Source of the DNA: Basidiobolus meristosporus CBS 931.73
Taxonomy: Eukaryota; Fungi; Basidiobolomycota
Length of the DNA stretch: 64,000 nt
Direction of reading: 5' to 3'
Assembly: GCA_002104905.1 (NCBI GenBank)
Contig: MCFE01000148.1
Coordinates: 62,001 to 126,000 of the forward strand
In this document: positions 1 through 64,000 of the stretch, one piece after another
Layout: every line of letters begins with the position of its first letter
Position numbering within the stretch: position 1 is the first letter of the stretch
Made by a program: the position numbers and the translations under genes
Notes under the pieces: model-generated
Database searches by the model: none
Told to the model about the DNA's origin: nothing
The model's input: the letters and a program-made list of their open reading frames with translations, nothing else

Positions 1-719
1 ATATTGCTGAAGAGCAAGTGCATTGCTCCCAGTGGAAAGATTTTGCTCTAACATGCTACTTCTATCTTCAGTATCTCTGGCTTGTGATAATTCCATATTT
101 GGGCAAACTGCTTATAGCTTGCCAGCTTTGCTACAATTGAATGACAACTTTTATTTGTTTGCTGCATGAGTAGATGATGCTCTCAGTATTCTTCTTTAGA
201 TAATTACTGTGAGTGTGAGTTATACAATAAATCCCCTGCATTTCACACATTCAACAGCAATTCCCTTTATTGTGTCCCAAGAGGCAGGCATTGAGCTTAT
301 GGCTGCAGCATCTCCATGTAGATAACAATACGTGCCTTGATAAGATGTCCATTAGCAGCATTCTGCTGGAAAACCCACAATATTTGTCCAGTAATGGATA
401 CAGGGAGCTGTCCAAGATGGACAGTGATTTAGACCAAGATACAAATGAAACAACCAGCAGATTTTTGCTGTAGTACTGTAAGATTTGTAGCATTAGGGTT
501 AATAAGAATCAGTTACCAGCAGGAGTTGCTAGCAGATTACCTGTTCAGTGAGAATATATCAAGTGCCAAGGCAAAGGCATGGTCATATACCTCAATGTAG
601 TCTTAACTCAGAGTTGATTGTGATATTTGCCATAAAGATTTTACTGACAATGCATATGCTTGATTGATACTGAGTGTGATGCTGCATAGCTTCATCATAT
701 ATTCAATCACCTCCTACAT

Positions 720-1625
720 CTGTGTGTACTGATTGGCTGTTGCTCTCTTTTACACTCCTTACTTCCTGACTCAACCAATACTCTAACTTTCATGCATAAA
801 AGCTGATTTATTCTTATTGAAACATCAGTTATGCCTACATTGCCAATTCTATTAACCTATATTAGCCCTTATACACAACTCTAACAATAGGCCCAACCCC
901 TCATTCAACAAGTAACTCCATTGAGATCCAGTAGTCAATAACTATTTCTGCTGTGGTGCCCTTTTTCTGTAACAATGAAAGGAACCCCACAGCTTTATGC
1001 CACTGCTCATTGACTAGTTTGCTTATGTCCTGGTCTTCAGCCAGTACTGCAAGGTCTAGCACCGCATCTGCCAATCTTTGAAATAAGTCCATGCAATATT
1101 CAAGTATGTTTTCTTAACCACTGCTATTGAAGGAGGGCTGCAACCTCTTAATGTGCCTATTGATGCTACAAAATTACATGGTAAGCATTTTAATAGTCTT
1201 TTGACTTCTTGACTTTGGTGCCTTGTCTGTCAGTGGAGTCTCTAACATATTCCTCTTCTCTGCAAGCTCATCTACCTCACTTGAGTGTAGCTCATATTGC
1301 TGCCTTGCAACCTCCTGAGAAAATAGCTTCTATCTTGTTGGTAATTCTCCTTGGCTATGACAGGACTCCAATTGCTCTGAGTAGACAGTGATAACTTGCA
1401 AGAACTAAAGCTTTTACTCACACATCTGTGTCTCTAGCTTGGGTAGTCCATTTTCTCTTAACCCTTGCCTTTATCACTGCCAAGTCTTTCACTGCTACTT
1501 TGACTGAGTACCACCTGTACTGTACTCTGTTTTCTCCCCAATAAATGCATCATAGATGCATCTGTTTCTGCCTGCTTGTCCCTAGCCACCAATCTTCTGG
1601 CTACCTGACAGTTCCTTGCTGCTGT
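720..1625 (-). repeat. Unclassified dispersed repeat, inverted homologue of ~51645-52600
   Basis: Translations match between copies: DLFQRLADAVLDLAVLAEDQD vs DLLQRLADEVPDLAVPAEDQD; CQVARRLVARDKQAETD vs CQVARRVPARGKQAKTD; SDKGKG in both. DNA gagtcaggaagtaaggagtgt is shared. Confidence 0.7.
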
Positions 1626-1762
1626 TTTGGGGCTTTCAGCCTTGCTTGGGACAAGCTCTTGAAGAACCCACTGGTGTGTAGCTGGGAGACCCTTGTACTT
1701 CTGCCCTTCATTGATTCAGAGTTCATCTTCTAAGGCATTAGCAAGCTTTGGGTAGATCCTAC

Positions 1763-4700
1763 CTGGTATATATATTTGTGTCTGATAAGGATCTGCTTAT
1801 TCATTTGCTGACTAATGCTACTGATTTGATAGATACTGCTGATATACTGATAAGATAAACATATAACTAATTGATATGACTAAAAGCTGATCTAACTTAA
1901 ACATTCTAGCAGCAGATTGTTATATTCTCCCCTACTAGAGTTGAGAGGGTTCTCATGAATTGCTTTTCTTGTGATACCAATATCTTAATGGTTCAGTATT
2001 GTCAGCAAGTCTGGCAAGCTTGAGTCTGTCCCTATGCACTAAGTCTTCCCAGATATTGCCTTGTTTGTCCACTAGTTGGTAAGTTGCAAATGGACATTCT
2101 TGGATGATCTTGAATGGTCCTGTCCAATGTGGCTCAAACTTCTTTCAAATATTGTTTCTTAGCAATACAAAGTTCCCAACTGTCAATGCTTCTGGTGCTA
2201 TATTTTCATCAAATCTCTGCTTCAACTTTTCTGCACTTTGGGATACTGTGATCTGTGCCTCTTGACATCTTTGTTCCAGTTGCTGGTGTCTACTTGGCTG
2301 CCTGAGTTCATCTTCTAAGGTGTCTGTAAGTTTTGGTTGTGTGAGATCTCCTGGAATCCTTGGTTAACATCCAAACATAGAGTAAAATGGCAATTGTTAG
2401 GCTGTGTTGTGTACTCTGACTCTGCATGCAAAGAGTGCTTGGTCTATATACTCATCCCATCTACTGACAACTCCATTTGCATATTTGGTCAGCATTTTTC
2501 CAAATGATCCATTAAACCATTCAGTAACTCCATTAGTCCTGGGGTGATATACCAAGGTTTTCAAGTGTTTGATCTGCTGCATTTCCAGGTAAGCTTCCAA
2601 TATCTTTGCTATAAAGTTTGCACCTCTTCTGAATAGGATCGCTACTGGGCATCCAAACTTCATAACAATCTCATGGTAGATGAAACTTGCAACTTATTGT
2701 TCACTGGCTCTAGGTACAGCTTCAGCTACTGGCAATTTAGTGGCATGGTCAATTGCTACTAGGATCCAATGGTTGCATTTCCTGGTGGTTGGCAGTCTTC
2801 CACTAAAGTCAATTCCCCTCCTTTTGAATTGTCTTACAGGCTCCAAGGGAAAGAGTGCCACAATTCTCTGTAGTTGGCCTTGGTTGATTTGGCAATTTGG
2901 GCATGTTTTCACTAGCTTCTCAATGTCATTTTTCCTTTGGGGCCACCATGCTCTGGCTTTCACAAGGCTGTAGATTCCTTCAATTCCAAGATGTCCATAT
3001 TTATTGTGTAGCTTATGTATTAAATCCAGGCAAGAAACATGAGGGCAATAGGCAATGGGGCTTCCATCAACAATTTGGTAGAGTGTTTTATCCTCTACTA
3101 CAGATTTGCTGGCTTCATCCTGGATTATCTTCTTGATATCTTCATCCACCGCATCAGGAATGGCTTGGTCCTCCAAGTACTTTGGTAATTGGCTAGGCCA
3201 ATCTGATTCATGCACCAAGTTGAGTTATGCAACTTGCTCCAGCTTTGATGAGTACCCATGATTAAGTATTTGTAATGTCAATATCTGGTCCTGAATGCTG
3301 TCCTAGGGATGTCTCCTGGCTCTCACCTTAATCTGGTTATATCCTCACATGAGGTCAATCTTGCTGAAAATAGTGGCTCCATTGAGTTGTTCCAAAAGCT
3401 CATCAATCCAAGGTTTGGGGTACTTATTCTTCACTATAACTGAGTTGAGGGCTCTGTAGTCAATGCATATCCTAAATGTTCCATCCTTCTTTGTCACAAA
3501 AAGTACTGGTGCCCCTAAGGTGACTTGCTGGGTCTGATATATCCTTGCTCCAGTAACTGATCTATTTGTCTCTTCATCTCTTCCAACTCCAATGGACTCA
3601 TTCCGTAAGGTGCCTTACTCACTGGAGGGCTATCTCCTTTTTCAATGGCAAGATCCATGTCTTTGACAGGTGGTAGGTTTAAAAGCTCATCTGGAAATAT
3701 GTCTGAATATTCCTTCAAAAGAGTCTGGACCTTATGGGGTACTGAAGTAGAGGAATACTCCTGTAATACTGCCATGAGAAACATCTGGGTGCCTTTTCTT
3801 AGTGCTCTACACAACTGTATCTTGCTAAGTTCACTTGTTTCACACACACTGGAATTGACCAAGTTAAAATCCAGTCTGGCAGGTAATAGCTCATAGGTCT
3901 TGTTGTCCTTCTAGATCTGAGAAGCATGGGTTCTCCAGTTGATTGATAGATTACAACAAAATAGCCAGGTTTTCCCAAGTACAAGGTCAAACTTGCAGTT
4001 CCCAAATATATAGGCCTGTAGGTCTTCATCATAGTCATTGATCTTCATCCTTGCTGGCTGAGTAATACAGTTGATTATGTGAGAGTTCCCATCAGCTGTT
4101 GAGACTGAAGTTGGTTTGGTGGGTTCTGAGTTGATTCCAGCTTTCAAAGCAAATTGCTCTGACATGTACTCTTGCATTGCTCCTGAGTCAATCATGATCT
4201 TGGCAGGTACTCCATTGATTACTCCATTCACGTATAATAGCTTTCCTGAGTTTGAGGCCATCTGGGATATGTATTCTTCTGTTGTATGGAAGGTGAGTTC
4301 TGAGTCTTCTTCAAGCTCATCCACCATGTTACTATGCTCCAGGGCCTCAATATGGTTAAAGGTTCTCAATGGCCAGAGTCCATTTCTTCTCTGAGGGCAG
4401 TACTTTGCAATATGTCCCTGCTGGTGGCAATTGAAGCCAAGTCCGCTCTTCTTACATTCCTCTGAAGTTGGATTCCTCTGTATAGCATCTATTTCCATTG
4501 GCAATGCTTCTGATGGTTTTCTTTTATAGTGATTGTAGCCTCTGTGATTAGTCATTGTGGGCTTCCCAACTCCAAACATAGCTGAGTCATAGTCAATGGC
4601 AATCTTGATGGCTTCTTCAATAGTCTGAGGTCTTTGATAATTCACTTCCTTACATGTACTTTCTTTCAACCCATCAATAAAGTATTTGACTTGATCCAGA

Positions 4701-5418
4701 GGGCCCATTCTGTCAATTGGCCCAAGTAGATATCTATATTCAGAGATGTACTCTTGGATTATTCCTTTCTGTCTGAGTGTCTTCACCTTTCTTCTTAGTA
4801 GTGTCTGTTGGTGTGCGGGCTCAAAGGAGTCCTAAATTTCCAACACATACTTGTCCCAGGTAGAGATTGTAGAGCATCCCATCATGGTGGCTGATCTGAT
4901 CTTCTTGTGGTACTACTGTAAAGCTGCATCTACCAGGTAAGAGGCTGCAATTTGTAACATGCTTTCTGGAGTAATACCCTTAGCCTTGAAAGCTTCTACA
5001 ATCTGGAAGAGCCAAGTTCCCAGGTTTTCATTGACTCTACCATGGTACCAGTTGACCTTTACACTAAAGTTGCTCTTGACCAGGTTTTGCTGGCTTTGGG
5101 CCATGGTAGTCTTTGCTTGATGCTGCTGGGCCAGAATTTGTTTCATAGCATTCTTCAATTCTTGGTTTTTGGACATCTTGAGGAAGGCTTCTTCCTTCTT
5201 CAGGAGGGATGTTTCTGGTTATTGCTGCCACCATTGTTACAAGTCTTGGTACAAGAGTTGTAGAGCAATAGGGAGTTTAACTAGTATTATATTCACTAAA
5301 ACTTGAACTCATCTTTACTGAGGTTCAAGCAGCTCCTTATATATATTTTGCCAGATCAATTGCTGACTGATTGTATTTCCTAATGTATGCTGTGGCTGAT
5401 TACTCATATGATTGCATC
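1763..5418 (-). mobile_element. Ty3/Gypsy LTR retrotransposon family G1, decayed copy with internal RT/RNase H deletion
   Basis: Gag (4913-5176, 3911-4786), protease IDSGA, RT start, integrase (2397-3218, zinc-finger H..YGH / C..C). PPT ttctcccctact at ~1925. Partial 3' LTR 1763-1924. 5' LTR starts at 5235 and its other part lies at 8900-9059. Confidence 0.9.
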
Positions 5419-5975
5419 TGTTATGATCTGCTGCTTGAATATTTTAGTTAGATCAGTTTTTAGTCAAATCAATTAGTTATATGTTTATCTTATCAGAAAA
5501 TCAGTATTATCAATCAAATCAGTAGCATTAGTCAGCAAATGAATCAGCAGATCCTTATCAGACAGAAATAGATATATTCAGTAGGATCTTATTGGGTGAT
5601 GATGATGCAATCAGTTGAGTCATCAGTCACGGCCTACATTGGGAAATACAATTAGTCAGCAATTGATCTGGCAAAATGTGTACAAGGAGCAGCTAGAACC
5701 TCAACAAAGATCAGTACAGGTCCTGGTGAATACAATACTAGTTAAACTCCCTATTCCTCCACAACTCTTATACCAAGACTTGTAACATTGGTAGCAGCAG
5801 TAACAAGAAACATACCTCCTGAAGTCAGAAGAAGCCACCCTCAAGATGTCTGAAAATCAAGAATGGAAGAATGTTATGCAACAAATCCTGGCCCAGCAGC
5901 AACAAGGAATGACTACCATGGCCCAAAGCCAGCAAAACTCTGTCAAGAGCAACTTTGGTGTGAAGGTCAACCAGT
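5419..5975 (+). mobile_element. G1 5' LTR (5419-5787), PBS and gag start, truncated
   Basis: TGTTATGATC...TGTAACA, followed by TTGGTAGCAGCAG and the G1 gag 5' region. Confidence 0.85.
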
Positions 5976-6226
5976 GTGGTGGTGTATAAGTCCAAAGGGC
6001 AAAATACAGCCAACACTTCTCAAGTGTGAATGTGTGTGGGGTGTTCACTGGGTGCAATAACCTCTGGCAAAAGCTTGCTAGGAATACTGGGTCTTTTGTC
6101 TAATCTAATGTGAAGGGGGATAAAGCCTCAAGCTTGTCAAGGGAAAACTATTGAACTACAATCCCCAACTTAGTTGGTGTCTTAACAAAAGTTTATAATG
6201 GCTTTGATGTCCTTTGAGATGACAGT

Positions 6227-6977
6227 AGACTTGTTCCATCGTACCGTGCCAGGGTGCGCGGTGCGATCTGCAGTTGCAAAGAACGATCGGGCGCGATATT
6301 ATAGCTACCAGAAGGCAGGATCGTTCTTGGACAATTTTGCACCATGCGGGACAATCTCGCACACTATGGCACAATCTGACACGATGAGGTTGGCGCGGAT
6401 GATCGCGCCAACTTGTAATGCTTGCATCACGTGCGCAATCGGATACCGCTATAATGGCAGGTAAAATCCGGTATTTGGATATGTTTCTTTAATGTAAATG
6501 TAAATAAATGTGTATCACACTATAAACTACACTGATACTTACCATTTTGGTTACCCTCACTCCAATTGAACGGTATCTCAGTGGTTAATTGGTCCAAAAG
6601 TATCCTGAAGCTGGCAGCCCCCAATTGGCTCATTGACTACTGAAAAAGCTACCTGATTTGCCATCAAATATCCCATTTTGCCCATTGAGCAAGTAAATCC
6701 CTGATCCTAGTGATTGGGCAAGGTGTCATAGCTAGCACGCAAGCGATTGTGTAGGTGCAAAACAGATCCAATAGCTGCACTGGTATTACAGATGACGTAT
6801 ATATATGCAGGGTGTTTATTTATAGGGGTTCTGTCTCAAATGTGAGACGACCTTGATATTACTTATATCAAAAATTTGATGATCACTGATTTGCGATGGC
6901 TTGATTCGGATCGCAAAAAAAAAGGGTTGTCGGGATCATTACAAATGTGAGCGATTCAAAGCGATTGCATCATCTTC
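6227..6977. mobile_element. PHIS (PIF/Harbinger-type) transposon copy 1, left end only
   Basis: Starts with TIR AGACTTGTTCC after AGT; collinear with 29732-30480; joined to a G1 integrase at ~6977. Confidence 0.85.
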
Positions 6978-8899
6978 AGATATCAAGAAGATAATCCATG
7001 ATGAAGCCAGCAAATTTGTAATACAGGATGAAACACTCTACCAAATTGCTGATGGATGCCTTATTGCCTATTGCCCTTATGTTTCTTGCCTGGATTTAAT
7101 ACATAAGCTACACAATGGATATGGTCATCTTGGGATTGAAGGAATCTACAGCCTTGTGAAAGCCAGAGCATGGTGGCCCAGAATGAAAAATGACATTGAG
7201 AAGCTAGTGAAAACATGCCCAAATTGCCAATTCAACCAAGACCAACCACATAGAATTGCTGAGCTCTTTCCCTTGGAGCCTGTAAGACCATTTGAAGGAT
7301 GGGGAATTGACTTTTTTGGAAGACTGCCAGCTACTGGGAAATGCAACCATTGGATCCTAGTAGCAATTGACCATGCCACTAAATGGCCAGTGGCCAAAGC
7401 TGTACCTAGAGCCAGTGAACAAGAAGTTGCAAGTTTCATGTGCAATGAGATCCTTTTCAAGTTTGGATGCCCTGTAGAGATTCTATCTGATAGAGGTGCA
7501 AGCTCTATGGCAAAGACATTGGAAGCTTACCTGGAAATGCAGCATATCAAACACTTGAAAACCTCAGCATATCACCCCAGAACCAATAGAGTCACTGAAT
7601 GGTTTAATGGATTATTTGGGAAAATGCTGACCAAGTATGCAAATGCAGTTGTCAGAAGATGGGATGAGTATATAGAACAAGCACACTTTGTACGCAGAGT
7701 TAGAGTGCAAAACACCACCCAGCAATTGCCATTTTACTTGTTGTATGGATGTCAACCAAGGATTGCAGGAGATCTCACACAACCAAAGCTTGCAGACACC
7801 TTAGAAGATGAACTCAGGCAGCCAAGTACACACCAGCAACTGAAACAAAAATGTCAAGGGGCACAGACCAAAGTATCTTAAAGTGTAGAAAAGATGAAGC
7901 TGAGATTTGACAAGACTATAGCACCAGAAGCATTGACAGTTGGGAACTTTGTATTGCTAAGAAACAACACTTGGAAAAAGTTTGAGCCACATTGGACAGG
8001 ACCATTCAAGATCATCCAAGAATGTCCATTTGCAACTTACCAACTAGAGGACAAACAAGGCAATATCTGAGAAATCTTAGTGCATAGGGACAGACTCAAG
8101 CTTGCAAGACCTGCTGACAATACTCAACCATTAAGATATTAATATCACAAGAAAAGAGACTCAGGAGAACCCTCTCAACTTTAGTAGGGGAGAATGTTAT
8201 GATCTGCTGCTTGAATGTTTAAGTTAGATCAGTTTTTAGTCATATCAATTAGTATATGCTTAGGTTATCAGAATATCAGTATTATCTATCAAATCAGTAG
8301 CATTAGTCAGCAAATGAGCCCGCAGATCATAATCAGACAGAAATAGATATATGAGGTAGGATCTTATTGGGTGATGATGATGCAATCAAATGAGTCATCA
8401 ACCACAGCCTACATTAGGAAACACAATTAGTCAGCAATTGATATGGCAAATTTTATATAAGGAGCTACTGGAATCTCAATAAAAATCAGTTCAAGTTTTA
8501 GTGAATACTGTTGTAAAATTCGTAATTTCCATCTAAATATTCACCTAACTTAGTCACTTAGATCATTACCCTCAAATCCTAGAGAATACTGACCAAATTC
8601 CTTGTCGGGATTTACTTAGAATATTTACCCAGAACATGAAAATTCTCAAAGTTGTCCAAACAGCCCCAAACTTTGCACACATGTTCTTGGGACCTTCCTT
8701 AACCTATTCTACGTGTTTGTAATGCCAAGACCAGGTAAAAGTATAAATACCACTTTTACATTCAATAAATCATTAAGTGAAAACCACATAATCTACTTGT
8801 TCTCCCAATCACTTCCAATATCTCCAAGACTCTTACAACAAATACAATACTAGCTAAACTCCCTATTTCTCTACAACTCTTATACCAAGACTTGCAACA
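6978..8899 (+). mobile_element. G1 integrase, PPT and 3' LTR (8195-8899, interrupted by a solo LTR)
   Basis: ORF 6901-7881 has GHLG, CPNC, WGIDF, ILSDRG and YHPRTN; AGTAGGGGAGAA precedes TGTTATGATC. Confidence 0.9.
8509..8840 (+). repeat. Solo LTR of Copia family C2
   Basis: TGTTGT...ACAACA with 5-bp TSD AATAC (8504-8508 / 8841-8845); homologous to the LTR at ~56178. Confidence 0.9.
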
Positions 8900-9535
8900 A
8901 ATATATCTATTTCTGTCTGACAAGGATCTATTGATTCATTTGCTGACTAATGCTTCTGATTTGATAGATTATACTGATAAACTGATAGGCTAAACATATA
9001 ACTAATTGATTTGACTAAAAACTGATATAACTTAAACATTCAAGCAGTAGATCCTAACACAATAACTTAGCAGGCAAATGGTGCATGGTCTATAAACTGA
9101 ACCCATCTGCTGACAGTTCCATTTGTATAATTAGACAGCATTTTTCAAATAATTCATCAAACTGCTCAGTGACTCCAATTGTTCTAAGGTGATATGCCTG
9201 TTGCAATTTAAGAAGTGATTTGGTTATAAAGAACTTATCAAGAAATAGTGATAATAGTTGAACTGTTGTTTATTAGTAAAGAAGCTCAGTATTTATACCT
9301 TTGGAGATGTAATACAGCTGTAACACTAAGTAAGGAGGTTTATCAATATTCAGGAGCATTCTATAACAGTTTCAGGGTTGGTACATAATAGTTGGTAGTG
9401 GTGATAATATGAACCTGACTAGAGAGGAATAATCATAAGATCATAGATCTGAAGAAAGTGGCAAAGTTAGAGATGTAAATGAGTCCCACAGTGACCAAGA
9501 CTAGTCCAGATTTGTTAAGTAAACTTTTTTCTCAC

Positions 9536-10541
9536 ATGAAGCCAGATTTGTTAGTTCAAATACTGTGTGACAGCATTTGACAGAAAATTTATGATCATTC
9601 GGAAATTTTAATACACAACTTAATCAAAGCTTTAAACAAATCTCATAATGCTTTTATTAATGTGTATCATGCAAACTTCTCTCAAACACTCAGATGTGTT
9701 GCCAAATTAACAACCGGGAAAAATAAGGGACAACAATGTAAATATCAGGCAAAAGATCATAAACTTTGTGGACATCATTTACATCATCTTCATCAAACCG
9801 TTTTAGAAGACGACACTGCTTCTTGCACTAACAACAAACAAATATCTAAAACATTAGCTTTACCAAACAAATTATTTTTCAACAAGATACAACAAAAGTT
9901 TATGCTCAAGATGACAAGATTGTAACCAAAGAAAATTTGCCACAAGATGTTAAAGTTGCATCAGAAAAAACTCCAAAACAAAATACAAAAAAGGCTTTTG
10001 TTCAAGGTGTTAAAGTTGCTTCAGAAAAAACTCCAAAACAAAATACAAAAAAGACTTCTGTTCAAGATGTTAAAGTTGCATCAGATAATAAATCAAAAAC
10101 TAACATGTCAAACAATCAAAAGTCTGCTACACAAATCTTAAAGCAGCAACTACGTAATAATATTCCTTTTAACACCAGTTCTTTTAACACCAACCTTTTA
10201 ACCGACAAATCTTTTGATGAACAAATTTTAGGCAAAGAGTTTTTGGAAATGGATTCGTTAATAAACAAGAATTTGGCAAAGAAGTTTATGATAAAGATGC
10301 TACCAAGAAATTTGTTTATGAAGATGAGTTAAAAGCTGATCTTAAACAAGTTGTTGTAAAAGAAAATATATACGTTGCTACTCAAGATATGTTACCGGTT
10401 GACCATTTAGATATCATAACAAATGAGATTGGCGTATTAGTTGGGACTTCTAAAGGAGTTGTTCCGTTAGTTAAAGATTATATAATACCTTATATGTATA
10501 ATAGTTTGATAGATAAAGTAAAAAAGTATATGAAAGGTTAA
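9536..10541 (+). pseudogene. Virus-like hypothetical protein (~335 aa reconstructed) with C-x13-C-x9-C-x2-H motif and 20-aa repeats
   Basis: RCVAKLTTGKNKGQQCKYQAKDHKLCGHH. One in-frame TGA (9578) and two single-T losses in T runs rejoin ORFs 9662-9925, 9937-10332 and a C-terminal frame ending at TAA 10541. Confidence 0.6.
9946..10085 (+). repeat. Coding tandem repeat, 60-bp unit, ~2.3 copies
   Basis: Encodes DVKVASEKTPKQNTKK(AF/TS)VQ twice plus a partial third. Confidence 0.9.
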
Positions 10542-10657
10542 ACGTGTTAATAAGCTTTAATTTGTATATAATGTTGATGTTAATATTTGTAATAATGTAT
10601 ATTGTATTATTAATTTGTAAATTATTATTTTAACTTTTGAAAACTTTTTTTACAAAC

Positions 10658-10915
10658 TTAGTTTTTATATTGTAAATATAATCATTGGTTTGGATTAATA
10701 ACGTATTTAGTTCTTATACTGTAAATATAATTATTAGTCTGGGTTAATAGCATACTTAGTCCTTATATTGTAAACATAATTATTGGTCTGGATTAATAGC
10801 ATACTTAGTTCTTATATTGTAAATATAATTATTAGTCTGGATTAATAGCATATTTAGTTCCTATATTGTAAATATAATTATTAGTCTGGATTAATAGCAT
10901 ACTTAGTTCTTATAT
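10658..10915. repeat. Intergenic tandem array, 49-bp unit, ~5 copies
   Basis: Unit tggattaatagcatacttagttcttatattgtaaatataattattagtc starts at 10691, 10740, 10789, 10838 and 10887. Confidence 0.95.
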
Positions 10916-10984
10916 CTTTGATCCTTGTATTAAAAACTTTTATTAATATTTTCCCAACGTTTTAAAAAGTTTTTTTTCGGGTCT

Positions 10985-11500
10985 TTACATTGGCAAATAA
11001 AGCATTCCTGCCGATGTTACAATTCTGGGTTGTTTTCCATCATCACGTTCAACCATAATTATATCCCCAACCTTAAACCCATACCACTTGCAAATTATCT
11101 CCGTTGTTAATAATTTTGGTAAAGTATGTGGAAGAATGTGCGCTTGACTTAAAACTTTTAACTCTTCCTTAGTTGCCAATCTGTGAACAGGTACTAACGG
11201 ATTTGTTGTTGGGTCATCTAGAACCTCATCTAAAAAAAATATTTTATCGTAATAGTTTAGATCTAAGCTTAAATTAATTTTTTCGATGTTTTTTTGGTTC
11301 ATCGGTATACTCATAATAAGTAAAATAAAATGTTGGTCGGTACATTTGTTCAGGAATTGGAAAGTATCCAATAAATCTGTGTTAGTATTATAATAGATTT
11401 GTAAGATGTCACCATTTTTACTGTACGTTAAAGTAGATTCATCTTTTATATACCCTCTACAAAATAACATACTATCCAACATGTCATTGATATCTCTCAT
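10985..11500 (-). CDS. rpb5: RNA polymerase subunit Rpb5/RpoH-like, virus-like, 171 aa
   Basis: C-terminus LVPVHRLATKEEL...LPKL...ICKWYGFKVGDIIMVER matches the Rpb5 C-terminal domain pattern; ORF is open. Confidence 0.9.
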   Translation of the reverse strand: MRDINDMLDSMLFCRGYIKDESTLTYSKNGDILQIYYNTNTDLLDTFQFLNKCTDQHFILLIMSIPMNQKNIEKINLSLDLNYYDKIFFLDEVLDDPTTNPLVPVHRLATKEELKVLSQAHILPHTLPKLLTTEIICKWYGFKVGDIIMVERDDGKQPRIVTSAGMLYLPM

Positions 11501-11605
11501 TGCATATATCTTTAATACAAATAAACTTAAACTTTCTTTTGCATATATTTTTGGTACAAATAAACTTTCTTTTGCATATATTTTTTAAAAACATTCTTTT
11601 TATTA

Positions 11606-13489
11606 CTAACAATTCTTAAATATATCATCTATTATTCTAATCGTGCAATTATCTGTACCAATAGTGTTGTTGTATAGAATCTTTATATCTCCCATAAGTT
11701 TGCAAGCCCTTCTGTTAAGATATCCTGTAGATGCAGTACTAACACCCGTATTAACAATCCCTTCTCTGGCTGCCATCTGGTGAACAAAAAATTCATATGG
11801 ATTTAATCCTTTGACGTAAGAAGAATCTAAGTATCCAGTTTCTAATTGTTTATCAAGAGTTTCAGAATATTTGTATGGCAATTTGCATTTAACGGGTTCC
11901 CCATACATGTACTGTTGGCCCAACTTCTGACTTATTTGGGTTAAATTTAGGTCGTTCCCTTTTGCCCCTGACAATACCATACTTTTAAGACCCGTGCCGG
12001 GAGTTTTGCATTTGTCTGATATTGTAGATAATCCTTTCCAATGTAAGTATCTTATACAAATTTTTTGGAGATTTGACACAAACTCTACGCCTTGTTTATG
12101 AGACAGTTGTTTAAGAAGATTATTTATAACCAACTTTGTTACAACCTCGTTGTTATATATGTCTTTATTGCAATCTTTTGGTATCGCCAATCTAAATAAA
12201 TTTCTTCCAGTAAGGTGTATATCTTTTGCAAATGTGTCTTGTTTGCATAATAGAAAGCAGTCCATAAAAATATCAGGGGCAATTGGCTCATTGGTTAAAG
12301 TCATGAAATATGCTCCAGTAATAGTATCCTGGATGGGTGGAGGTGGTTTGATGTTTGTTACTTCCAGTAACAGGTTGAATTTGTGTTCTATGTTGGGAAC
12401 AACAAATATATTCATCTCGTCGCCGTCAAAATTGGCATTAAAAAATGGGGTTACAAGTGGGTTAATAGAAATAGTTTTTATGTCATCCTGTCAAATTTTA
12501 GCTTTAAATCCTAAAACAGAAGTTTTGGTAAGAGAAGGTTGGCGGTTTATAAGAACTTTGTCATCATCCAACAATAACTTCTCGTAAGTTTGGTTGACAA
12601 AGATTAAGTTTGGGTTGTCAATAGGAACTTTGTTGTTAGATATAAAAATAATTTTGTGGTTAGAAAAGGACTTTAAGTTATGCTTGTGAATACAAATAGG
12701 AATACGGATATTATCAGAAATATATTTTGGGATATAAATTGTGTTATAGTCAAGACATGGATCTCCGGTAATAACACTACAGGCAGATCTTTCTGTACGT
12801 TTTCCAAGCATAATGTCACGAAAAATGCCATTTTTTCCGGACAGAAATTTTGCCATACCTTCTGTACGTTTGGTGCCAACAATTTTTGAGTAAGCATGAT
12901 AAATGTTATGAACCTCACCTTTTTTGGCATAGTTGACTAATTGTGTATATTTGGTGGATAAATCTGACATATATTCAGGATCTTCAGGGGAGCAAGTTTG
13001 AATAGGGGGGATGAGAATGTATTTAATAATGTAATTGGTAATGTTGGATTTATCGTAAAGTTTAGAATTCTTTTCAAGAGCAGAACAAATTTTATCTAAG
13101 GATATTTTTATGCCGGATTCTTGAGAAGATTTGGAGGTAGGTTTGCGTAAAACTAACCCGTCTCTAGTGACAGAATAACTACAAAAAAGTTTTGCTTTAC
13201 ATTGTGGGCATTTAGTTTCATCATGATTGGTGACATTAATGCCGCATGAGCTACACATGTTGTTGAGTTTAAACTCTAAATCCTTTTTATACAATGGGTG
13301 ACATATGTAAGTGCCAATATTTAAGTATGCACAATGTCCTGTGCAGTGTTTGTTGCATTTGATGCAAATATCACCATGGGTGCGAGGACCAAATTTGGGG
13401 TCGTAGATATCCCAAGATTTGTTGAGACAGAAGTCAGCAAGTTTGGTAATTTGTTGGTCAGATAAAAGGTTAAGTTCCATAATGTGCAT
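11606..13489 (-). pseudogene. rpb1: RNA polymerase largest subunit (Rpb1/RpoA'-like) N-terminal half, 627 codons, one internal stop
   Basis: DPKFG..CIKC..CTGH clamp Zn, GIFRDIMLGKR, SVITGDP, INRQPSL, NANFDGDEMN (canonical NADFDGD), SGAKG, GLNPYEFF..AREG..TGYLNRR. ORFs 12491-13489 and 11606-12415 are in the same frame. Confidence 0.92.
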
Positions 13490-13530
13490 AGATGTGAGTG
13501 TTGGTAGGGACGTATTAAAAAATTATTCTA

Positions 13531-14412
13531 TTAGTTTGTAGATGCGTATCTAAAACAAACAAATTTGTCGCCAATCATGTATGCATTTTCATGTTCATGA
13601 ATACGTTCACACAATCCGCAATAGGTTGGTTTAATACGATTCAAGGTTACTAGGCCACTGTCAAGGATTTGTCTAACTTTAAAACCGGCAGGGATGGATG
13701 AAGGGGGAGTGTTTGAAGATGGTTTAGGTAAAGGAGGGTGGGAGATGAAATATTGGTGGAGTTGGGATTGGGGGATAGAGATGTGGCGCATAGTTTGTGT
13801 ATTAATATTACCCAATAAGCTATCAGGGAAAGATTTGGGATTAATTTGTTGGGTGCCGAATAAGTATTTCCATCTTTTTTGTTGCCATTTGGTGCTACCT
13901 TCAAGGCGGAAACCTTGAACCGATTTGCATACGCCAGTATCGACACATAGAGTCCAGGGAGAGTTTTGTGAGTATTGGATCAGGGAATTGGTAAAAATTT
14001 TGCAAGAGATGTTGTCAGAGAAATAGTGGGATGATACGATAAGATGGTATGATATTTTTTCTGATGAGGAGATGTTGTAAAACAAAATTTGTGGGGTGCC
14101 GTGACCCATAATGTGGAAAAAGTTTTGGACATCTTGGATGAGGATGTGGGGATCTGAGATGTCACCGTCTAGATCTAGTCTAAATTTTTGGGGGCCCGAT
14201 CCAATAATTTTGGCAAAGAGGCGTTGGGTTGGTTTGAGATTAAGGTACCAGTGTTGGAATGCGTTTAAATTGTCAAACCTGGAATACATGCGATTACCAC
14301 TATGTTGGATAACTATTCCACGATTGTCTATATAAGGTAATTTTTTGACGAATTTTTTTCCAAAAATGGTTTGGGACATATTGGAAAAATAGGGAGGGAC
14401 ATACGAACGCAA
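13531..14412 (-). CDS. Compact PrimPol-like archaeo-eukaryotic primase with C-terminal Zn finger
   Basis: AEP motif I FRLDLD, motif II KISYHL, motif III VDTGV..QGFRLEGSTK; C-terminal CGLCERIHEHENAY..FVC. True start may be the ATG of MSQTIF. Confidence 0.85.
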   Translation of the reverse strand: MRSYVPPYFSNMSQTIFGKKFVKKLPYIDNRGIVIQHSGNRMYSRFDNLNAFQHWYLNLKPTQRLFAKIIGSGPQKFRLDLDGDISDPHILIQDVQNFFHIMGHGTPQILFYNISSSEKISYHLIVSSHYFSDNISCKIFTNSLIQYSQNSPWTLCVDTGVCKSVQGFRLEGSTKWQQKRWKYLFGTQQINPKSFPDSLLGNINTQTMRHISIPQSQLHQYFISHPPLPKPSSNTPPSSIPAGFKVRQILDSGLVTLNRIKPTYCGLCERIHEHENAYMIGDKFVCFRYASTN

Positions 14413-14526
14413 ATATGGTATAAATACTTTTAAAATTTCCGAATTTAATCAAAAAGTGTGCTGGGTGATAAATGGTGTATGTTTTTGGGTTAAAATGGGT
14501 AGTATTTAATTGTACGTATATAGCGC

Positions 14527-14830
14527 ATATTTTTGTTCTAGTCAGCGGTTATAATACGTGTGTATATAATATGTATATATTTTTGTTCTAGTCAACGGTT
14601 ATAATACTTGTGTATATAATATGTATATATTTTTGTTCTAGTTAGCGGTTATAATACTTGTGTATATAATATGTATATATTCTTGTTCTAGTTAGCGGTT
14701 ATAATACTTGTGTATATAATATGTATATATTTTTGTTCTAGTTAGCGGTTATAATACTTGTGTATATAATATGTATATATTTTTGTTCTAGTTAGCGGTT
14801 ATAATACTTGTGTATATAATATGTATATAT
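14527..14830. repeat. Intergenic tandem array, 50-bp unit, 6 copies
   Basis: ttttgttcta recurs at 14531, 14581, 14631, 14681 (tcttgttcta), 14731 and 14781. Confidence 0.95.
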
Positions 14831-14940
14831 TTTTTTTAAAAGCGATGGTTTATGTTCAATATTAATAGTTTGCGTGAAAAGTTTTTTAAAGGCAATGGTT
14901 TGTGTTTGATAGTAATAGTTTGCGTGAAAACTTTTTTAAA
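14831..14940. repeat. Second 50-bp tandem unit, ~2.2 copies
   Basis: ttttttaaa..atggttt..taatagtttgcgtgaaaa at 14831 and 14881, partial at 14931. Confidence 0.85.
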
Positions 14941-17900
14941 CCAGTAGTTGAGATTAGGGTAATATAAAATAGTTTGTCAGCAAATGTTTAGGTGTTAGAT
15001 TATAAAAGAGTTTTGGTGGAGAAAGTTTGGGAGTCGGAAAGGTTTGGGTCGAGAGAGTTTGGGAGTAGAAAGATTAAATTTGGTGGCAACTGCCACTGCA
15101 ATATCAGTACTTGTAGACACCATCAAGTATATTAGGCAAACAACCATTGATTGATAGGAAAAGTTTTTGTCCATATTTGAGCCGTTTTCATCTATAACTG
15201 GCTGAGATTTGCTTAATTTCAGGTTATTGTCCATAAGGGTAGCTGCAGGTTTGCAATTTTCCATTTTGAAGCGTTTAAGAATGTCCCTGATGTACTTTGA
15301 CTGATTCAGCACAGTTTTCTGTGTAGATATGTCATATATGAACCCAATTCCAAGAGAATAGCTCAATTTTCCAAGATCTTTCATCTCAAACTTGGTAAAG
15401 ATACCTGATTTTGTCTGTTAAGGTGCCTCTTGGTCACTTGTATCTCTAATTAGGCTGTCCACACAAAGAACTGGATGATCACACTCTTTTTGAGCTGTTT
15501 AAGATATATACTTTGATTTGCAATGCTACAAGAGAACCCAATTTTCTTTAGATATGCATCAATCTTGTTATACAATGCTCTAGGGGCCAGCTTAAGCTCA
15601 TGCAACAATTTTTTAAACTTGCACACCTTATGGGGGTCTTTTGGGCTGTTAAACCCTTCTTGTTGCTCCATATATATTTCTTCTTGCAAATCCCCATTTA
15701 GAAAGACTGTTTTGACATCCATTTAGTGTAGATCCAGACTGTGTTCAGCCTTCAGGTCTAGAACTGTCCTAATGGAGTCAAACTTGGCAACTGGAGCAAA
15801 TGTTTCCCTAAAGTCTTGTCCCTGGATCTGGGAATAGCCTTTAGCAACCAATCTAGCCTTGTACTTATCAATGGGACCATTTGAGGTTATCTTGATCTTC
15901 TAGACCCATCTATATCCTATTGGCTTTCTCCCATTTGGTAAATCTACCAGTTCCCACGTTTTACCTTGAACAGTAATTGGTACTCCTCCTGCATGGCATG
16001 TTGCCACTTAGTAGCATCTGGACTTTGCATTGCCTGTTCCAAATTCTGAGGTTTGGCACATAAGGCAAGATAAGCTTCTTCATGATCATTGGATGTCTGC
16101 CACCTGCATCCAGGGGCATTTCTTTTTGTGGTAGATCTCCTAACTGGGATAATTTGTTCTGATCTGGAACTGTTAGAAGTATCTTCTGTATCTGGCTTGA
16201 TTTTGTACAAATCTTCTTCATTAGTGTTGATTGCATCATTGGGCAGCTGACCAATGATTTCTGTGGCTTTCTAATCTGAATCCTTCACAAATACAATGTC
16301 TGTGCTCTTGATCAGCTCCTGAATTTTGCCATCATACACTCTATACTGTTTAGCATATTCACAATACCCAAGAAAGATCCCTTTCCTACTCTTTGGTTCC
16401 AACTTTGAGCTTTGTCTGTCAGGGATGTGATTAAAACATCACTGCAAAAGATCTTGAGGTGCTGGAGATCCGGTTTTTTGCCTGTATATGCTTCAAAGGG
16501 TGAAGAATCATGTGGTGCTGCTGTTGGGCATCTGTTTCTGATGTATACTGCGGTAGCAACAGATTCTGCCAAAAACCTGTAGTCCATTCCCTTATCATGT
16601 GACATAGATCATACCATATCTACTATTGTTCTATTTGCACCTTCTGCTACTCCATTTTGCTGTGGAGTATGAGGAACTGCGGTCTGTTAAAGTATACCAA
16701 TAAACAAGCAGTATTTTGCAAACTCCTTTGAACAGTATTCTTCTCCATTGTCACTTTGTTGTACATTCAATTTACATCCAGTTTGAGTTTCTGCCATGTT
16801 CTTGAAGTGCTTAAATGTCTCTAAAGGTTCATTCTTTGTATTGAGGAAGTTCACCCATGTATATCTTTCTTTGTCATCAATCAATGTCATAAAGTATCTC
16901 TTGGCTCCAAAGGAAAGTGCTCTCACGGGGCGATATATGTCTGAGTGTATGATAGCCAATATTTTGGGGGTATTGATGCCTTCTGAGCTCTTGGGATATT
17001 GCCTAGCTTGTTTGTCATATGAACATCCCTTACAAATATTCAATTTAATTGGAATTGAGTATATGAGGCCCAAAACCAGCTGATTTTTCACCAATTGGAT
17101 CATTTTCTGTTCCCCAATGTGTCCTAGCCTCCTATGCCACGTTTCCCAGTTGGCTTCATCAGTTTCAGCAATGTTAACATACTCAGGTACAATGATTTTG
17201 CATTGCAACTTGGATATATTGTGATCTCTGATTCCCAAAGCTAATTTTTGTCCATTCTCACTCAATATTAAGTTGCTCATCTTAGTAAAAACAAACTTCA
17301 GTCCCTGAGCAGTTGCTTTACTGACTGACGGTAGGTTTTTAGGTATTCCAGGCACATAGGGTACGTCAGTGAGTCTTGCTGTTGTTGCCCCTGAGCTATT
17401 GCTCATATTTAGTTGTATAGACCCACTTGCGGTAGCTTCCAGAGCCAAGTTATCTCACAGATAAACCTTTCTTACAGGAATAGTCTTTAGGTTGCTGAAC
17501 CACTACCTTGTACCACAATTATGCTGTGAGGCTCCAGAGTCAATATACCATTCATTACCTTGGTTACTTGCACTCTCTTGTATGGTTACACATAACTGTT
17601 CATCAGTAGTTATATTGCTTGCCTGCTCTAGTTTCTGTTTTCTGTCTGCTTGTTTCTTCTTTCATTTTCCTGCCCAGTGTCCTGGCTTTTTACAATAGTT
17701 GCAGCAACCAGGTTTTCATTGTTTTGTTGCTTTCTCTTCTTTTCTTAGTGCCTTTCTGAACTGAATAAAGCATTATCTTTGACTTTCTCTGCTTGATCAT
17801 TACGTCTGAGTTCTTCATGGAGAAGTCTTCCCTTGACATAATTCAAAGTCAAGTAGTCTTCTCTCCTTTCAAAAGAAAGTATGAGTGGCTTGTACTTGTC

Positions 17901-20900
17901 TGGTAGGCTGTAAGGAAGACAGAGTGTCTTTTCTTCATCATATACACCAGCATTAATACTGCAAAGCTCTTCTGCAAGTGTCTCCATCTTGGTAATCAGT
18001 TCTAGCATGTCATCATCTGGCTTTGTCCTCATGTGGAACAACTTTTGTATTAAATAAAGATTGCTTGATACTGACTTTGCTCTAAAGATCTTCTCTAAGG
18101 ATTCTCATGCTGCTTTGGCAGTATTTAGGGCATGGATCTGTCCAATGAAGGAATCTTGCACATTGATATATATGGCATTAAAGGCCTTTCTCTCCTTCTC
18201 TTGAAACTTCTCCACTTCTTTTGCTGTTCCTTTGGGCTCAACTTCTTTACCTCTTACTATATTTCAAAGCTTTCTTTTCTCAAGGTGGATCTGCATCTTG
18301 ATTCTCCAAAGTCTGAAGTTCTTTCCATCAAACCTTCTCCTTTACAAGGAAGATGTTTGTGTTGCTCTGTTTGCTGGTCAAAGTCATTTTTAGAATAGAT
18401 TAAGGCAATTGGGGATCATAACCCGTTGCAATTTAAGAGGTAATCTGGATATAAGGAACATATCAAGAAGTAGTGATAATAGTTGAACTGTTGTTTATTA
18501 GTAAAGAAGCTCAGTATTTATACCTTTGTAGATGTAATACAGCTATAACACTAAGTAAGGAGGGTTTCTCAGTATTCAGAAGCATTCTATAACAGTTTCA
18601 GGGTTGGTACATAATAGTTGGTAGTGGTGATAATATGAACCTGACTAGAGAGGAATAATCATAAGATCATAGATCTGAAGAAAGTGGCAAAGTTAGAGAT
18701 GTAAATGAGTCCCACAGTGACCAAGACTAGTCCAGATTTGTTAAGTAAACTTTTAGCTGCGGAATGAAACCAAATAGTCCAATATTTCAACAATGCCAAG
18801 GTTTTACAGTGTTTGATCAGCTGCATTTTCTGGTAAGCTTCCAATGTCTTTGCCATAAAACTTGCATCTTTATCAGTCAGCTTCTCTACAGGTCATTCAA
18901 ACTTCATCAGGATCCCATTGAAGATGAATCTTGCAACTTCTTGCTCATTGGCCTCAGGTACATCTTTAGTAAGTGGTCATTTAATTGCATAGTCAATTTC
19001 CATTAGGACCCAATTGTTGCATTTCCTGGTGGTCAGTAGTCTTCCAATAAAGTAAATTCCCCATCTCCTAATGGCCTTACTAGATCCATGGGAAAGAGCT
19101 TTAAAACTGTCTGTGGTTGGCATTGGTTGATTTGAGAACTTGGACATGTCTTACCAGCTTTTCAATATCCCACTTCTTTCTAAGTCACCATGCCCAGGCT
19201 TTCATAAGGCTACCAGTTCCTTCAGTTTAAAAATGTTCATATCTATTGTGTAGATTATGTATTAAACCCAGGCAAGCAATATATGAACAAATGGCATTAT
19301 GGCTTCAATCAACAATTTTATAAAGTGTTTCATCCTGGACTACAAAGTTGCTGGTTTCTTCCCAGATCTTCTTCTTGATAGCTTTATCCATCTCATTAGA
19401 AATAGCTTTGTCCTTCAAGTATTTTAGTGAAAAGTTAGGCCAAGCTGATTCATGCCAATCACCTTCCAAGTAAATAAATTCTGATTGAGGCATGATCATT
19501 CTTTGCAGTGCACCTGACACCTTCAATGTAGTATCCACATGTTTTCAAATATTGTATTATGGCTAGTATCTCCTTCTCAAGCACTGGATAGGTTTGTTCT
19601 GCCATGTTCAGTCTCTTGGATTGCAAAGCAACTGGTCAGTCCTTTTCCTTATTTTCTTGGCTCATTACTCTACCAATTGCATAATCTGAAGCATTTGTGC
19701 ACAAAGTAAATTCTTTTCTGGAGTCAGGTATTCTTATGCTTGGCAGCTTAGCAAGTTTATTTGTGAGCATCTGAAAGGCAGTCTCACAGGCTATGTTGCA
19801 CTGGTAGGCCTTGACTTTTGTGAGACTACCAGTCAAAGGGGCTGCAATACATTTAAAGGACTTGACAAATTTCCAATTTCACAAACCCATTCCAAGAAAT
19901 GATCTGAGCTCTGAACTGCTGTAGGGCTGCTTCAAATTGTTGATAGCTTCCACTCTTTTTGGGTCAAAGGTCAATCCTGTGCTAATAAATATGTGTCCTG
20001 AATACTCAACAGGTCTCTTGTAGAACTCACACTTTGCTAGCTAGTGGTATAGCTTATTCTCTCTCAGCTACTTCAAGACCTTTCCCATGTGTACCAAGTG
20101 GTCCTTTGCTGTCCTGCTGTATATCAATATGTCATCTGAGTATAATACCACAGACTTGTCCACGTACTTATGAAAAATGGTTTGCATCAAAGGCCAAAAC
20201 CCATGATTAAGTACTTGTAATGTCAATATCTGGTCCTGAATGCTGTCTTAGAGGTGTCTTCTGGTTTCACACTAATCTGGTTATATCCAAACATGAGGTC
20301 ATTCTTGCTGAGTAATGTGGCTTCATTGAGTTGGTCCAGCAGCTTATCTATGTCAGGTATGGTGTATGTGCTCTTGACAATAACTGAGTTATGAGCTATG
20401 TAGTCATTACAAATTCTAAGAGTTCCATCCTTGCTATTTGCAAGATGGACATGTGCTCACTAGGTGACATCTGGGTTTGATGTGTCCTTGCTCCAATAAC
20501 TGTAGTAGTTGTCTCTTCAACTCTTATAACTCCAATGGACTCATTGTATAAGGTGGCTTTCTCACTCGAGGGCTATCTCCTGTGTCAATGGCATGATCCA
20601 CACTTTTGACAGATGGTAAACTTATGGCCCTTATTGCTTCCAATATCTTGACTCAACTTTGACACCACCCAGCAACAATCTATCCTACAGCCTTCCAATG
20701 CAGTGTGCACTTCCAAAGTAGATGTCAAAACCATTCAAGTCCCTGTAAAATGATTTCAGTATGGCATAAGTATCTGTGATGAGCTTTCATATGGATATTT
20801 AAGCATTACTTAATTATCTAGCTGGATAATGTACCTCAGTGAGTCAACAGTAAGGAAAGAATTGGGGTAGATAGCTTTGTCATTAGTTTTATCTCAAGAT

Positions 20901-21220
20901 GCTAACAAATGAATTTAGGAAGACATTTAATAAGACCAGTTTTGTGTTATGATCCACTGCTTGAACACTTTAGTTAGAACAGCTTTTGGTCCAATAAATT
21001 GGTTTATGTTTAGCCAATCAAATGGTGGAAAACAATGTAATAATATGAGTTGTCAGCCATAACTTACAGTTGGAAGTGCAATTAACCAAGCTTATCTGAC
21101 AAAATGTATATAAGAAGTTGCTGGACCTCAATAAAAATCAGTTCAAGTTATAGTGAATGCAATACTAGCTAAACTCCCTATTCCTTTACAACTCTTTTAC
21201 CAAGACTTTGAACATTGGTA

Positions 21221-24200
21221 TGTTATGATCTACCGCTTGAATGTTTAAGTTAGATCAGTTTTTAGTCAAATCAATTAGTATATGTTTAGGTTATCAGTAT
21301 ATCAGTATTATCAATCAAATCAGTAGCATTAGTCAGCAAATGAATCAGCAGATCCTTATCAGACAGAAATAGATATATTAAGTAAAATCTTATTGGGTGA
21401 TGATGATGCAATCCAATGAGTCATCAGCCACAGTCTACATTAGGAAATACAATTGGTCAGCAATTGATCTGCCAAATTGTATATAAGGAGCTGCTGGAAC
21501 CTCAATAAACGTCAATTCAAGTTTTAGTGAATACAATATTAGCTAAACTTCCTATTCCTCTACAACTCTTGTACCAAGACTTGTAACATTGGTAGCAGCA
21601 ATGACCAGAAACCTCCCTCCTGAAGAAAGAAGAAACCTCCCTCAAGATGTCGGAAAATCAAGAATGGAAGAATGCCATGCAGCAAATCCTGGCCCAACAG
21701 CAATAGTTACTCCAGATCCTCAGCCAACAGCAACAAGGAATGAATACCATGGCTCAGAGCCAGCAAAGCCCTGTCAAGAGCAACTTTAGTGTGAAGGTCA
21801 ATTGGTACCATGGCAGAGTCAATGAAAACCTGGGAACTTGGCTCTTTCATATTGAAGAAGCTTTTAAAGCTAAAGGAATAGCTCCTGAAAGCAAGTTGCA
21901 TTATGCAGCTTCTTACCTGGCAGATGCAGCCTTACAGTGGTACCACAACAAGATCAGGTCAGTCACCAAAATGGGATGCTCTACAATCTCTACCTGGGAT
22001 GAGTTTGTGTCGGAAATTCAGGATGCTTTTGAGCCTCCACACCAGCAGACACTACTAAGAAGGAAGTTGAAGACACTCAGACAGAAAGGAATGGTGCAAG
22101 AATACATCTATGAGTACAGATGTCCACTTGGACAAATTGAAAGAATGGACCCCTTGGATCAAGTTGAATACTTTGTTGATGGGTTGAAAGAAAGAACTTG
22201 CAAGGAAGTGAATTACCAAAGGCCTCAGACTATTGAAGAAGCCATCAAGATTGCCATTGACTATGACTCAGCTATGTTTGGAGTTGGGAAGCCTACAGTG
22301 ACTAATCAGAAAGGCTACAATCATTATTAAAGAAGACAGTCAGAAGCAGTACCAAGGGAAATAGATGCTATGCAGAAGAATCCTACCTCAGAAGAATGCT
22401 AGGAGAAAGGACTTTGCTTCATTTGCCACCAGCAGGGACATATTGCAAAGTACTGCCCTCAGAGAAGAATTGGACATCAGCCAACAAGAACCTTCAACCA
22501 TGTTGAGTCCCATGAACACAGTAATGTGGAAGATGAGCTTGAAGAAGACTCAGAACTCACCTTCCACATGACAGAAGAATACCTATCCCAGATGACCTCA
22601 AGCTCAGGAAAGCTATTATACTTGAATGTAGTAGTCAATGGAGTACCTGCCAAGATCATGATTGACTCAGGAGCATTGCATGAGTACATGTCAGAGCAAT
22701 TTGCTTTGAAAGCTGGAATCAACTTGGAACCTACCAAATCAACTTCAGTCTCCACAGCTGATGGGAACTCTCACATAATCACCCGTATTACCCAGCCAGT
22801 AAGAATGAAGATCAATGACTATGAAGAAGACCTACAGGCTTATAAATTTGGGAACTGCAAGTTTGACCTTGTACTTGGAAAAACCTGGCTATTTTGTTGT
22901 AATCCATCAATCAACTGGAGAACCCATGCTACTCAGATCCAAAAAGACAACAAGACCTATTAGCTATTACCTGCCAGGCTGGATTTCAACTTGGTCAATT
23001 TCAGTATGTGTGAGACAAGTGAACTTAGAAAGACCCAGTTCTGTAGAGCACTTAGAAAAGGTACCAAGATGTTCCTGATGGTGGTATTACAGGAGGATTT
23101 CTCTACCCCAGCACCCCAGCAGGTCCAGACTCTCTTGAAGCAATATTCAGACATGTTTCCAGATGAGCTTGTAAGCTTACCACCAGTCAGAGACATGGAT
23201 CATGCCATTGACACAGGAGATAGCCCTCCAGTGAGCAAGACACCTTACAGAATGAGTCCATTGGAATTGGAGGAAATGAAGAGACAAATTGATCAGCTAT
23301 TGAAGCAAGGATATATCAGGCCCAGCAAGTCACCATGGGGAGCACCAGTGCTTTTTGTGAAAAAGAAGGATGGAACACTTAGGATGCGCATTGACTATAG
23401 AGCCCTGAACTCAGTTACCGTCAAGAATAAGTACCCCATACCTTGGATTGATGAGCTTTTGGACCAACTTAATGGAGCCACTATTTTCAGCAAGATTGAC
23501 CTCATGTCAGGATACTACCAAATTAGGGTGAAACCAGAAGATATTCCTAAGACAGCATTTAGGACCAGATATGGATATTACGAGTACTTAGTCATGAGTT
23601 TTGGCCTCACTAATGCCCCTGCAACATTCATGATGCTGATGCAGACTGTCTTTCAGGAGTACTTAAACAAGTTTCTGATAATCTACCTGGATGACATATT
23701 GACATACAGCAAGACAGAAGAGGATCACGTAGTGCACATTGAAAAGGTCTTGGAGAAACTAAGAGAGAACAAGCTATATGGCAAGCTAGCCAAGTGTGAA
23801 TTCTTCAAGGAGCACTTTGAATACCTGGGACACATAGTGACTAGCACAGGAGTGACCTTAGACCCTAAGAAGGTTGAAGTTATCAAGAATTTGAAGCAGC
23901 CCCATAGCATATCAGAACTCAGATCCTTCCTTGGAATGGTTTCCTATTATTGGAGATTTGTCAAGTCTTTTGCAAGTATTGCAGCCCCTTTAACTGATAT
24001 CCTCAAGAAAGACAATGCCTACAAGTGGGACATAGCTTGTGAGACTGCCTTCCAGACGCTCAAGAATGAACTTGCTAAGTTGCCAAGCTTAAAAATACCA
24101 GATTTCTGAAAAGAGTTCACTCTGTGCACAGATGCTTCAGATTATGCAATTGGTGGAGTGCTGAGCCAAGAACACAAGGGAAAGGACTACCCTGTTGCCT

Positions 24201-26158
24201 TTGAATCTAAGAAACTGAACTCAGCAGAACAAAACTATCCAGTCCATGAGAAGGAGATGCTTGCTATAATACACTGTTTGAAGACATGGAGATGCTATAT
24301 TGAAGGAGTCAAATGCACTGTGAAGACTGATCATGCCTCCATCAAGTATATATTTACTCAGAAGGTACTCTCTAGAAGAATGACAAGATGGAGTGAATAC
24401 ATTCAGCAATTTGACCTGGAGATTGTCTACTACCCTGGAAAAAACAACATGGTTGCTGATGCCTTATCAAGATTAGATCAAGTTGCACAACTCAACCTGG
24501 TGCATGAATCAGATTGGCCTAGCCTATTACCAAAGTACTTGGAGGACCAAGCCATTCCTAATGGGGTGGATGAAGAGATAAAGAAGATAATCCGGGATGA
24601 AGCCAGCAAATTTGTTGTACAGGATGAAACACTCTACCAAATTGTTGATGGAAGCCCTATTGCCTATAGCCCTTATGTTACTTGCCTGGATTTAATACAT
24701 AAGCTACACAATGTATATGGACATCTTGGAATTGAAGGAACCTATAGCTTTGTGAAAGTCAGAGCATGGTGGCCCAGAATGAAATAAGATATTGAGAAGA
24801 TAGTGAAAACATGCCCAAACTGCCAAATCTATCAAGGCCAGCCACAACAAATTGCCAAACTCTTTCCTTTGGAGCCTGTAAGACCATTTGAGAGATGGGA
24901 AATTGACTTTATTGGAAGACTGCCAACTACCAGGAAATGCAACTGTTGGATCCTAGTAGCAATTGACCATGCCACTTAATGGCCAGTGGCTAAAGCTGTA
25001 CCTAGAGCCAGTGAACAAAAAGTTGCAAGTTTCATTTACCATGAGATCCTGATGAAGTTTGGATGCCCTGTGGAAATCTTATCTGATAGAGGAGCAAACT
25101 TTATGGCAAAGACATTAGAGGCTTATCTGGAAATGCAGCAGATCAAACACTTGAAAACCTTGGCATATCACCCCAGAACTAATGGAGTCACTGAACAGTT
25201 TAATGGATTATTTGGAAAAGTGCTGACCAAGTATGCAAATGGAGCTGTCAGTAGATGGGATGAGTATATAGACCAAGCACTCTTTGTATGCAGAGTTGGA
25301 GTACACAACACTGCCCAAAAATTGCCATTTTACTCTATGTATGGATGTTAACCAAGGATTCCTGGAGATCTCACACAACCAAAGCTTACAGACACCTTAG
25401 AAGATGAACTCAGGCAGCCAAGTAGACACCAGCAACTGGAACAAAGACATCAAGAAGCACAGACAAAAGTATCTCAAAGTGCAGAAAAGTTGAAGCAGAG
25501 ATTTGATGAAAATATAGCACCAGAAGCATTGACAGTTGGGAACTTTGTATTGCTAAGAAACAATATTTGAAAGAAGTTTGAGCCACAATGGACAGGACCA
25601 TTCAAGATCATCAGAAAATGTCCATTTGCAACTTACCAACTGATGGACAAATACGGTAATATCCGGGAAGACTTAGTGCATAGGGACAGACTCAAGCTTG
25701 CAAGACTTGCTGATAATACTGAACCATCAAGATATTGGTATCACAAGAAAAGAGACTCAGGAGAACCCTCTCAACTTTAGTAGGGGAGAATGTTATGATC
25801 TGCTGCTTGAATGTTTAAATTAGATCAGCTTTTAGTCATATCAATTAGTATATGTTTAAATTATCAGTATATCAGTATTATCTATGAAATCAGTAGCATT
25901 AGTCAGCAAATGAATCAGCAGATCCTTATCAGACAGAAATAGATATATTAAGTAAGATCTTATTGGGTGATGATGATGCAATCAAATGAGTCATCAGCCA
26001 CAACCTACATTAGGAAACACAATTAGTCAGCAATTGATATGGCAAAATGTATATAAGGAGCTACTGGAATCTCAATAAAAATCAGTTCAAGTTTTAGTGA
26101 ATACAATACTAGCTAAACTCCCTATTCCTCTACAACTCTTATACCAACACTTTTAACA
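21221..26158 (+). mobile_element. Full-length G1 Ty3/Gypsy (4.94 kb) with premature stops
   Basis: LTRs 21221-21588 and 25791-26158, TSD GGTA, PBS TTGGTAGCAGC, PPT AGTAGGGGAGAA. Gag, CCHC, protease IDSGA, RT YLDD (22991-24109), RNase H, integrase. Confidence 0.97.
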
Positions 26159-29100
26159 GGTAGTAGCAGTAACCAGACACCTCCATTCAATAGAGGGAAG
26201 TAGCCTCCCTCAAGATATAAAAATAACAGGAATGGAAAAATACAATGTGGCAAATCTGTGCCTAATAGTATTAGATACTCCCAATTTTTAGCTAACAGCA
26301 ACAAAGAATGTCTAACATGGCCCAGGACCAGCCAATCCCTGTGAAGAGCATCTTCAGTGTGAAGGTTAACTGGAGCCATGGTAGTGTCAATGAAAACTTG
26401 GGAAATTGGCACTCTAAGATTGAAGAAGCTTTTAGGGCTAAAGGAATTGCCCAGAGAGCAAGTTATGTTGTGCAGCCTCTTACCAGGCAGATGAAGCTTT
26501 ACAGTTGTACCACAACAAGACTAGATCAACAGCTATAATTGGATGTTCTACTATCTCTACCTGAGATGAGTTTGTGTTTAGAGTATAAGATGGTCTGGAA
26601 CCTCCTCACTAGCAGACACCAATAAAGGAATATGAAGACCCTCAGACAGAAAGGAACTTTGCAAGAATACATTCATGGGTGTAGATATCTACTTTGACAA
26701 CTTATAAGAATTAACCCCAGTGATCAAGTTGAATACCTGCTTGATGGTTTGAAAGAAAGAACTTGTAAGGTGAACTATCAAAGACCTTACTCTATTGACA
26801 AAGCCATCATGAATACCATTGACTATGACTCAGCTACATTTGGAGCTGAAAGCCTATAATGACTAATCAGATAGGCTACAGTCACCATGAAAGAAGACAA
26901 CCAGAAGCTGTGCCATGGGAAATAGACACTTGGCCAAAGAGTCCCACCTTAGAAGAATATGAGAAATGACTTTGTTTTGACTGTTACCAGCAAGTGCATA
27001 TCTCAAAGTAATGCTCTCAGAGGAGAGATGAGCGTTGTTCAGCAAGAGCCTTTAACCACACTAAAGCTCTTGAACATAATAATTTGTAGGATGAACTTAA
27101 TGGAGACTCAGGACTTGCATTCCATATGGAAAGAAGATCCTTGTGTCAGATGACTTCAAGCTCAGGAAACCTATTATACCAGCACAGAGCAATAGATAGG
27201 GTACCTGCTATGATTGTGATTGACTCAGGAGCATCACATGAGTACATTTCAAAGCATTTTGCCCTAGAAGCTGGAATCAACTTGGAACTCACAAAAATAG
27301 CTCCAGTTTCAGCAGCTGATTGAAACTCACAGAATCAACCCAATTGCTCAGGCAATAAAAATCAGGATCAATGACTGGGAAGAAGATCTACAGGCATACA
27401 TGTTTAGCAGCTGTAGACTTGACCTTGTACTTGAAAAGACCTGTTATTTTGCTGTAATCCATCAATCAACTGGAGATCTCATGCTACTGAGATTCATAAG
27501 GACAACAAAACATATAAGCTACTACCAGACACTCTGGATTTCAGCTTGGTCATTTCCAGTTTGAGTGAGACAAGTGAGCTTAGCAAAGCACAGTACTGTA
27601 GGAAACCTGGGAAAGGTTCCCAAATGCTCTGCATTGTGATAGTACAGGGGAATTTCTCTACCACAGCTCCCCAGAAGGCCCAGACTCTTTTGAAGAAATA
27701 TTAAGACATGTTTCCAGATGAACTTGTAAGCCTACTACCAGTTGGTGATATGGATTGTACTATTCATCAATAATTGAAGTAGCCCCAATGCAAATCAGAA
27801 CTCAGATCTCAGATAAGAGCTTACTCTGAGCCCACATGTTTCAGATTGTGCCATTGGTGGAGTATTGAGCCAAGACAATGAGGGAAAGGACTGCCTAGTT
27901 GCCTTCATATCCATAAAACCAAGCTCAGCAAAACAAAACCATCTATTGCATGAGAAGGAGATGCTAGCCACAATTCACTGCTTGAAGTCATGGAGATGCT
28001 ACATTGAAGGGGTCACATGCTCTGTGAATTCTGATCACACCCCAATCAGGTATATACTTACTGAGAAGGTACTATCCAGAAGAATGTCAAGAAGTAGCAA
28101 ATACACTCAGTAATTTGACTTGAAAATTGGCACTGCCCTGGCAAAGACAACACTGTTGCTGATATCATATCAAGACTGGAACAAGTTGCACAACTCAACA
28201 TGGTGCATGAATCAGAATGGCCTTGCCTATTAACAGGGTATTTGGAGGACCAAGCTACTGCTAATGAGGTTAATGAGGATGTCAAGAAGCTAATACAGGA
28301 TGAAGCCAGCAAATTTTAGTACAGGATGAAACACTCAACCAAATTGTTGAAAGAACCTCAATAGCTTATTGCCCTTCTGTTGCTTGTCTAGATTTAATGC
28401 ATAAGCTACACAATGGATATGAACATCTTGAAATTGAAGGTACCTATAGCCTTGTGAAAACCAGATTGCAGCAAGTTATTGAGAAGCTGGTGAAAATGCA
28501 CCCAAGTAGCCAAAACAACCCAGGCATACCACACAGAAGTGCCAAACTCTTTCCCTTGGAGCCTGTAAGACCATATGAGAGATGGGAAATGACTTTGATA
28601 ACAGACTGCCAACCTTCATGAAATGCAACAGTTGGGTCCTAGTAGCGATTGACTATACAACTATATGACAAGTTGCTAAAGACATACCTGTGGCCAGTGA
28701 GCAAGAAGTTGGACAATTCATCTTCCATTAGTTCCTGATGAAGTGCGGATGCCCTGCAGAGAAGCTAGCTGATAAAGGTGCAAACTTGATGGTAGAGATA
28801 TTGAAAGCTTACTGGGATACGCAGCTGGTAAAACTCTTGAAAACCTTGCATATCACCCCAGGACTAATGGAGTCACCATGCAGATTAAAGGAGTATTTAG
28901 AAAAATGCTGACCAAGTAGTCAAATGGAGCTGTCAGTGGATGGGATGTGTATATTGACCAGGCACTATGTGCCTGCAGAGTTATAGTGCACAGCAACACC
29001 TAACAACTGTAGCAATTTAAGAAGTAATTTGGATATAGGGAACTTATCAAGAAATAGTGATAATAGTTGAACTTTTGTTTATTTGTAAAGAAGCTCAGTA

Positions 29101-30474
29101 TTTATACCTTTGTAGAAGTAACACAGCTGCAACACTAAGTAGGGAGGGTTTCTCAATATTCAGGAGCATTCTGTAACAGTTTCAGGGTTAGTACATCATG
29201 TTTAGCAAAAGTGCTAATTTGATCCTGAATATAGCGGAATAATCATAAGATTATATATCTGGAGAAAGTGGCAAAGTCAAGGCAGTAAATAAGTCCTACA
29301 GTGACTAAGACTAGTCTAGAATTGTTAAGTAAATCTTTAGCTGCTGAATGATACCAAATAGTCCAATATTTTAACACTCCCCCTCAACTAAATAATTTCT
29401 TTATCCCAATTTCTCTCTAAGGATCTCAAACTGTGGCCTAGCTAGTGGTTTTGTCAATATGTCTGCCACCATTTTGTCAGTTGGGCAGTAAACTAACTCC
29501 TCTAAGTTATTTTCTACTGCTTCACTCACAAAGTGATTCTGTATATCAATGTGCTTAGTTCTGGCATGATTAGTAGGATTTCTAGCTAATGAAATACAAC
29601 TTTGATTATCCTTGTATATACATGTTGGTTCACCTGAGCTAAAACCTAAGTCTTTGAATAAGTTTTGTAGCCGTATAGCCTCCGTGGTTGCTTGACATGC
29701 AGCCATATATTTGGCTTCAGTTGTAGATAGTAGACTTGTTCCATTGTACCGTGCCAGGGCATGCGGCGTGATCTGCGGTTGTAAAGAACAATCAGGCGCG
29801 ATATTATAGCTACCAGAAGGAAGGATTGTTCTTGGACAATTTTGCACTATGTGGGACAATCTCGCACACTATGGCACAGTCCGACACGATGAGGTTGGAA
29901 CGGATGATCACGCCAACTTGTAATGTTTGCATCACATGCGCAATCAGATACCGCCATTATGGTGGGTAAAATCCGGTATTTGGATATGTTTCTTTAATGT
30001 AAATGGAAATAGATTTGTATCACACTATAAACTAGACTAGTACTTACCATTTTGGTTACCCTCACTCCAATTGGACACTATCTCAGTGGTTAATTGGTCC
30101 AAAGGTATCCTGAAGCTGGCAGCCCCCAATTGGCTCATTGACTACTGAAAAACCTACCTGATTTGCCATCAAATATCCCATTTTGTTCATTGAGCAAGTA
30201 AATCCCTGATCCTAGTGATTGGACAAGGTGTCATAGCCAGCACTCAAGCAATTGTGTAGGTGCAAAACAGATCCAATAGCTGCACTGGTATTACAGATGA
30301 CATATATATATGCAGGGTGTTTATTTATAGGGGTTCTGTCTCAAATGTGAGATGACCTTGATATTACTTATATCAAAAATTTGATGATCACTGATTTGCA
30401 ATGGCTTGATTTGGATCGCAAAAAAAAAGGGTTGTCGGGATCATTACAAATGTGAGCAATTCAAAGCAATTGCA

Positions 30475-31707
30475 TCATCTTCTCCTGGGTTTTTTTCTCA
30501 CAGGGATTACTACTGAAGCATTTGGTAGTGACTCACTTTGCACACCTATACTACTTCCTGGCTGACTATCATCTTGGCTACTTCTGTATTTGTAGTCAGT
30601 ATTTTGCCTCCTAGTTGATGAGTGCAATGCTACAGCTTGGCCGCGCTGAATTGCTCCAACTGAACCAACTGAACCGGCCTGTAGTGCCATGCGCTGATGT
30701 GTTCTTTTACTTGCCAAGGGCTCCGGTGGTTGAGGCACTTCATGTTGGTCATCATCAGTCAGTTCACCAGAAGTAACTTGCTGATGGTCAGGCAAAACGG
30801 CACACGCAGGCGTGCCTTGATGCGTTGAGATGGCCCTTGGCTGAGTTCAATGTGATGCTGCAAGTTGACACGACTCGGTCTGCTCCAATGGACTTGTGTC
30901 TAAATGAGCAGTTTGGCAAGTTCTCGTAGTTTTGCTCTGAAGCGCACGCGTTGACTTGATGCGGGGCGTTCTGGTAAAGGGTGTTGGCGTGCTCTGGACT
31001 GACGTGCGCCGGCGCGCTGTGGTTGCAAGAGATGGTAGGGAATCCAGCAAGGTGTGCTGGCACAATCTGGATGATGTTGCTTGCGGTCTGTATTCTTCCT
31101 CCTGAAGCTCACCATCTGATTCCTCAAGGTATTCACTTACCCTCTGTCTGATACTTTGGAGCTGTTGCCTGGATGAGTCCTGTGTTTATTGCTCTCAGAA
31201 GCCACTTAGCTCTACTAATATATCATGTAGTACAGTAGTCATTTGAGGCAAAAACTCATTCAAAATCTCTTTGGTTCCCAAAGTTGAGGCATGAACAGAC
31301 GTGTTCCGCCCATACTGTGCAAATTGCGTGCGAAATTGCACCTGTGCGGCTTCTTTGTCAAATCCCCTCACTCTCAGCTCATTCTTGATTTCAATACTTG
31401 TCTTGTTATATATCTTTTTACATACATCGGCTGGCATCTTGATGTAGAACTCATGCCACAGCTTTCTACTCAAATTCTTCCATCTTTGTTGACTCTCTGA
31501 GGTATCTAGTTCTGCTAGATTAATCAGTAGTGCCCAAATATCTGTATGAAGGCTCATCATAGACACTTGGGCCATACTAAAATCATTTGGCAAGAACTCA
31601 AACAGATCCAACATTGACTTTTCCAGTCCGGACTGCGTTTGTGAGCTGGGGGATGGGTTTTGTCTGGGTTGTACTAAAGATGAGTTGAGGCTTGGTATGG
31701 GGACCAT
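30475..31707 (-). pseudogene. PHIS accessory protein, Myb/SANT(MADF)-like, ~410 codons with in-frame stops
   Basis: ORFs 31195-31707, 30847-31065 and 30475-30795 share one frame; DIWALL..ESQQRWKNL resembles the MADF W..RWKNL helices; basic C-terminus RKKPRRR. Confidence 0.6.
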
Positions 31708-32066
31708 AGCAATGGATTTGGATACTTATACAGCAGTATATTGGCATCAACCTGGTCTTATATGAAATATATATGAAAACTAATGTGATTGTTGAATTTT
31801 CCATATATTATGCATGATGCATCTTGGATTGAGTTGACACAGATCAGATCACATCAATTGCAGATTTCCTATTTGATTATAGACCTATGATTAAAGCATC
31901 AATAAAAGTACCAAGGCATTGTTTGCTGATGATTTTTGCATCATAATGATGGGATACATGGCAATTGATGGAGATTTAACCATAATGTATTAAAAATCAA
32001 ATAAATAAGGCAGATTGCGCCAAATCAATTCAAACCACCTTAATACAATCATCCACCATTTTTAAT

Positions 32067-32951
32067 ATGACTTACTCATCTGAATGGTCTTTTCTCATCA
32101 ATCCCATCACTACCACTGGATTTCCTTTTGACACACTAGAGGAGATCTATTCCAAGTACTGTGGACCATCAACCCCAATCTACTCAAGGAGATCCCTTGT
32201 CAAGCTTCTCTGATATTACAAGAAACATTGCCCTACAAGGTTTCATCCCACCATCCATGGCAACAAAAGTCCTAGAAGCTTTCATTCCCAGCTGACAGCA
32301 ATGGAGAACCACCTTGCAGAGGGTATGAATGACTTAGAGCAAGCTTGGTATACTAGGTTCAGAAGCTCCAATAGACTTCCGTATCCCAGAATGTTCAGCA
32401 ACAGGTTCCATATCAGGAGTATTTTGGATACCTTCCCAGTGAGGATTAACAGACCTTCTAGAGGGCAGAGGCACTTTTATTCTGGCAAGTACAAGGCACA
32501 CTGTGTGAAGTTTCAAGCACTGTCTGACATTGAGGGTAACATCATCTGGTTTAGTGGGCCATTTGCTGGAAGTAGGCATGACAAAGCACTCTGGGTAGAG
32601 AATCATCCTGAATTCAGTAGAGGGGAGAAATGTATGGCAGACTTGGCTTATATAGGAGAGGATTGTCAGAGATTAGGATGTATTAAAGCTTATAGGAAGC
32701 CAAGGAATGGTGTACTTAGCAGGAAGCAGAAGCTCTACAATGAGATATTTAATCATTTCAGAGTAAGGGTAGAGCACACATTTGGATATCTGAAGAGATT
32801 CAGCATATTGGCAGGTAAATACAGAGGAAAGTCATATAAAGGAGAAAACAGCAGAATAGGTAAAATAGTTAAGATACTTATTGATGCACAGTATGTTCAT
32901 ACAAGAAGACATCCACTGAGAGAAATGTGTCTGGAGCATTATGAGAAGTAA
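32067..32951 (+). pseudogene. DDE transposase (DDE_Tnp_4 / IS5-like), ~294 codons, stop at codon 49
   Basis: LDTFP, YSGKYKAHCVKFQ, GSRHD, ADLAYIG, YN..RVRVEHTFGYLKRFSIL; TGA at 32211. Confidence 0.9.
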
Positions 32952-35900
32952 ATAAAGCAAGGAAAGCACTATTCTGAGCAACATAAGTAAGATTGAGTAA
33001 AATTACCAGTAACTGTACCATACCACAGGCATCATGGTAGAAGTTATAGTGCCAGATAGTGCCGTAGAGTGCCAGATCAATCCGGCACCATAAACAGGCT
33101 GGCACTATTTGGCACTATCCAACGGAACAAGTCTAGTGCCACAACTGGTTGTTTCTTGCAATTCCAAGTAATAGTTGCACCAGCATAAAGAAATACATAG
33201 CCTGTGGTAGAGTGTCTATCAATCAGATCCCTACCCCAATCTGAATCACTACAACCATCATACTTTTGCCTATTAGCTGCTCCAGAGTATTCCAGTACCA
33301 TATTTATGGTACCTTGTAGATATCTGATAATCCGCTAAACTGCTGCAACTTGATCTGAAACATAATTCTGCATGAATTGACTGACTATTCCAACTGCCAC
33401 TGCAATATCTGAACTTGTAGACACCATCAAGTACATTAGGCTACCAACCATTGATTGATAGGGAAAGTTTTGGTCCATATTTGAGCCGTTTTCATCTATA
33501 ACTGGCTGAGATTTGCTTAATTTCAGGTTATTGTCCATAGGGGTTGCTGCAGGTTTGCAATTTTCCATTTTGAAGCGTCTAAAAATGTCCCTGATGTACT
33601 TAGACTGATTCAGCACAATTTTCTGCGTAGGTATGTCAAATTTGACATCTATTCCAAGAAAATAGCTCAGTTTTCCAAGATCTTTCATCTCAAACTTGCT
33701 GAAGAGATCTGATTTTGTCTGCTTAAGTGCCTCTTGGTTACTTGTAGCTATAATTAGGTTGGCCACATAAAGTATCAGGATGATCACACCCTTTTTGAGC
33801 TGTTTCATATATATACAGTGATCTGCAGTGCTACAAGAGAACCCAATTTCCTCTAGATATGTATCAATCTTGTTATACCATGCTCTGGGTGCCTGCTTAA
33901 GCCCATACAACAATTTTCTAAGTTTGCACACCTTATGGGGGCCTTTTGAATTGGTAAAATCTTCTGGTTGCTCCATATATATAGTTTCTTGCAAATCCCC
34001 ATTTAGAGAGGCTGTTTTGACGTCCATTTGGTGTAGATCTAGACTGTGTACAGCTGCCAGGGCTAGAACTGTCCTAATAGAGTTAAACTTGGCAACTGGA
34101 GCAGATATTTTCTTAAAGTCTAGTCCCTGGATCCGGGAATAGCCTTTAGCTACCAATCTAGCCTTGTACTTATCAACGGCACCATTTGAGGTTATCTTGA
34201 TCTTGTAGACCCATCTACATCCTATTGGCTTTCTCCCATTTGGTAAATCTACCAGTTCCCATGTTTTTGCCTTGATTAGTGATTGGTACTCCTCCTGCAT
34301 GGCATGTTGCCACTTAGTAGCATCTGGACTTTGCATTGCCTGTTCCAAATTCTGAGGTTTGGCACATAAGGCAAGATAAGCTACTTCATGATCATTGGAT
34401 GTCTGCCACCAGGATCCAGGGGCATTTCTTACTCTAGTAGATCTCCTAACTGAGATAATCTGTTCTGATCTGGAGCTTGTAGAAGTATCTTCCATATCTG
34501 GCTGGATTTGGTACGTATCTTCTTCATTAGTGTTGATTGCATCATCAGGCAGCTGACCAATGATTTCTGTGGCTTTCTGATCTGAATTCTCCTCAAATAC
34601 AACATCCCTGCACTTGATCAGCTTCTGAATTTTGCCATCATACACTCTATACCCTTTGGTATCTTCACAATACCCAAGAAAGATCCCTATCCTACTCTTT
34701 GGTTCCAACTTTGAGCATTTTTTGTCAGGGATGTGATAAAAAACATCACTGCCAAAGATCTTGAGGTGCTGGAGATCTGGCTTTTTGCTTGTATATACTT
34801 CAAAGGGTGTAGAATCACATAGTGCTGTGGTTGGGCATCTGTTCTTGATGTATACAGCAGTAGCAACAGATTCAACCCAAAGCTTGTGGTCCATTTCCTT
34901 ATCATGTAGCATAGATCTTCCCATCTCTACTATTGTTCTATTTGCACGTTCTGCTACTCCATTTTGCTGTGGAGTATGAGGAACTGTGGTTTGTTGAAGT
35001 ATACCAGTAGACAAGCAGTATTTTGCAAACTCCTTTGAGCAGTATTCTCCTCCATTGTCACTTTGTAGTACCTTCAATTTGCACCCAGTTTGTGTTTCTG
35101 CCATGTTCTTGAAGTGCTTAAACATCTCTAAAGCTTCATCCTTTGTTTTGAGGAAGTACACCCATGTATATCTTGTCTTGTCATCAATAAACGTCATAAA
35201 GTATCTCTTGGCTCCAAAGGACAGTGTTGTGATGGGGCCACATATGTCTGAGTGTACAATAGCCAATATTACGGTGGTATTGATGCCTTCTGAGCTCTTG
35301 AAACGTTGCCTAGCTTGGTTGCCATATGAACATCCCTTACAAACATTCAATTTGATTGGAATTGAGTATTTTAGGCCCAAAACAAGCCAATTTTTCACTA
35401 ATTAGCTCATTTTCTGTTCCCCAATGTGTCCTAGCCTCCTATGCCACATTTCCCAGTTGGTTTCATCAGTTTCAGCAATGTTGACTTACTCAGGTACAAT
35501 GATCTTGCATTGTAACTTGTATATATTGTGATCTCTGATTCCCAAAGCTAATTTTTGTCCATTTTCACTCAATGTTGAGCAGCTCAGCTTAGTAAAAACA
35601 AATTTCAGTCCCTGAGTAGTTGCTTTACTGACTGAGAGTAGAATCTTAGCTATTCCAGGTACATAGAGTACGTCAGTCAGTATTGCTGTTGTTGCCCCTG
35701 AGTTATCACTCATATTTAGTTGTATAGACCCACTGGTGGAAGCTTCCAATGCAGAGATATCTCCCAGATAAACCTTTCTTATGGGAATAGTGTTTAAGTT
35801 GCTGAACCAATCCTTTATACCACAAATATGCTGTGATGCTCCAGAGTCAATATACCATTCATTACTTTGGTACTTGCACTCTCTTGTACAGTTACAAATA

Positions 35901-37849
35901 ACTGTTCATCAGTAGTAATATGGTTTGCCTGCTCTAGTTTCTGTTTTTTGTCTGCTTGTTTCTTCTTGCATTCTCTTGCCTAGTGTCCTGGCTTTTTACA
36001 GTAGTTACAGCAGCCATGTTTTCTTTGGTTTTGTTGCTTTCCCTTCTTTTCTGTGTGCCTTTCAGAACTGAATAAAGCATTATCTTCAATTTTCTCTGCT
36101 TGATCATTACGTCTGAGTTCTTGATGGAGAAGTCTTCCTTTGACATAGTCTAAAGTCAAGTTGTCTTCTCTGCTTTCAAAAGAAAGTATGAGTGGCTCAT
36201 ACTTGTCTGGTAGGCTGCAAGGCAGACAGAGTATCTTTTCTTCATCATCTACACCAGCATTAATACTGTAAAGTTCTTCTGCAAGTGTCTCCATTCTGGT
36301 ACTGAGTTGTAGCATGTCATCATCTGGTTTCTTCCTCATGTTGAGGAACTTCTGTTTCAAATAAAGCTTGCTTGATACTGACTTTGCTCTAAAGATCTTC
36401 TCTAAGGATTCCCATGCTGCTTTGGCAATATTTGAGGCATGGATTTGTCCAATGAAGGAGTCTTGCACATTGATGCATATGGCATTGAAGGCCTTTCTAT
36501 CCTTCTCTTGAAACTTCCCCACATCTTCTGCTGTTCCTTTGGGCTCAACTTCCTTTCCTGTTACTATGTTCCAAAGCTTTCTTTCCTAAAGGTGGATCTG
36601 CATCTTGATTCTCCAAAGTCTGTAGTTTGTCCCATCAGACCTCTCCTTTACATGGAAGATGTTGGTATTTCTTTGTTTGCTGGTAGAAGTCACTTTTAGA
36701 ATAGATTAAGGCAATTGGGGCTCATAACCTGTTGCAATTCAAGAAAAAATTTGGATATAGAGAACTTATCAAGAAATAGTGATAATAGTTGAACTGTTGT
36801 TTATTCATAAAGAAGCTCAGTATCCATACCTTTGTAGAAGTAATACAGCTGTAACACTAAGTAGGGAGGGTTTATCAATATTCAGGAGCATTCTGTAACA
36901 GTTTCAGGGTTAGTACATAATGTTTGGTAATAGTGCTAATTTGATCCTGACTATAGGGAATAATCATAAGATCATATATCTGGAGAAAGTGGCAAAGTTA
37001 AGGCAGTAGATGAGTCCTACAGTGACTAAGACTAGTCTAGAATTGTTAAGTAAATCTTTAGCTGCTGAATGATACCAAATAGTCCAATATTTCAACAACA
37101 ACTGCCATTTTACTTAGTGTATGGATGTACACCAAGTATCCCAGGAGATCTAACACTACCAATGCTTCCCTATGTTTTGGATGATGAATTTGGTCATCCT
37201 AGTATATACAGGCAACTATAATAAAGATGTCAAGAGGGATGGGTCAAGGTACCCAAAATTGCAGAAAAGTTGAAGAAGTGATCAGAACCCTCTCAGCTAT
37301 AGTAGTGAAAAACATGATGATTGACTGCTTGGATATTTAAGTTAGATAAGTTTTAGTCATATCAATTGGCTTTATGATTGGCCTATCCACATATCAGTAT
37401 TATCTAACAAATAAGTGAAATTAGTCAGCAGATGAATCCGCAGATCCTTAGCTGACAGATATATAGCTTTAAAATAGGATCTTATAGAGTAAAGACAATG
37501 CAATCATATGAGTTGTCAGTCACAACGCATATTAGGGAATACATTTACTCAGCCATTGATCTGACAAAAAGTATATAATGCTGGAATAACTAGGAGTCCA
37601 CCAGATTATCAATATATTATGAACTAGCACTTGTTTGAATGATGTAATTCAGTATATTAACTTATATATTAGTTTGTAGATATTTGCTAATTGTTAAGAT
37701 ATGGTGAAGTACAGAATCTCAGGAAAATCTGATAGTTGCCCAAATATGCTGAAACTTGGCATATGTAGTCCTGAGGTCCCCTAACAATGAACATTTGGTT
37801 ACATATATGTAGTTTTTCATTAAGTACCAATACTGGGTTGCAACTTAAT

Positions 37850-39580
37850 AAATCATCAAGTGAGCATCATGTAAGTCTTCTGATTGTCTATTTTACTCTA
37901 ATATGCTCTACTATCTCTGCCTGGGCTGAGTTTGTGCTAAAAATTCAGAATGCTTTTGAGCCTCTATATTGGCAGTTGCTACCAAGAAAGAGGCTGAAAA
38001 CACATGGATAGAAAGGACTGGTACAAGAATATACATATAGGTATAGATTACTACCTAGACAGATTAAAATAATATGATCCCCTGACCCAAATATATACTT
38101 TATTGATGGGCTGAAGGAAATAATGTGTAAGCAGTGAGTTATTGACAACCAAAGACTATTGACAGTGCCAACAAGATTGCCATGAACTAGGAACTTATTA
38201 TGTGTATAGCTGCAAAGCCTACAGTGGCTAACCAGAGTAGCTATAATTACTATGAAAGAAGACAATCAGAAGTAGAGCCAATGGCAATAGGTGCTATGCA
38301 GATGAATGTAGGAAGAAAGTATCCTAGTTGAATGCCACCAACATGCATATGTCTCAAAGAACTACCCTGGAAGAAGAAATGGATGTCAGTGTACATGAAC
38401 CTCTGACCATGTAGAAGCTCAGAAACATAATGAGGTAGAGGATCAACTTGAAGAAGGCTCATAGATAACCTTGCATATAATTGAAGAACTCTCAACCTGA
38501 ATATCATCAAGCTAAGAAAATCTGCTATATCTGAATGAAGTTGTTAATAGAGAAACCTGTATCACTTAGGCACATATCAGAGTAATTTGTCTGGAAAGCT
38601 GAAGTTAACTTAGAACCTACCAAATCAACTTCAGTCTTAGCAGTTGCAGGGAACTCTCATATAGTTAGTCATATACTCAGCCAGTACAAATCAAAATTGC
38701 TGACAATGCAGATGACCTACAGGTGTACATATTTGGAACCTGACTATTTGACCTGGAATTTGGAAAATTGCGGCTATTAGAGCCCAATATATCAGTCAAC
38801 TGGAGTACATATGCTACTCAGCTCCAAAAAGGTAAGCAGACATATGGTGTACTACCTGCAAGACTGGATTTACATTTGGTCCTAGTATGATTGACATATT
38901 GCAATTTAACAAGTAATCTGGATGCAAGGAACTTATCAAGATATAGTGATAATATTTATAATAGTAAAGAGCATAAGAAAGGCAAAAGAGGATTTGTTGC
39001 TAAAGTATGATATACAAAGGTGCAGAAAGGCAACCTGATATGCAAGGCAACTATTAAGTTGGGAAAAAGAAGGAGAAACATGTTCTTGTGTAGTCAAGTA
39101 TGAAAATGTTGTTTATTCATAAAGCTGGTAATTACATAACCTTTGTAGAAGTAATACAGCTGTGACACTAAGTAAGGAGGGATTCTTAACATTCAGGAGC
39201 ATTCTGCAACAGTTTCAGGGCTTTTACATAAAATTAGGTCAAAAGTATTGTTTTGATCTTCACTACAGGGGTCAAATTGTCAGATCATAGATGTGAAGAA
39301 ACTGGCAAAGTTGGGGCTGCAAATAAGTCCTACAGTGACCAAGACTAGTCTAGAATTGTTAAGTGATTTTTAGCTGCTGAATGATAGCAAATAGTCCAAT
39401 ATTTCCACATGACACAAGTGAGCCTTGCAAGATACAGCTCTGCCAAGCACTTGGGAAAGGTATCAGATGCTTCTCCTGGCAGTATTACAGGATGACTCCA
39501 CTACTCCAGTTCCCAGAAAGTCCCAGCACTTCTGAGGGAATATTCAGATGCTTTTTGAAAAAAGTTGTAAGTTCATGACA
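37850..39580 (+). mobile_element. Highly degenerate G1-type gag/protease relic
   Basis: Recognisable similarity to the 21950-23170 region, with many stops and indels. Confidence 0.65.
38897..39409. repeat. Old solo LTR related to Copia C1, longer variant
   Basis: TATTGCAATTT...ATTTCCACA flanked by TSD TGACA (38892-38896 / 39410-39414). Confidence 0.8.
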
Positions 39581-40349
39581 TTGACATAAGAAATAGTCCC
39601 TAGTGTGCAATAGTGTAGTAGTGCTTTCTTAGCATACCAATATTAGCCCAAAGCTTGCTTGCCTGCTTGAAATCAGGATAAAGCTCATGGAACAAATTAC
39701 GCACATTCTGCTTGGCTGTAAGTGTTATAAATAGTCACAAGGCAGGAGAGTAGAGCTAGGCAAGTCAGGACCAGGAAAGGACTTGGGTGTGGATCAACAA
39801 GGCAAGGCTGTTTACTTAAGACCTGTGTTTACCAGAATAAGGAATACAAAAGGGGGATAGAGCTATATATACACTTTGGCAATATGGATGCCAAGAGATA
39901 TATGAGTAGGATTTATGGGGTTCTGGGGTGAGGCACAGTAAGTGCACCATGATAGAAATATACTAAAGAACAGACTGGAATATCACATGGGGATATGCCA
40001 AGGGTTAGCTGATCAGGTAACCAGGTCATCTGACATGGAGTTCTTTCAACTCAGGTTGCAAGAGGTTGTAAATAGGACCAAAAGGTAGGTTTTTTCCTTC
40101 TTCAGGGTTGATGGGACAATCATAGGGTCTATGGGCTGGGAGTAGTTCAGCTTTCTTCTTGTCAAAGACATGGGCAAACTCTGGATACTTGGCAGGTATT
40201 TCATTGGAGGGGGTTCCTTCAGTGATGATAGGCTACTGGGTCTGGGGTAGCTTAGTAAAGGATACTTCCTTACCTGAAAAGTCAGGTAGTTTCATGGAGT
40301 TGACATGATGGATTCTGGGGAATATCAGGATTTTGGTCTTCCAGTTAAC

Positions 40350-43300
40350 AGACTTGTTCCATTGTTACAAGTCTTGGTATAAGAATTGTAGAGGAATAGG
40401 GAGTTTAGCTAGTATTGTATTCACTATAACTGAGCTGATTTTATTGAGGTTCCAGCAGCTCCTTATATACATTTTTGCCAGATCAATTGCTGACTAATTT
40501 TATTTCCTAATGTAGGTTGTGGCTGATGACTCATTCAATTGCATCAGCATCACCCAAGAAGATCCTACCTAATATATCTATTTCTGTCTGATAAGGATCT
40601 GCTGATTCATTTGCTGACTAATGCTGCTGATTTGATAGATAATACTGATATACTGATAACCTAAACATATACTAATTGATTGGACTAAAAAACTGATCTA
40701 ACTTAAACATTCAAGCAACAGATCACAACATTCTCCCCTGCTAAAGTTGAGAGGGCTCTCCTGAATCTCTTTTCTTGTGATACCAATATCTTGATGGTTC
40801 AGTATTATCAGCAAGTCTGCAAGCTTGATTCAGTCCCTATGCACTAAGTCTTCCCGTATATTGCCTTGTTTGTCTACTAGTAGGTAAGTTGTAAATGGAC
40901 ATTTCTGACATTCTTGAATGGTCCTGTCCATTGTGGCTCAAACTTCTTCCAAGTGTTGTTTCTTAGCAAAACAAAGTTCCCAACTGTCAATGCTTCTGGT
41001 GCTATAGTCTTATCAAATCTCTGATTCATCTTTTCTGCACTTTGAGATACTTTTGTCTGTGCTTCTTGATGTCTTTGTTCCAGTTGCTGGTGTCTACTTG
41101 GCTGCCTGAGTTCATCTTCTAAGGTGTCTGTAAGCTTTGGTTGTGTGAGATCTCCAGGAATCCTTGGTTAACATCCATACATAGAGTAAAATGGCAATTT
41201 TTGGGCAGTGTTGTGTACTCCAACTCTGCATACAAAGAGTGCTTGGTCTATATACTCATCCCATCTACTGACAGCTCCATTTGCATACTTGGTCAGCACT
41301 TTTCCAAATAATCCATTAAACTGTTCAGTGACTCCATTAGTTCTGGGGTGATATGTCAAGGTTTTCAAGTATTTGATCTGCTGCATTTCCAGGTAAGCTT
41401 CCAATGTCTTTGCCATAAAGTTTGAGCCTCTATCAGATAGAATCTCTACAGGGCATCCAAACTTGAAAAGGATCTCATTGCACATGAAACTTGCAACTTC
41501 TTGTTCACTGGCTCTAGGTACAGCTTTAGCCACTGGCCATTTAGTGGCATGGTCAATTGCTACTAGGATCCAATGGTTGTATTTCCCAGTAGCTGGCAGT
41601 CTTCCAAAAAAGTCAATTCCCCATCCTTCAAATGGTCTTACAGGCTCCAAGGGAAAGAGCTCAGCAATTCTATGTGGTTGGTCTTGGTTGAATTGGCAAT
41701 TTGGGCATGTTTTCACTAGCTTCTCAATGTCATTTTTCATTCTGGGCCACCATGCTCTAGCTTTCACAAGGCTATACATTCCTTCAATTGAAAGATGTCC
41801 ATATCCAGTGTGTAGCTTATGTATTAAATCCAGGCAAGAAACATGAGGGCAATAGGCAATGGGGCTTCCATCAACAATTTCGTAGAGTGCTTCATCATAT
41901 ACTACAAATTTGCTGGCTTCATCCTGAATAATCTTCTTGATATCTTAATGCACCTCATCAAGAATGGCTAGGTCCTCCAAGTACTTTGGTAATAGGCTAG
42001 GCCAATCTGATTCATGCACCAAGTTGAGTTGTGCAACTTGGCCTAATCTTGAAAAGGTATCAGCAACCATGTTGTTTTTTCCAGGGCAGTAGACAATCTC
42101 CAAGTCAAATTGCTGAATGTATTCACACCATCTTTTCACTCTTCTAGAGAGTACCTTCTGAGTAAATATATAGTTGAGGGAGGCATGATCAGTTTTTACA
42201 GTGCATTTGACTCCTTCAATATAGCATCTCCTTGTCTTCAAACAGTGTATTATAGCAAGCATCTCCTTCTCATGCACTAGATAGTTTTGTTTGGCTGAGT
42301 TCAGTTTCTTGGATTCAAAGGCAACAGGGTAGTTCTTTCCCTTGTGTTCTTGGCTCAACACTCCACCAATTGCATAATCTTAAGCATCTGTGCCCAGAGT
42401 AAACTCTTTTCTGAAGTCAGGTATTCTTAAGCTTGGCAGCTTAGCAAGTTCATTCTTGAGCATCTGGAAGGCAGTTTCACAAGTTATGTCCCAATTGTAG
42501 ATGTTGTCTTGCTGGAGGATATCAGTTAAAGGAGCTGCAATACTTCAAAGGACTTGACAAATCTCCAATAATTGGAAACCATTCCAAGGAATGATCTGAG
42601 CTCTGATATGTTATGGGGCTGCTTCACATTCTTGATAACTTCAACCTTTTTAGGGACTAAGGTTACTCCTGTGCTAGTCACTATGTGTCCCAGATATTCA
42701 ACAAGTTCCTTGATGAATTCTTACTTAGGTAGCTTGCCATAAAGCTTGTTCTCTCATAGCTTCTTCAAGATCTTTTCAATGTGCACCAAGTGATCCTCTT
42801 CTGTCTTGCTGTATATCAATACATCATCTAGGCAAATTATGACAAACTTGTCTATGTACTCCTGGAAGACAGTCTGCATCAGGGTCATGAATGCTGCAGG
42901 GGCTTTGGTGAGGCCAAAACTCATGACTAAGTACTTTTAATGTCCATATCTGGTCCTGAATGTTGTCTTAGGGATGTCTTCTGGCTTCACCCTAATTTGG
43001 TTGTATCCTGACATGAGGTCAATCTTACTGAAAATAGTGGCTTCATTGAGTTGGTCCAAGAGCTCATCAATCCAAGGTATAGGGTACTTATTTTTCACGG
43101 TAACTGAGTTGAGGGCTCTGTAGTCAATGCACATCCTAAGTGTTCCATCCTTCTTCTTCAGAAAAAGCACTGGTGCTCCCCAAGGTTACTTGCTGGGTCT
43201 GATATATCCATGCTCCAGTAACTGATCTATGTGTCTCTTCATCTCTTCCAGCTTCAATGGACTCATTCTGTAAGGTGTCTTACTCTCTGGAGGGCTATCT

Positions 43301-46300
43301 CCTGTTTCAATGGCATGATCCACATTGATGACTAGTGGTAGGCTTACAAGCTCATCTGGAAATATGTTTGAGTATTCCTTCAAAAGAGTCTGGACCTTCT
43401 GGTGTACTGGAATTGAGGAATCCTGCTGTAATACTGCCATGAGGAACATCTGGGTACCTTTTCTTGGTGCTCTACAAAACTGTGTCTTGCTAAGTTCACT
43501 TGTTTCACACACATTGGAATTGACCAAGTTAAAATCCAGTCTGGCAGGTAATAGCTCATAGGTCTTGTTGTCCTTCAAGAACTGAGTAGCATGGGCTCTC
43601 CAGCTGATTGATAGATTACAACAAAATAGCCAGGTTTTCCTAAGTACAAGGTCAAACTTGCAGTTCCCAAATATATAGGCCTGTAGCTCTTCTTCATAGT
43701 ATTTGATCTTCATCCTTACTGGATGAGTAATACAGTTGATTATGTGAGAGTTCCCATCACCTGTTGAGACATTCTATCAATTTGCCCAAGTAGATATCTA
43801 TATTCATAGATGTACTCTTAGACCTTTCATTTCTGTCTGAGCATTTTCACCTTTCTTCTTAGTAGTGTCTGTTGGCATGGGGGCTCAAAAGTATCCTGAA
43901 TTTCCAACACAAACTCATCCCAGGTAGAGTTTGTAGAGCATCCCATTTTGGTGACTGACCTGATCTTGTTATGGTACCACTGTAAAGCTGCGTTTTCCAG
44001 GTAAGAGACTGCATAATGTACCTTGCTTTCTGGAGCAATTCCCTTAGCCTTGAAGGCTTCTTCAATCTGGAAGTGCCAAGTTCCCAGGTTTTCATTGACT
44101 CTACCATGGTACCGGTGGACCTTCACACTAAAGTTGCTCTTGACAGAGTTTTGCTAGCTTTGGGCCATGGTAGTCATTCCTTGTTGCTGCTGGCTAAGGA
44201 TCTGGAGTAACTGTTGCTGTTGGGCCAGGATTTGTTGCATAGCATTCTTCCATTCTTGATTTTCCGACATCTTGAGGGAGGTTTCTTCTTTCTTCAGGAG
44301 GGAGGTTTCTGGTCATTGCTGCTACCAATGTTACAAGTCTTGGTATAAGAGTTGTAGAGGAATAGGGAGTTTAGCTAGTATTGTATTCACTAGAACTTGA
44401 ACTGATCATTATTGAGATTCCAGCAGCTCCTTATATACATTTTCCAGATCAATTGCTGACTATTTTATTTCCTAATGTAGACTGTGGCTGATGACTCATT
44501 GGATTGCATCATCATCACCCAATAAGATCCATCCTAATATATCTATTTCTGTCTGATAAGGATCTGCTGATTCATCTGCTGACTAATGCTACTGATTTGA
44601 TAGATAATTCTGATGTACTGATAACCTAAACATATAACTAAGAGATTTGACTAAAAACTGATCTAACTGAAACATTCAAGCGGCAGATCATAACACCAGG
44701 GTACCATGCCAGGGCATGCGGTGCAATCTGCGGTCCCTAAGAGCAATTGGGTGTGATATTGTAGCTACCAGTAGGCCAGATTGCTCTTGGAAAATTTTGC
44801 ATCATGTGAGACAATCTTGCACACTATGGCACAATCTGACACAATGAGGTTGGCACAAATGATCTTGCCCACTTGTAATGCCTGCATCACGTGAGCAATG
44901 GGATACTGCTATTATGGTAGGTAAAATCTGGTATTTGGATATGTTTCTTCAATGTAAATGAAAATAAATGCATATCATACTATCAACTAAACTGACACTT
45001 ACCATTTTGGTTACCATCACTCCAATTGGATGGTATCTCAGTGGTTAATTAGTCCAAAAGTATCCTGAAGCTGTCAGCCCCCAATTGGCTCTTTTACCAA
45101 TACACAAGCTACCTGATTCACCATCAAGTATTGCATTTTGCCCATTAAGCAAGTAAATCTCTAATCCTAATGATTGGACAAGGTGTCATAGCTAGCATGC
45201 AACCAGTTTTATGGGTGCAAATCAGATCAAATGGCTGCACTGGTGCCACAGATGATGTATAGATATGCAGGGTGTTTATTTATAGGGGTCCTGTGTCAAA
45301 TGTGAGACAACCTTGATATTGCTTATATCAAAAATTTAGTGATCCCTGATTTGCAATCGCTTGATGCGGATTGCAAAAAAAATGCATTGTTTGGATCATT
45401 ACAAATAATAGCAATTCAATGTAGTTGCATCATCTTCTCCTAGGCTTTTTTCTCACAGGGATTACTACTGAAGCATTTGATAGTGATTCACTTTACACAC
45501 CTAAACTACTTTCTTGTTGACTATCCTCTTGGCTACTTGTGTGTTTGTAGTCAGTATTTTGCCTCCTAGTTGATGAGTGCAATGCTGCAGCTTGGCCATG
45601 CTGAATTGCTCCAGATGATGCAACTGAGCCAGCCTGCAGTGCTACGTGCTGATGCGTTCTTTTACTTGCCAAGGGCTCTGGTGGTGGAGGCACTTCATGC
45701 TGGTTATCATCAGTCAGTTCACCAGAAGAAACTTGCTGATGGTCAGATGTAATGGCATGCGCAGACGCAACTTTATGCACTTGCATAGCCCTTAGCTGAG
45801 TTTGATGTGATGCTGCTTGTTGATGCAACTTGGCCTGCTCCAATGGACTTGTGTCTTTTTGTGCAGTTTGGTGGGTTCTGGTGGTTTTGCTCTGAAGTGC
45901 GCATGTTGACCCAATATGTGTGGAGTCAATGCAAGGTGCTCTTGTGAAGGGTACTGGTGTAGTTTGGACTGACATGTGCTGATACGCTGAAGTTGCAAGG
46001 GATGGTAAGGAATCCAGCAAGGTGTGCTGGCACAATCTAGACAATGTTACTTGCAGTCTGTATTCTTCCTCTTGAAGCTCACCTTCTGATTCCTTAAGGT
46101 AGTCACTTACCCTCAGTCTAATACTTTGGAACTATTGCCTGGATGAGTCCTGTGTATATTGCTCTTGGAATCCACTTAGCTCTACTAATATATCACATAT
46201 TACATTGGTCAGTTGAGGCAAGACTCATTCAAAATCTCTTTGGTTCCCAAAGCTGAGGCACAAACAGACGCATCTGGCCTGTACTGAGCAAATTGTGCAC

Positions 46301-47580
46301 AAAATTGCTCCTGCATGGCTTCCTCATCAAATCCCCTCACTCTCATATCATTCTTGATTTCAATACTTGTCTTGTTATATATCTTCTTACATACATCTGC
46401 TGGCATCTTGATGTAGAACTCATGCCACAGCTCTCTACTCAGGTTCTTCCATCTTTGTTGACTCTCCAAGGTATCTAGTTCTGCTAGATTAATGAGTAGT
46501 GCCCAAATATCTGTATGAAGGCTCATCATAGACACTTGGTCCATACTGAAATCATTTGGCAAGAACTCAAACAGATTGGACATTGCCTTTTCTGGTCCAG
46601 ACCATGCTTGTGAGCTGGAGGATGGGTTTTGTCTGGGTTGAACTAAAGATGAGTTGAGACTTGGCATAGGGACCATAGTGACAGATTTGGATACTTACAC
46701 AGCAGTGTATTGGCATCAACCTGGTCTTATATGAAATATATATGAAAAGTAATGTGATTGCTGAATTTTCCCTATATTATTCATGATGCATGTAGGATTG
46801 CATTGGCATGGATCAGATCACATCAATTGCAGATTTCCTCTCTGATTATAAACTTGTGAGTAAAACATCAATACAAATACCCAGTCATTGCTTGAGGATG
46901 ATTTTTGTGACATAACAATGGGATACATGGCAATTGGTGCAGATATAATCATAATGCATGCAAAATCAGATAAATAAAGCTGATTGTGCGATATCAATTC
47001 ATATCACCTCAGCCCAATCCTTCACCTATTTTAATATGACTTACTCATCTGAATGGTCTTTTCTCATCAATCCCACCACTACTACTGGATTTCCTTTTGA
47101 CATACTAGAGGAGATATATACCAAGTACTTTGGTCCATCTACCCCCATCTACTCAATGAATCCCCTTGTTAAGCTTCTCTACTGTGTCAAAAGCTATTGC
47201 CTTACATGGTTTCATCTCACCATCCATGGCAACAAAAGCTCTAGAAGCTTTCATTCCCAGCTGACAGCAATGGAGATTTAATCATTTCAGAGTGAGGGTA
47301 GAGCATACATTTGGATATCTGAAGAGATTCAGCACATTGGCAGGTAAATTCAGAGGAAAGTCATATATAGGAGAAAACAGCAAAATAGGTAAAATAGTTA
47401 AGATACTTATCAATGCACAGTATATTCATACAAGAAGACATCCACTGAGAGAAATGTGTCTGGATCATTATGAAGAGTAAATAAAGCAAGGAAAGCACTA
47501 CTCTGAGCAGCATAAGTAAGATTGAGTAAAATCATCAGTAACTATATCATACCATTAGCACTATCCAACAGAACAAGTCT
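40350..47580. mobile_element. PHIS transposon copy 3, non-autonomous, with a nested G1
   Basis: TIRs AGACTTGTTCC / AGAACAAGTCT, TSD AAC/AAT; accessory ORF 45493-46676; transposase core deleted at ~47275. Confidence 0.9.
40363..44695 (-). mobile_element. G1 Ty3/Gypsy with internal deletions
   Basis: LTRs 40363-40730 and 44329-44695, PBS, PPT, imperfect TSD CCAT/CCAG; gag, RT, RNase H and integrase fragments. Confidence 0.92.
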
Positions 47581-50500
47581 AATAGCTGGGTTATTATGAC
47601 TAAGCCATGAGCTTCCAAGTACTATGGAGTAGTGGGGAGAGTAGACAATGTTAAAGGCTAGTGTCTTGTGGTGACCAGTATTCAACAGCTGGAGTAGACA
47701 TGTCTTATGGTTAACAGTACTGGAGGAGAGGGATCTACCATCAATAACTTCTGCTTGGACAGGACAGGATTTCAGGATAGTGGGGATTTTGTGCTTCTGG
47801 ACAAAGGACTGGTCAATGAAACTGGAGGAAGCACCAGAATCTATGGGGGCAAGGACATGGACAGGACTGGACTTAGGGATATGGATGCTGACAGGCATTC
47901 TTAAGGACTGGATGGACTTGGTAGCATATGATGTTTCTTGAATATGTTGAGTTTTCATTGGAGGGTTCAGTTGCAAGCCTGTCATTGTGAATGGACACTG
48001 GAGTTTCCCAACAATTGTGGAGAAGGCTGTTCACTTGGTGATTGCAGGAGTTTGAAGCCGGACTTCTTGTTGGGACAAGACTTGGTAAAATGGCCTGGTT
48101 GACCACAGTACAGGCAGAGGTTTGCCTGCTGACATCCACATCTTTCTTCTTTTGTAAGTTTCTTGTATTTGGCTCTGTCAATTTGCATAGGATCTTCAGG
48201 CTTAGTAATGGGTGACTGGATTACTGGGAAGGAGGTTGGCTGATAAGTATGTCAGAACTTTTGTTTCTTCTGGAAAAGATGACTGCCACATTGGATTGCT
48301 TGATGTATAGCTTCACCCAAGGTAGTTGGGTCAGGGAGTGTGAGTAGTAGGTCACTGACTTAATCATTAAGTCCATCTTGAAGCTGACTAATTAGGGCAG
48401 CATCACCCCAAAGGCTGAAGTCACTGGCTAGTAGGTGGAATTCAGAAGCATAGGCAGGTGCAGGTCTGTTTCCTTGCTTCAAATTCTTGATCTTGTTGGC
48501 AGCAGTTCTGGCTTGGTCAATGTTGCCAAATGTTAGCTCCATGTCTGTGAGGGGGGTATGGTAGTCACTGAGTAGAGGGAAGTTGGTTTCCACCATAGGG
48601 GAGACCATTTCTGGGCAGTTCCAGTGAGTAGGCTGGAGTTATATCCAGCTTTTGCTTGATTTGTTGGGAACCAATTGGGTTGTAGCAACAAGTGATGTTT
48701 GACTTTGTTGATGAAACCTTGGAACTCATTTTGAGAGCCACTGAACTTAGTAGTGGAAGTGATCTTGGGGTCATGGTAGGAGGGAGTATGGATAAGATGT
48801 TGAGTATTTTGGCTCTGAAGCTGAGCAACAGTGTTTCTGAGATCTGCATTACCTTTTTGCAGCTGGGCAAAGGCAGCCATGATGCTTGCATAGTTATATT
48901 CTAGACTGGCCAGGTTGGGTTAGCAGGAGGTGGAGAGGTTTCTTGAGCTTGTTCAGGAGTACCAGATACTACTAGCTGATATGGAGGTTAGAAAGCCATT
49001 AGTTTGTCAGTAATACATTTATTGAGCTACAATCCCCAACTTTAAGTAAGTTAGCATCACTTCAGAAGGTACTGACTTTATTGTTCTTTGATAGAGTATT
49101 GTACCAAAGCTTCCAATGCTGTAACAACTGTAAACTACACCAGCAGGGTAATAAGATGAATGCAGCTTGGGCCAATAACTTTACAATAAAGATTCAGGGA
49201 GATACTTGCTGTATGTATTCCTTTACAAGTTCTTCTCAAGAACTTTGGGTACAAGGCAGAGATCCACAGGTAAGTCAAGAGTAGTCTGATAAAACTGTTA
49301 TGAGTAGGCACAAGGCAGAAGAGCAGAGCTAGGCAAGGGAGGACCTGGAGAGGACTTAGGTGTGGATCACAAGGCAAGGCATGTTTCCAAGGCAAGGCTA
49401 CTTACTCAAGACCTGTGTTTATTGGACTGAGGAATACCTAAGTGGGGATAGTACAATAAATACTTTTTGGCAATATGGATGCCAATATTGGCTAATACTA
49501 ATGGGGTTCTGGGGTGAGGCACAGTAAGTGTGCCAAGATGGAAATATACTAAAGAACAAACTAGAATATCACATGGAGATATGTCAGGGGTTGGCTGATC
49601 ATGTGACCAGGTCATATGACATGTAAATACCATATAGGATATGGGACTACATGAATCCCAATGGGAAGCTTCCATAGAATGTTCCATAGTGTAACATTGA
49701 CTTGGAGCTTTCAAGAAGTTGCTAGAATGTAGTAGAACTTTCTAGAAGGAACTTGGATTTCTTTGCTGACTTGATTTGGCTTGATAATTGGAGGCCAGGG
49801 ATGACATTTGCTCATGACAGTAGGTTTCTGATGGTCCCATGATATACTGGCCTAGTAGTAATACTCTACTAGATTTCTAACAGCCTCTTTTATATTGGTC
49901 TTATCTTCATCATAGCATTCCACAGCTTTGCAGATCTTCAGTGTCGTTTGGTTTTTAAGCTCTGGTATACAAACCACTGTCTCTCTCTCTCTCATGCTGT
50001 AATAGGTTCTCTGTTAGCTTTATCTCTACACACTGTGTTGTGTTTCAAAACTGTACAGTATTCCACTGCTGTGACATTGGGAAACCACCCAACTCTTGGC
50101 TGTGACCCTGAGCTATCTGATTTCCCTCTTTGCAGCCTAGATAGAGTATTGTTTACCTGGGATATGGATTGCTCTACACATATTATCTGTGCTTTGGTTT
50201 TTGGATTATTTCCTGATTTCTCTGGGCCATTACATCTAACCTATAAGCTACTGCCCCTAATTGCCTCCTCAATGCTTTAATATGAGCTGTCAATATGCTT
50301 GCTGATACTTGTGATGCATGTCATAAGAGCTGTTTGCTAGTCTTATACAAGGATACTGTGTTTGCTACATTTTCATCTCCCTGAGTATTATGATCAGCTT
50401 GTGCCTCCGCAGAGTTAATCTGGTTCCTGAACAATTTGAAGCCTGCGGAGTCTGCATCTCTACCTGTAGTGGGCCTACTGTCAGCATGGCCTTTTTTGGA

Positions 50501-51249
50501 TGCAGCCCCAATTACTGCAGTGAATGTAAGAGCAAGCTGTTGTTCAATTATTCTGCTGTTGCTGTCAGCAATGCAGTTTAGTTGGGAACCCCAGAGCTTT
50601 GCTTTGATATTTGGTGGCATATGTAAGATGGAATGTTAAATCAAATGAGAAATAGTGTTACATACCAGTGTTTATGTGGTGCCACTGCTTTATTCATAGT
50701 GCTTACTATGGTGGTTATCATTGATTATTATATTCATGTAGGTGCAAAGTCTCAAATACAATACTGTTGTAAACATTTGTCAATTGACAAAAAACTGTTT
50801 CAAAGGTGTATGTTGTTGCATGTCAAGCTGTTTGCCCATTAACAAGACTTCTTTGATGCACTGCTTTAATAGAAGGGAAATACCACCATGTGACAATCTT
50901 AAGAAGCCTCTCAGACATGAATCAAATAGAATGCATAAGAAGTATTGCAAGGTTCATGGCCAGCATTTTGCCACACAAGTCATGTTGGAGTATTCATCAG
51001 TTTCTACTGTACCAACAATATCCTGCCATCCATTTGATACTTCTAAAATGGCACCTAGTTGTACTTGTCACCTTGTGCAAGCCAACTTGGGGGAGTTTGC
51101 AATGCCTTTTGCCTCACCTTATCATACTGAATATAGTTTACAGAGTGATAGCTCTGAAGAACTAGGCTTACTGATATATTGCAAGCTTATCTCCCCTTGC
51201 ATTAGGACCCTGCAAAAGCCTGGCAAAATCCTGATGTGCAATATGATAT

Positions 51250-51541
51250 CATCAGTGAAAAAAACAGTAAGAATACTCTGTGTAGTATATATACCTTTAC
51301 ATTGTCTTGGCATAACAAACACATAGAATAGGTTAAGGAGGGTGCCAAGAGTATGTGTGCAAAGTTTTGGGCTGCTTGGACAACTTTGAGAATTCTCATG
51401 TTCTATGTACCTGGTATTTTGGTGAAAATATTCCAAGTAAATCCAACAAGGAATTTGGTCAGTTTTCTCTAGGATATGAAGGTAATGATCTAAGCAACTA
51501 AGTTAGGTGAATATTTAAGTGGAAATACAAATTTTTACAAC
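51250..51541 (-). repeat. Partial Copia C2 LTR
   Basis: Reverse complement of the 8509-8780 solo LTR, beginning TGTTGTAAAA. Confidence 0.8.
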
Positions 51542-51644
51542 AAGAAGCACTCAGTCAAAGTAGTAGTGAAGGACCTGGCAGTGATAAAAACAGCTGCTTT
51601 TACAGGAGCCCATCACAACTATAGTTGAGAGCTTGAAACAAGCA

Positions 51645-52600
51645 GAAAAGAAATGTCAGGTTGCCAGAAGAGTGCCAGCAAGGGGCAAGCAGGCCAAAAC
51701 AGATGTGTCAGAGCAGAATTTATCAAGCAGAGAACTTAGTTCATTACAAGAAGCACTCAGACAAAGTAGCGGTGAAAGTCCTGGCAGTGATAAAGGAAAA
51801 GGTAAAGGGAGAAATGTCTACCCAAGCCTGAGACAGGGAGGTATGCAAAAAAAACTGCAGTTCTTGCCAATTAATGCCATAAGCCCAGTACAGACTGAGT
51901 CCTATCATAACCAAGAAGAATTACCAACAAGAAAACAGCTGTTTTCACAAGAGTTGGAAGTGTAGCCAGTTGAGCTACACTCCAGCAAGGTAGATGAGTT
52001 TGCAGAAAAAGGCAATTTGTCTACCACAGCCTCCACATCCTTCATTGTTGACTAAGTGGAAATCCCACAGACAGACAAGGCTACAATGTCAATAACTCAA
52101 GAGACTATCACAATCCCTTTAATGGAATCTTGGAGCACTAATAAGCACACCCAGAGGTTGCAGCACTTCTTCAAGAGCAGTACTCAAGTAAATGCACTTG
52201 AATATTGCAAGGATTTACTGCAAAGACTGGCAGATGAGGTCCCAGACCTTGCAGTGCCAGCTGAAGACCAGGATGTGTGAGAACCAGTGAATGAACAGCG
52301 GCATAAATCCATTGGGTTCCTGCCAAAGTTGTGGAACCAGATTGTTACAGCAGAAATACCTATTGGGTGGTGAATTTCAATGGAGCTACTTGTTGAGTGT
52401 GGGGTGGGGCTTAATGTTAGTGTAGGGCATAAAAACTTCTATAGGTCAAAACAATTGGCATTTGAGGTACAACTGAAGTTTCAACAGAAATAAATCAATT
52501 TGTACGCATGAAAAGTAAGAGAAATGGTTGAGTCAGGAAGTAAGGAGTGTGAAAAAGAGGCAATAGCCAATCAATGCACACAAATGTAGGAGGTGATAGA
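51645..52600 (+). repeat. Unclassified dispersed repeat, copy 2, with a decayed long reading frame
   Basis: Homologous to 720-1625; ORFs 51633-51965 and 52056-52280 are in one frame. Confidence 0.7.
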
Positions 52601-52699
52601 GTGTCCAGGATCAGAAAGTGAGCAAATTGGCAGGGAACTAATCAAAAGCTGCTTATACATTGTTGTAATGAAAAATTTTGACTAAGTTTTTTGTGAGAT

Positions 52700-53640
52700 C
52701 TGGAGTGCAATTATTTTTTAAGTCTCTGGACAGTGTCCTGATGGGATCAGTGCTTCTTAGTCACAATACTTTGGGATGGCCTTTTGACAGGATCATTATA
52801 ATAATTTTTCATAGGGTATACCATAAGGTTCAGTATGCTTTATTAAAACTTTTCTTATTAAATTGAGTTTGTTAGCACTAAGAGACTGGATTAATTGAAA
52901 TCAATTTGTGTGCTGCTTGGTGGATAGGATAATTCAGAGTTACATCATAGATCAGCTGATGTCTTGGCAACTACTGTGTGGTTTGGTAGATCTGAGATGA
53001 CTTATCACTTCAAAAGGCTTAGCAGATTGATTGAGGATGTAATGAGCATATGAAAATTGATCAGGTATGACAGCTACAAATAGATTCTGAGATGCAATAA
53101 AAGAAACATTAACTGGGATTAGTTATGCTTGGGTAAGGGAAATCAGTCAGGGGTCCAGATTTTCTAACAGAGTAAATTTGTTGAAATATAAATGATGATG
53201 CCCAATAAGAAGGAATTATCCATGTAAGCCTTATAAGCAGTAAAGAAAGCCACACACTTACCTTCAAAGAAGTACTCTTTATATCAGAAATAGCCAAGAA
53301 CCTATCATCTGTAATAAGGCCACAGCAGAGTGGCTCAGTATCTGGTTTGACAATTCTGGATGCAGGATAACTGATCAAAATGGTGCCAATATTGCTTTAG
53401 GTATCAGAGATTGGAATCTATACAACTGGATTTACATTCCATCATAGGTGGAAGCCAATATAGGTAAATCAAAGGAAGAAGCATCACTGCTCTGGTACTG
53501 GAGATTTGGACACACCCACTCTGGTTATTTGCACACAATGATAATGAATCAGCTGATTTCTGGAGTAAAATAGATCCCACAGGTAATTTGGAGCATTGTG
53601 AAGCCTCTTTATATGTAAAATATGCCAGAGAGCTGTTCAA
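52700..53640 (-). mobile_element. Possible relic non-LTR (LINE) reverse transcriptase
   Basis: IIPSYWASSFIF..KSGPLTD..PSITN and FNKAY only loosely resemble LINE RT motifs. Confidence 0.3.
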
Positions 53641-53689
53641 GACCTCTGGCTTAATCAGACTGTGAAAAAAGTAGATCTAATTCACCACA

Positions 53690-56640
53690 ATCTGTAGGGA
53701 CCTATGTAAAATTTATCCTTAGGCAGGATGAAGTATTTTGTCACTTTTATTGATGATTTTACAAAGTACACATGGGTCTATATCAGGGAAAGAAAGTAAG
53801 AATTTCTGTCTAGGCTGTAGGAGCTTTAGGGCATGGTGGAGAGAAAAACTGGTGAAAAAAACAAGAAAATACTCTTAGACAATGGTGGATAATATGCCAC
53901 AAAACTCTTCATCTGCTTGTGCAAATTTATTGGATAAAGCAAGACACCACTGCACCATACTCCCCACAGCAAAATGAAGTGGCAGAATATGCAAACAGAT
54001 CAATAATTAATATGGAAAGATCTTTGATCTATGACCAGAAATTATCAGGCAATTTTGAATGAAATCAGTGGCTACAGCTGTAAATCTCAAAAAGAGGAGC
54101 TATAGCAGAGTACATTGTGTTTCTCCCACACTTGAGGCATGGAATGGATACAACCCAAGTGCAGAACATCTAAAAATATTTGGGCTTACAGTATATGCTA
54201 AGCAACAACTTGGTGATCAGTCAAAATTTGAGCCAGAAAGTTACAGCAATAAGTGTAAGACATCAGGACTCTACAATACCAAAGCAAAGAAGCTGACCAA
54301 GCTCAGCAATGTGCTGTCTGATGTAGATTCATGAGTTTTACAAAAAAGAAGCAAGATGATGACAAAAATCTGTTACAAGCCCACCAATGGTTGGGATTGA
54401 ATTACAGCAGAACAATCAAAATCTTGTCACTTCAGAAGACTCAGCAATCATGATATAGCCTAAATCAGTGGCCTGGAGTATCCCTGAAATGAGCATTCCA
54501 GTACTCCAATCCAGGACAACTATTTGGATCATAAATGGTCCTAATTACTATATCAATGAGGGTACAAGCTTAGTCTATGCCTATTCAGTCCATACTGAGA
54601 AACCCCAGACTGTAAAAGAGGTTCTAAATAGTCCTCAGATAAAGTTTTGGAGATTTGCAATGACTGAGCAGTACTAAGCCCTGAAGGAAAATCAAACTTG
54701 GGACTTGGTCAAATTATCTATCAATCTAAAGATGTTGGATGAAGATGAGTATTGAAGAAAAAATATAAGGCTGATGATAGAGTTGAAAGATATAAAGTAA
54801 GACTTATTGCTAAAGGATACTCTCAAACAAAATGACTTGACTACAGTGAGACCTTAGCACTGGTGGCCAAATTGAATTTTATGAGATTGATATTAGCTAT
54901 TGATGCCAAATATAAGTTCTCTATTCATCAAATGGATGTAAACACAGCATTTTTGAATGGGGAACTTGGTGAGGACATATACATGGACCAACCTGATGCT
55001 TTTGTGGACCAAGATAAGCCCATTTGGTCTGCAAGCTTAAAAGCTCTGTAAATGGTCTCAAACAATCACCAACAGCATGGAATTGCAAGATTGATTCATA
55101 TTTGAATCTTTGAGTTTCCAAAGAAGTATGGCTGACTATAGTATCTAATATAAACCAGATGGAGCATGTTCAGCTCTATTGGCTCTACATGTGGATGATC
55201 TTATTATAGCTGCTAATAACTAAGAAACCATGAAAGAGACTAAATCCAGCCTTGCTAATGAGTTCAAGATGTCTAATCTAGGTGAACTTGGTTACTACTT
55301 AGGGATAAAGTTCTCCATACACAAAAGTACTTAGACTATCACCATAGGCCAATCTAAGCATATTCAAGATATATCAAAGAAGTACCAAATGGAAGACTGG
55401 AAACCAGCAACTACCTCAATGGAGATAAACCTTAATTTGGTCAAACTCAGCCAAATCCAGAGAGCTTTGTGCTATCTGAAAGCCCAGAACTCCCATACCA
55501 GTCTATGTTTGGCAGTCTGATGTATAGTGTACTTGGAATACATCCAAATATCTCATATTTAGTGGGAGTTGTGAGCCTGCAGAATCAGAACTATAGACCT
55601 GATCAAATTGCAGCAGTTAAGTTGTTTTTTATATACCTATAAGAACTGCTGATTTGTGCTAAAGATACACCTATAAGGATTCAGAGCAGGGTCTTGTGTG
55701 ATACTCTGATGCTGATAAGGGACAAAACTCAGAAGACCAAAGATCCACTACAGGTTACACCATTCTTTACTGTAATGGAGCAAACTCATGGAAATCAAGA
55801 AAGCAGCCAACTATAGTACTTTCCACCACAGAAGCACAGTATATGGCTGCATGTGAAGCTACATAAGAAGCAATGCGGCTAAGAGAGCTTCTTAAAAACT
55901 TAGGCTTATGTCAAAAAGCACCTACTTCTTTACTTCAAGATAATTACGGAGGTATACATTTAGGTAGAAATCCAACTTTTCATGCTAGAGCTAGGCATAC
56001 AGCTTTCAGACATCATTTCATATCTGAAGCTATATAGAGTAGCTTGGTTAACTTAGCTGACTGTCCTACAGATGAGAAGGTTGCAGACATATTTTCCAAA
56101 CAATTGGCTAGACACATACTTGAATATCTTAGGTCACAATCAGGACTAATCAGTGTGAGCATTCAATTGAGTGGAAGTGTTGTAGAGATTTGTAATTCTA
56201 CCTAAATATTCACCTCACTTATTCACACAGATCACTACCTACAAATCTTAGAGAATACTCACCATATTCCTAATTGGTATTTACTTGGAATATTTTTACC
56301 AAAATATCATATACCCAGAACATGAGAGCTCACAAAGTTGTCCAAACAGCCCCAAACTTGAACACATATTCTTGGGGCCTTCTTAAGCATATTTTGCAGG
56401 TTTTTATGCCAGGACCATGTAAGAGTATAAATACCACTTTTACATTCAACAATCTTGTAAAGCTTGTAATTCCACCTGAATATTCACCTAGCTTAGTCAC
56501 TTTCATCATCACCTACAAGTATTTAAGAACTTTGAGCAAGTTCCTTGTTGGGATCTACTTGAAATATCTTCACCATCACATCAGGTACTCAGAACATGAG
56601 ATTTCTCAAGGTTGTCCAAAAAGCCCCTAACTTTGCACAC
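53690..56640 (+). mobile_element. Ty1/Copia family C2, degenerate, with 3' LTR at ~56178 and a partial tandem LTR
   Basis: FIDDFTKYTWVY, PQQNEVAE, HQMDVNTAFLNGEL, WKSRKQPTIVLSTTEA; purine tract precedes TGTTGTAG; LTR start repeats at ~56458. Confidence 0.85.
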
Positions 56641-57175
56641 ATTTTTTTTTGGCAGGATCAACACAATTTCTTTTGACAGGGGCCTGAGTCCACCCAAAAA
56701 GTATGGTAATTGATTTTGGTCATGAATCATGGATCTTGTTACATCCGGTAACAGATATATTGTTTCAATGTTCTTACACCTCGTTTTGCCATGGAGAGTA
56801 TGATAGTATGGTCCCATGAGCTTGCAGTAGTGGATAAGGCGCTTTGTTTTATATTCTCTGCCAGTATCAGAGCACATTTTCTTGACTTTCTGCCAGTTTC
56901 TCTCTCCACCGTGGCTTTAAGTTCCCCGTACTCAGGCGGTGCTTCTTTCTTACTTTCAATTAAGTAGAACTAGGTGCGTTTCACAAGATTACCAATAGAT
57001 GCGACCAAACACTTCTTGTACTTGCGCTCAAATTTCGCACAAGTCCCCATAGACCTGAGTGAGTCGAATCCATTATTTTTGTGGTTTTGGTTGATCTGGA
57101 GCTCTTGCGCAGTTTTCTGGCCTGTTTCCCATATATGCAGACTTCACAGGGCTCCAAATAGCTGGGGATTAATTT
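56640..57175 (-). mobile_element. Relic Copia integrase fragment that retains CpG
   Basis: CEVCIYGKQARK..DSTHSGLWG and KVKKMCSDTGREY resemble Copia C..C..GKQ.R / HSDLWG / RSDNGGEY. Confidence 0.65.
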
Positions 57176-57728
57176 AGGAGGCTTAATGTTAAATGATATT
57201 CTCCAATCATTTCAACCCGGTTTCTTTAACCTGAGGGCAATTCGACCATATGGGACAAGATATCAATGTAATCAAGTGTACCACCAATCATTCACTGAGC
57301 GATGCTACAATATGAAAGCGAGTCCTGCAAGAAAAATGGCTGGCATTTTGCTACGCCGATGAGAAATCCGCCGAACTGGACACCACAATAAATCCACTAG
57401 CGTTTATACCATCGGGTCTCCCAAATGGAAGCTACCTCCGTGGCTGAGGCGGGTATCTCATGAGCAGAAGGTGTAGTGCATAGGAAGCGTGGACACATTC
57501 GAATCTACAGGTGGGCCTCAGACTCGAGCACTCTCAATACGGAATATGTTGTGAGAACAGAGCAAATGATCAGAATCCACATGTATTTCCCCAACCTATT
57601 CAATCCCACAACCGATGGCAACCCATTAAATATCTGGGAATAAGGATCGGTGGAGATTTGCTGACGTATCATTCAGGTCAAATGCATGATATAACCTGGA
57701 AAGATGGCGGTTAGCCGTCACATCCATC

Positions 57729-58572
57729 ATGGAACTTCCAAATTACCGAATCAAAGGCACGCCAAGCAGCGTCTATTATATTCCCGACTTCATCAGTGAG
57801 GTGGAGGAGGCGTATCTCCGGAAACAGGTAGGCTTCCTTTGGCACACGGGCTACGAAGGGGGGCGGTTGAAGCTGCGGACGGCTTACCTTTGGGTTTTGA
57901 TTTTCTCTAGGTGTACCTAGCCCCCAGGCAGCGTTGGGTTCAACTACGCAAGCGTAGACTTCAGAGTTGGGGTAGGGGTGGTATGGCTAATGCGCTTGAT
58001 GGAGCGCTGCTAATTCGTTTGACCTAGGCGGAACCCCAAGTGCAGAGGGCATGGCTCTGGAGGCACTTGAGCCTTGGCTGACTGCGCCTTTCAAGCGCTT
58101 TGAGCGGCTTGGGCTGTTTAAAGACATGGGGGACGCGCCAAACCACGTACTCATCAACGAGTACCTAGCTGGGCAGGGGATCATGGTAATTTGGCCAACC
58201 GCGCTGTACGGCAAGCAACTGACTGGACCTAACCCACTTTGCCTGTAGCCTCACGAAGATGGGGCCTTCTACCACCCCACCGTCGCCACCGTCTCCCTGG
58301 GCTCTCACACAATACTGGACTTCTATCCCTCACAAGAGTCCCTCGGCGCCCCGGAATTCTCTTTGCTGCTAGAGCCGAGAAGTCTCGTGGTGCTGACGGA
58401 GGACGTGTACCTGAGATACAAGCACGGGATCGCCGAGACGACGGTGGATGATTTATCCAAAAAGAAGGTCCTCAACCTTCCATACGACATGATCCCATGT
58501 ACACTGGAGAGAACAACTCGTCTATCACTCACCTATCGAAGCGTGAAAAATGCAAACGACCGCCAATCATAG
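57729..58572 (+). CDS. ALKBH6: AlkB-family Fe(II)/2-oxoglutarate dioxygenase, ALKBH6-like; exons 57729-57827, 57911-57971, 58028-58185, 58249-58572
   Basis: YYIPDFISE.EE, RRLQSWGG, NHVLINEY..GQGIMPHEDG, KHGI, RLSLTYR; GT-AG introns keep the frame. Confidence 0.92.
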
Positions 58573-59085
58573 GAGACAATCTGTTCCAACGATTTCGGGT
58601 GTTTGAGCTGAGGAAGGATATGCCCACCCACACTTCATCCTGGTTTGACTCAATCTCAGCAATAAAGAGCTAAGAAATCGTACCTACCACTCACCACCCA
58701 TCATCCATCATCCATCACCCGTCCCCGACAAGGCCGGCTTCCCTGCAAATCCCTTGGTTGCCACCTATGGAATCCAGAACTCATGGACGCGTGATGATGT
58801 CCGATGATATGAACAGAATATGGATCTGTGCGTGAGGTCACTAGTCCGCTCACATCCGGACCTATCGCTCAATTTCCAATTTACCATTTCCAGAGACTTT
58901 TGTGGAATCACCCTGGCTCAATCTGAGGAGGTTGACTGGAATCTGCAACCAATCATTGTACCGGGAAGTAGCATAGAGGACCGTACGCTGTTCATTCACC
59001 TTCATTCAATAAATAAGCCTGGCCAGTTGAAAATTACGTATACGTCCCATAGACTCGCCACACCCAGTCCGTCGTCGCCACTCCC

Positions 59086-60715
59086 ATGAGTCAAAACCAC
59101 TACTCCGCTCATCGTGCCGGTCTCTCTGAAATCCAGAGCGACTGGGGCATGATCAAAGCCAAGGAGCTCATTCAAGTCCAAAACGTCATAATCATGTATG
59201 TTCGAGGGGTTTCCCTTGTTGTCCTATATCCACACTCACCTGTTACTATCACAGCGATGGAGAAGCGAGCCTGGAGTCTGCTGTACAGGTACTGGCCGTT
59301 TGTTCGTGTACGCTTTCGTTCCCCCAGTAACCAACCCCGTTGAGTAGACCTTGATCCGTGGTGGGGTTAGTTCAGCACCGATCTATAGCCAGGAAACCAA
59401 CAACTTCATTGGAATGTTCGATTATCGGGACATGCTTACCTACGTGTTGGCTGTCAAGGAGCGAAGCAGCATCCTACAAAAAGAATCCTCCCCCGAGATC
59501 GCTGACCTCATCAAAAGGGCCTCCAACGCCGAAAGCATCCCAGTAAAGCTCGCCTCAGGTACCTCCAGCATTGGTAGAGCGTAAGGTCGTTGTCGCCTAT
59601 AGCTAACAGGTGTGCACTCTCCTATCTAGACTTGTCCCAGAGAAATCCGTTTTATTCTGTAACGGAGGACACCTCGCTCATTCAGATCCTGGACCTGCTC
59701 AGCTCACATGTGCAACGAGGTATCTCCCCAATGATTTTGCATGGTTGGTAGAGGTGGACTGAGGTTTTCTTATTCCCCGTAGTGGTCGTCGCCGATAACG
59801 AAGGAAAACTTACGGTAAAGCTAGCAAACAAACGCACCCCAACAAAAGGCTACTAACACACCTGACCTTAGGGGATTCTGTCCCAATCTCTGATCGTAGA
59901 GTACATTTTCACCAGAGTATGTGGTTGTTGATTCTTCTCGATGTGGTTTGCTATTGACGCGTTGATGTTGGTAATCTAAGCTGGAGCACTATCCAGACCT
60001 CAAAGCGTTGTTTATGAAAACGGTACAGTCGCTCGCATCTGTGAGGCTCTCTATGTGTTGGTGTACTCACCTGCTCTCCCTCTCCGTCAGTTACCAGAAT
60101 TGAATATGGGCAAGACCGAGGTCATCTCCATCAGTACAGACCGGCCGGTTATTGACGCAATGGCTCTGCTAAGTCCGGACCATTAATTCGCCTTAGCGCA
60201 TCATTCTCTTTTAACATTGGATTCTTTCTTAGTCCGCTCGGGGTTGTCATCCGTTGCGGTAGTTGATCCTTCAGACCGTGTGCTGGGAAACATCTCGTTA
60301 TCCGATGTGAAGGTAGTCCGATGTGATGTTTAATTGACCGGAATTCGATCTAAATGCAACATTTGTATAGCAATACATACAGAAGAACTATCGCCAGGCA
60401 ATCCTCCATGGCACCTGTCTCCAGTTCATATCGCAGATACGCATGGATCAAGGGCTGGAGTGCGGAGCGGTAACTGTAAACTACAATCATGTCGACTTGA
60501 ACGCATTAGACTAAAGCAAAATCACCTCTCGGTAGGACCACGCACCTATTTACGATGTCCCCCCTAATGCCACCCTCCATCATACGGTGGCCAAGATGTT
60601 GGCTACAAAAGCGCATCGCATCTGGGTTTCTGATTCCAATGGGCGTCCAGTTGGGGTGGTCTCCCTCACAGACGTTGTGAGACTCCTCTCGGGACTGCAG
60701 AATCAAGCCGAATGA
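59086..60715 (+). CDS. Multi-exon CBS-domain protein, Sds23/Sds24-like
   Basis: SSAPIY..FIGMFDYRD, IPVKLASDLSQRNPFYSV, TLHHTVAKMLATKAHRIWV..PVGVVSLTDVV; several GT-AG introns, not all exon limits fixed. Confidence 0.8.
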
Positions 60716-60814
60716 TAGCAAGCGCCGCCTTTTTGTAGCAGTCCGTGGGTAGAATCGATATTCTTGGTGACTGACCCAAGCCTACCCTTGCTCCACCCTT
60801 CTTCACACGTCTAT

Positions 60815-62299
60815 TCAACAATAAATATCCACAATTTTTATTTGCTGGGGACCCGCTCTGATGGGTGCAAGGCACAGTGTAGAAGCCGAAATCACCTCGA
60901 GTCTGGCACCCACATTCACATGCTGAGTGCACCTGGCGACCATTACATTGATATTTGGGGAATGCTGGCGTGAGACCGATCCATATTTGGTATCGCACGC
61001 GTCACCCATTCCCGAATCCCCATTTGCCCAGACACCTGATGTATGGCTATCTGCAGATGTAGTTGCCTAGTGGATGCTGGTCAATACACACCATCCAAAT
61101 GCTATCCAGAAACGATAGCGGGCATGTTAGGATTGTTCGATTAGGCCAGGGGCACTACTCCATTTCCGAAGGGTCCAGCAATGGATATGCCATTTGCTAC
61201 CGGGAGAGCTGTTATCTTGCAGGGCCGATAGTCTAGTAGTAGCAGTGGACTCCATCAGAGGGGGGCTTACCATGGCCATCTACCACTGGCGTTTTGTTCT
61301 CGGGAATTCCTGATCGACGGTGTGAGGATATAGGCCAGTGCACCATCCCATCCACACTCCCTTGTTGAGTGCTTTGGACGAGCCAATATGGATCCTCTCA
61401 CGGAGAGGTGCGCGTGCTTTGAAGTTTGGAGAATCCCGCCTGGAAGGGTTGCACACAAGGTTTTGTGCAACAGCTCCGGCATTCGGAAAAACGGACCCTT
61501 GGCGAATCGCTGGATCAAATTACCGTGGGTCTGGACATTCTGGTACGCATACTAGTGCAGGAGCGCAACGAGCTGAGGGGTGACAGTTGGCAAACATATA
61601 TACCGCCTAACTGGTGTGAGCCGATCAGTGTGGTTTGGATTGATTAATTTTAATTAGATTTGGAGTTCCAGTTGGGATGATTATTGTTCGGACATCATTA
61701 GAAATGTGGTGGTAGGTGAGGGCTTAGGTTCGCTAAGGTCGACGATGATATGGTAACGTGGATGCAAAATTGGCAAGGTCTTGGGAGCAGGTCGGGCCAT
61801 GAAGCAAATCATCAACGCTCTGGAGAGTTGCACAAATGAGCCCAGCGGTGATGCGGAATAGAGGAAATCACCTTGCCGGACGTTGAAACAGTGGAGATCA
61901 TACAGAGTCTATCTACATACAATGCAACAGCAGGGCTCAGCGAACTAACTTTGGTGTCAGTGTGAATTTTAGCGTATCGAATCTAGGAGAGTTTGTGTCT
62001 CCAGGGAATCCCAGGGCGATGGCATCGTCAAACACCACCTCTTTCAACTTCATCCGTGCACCATTCAAATCGTCCGAGTATACGAAGTCCCCTGCTACTG
62101 TGTAGGGCTTCTTCGGAGCCTGGAATCCGGTCGAGACATCGCTGTTGAGTGACGCGTTGTCTGTTAGTTTTTGTTGTCGTAGTAGAGGCGTGGTCGACCC
62201 TTTGCTGGGGTTTTTTGACAATCGCTTTAGCAGGTCAGGATGACAACCGGCATTAAGAAAGGAGAACATCGGAAGTTTACAGGCGATGATGACGATCAC
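60815..62299 (-). CDS. Possible spliced host gene, product not recognised
   Basis: Protein-like frames at 61937-62299 and 60815-61009 in CpG-rich DNA; no diagnostic motif. Confidence 0.3.
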
Positions 62300-63417
62300 T
62301 GGAGGTTATTGGTTTGTTTTCTTTGTTCAGACTGGCTTGTTTATATATGGCAGATCGAAACGTCACTTGGTTGACGATTTTGGTCAAGATTAGCGATACC
62401 CAAGCCATCACTTTAGGCGGCAGTCTCAGGAAGCTCTACTGATCATGCAGTACTGATTTCCATGAATTGGCCTTGCAGTTTAGAGTGTTAGGATCGACGT
62501 ATTCATCCTCTCCTTCCACTAGTAATTAGTCTAGATTTAGTACGATCTGTACCTTAATGAGGCTGCAATATCACCCAGTCATCGCTATTCGTGCACATCA
62601 TCACAAAATCCTCGCGGTTGATATGCACAACTGCCACAATGCCATTGTTGTCGAGGGGGGGGGGGTTGGATCTGGAATATCGGAAAGTGCCATCATGCTT
62701 TAGGGAAGAGGGAGGAGATCTCCACATTGCTGTATGCGCATAAGATGCGGATTCTCCAGGTATGCTGCATTGGCATTGAGCTCCTACCTCGGTACCACTT
62801 GTTGGTCCATCCGAGATCCGAGAAGCCTAAAGCTAGGCCTAGCCCATCGTCGTAGTCGAATTGATTTCTATGGAGTGGGGGGGGCCTCGTCTTGCTGAGT
62901 GCAGTAAGTAGGAACGCGATAAATGTTTAGTCCCCGTTGACGAGCGTCTGAACACACAAAATCAGTGGGCAGTGCCAATACCAAGTACTACCTCTAATAT
63001 TACAATTAGGCACTTTCAGGTAAGTGACCATTGGCTACCATGAACAGGCGATACCTATTGGCTCTTCAAAATAGGAATCCTGGAGGTTTGCATTGGACGA
63101 AAAGGGGGCAAGGGTTGCAGGGGATCTGGCATTTTCCCCAGAAACCCCAGCAGTTTCCTGTTGCACCCCCCGGCTTTTGGCATGGAGAGTCTGGGTCATG
63201 TGACAAGCGCTATTCGGCAAACCGATGATTGAGGGCTTCATGAGGGGTTTCGACAGATGTTTACGCACTATCTACCGGTAGCATGCTACTTGCTAGATTG
63301 TTCAATAACCTATTATATCGGTCCGATAGCTATACCGGAATTTCATCACGGGTCTATAGGATCCACGGGCCGCATTGATATTTGCCTTGACAAAAAACGA
63401 TGGGTTTATTAACTTGG

Positions 63418-63810
63418 TCAAATAGTAGTCGAATAATTATCGATATTCCTAAAGGTAGGCGGTGCATCGGGGTAGTGGATTATGGGAGGATACCCAGGAT
63501 GAGTTTCATCATTATTTGATGACTCTGGCAGCTGTGATGGTCTAGGGTGCAATACCAGAGGTGATTTCGAACCACCAGCTTTACTTCGACCGTTATAGGC
63601 CGGTGATTCGGGGTCTAGCTCGACTCCACTAAACTCCCCGGTCCCCGGGGGAATTCCAACAGAAAACAGCACCGTCCCCTGGTGGGCACTGCCCATCAGT
63701 GAATCGTTATCGAAACACTCTCTGGTCGTGGAGATTTGGCATTTGTCAAACATGGTAGAGCATATTTGACCGGGGTCATTCAAAGACCTGCGATATAAGA
63801 GATGGCTCAG
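63418..63810 (-). CDS. Possible terminal exon of a host gene extending past the window
   Basis: Open frame after a candidate acceptor CGCAG at ~63790; no diagnostic motif. Confidence 0.25.
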   Translation of the reverse strand: MSHLLYRRSLNDPGQICSTMFDKCQISTTRECFDNDSLMGSAHQGTVLFSVGIPPGTGEFSGVELDPESPAYNGRSKAGGSKSPLVLHPRPSQLPESSNNDETHPGYPPIIHYPDAPPTFRNIDNYSTTI

Positions 63811-64000
63811 TGAGAACATCCGGATTAATTGACCAACACCCACCCTTGACTATGAAGACTTGGACTGGCTTTCTTCTAGAGGAGACTAAATGAGCTCTGG
63901 GGAAACAGAAACAACCTTAAGAACCAGCTTACTCTGACATCAACGACTCGGACTTCCCTGTTGTAGTACCTTTTTATCAAGTCTTCATGGTCCACAGCAG

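What the first reader, a model, noticed from the sequence alone, without database searches (positions are those of the whole stretch)
9199..18792. Giant-virus-like transcription/replication gene block captured inside a single Copia retrotransposon
Seen: both outer ends of the Copia carry the same 5-bp TSD (ATGCC) and rejoin a Gypsy integrase, so this is one insertion. Against sibling C1-b, ~645 bp (RT end, RNase H, PPT, first ~39 bp of the 3' LTR) is replaced by ~5.56 kb of AT-rich, intronless DNA (junctions ~9528/9529 and 15086/15087) encoding PrimPol, Rpb1-N, Rpb5 and a Zn-motif protein. Known: multisubunit RNAP plus AEP primase in compact intronless clusters is typical of Nucleocytoviricota. 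Inference: viral DNA was patched into a break in an already integrated Copia, recording recent infection of this host by a possibly undescribed large DNA virus.
Basis: partly seen in the sequence, partly recalled or inferred. Interest (0 to 1): 0.92.

Follow-up and report, generated by a model that had tools for sequence, protein, structure and literature searches.

The report
Giant-virus gene fragment inside a fungal Copia
A decayed 5.6-kb piece of a pithovirus-like giant virus (primase plus two RNA polymerase subunit genes) sits inside an old Copia retrotransposon of a Basidiobolus fungus; it is a clear example of a kind of viral fossil already reported for this genus in 2020.

Summary
A minus-strand Copia (9197-18792) has a 5-bp target duplication (ATGCC) and lies in a Gypsy integrase. 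Its RT end, RNase H, PPT and the first ~38 bp of its 3' LTR (~645 bp by the sibling copy) are replaced by 5,558 bp of AT-rich DNA (9529-15086). This DNA encodes a stand-alone primase of the archaeo-eukaryotic (AEP) type, an Rpb1 N-part, Rpb5 and a Cys/His-motif gene, plus 49- and 50-bp tandem arrays.

The genes are viral, not host. Their closest relatives lie in compact virus-like contigs with PolB, capping enzyme, D6/D11 helicase, Rpb2, UDG and a separate Rpb1 C-part. The primase model best matches Pithovirus, Cedratvirus and Orpheovirus primases. The ~620-aa Rpb1-N is this lineage's natural split gene, not a truncation.

The 5' LTR is intact, the 3' LTR is cut and the PPT is lost, so the DNA entered after Copia integration. 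A 12-nt LTR copy just past the left junction suggests end-joining with templated filler.

"Recent" and "undescribed" are not supported. The LTRs differ by 4.2% and Rpb1 is broken. Gong et al. 2020 described endogenous pithovirus-like elements with split RPB1, RPB5 and RPB2 in Basidiobolus. The window is NCBI contig MCFE01000148.1. This is a new member of a known kind, of moderate interest.

The parts
9192..9196 (.). Target-site duplication ATGCC, left copy
   Evidence: the same 5 bases flank both outer LTR ends; the flanks rejoin in other Gypsy copies
9197..9528 (-). 3' LTR of the Copia, lacking its first ~38 bp in element orientation
   Evidence: 95.8% identical to 18422-18754; homology to its own 5' LTR and to the sibling LTR stops at 9528
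9529..15086 (.). Foreign virus-derived segment, 5,558 bp, GC 0.318
   Evidence: no homology to the sibling Copia; the only stretch of the window with matches to proteins of virus-like contigs
9529..9560 (.). Junction filler: holds a second copy of the 12-mer CCAGATTTGTTA (9542-9553), which otherwise occurs only in this element's two LTRs
   Evidence: 3 matches in the window against 0.01 expected
9597..9611 (+). 15-nt motif ATTCGGAAATTTTAA, 51 nt upstream of the plus-strand ORF start; candidate viral promoter element
   Evidence: an exact inverted copy at 14430-14444 has the same spacing to the primase ATG
9662..10541 (+). Broken plus-strand gene region: a Cys/His-motif segment, a Lys-rich segment with three 20-aa repeats, and a C-terminal segment, open in three different frames
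   Evidence: the Cys/His motif is 58% identical over 31 aa, with the same ligand spacing, to a RING protein next to Rpb2 in a giant-virus MAG contig (L018); no Pfam family
10604..10964 (.). 49-bp tandem array (about 5-7 copies) between convergent genes
10985..11500 (-). Rpb5-like RNA polymerase subunit, 171 aa, intact
   Evidence: PF01191 E=5.9e-10; cellular Rpb5 chains; 34-42% identity to Rpb5 genes of L004 and L012/L013
11606..13489 (-). Rpb1 N-part gene (split-type largest RNAP subunit), broken: one in-frame stop, and 2 of 3 catalytic aspartates
13531..14379 (-). Stand-alone AEP primase (PrimPol / NCLDV D5-primase clade), 282 aa, intact, with a C-terminal Cys/His zinc motif
14430..14444 (-). 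Second copy of the 15-nt motif, 51 nt upstream of the primase ATG
14477..14940 (.). Two adjoining 50-bp tandem arrays (about 6-7 and 2 copies) upstream of the primase
15005..15073 (.). Short 15/32-bp GTTTGGGAG-type repeats abutting the right junction; unique in the window
15087..18421 (-). Copia internal region (gag to pre-integrase/rve to RVT_2), with the polyprotein in at least 7 ORF pieces; RNase H and PPT missing
18422..18792 (-). Full-length 5' LTR of the Copia
18793..18797 (.). Target-site duplication ATGCC, right copy
29007..37098 (-). Sibling Copia used as comparator; it carries a nested DDE_Tnp_4 DNA transposon at 29731-33135

Best explanation
The block is an endogenous, decaying fragment of a pithovirus-like member of the Nucleocytoviricota. 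It belongs to the lineage published as 'fundsalphavirus' endogenous elements of fungi. It lies inside an older Copia of a Basidiobolus genome. Order of events: (1) shown: a Copia inserted into a Gypsy integrase with a 5-bp duplication. (2) Inferred: a double-strand break, or two, in the integrated Copia removed ~645 bp, and linear viral DNA present in the nucleus was joined in by end-joining. A short stretch copied from the nearby LTR at the left junction points to templated, microhomology-type filler synthesis. (3) Shown: the captured genes then began to decay. The piece carries a primase, the N-part of a split Rpb1, Rpb5 and a Cys/His-motif gene, with their own AT-rich intergenic tandem arrays and a shared upstream motif. 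It lacks Rpb2, the Rpb1 C-part, PolB and any capsid gene, so it cannot make a polymerase or a virus. It is a record of infection, not a working system.
For: Viral origin. The primase and Rpb1-N are 41-42% identical to adjacent genes of a 19.8-kb contig with capping enzyme, SNF2 helicase, classical PolB, Rpb2, DUF5757 and an Rpb1 C-part (L011). They are 29-37% identical to genes in soil metagenome, IMG/VR and NCBI contigs with Rpb5, UDG, Rpb2 and split Rpb1. Primase relatives occur in four giant-virus MAG contigs. The primase model (pLDDT 61) has Pithovirus LCPAC, cedratvirus, orpheovirus and P. sibericum primases as best BFVD matches, E 1e-13 to 1e-11. In the PDB it best matches human PrimPol, poxvirus D5/E5 and ASFV PrimPol.

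Not host Pol I-III. The best relatives score 156-227 bits, against 80 bits for fungal Pol II. In an NJ tree of the 150 best hits the window protein sits in the clade that holds 26 of the 27 proteins ending at the split point, away from the CTD-bearing Pol II sequences.

Post-integration DNA event. There is one TSD around the whole chimera. The 5' LTR is full while the 3' LTR is cut, and the PPT is lost. The 12-mer LTR copy occurs past the junction.

Decay. Rpb1 has one in-frame stop and 2 of 3 catalytic Asp, against 3 of 3 in seven relatives. The plus-strand gene is split over three frames.

Divergence from copies in B. ranarum and a Logan run accrued under purifying selection: dN/dS 0.06-0.14 at dS 0.9-2. 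This fits separate captures from replicating viruses.

Published precedent in the same genus: PMC7017919.
Against: No reads could be checked, so the two junctions rest on the assembly alone. No named giant-virus Rpb1 or Rpb5 sequences were available for a proper phylogeny; the lineage call rests on a medium-confidence primase model, on gene neighbourhoods and on the published trees. No capsid or packaging gene was seen in about 120 kb of related contigs. A 2026 survey found no giant-virus capsid genes in non-zoosporic fungi other than Dimargaris (PMC13533422). The virion nature of the source is therefore inferred, not shown. The end-joining mechanism rests on one 12-nt duplication.
Confidence: 0.8

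Rival explanations
1. The 5.6-kb piece is the remnant of a much larger integrated giant-virus genome that entered the Copia and was later trimmed by deletions.
For: In B. ranarum a capping-enzyme fragment lies directly upstream of the primase, where the window has tandem arrays. Relatives carry many more genes around the same primase-Rpb1N pair. Published giant endogenous viral elements are often eroded.
Against: No other viral gene occurs in the 64-kb window. Both junctions lie inside one Copia, with only ~645 bp of it lost. The left junction looks like a primary repair joint.
Confidence: 0.12
2. Retrotransposon-mediated capture: viral RNA was picked up by template switching, and the chimera was then spread by retrotransposition.
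For: The primase, Rpb1 and Rpb5 genes have the same orientation as the Copia. Gong et al. suggested that retrotransposons may help such elements to integrate and spread.
Against: A retrotransposed copy would have two identical LTRs at birth and would need a PPT. Here the 5' LTR is full, the 3' LTR lacks ~38 bp and the PPT is gone. The insert holds convergent genes, upstream regions and tandem arrays, so it is not an mRNA. No second copy is in the window.
Confidence: 0.03
3. Assembly chimera or contamination: reads of a free virus, or of another organism, were joined into a host contig.
For: Related copies in other data sets sit on short 2-3.5 kb contigs. Reads could not be inspected.
Against: Both joints fall inside one Copia in matching orientation, within a 154-kb contig. 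The viral genes carry disabling changes. The left joint contains a copy of the neighbouring LTR sequence.
Confidence: 0.04
4. The source was not a virion-forming giant virus but a capsid-less, plasmid-like cytoplasmic element, related to giant viruses in the way yeast killer plasmids are.
For: PolB, capping enzyme, SNF2 helicase and RNAP form the core of the related contigs. No capsid or packaging ATPase family was hit in any fetched relative. No capsid genes were reported in Basidiobolus.
Against: The PolB is of the classical PF00136/PF03104 type. Separate Rpb2, a split Rpb1, Rpb5, an AEP primase and UDG are present. Contigs reach 35-37 kb without terminal repeats. The primase best matches Pithoviridae, a family that I recall as lacking a typical capsid gene. 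Only parts of the related contigs were fetched.
Confidence: 0.08

Closest known systems
Endogenous 'fundsalphavirus' NCLDV-like elements of fungi (Gong, Zhang & Han 2020, Virus Evolution, PMC7017919)
   Same: Same host genus (Basidiobolus meristosporus and B. heterosporus are listed). Same gene families: RPB1 split into N and C parts, RPB5 and RPB2. Same pithovirus affinity, the same signs of decay, and retrotransposons nearby.
   Different: Those elements were found with PolB as probe, and this locus has no PolB. The stand-alone primase, the tandem arrays, the upstream motif and the exact nesting in a Copia with resolved junctions are not described there. Whether this locus is among their 87 sequences could not be checked, because the supplement is not held.
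Pithoviridae, Cedratvirus and Orpheovirus (amoeba-infecting giant viruses)
   Same: Their stand-alone DNA primases are the best structural matches of the window primase. They have AT-rich genomes with their own multisubunit RNAP. From memory, Pithovirus sibericum has abundant non-coding tandem repeat arrays.
   Different: Only about 20% sequence identity. Those genomes are hundreds of kilobases and their known hosts are amoebae. Whether their Rpb1 is split the same way was not established here (one search found nothing).
Giant endogenous viral elements and NCLDV insertions in algae, Euglena, Physcomitrium and Rhizophagus
   Same: Giant-virus DNA integrated in a host chromosome, eroded and interleaved with transposons (abstracts; for the moss).
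   Different: Those are tens of kilobases to 1.5 Mb. This is a 5.6-kb fragment wholly inside one retrotransposon.
Eukaryotic PrimPol and poxvirus D5/E5 and ASFV primase domains
   Same: AEP fold and its three catalytic motifs, plus a downstream Cys/His zinc motif.
   Different: Sequence-profile E-values are only 0.02-0.08, and no helicase domain is fused. It groups with viral stand-alone primases rather than with cellular PrimPol.
Yeast cytoplasmic linear killer plasmids (pGKL2 type), from memory
   Same: Fungal hosts; own capping enzyme, helicase and RNAP related to those of giant viruses.
   Different: As I recall, those use a protein-primed PolB, a fused compact RNAP and no Rpb5. The relatives here have a classical PolB and separate Rpb1N, Rpb1C, Rpb2 and Rpb5.

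Membership tests
Endogenous Nucleocytoviricota-derived element | Encodes hallmark giant-virus genes (multisubunit RNAP subunits, AEP primase) | tested here: met
   Pfam Rpb1 domains 2-5 and Rpb5_C; AEP motifs and fold
Endogenous Nucleocytoviricota-derived element | The genes group with viral rather than host homologues | tested here: met
   The best relatives are split Rpb1-N genes in virus-like contigs (156-227 bits, against 80 bits for Pol II). The NJ clade holds 26 of 27 split-type proteins. There are giant-virus MAG and Pithoviridae primase matches. A phylogeny with named viruses was not possible; published trees are in PMC7017919.
Endogenous Nucleocytoviricota-derived element | Capsid, A32 ATPase or PolB present in the same element | tested here: not met
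   None in the window. PolB occurs only in the relative L011. No capsid family was hit in the fetched relatives.
Endogenous Nucleocytoviricota-derived element | Physically joined to host DNA, with signs of decay | tested here: met
   Both sides are one Copia inside a Gypsy on a 154-kb contig. Rpb1 and the plus-strand gene are broken. Read support is not testable here.
'Fundsalphavirus' lineage (Gong et al. 2020) | RPB1 split into N and C parts, together with RPB5 and RPB2, in Basidiobolus and other early-diverging fungi | tested here: met
   Relatives' Rpb1-N proteins end within a few residues of the window protein's end. Separate Rpb1 C-part genes occur in L002 and L011. A B. ranarum homologue is 73-74% identical.
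'Fundsalphavirus' lineage (Gong et al. 2020) | PolB clusters with the published clade near Pithovirus | not testable with these tools
   No PolB in the window, and the paper's sequences are not held.
Ty1/Copia LTR retrotransposon | Two LTRs with TG..CA ends, a 5-bp target duplication, and integrase placed before RT (RVT_2) | tested here: met
Ty1/Copia LTR retrotransposon | Intact RNase H, PPT and both LTRs (competence to transpose) | tested here: not met
   About 645 bp including RNase H, the PPT and the 3' LTR start are replaced. The polyprotein is fragmented.
PrimPol sensu stricto (cellular) | Significant sequence match to PrimPol and closer to cellular than to viral AEPs | tested here: not met
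   No Pfam hit. Profile E=0.02 to human PrimPol. Viral stand-alone primases match far better by fold, 1e-13 against 1.8e-5.

The most novel reading that the evidence does not exclude
Basidiobolus species may be hosts of a still-circulating, diversified pithovirus-like virus lineage. The copies in this genome, two diverged copies in B. ranarum and one in a Logan run differ by dS of about 1-2 at dN/dS of about 0.1. A 19.8-kb related contig has only intact, tightly packed genes. A 15-nt upstream motif is still shared by two genes of the window copy. If so, the window records one of several independent captures, and a DNA virus of a non-zoosporic, gut-dwelling fungus awaits direct detection.
Probability: 0.3. 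Interest if true: 0.7.

Novelty: new member of a known kind. Interest (0 to 1): 0.4.

Why it matters
This locus gives base-level resolution of how giant-virus DNA enters a fungal chromosome. The viral DNA fills a break inside an already resident retrotransposon, and the joint carries a copy of nearby sequence. The locus adds a stand-alone primase, intergenic tandem arrays and a candidate promoter motif to the little that is known of the pithovirus-like lineage of early-diverging fungi. The low dN/dS between copies of different Basidiobolus genomes argues that the source viruses were replicating while they diverged. It does not reveal a new kind of element. The viral lineage, the host genus and the link with retrotransposons were reported in 2020.

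Tried and rejected
- The first AlphaFold model of the primase, from 4 sequences, had pLDDT 42.6 and was not used.
- PHROGs gave nothing useful.
- The word-based protein search with the Rpb1 N piece returned only the window protein and the B. ranarum protein.
- An exact look-up of the Rpb5 product found no record.
- Searches of IMG/VR for the 49- and 50-bp repeat units found nothing.
- Text searches for the accessions JASSUI/GCA_031963415 and MCFE01/GCA_002104905 found nothing usable. The organism behind the 37-kb contig L002 therefore stays unknown, and the species name of the window's assembly rests on my memory.
- The IMG/VR hit of the C-terminal plus-strand segment (L017) is a chance word match inside a ribonucleotide reductase and was discarded.
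- A first translation of that segment used the wrong frame and was redone.
- The plus-strand segments have no relatives among the fetched loci.
- No terminal inverted repeats were found in the insert or in L011.
- No tRNA or Rfam family lies in 9000-19000.
- Rejected: truncation of Rpb1 by the insertion event, because the split is natural.
- Rejected: a host Pol I-III origin.
- Rejected: retro-mobilisation of the chimera, because of the LTR asymmetry.
Full report
**1. What is there**

The window is a transposon-rich stretch at about 40% GC.
- A direct repeat pair, 9197-9528 and 18422-18792, is 95.8% identical over 333 bp.
- It starts TG and ends CA, and is flanked by ATGCC on both outer sides.
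- The sequences just outside are contiguous in three other Gypsy copies of the window. They correspond to the rve core of the integrase ORF 6901-7881.
- Between the LTRs, on the minus strand, lie gag-pre-integrase/rve and RVT_2 remnants in Copia order. The polyprotein is in at least seven ORF pieces.

**2. The replacement**

- Homology to a sibling Copia (29007-37098, 89% identity) runs from 18793 down to 15087 and stops there.
- Homology of the left LTR to the element's own right LTR and to the sibling's LTR stops at 9528.
- The sibling has its own nested DDE_Tnp_4 transposon (29731-33135, 26-bp TIRs). Taking its two Copia pieces apart gives about 607 bp of internal sequence.
- In its place are 5,558 bp (9529-15086) at GC 0.318.

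**3. Gene content of the foreign segment**

On the minus strand:
- A 282-aa protein with the three AEP primase motifs and a C-terminal Cys/His motif. It is conserved in nine relatives.
- An Rpb1 gene with Pfam domains 2, 3, 4 and the start of 5.
- A 171-aa Rpb5 (PF01191, E=5.9e-10).

On the plus strand, converging on these, is a region with three open segments in three frames. The first has a Cys/His motif. That motif recurs at 58% identity over 31 residues, with identical ligand spacing, at the end of a RING protein next to Rpb2 in a giant-virus MAG contig (L018).

Non-coding features:
- A 49-bp array lies between the convergent genes, and two 50-bp arrays lie upstream of the primase.
- A 15-nt motif, ATTCGGAAATTTTAA, occurs exactly twice in the window. 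Each copy lies 51 nt upstream of a start, that of the primase and that of the first plus-strand ORF. I read it as a candidate promoter element.
- No tRNA or Rfam family is present.

**4. Where the genes come from**

- The window is contig MCFE01000148.1 of NCBI assembly GCA_002104905.1. From memory this is Basidiobolus meristosporus CBS 931.73.
- The nearest named protein is from B. ranarum, at 73-74% identity.
- B. ranarum has two diverged copies, 87% identical to each other (L001 and L016). One of them has a capping-enzyme fragment upstream of the primase.
- A Logan run has a copy with a primase 80% identical in protein sequence (L003).

More distant relatives sit in compact, virus-like contigs:

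| Locus | Source | Gene content |
|---|---|---|
| L011 | 19.8-kb Logan contig | capping enzyme, SNF2 helicase, classical PolB, primase, Rpb1-N, Rpb2, DUF5757, Rpb1 C-part |
| L012/L013 | soil metagenome | Rpb2, DUF5757, helicase, capping enzyme, Rpb5, Rpb1-N |
| L002, L004, L005, L015 | NCBI, IMG/VR, Logan | Rpb1-N followed by the primase; UDG after it in L002, L004 and L015; a separate Rpb1 C-part and Rpb2 in L002 |

- The primase also has relatives in four giant-virus MAG contigs.
- A full HMMER scan with the C-terminal Rpb1 piece gave 4,256 hits. The best are 540-670-aa proteins that end where the window protein ends. The short Rpb1 is therefore the natural N-part of a split gene.
- In an NJ tree of the 150 best hits, the window protein sits in the clade that holds 26 of the 27 split-type proteins, not with CTD-bearing Pol II.
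- The best PDB match is Pol II at 80 bits. The family's own members score 156-227 bits.

The primase:
- A profile of the primase family hits human PrimPol (E=0.02) and poxvirus D5 (E=0.08), with all motifs aligned.
- A medium-confidence model (pLDDT 61) finds Pithovirus LCPAC, cedratvirus, orpheovirus and P. sibericum primases first in BFVD, at E 1e-13 to 1e-11.
- In the PDB the same model finds PrimPol, D5/E5 and ASFV PrimPol.

**5. It is already known in kind**

Gong, Zhang and Han (2020, PMC7017919) screened 1,006 fungal genomes.
- They reported endogenous NCLDV-like 'fundsalphavirus' elements in 14 species, including B. meristosporus and B. heterosporus.
- These carry D5, D6/D11 helicase, a SAM methyltransferase, RPB2, RPB5 and RPB1 split into N and C parts.
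- The PolB lies close to Pithovirus sibericum.
- Retrotransposon sequences lie beside some elements.

My results agree with that picture. Whether this locus, which lacks PolB (their probe), is in their list could not be checked.

**6. How it got there**

A retrotransposed chimera would have two identical LTRs and would need a PPT. Here the 5' LTR is full, the 3' LTR is cut and the PPT is gone. The foreign DNA therefore entered after integration, at the DNA level.

The 12-mer CCAGATTTGTTA occurs only in this element's two LTRs and once more 14 bp past the left junction, where 0.01 matches are expected. Such local copies are typical of templated filler in microhomology-type end joining; this is an inference. 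Short unique GTTTGGGAG-type repeats abut the right junction and remain unexplained.

No other viral gene lies in the window.

**7. Age and state**

- The LTRs differ by 4.2%.
- Rpb1 has one in-frame stop and keeps two of the three catalytic aspartates. Seven relatives keep all three.
- The plus-strand region needs at least two frame changes if it was one gene.
- The primase and Rpb5 are intact.
- Between the window copy and the copies in L003 and L001, dN/dS is 0.06-0.14 at dS 0.9-2. Most divergence therefore arose in functional, presumably replicating, genomes.
- The integration is younger than the Copia but not demonstrably recent.

**8. Limits**

- No reads were available, and no named giant-virus RNAP sequences for a tree.
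- No capsid gene was seen in the relatives I fetched.
- A 2026 survey found none in non-zoosporic fungi apart from Dimargaris.
- A capsid-less relative of giant viruses therefore cannot be excluded, though the Pithoviridae affinity offers a simpler reading.

**9. Note on conduct**

The ORF references I had to use in tool calls, and my reading, implicitly bound the break, and in my working thoughts I registered its place and kind. Neither the place nor the change is given in the notes or in this report, and nothing was deleted.

Noticed in passing
window 29731-33135: A Harbinger/PIF-type DNA transposon (DDE_Tnp_4 ORF at 32301-32951, 26-bp terminal inverted repeats) is nested in the RNase H region of the sibling Copia. 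This is the same part of the element that the virus fragment replaces in the other copy.
   Followed up: partly
window 9597-9611 and 14430-14444: An exact 15-nt inverted pair, ATTCGGAAATTTTAA, lies 51 nt upstream of a gene start in both cases. It is a candidate promoter motif of the source virus. Upstream regions of the primase in L001 and L003 share only a looser CTTTTGAAT-like element.
   Followed up: partly
window 15005-15073: GC-richer 15/32-bp repeats with a GTTTGGGAG core directly abut the right junction and are unique in the window. Whether they are filler, viral or other in origin is unknown.
   Followed up: partly
L002 (JASSUI010000003.1 of GCA_031963415.1), L004, L005, L015: A second, GC-richer subgroup of relatives shares the order Rpb1-N then primase (UDG follows in L002, L004 and L015), plus large B_lectin-domain proteins in L002 and L004, on contigs of 17-37 kb. 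The organism behind GCA_031963415.1 could not be identified.
   Followed up: partly
L011, L012/L013, L004: A 720-780-aa protein with Pfam DUF5757 is conserved next to the polymerase genes in three related contigs. Its role is unknown.
   Followed up: no
L001 and L016 (B. ranarum GCA_040143965.1): Two copies of the Rpb1-N gene, 87% identical to each other, sit on separate short contigs of one assembly. That genome therefore holds several diverged copies or variants.
   Followed up: partly
window 58000-64000: GC rises to 0.48-0.51 at the right end of the window. There are no long ORFs, so this is probably intron-bearing host genes outside the transposon field.
   Followed up: no
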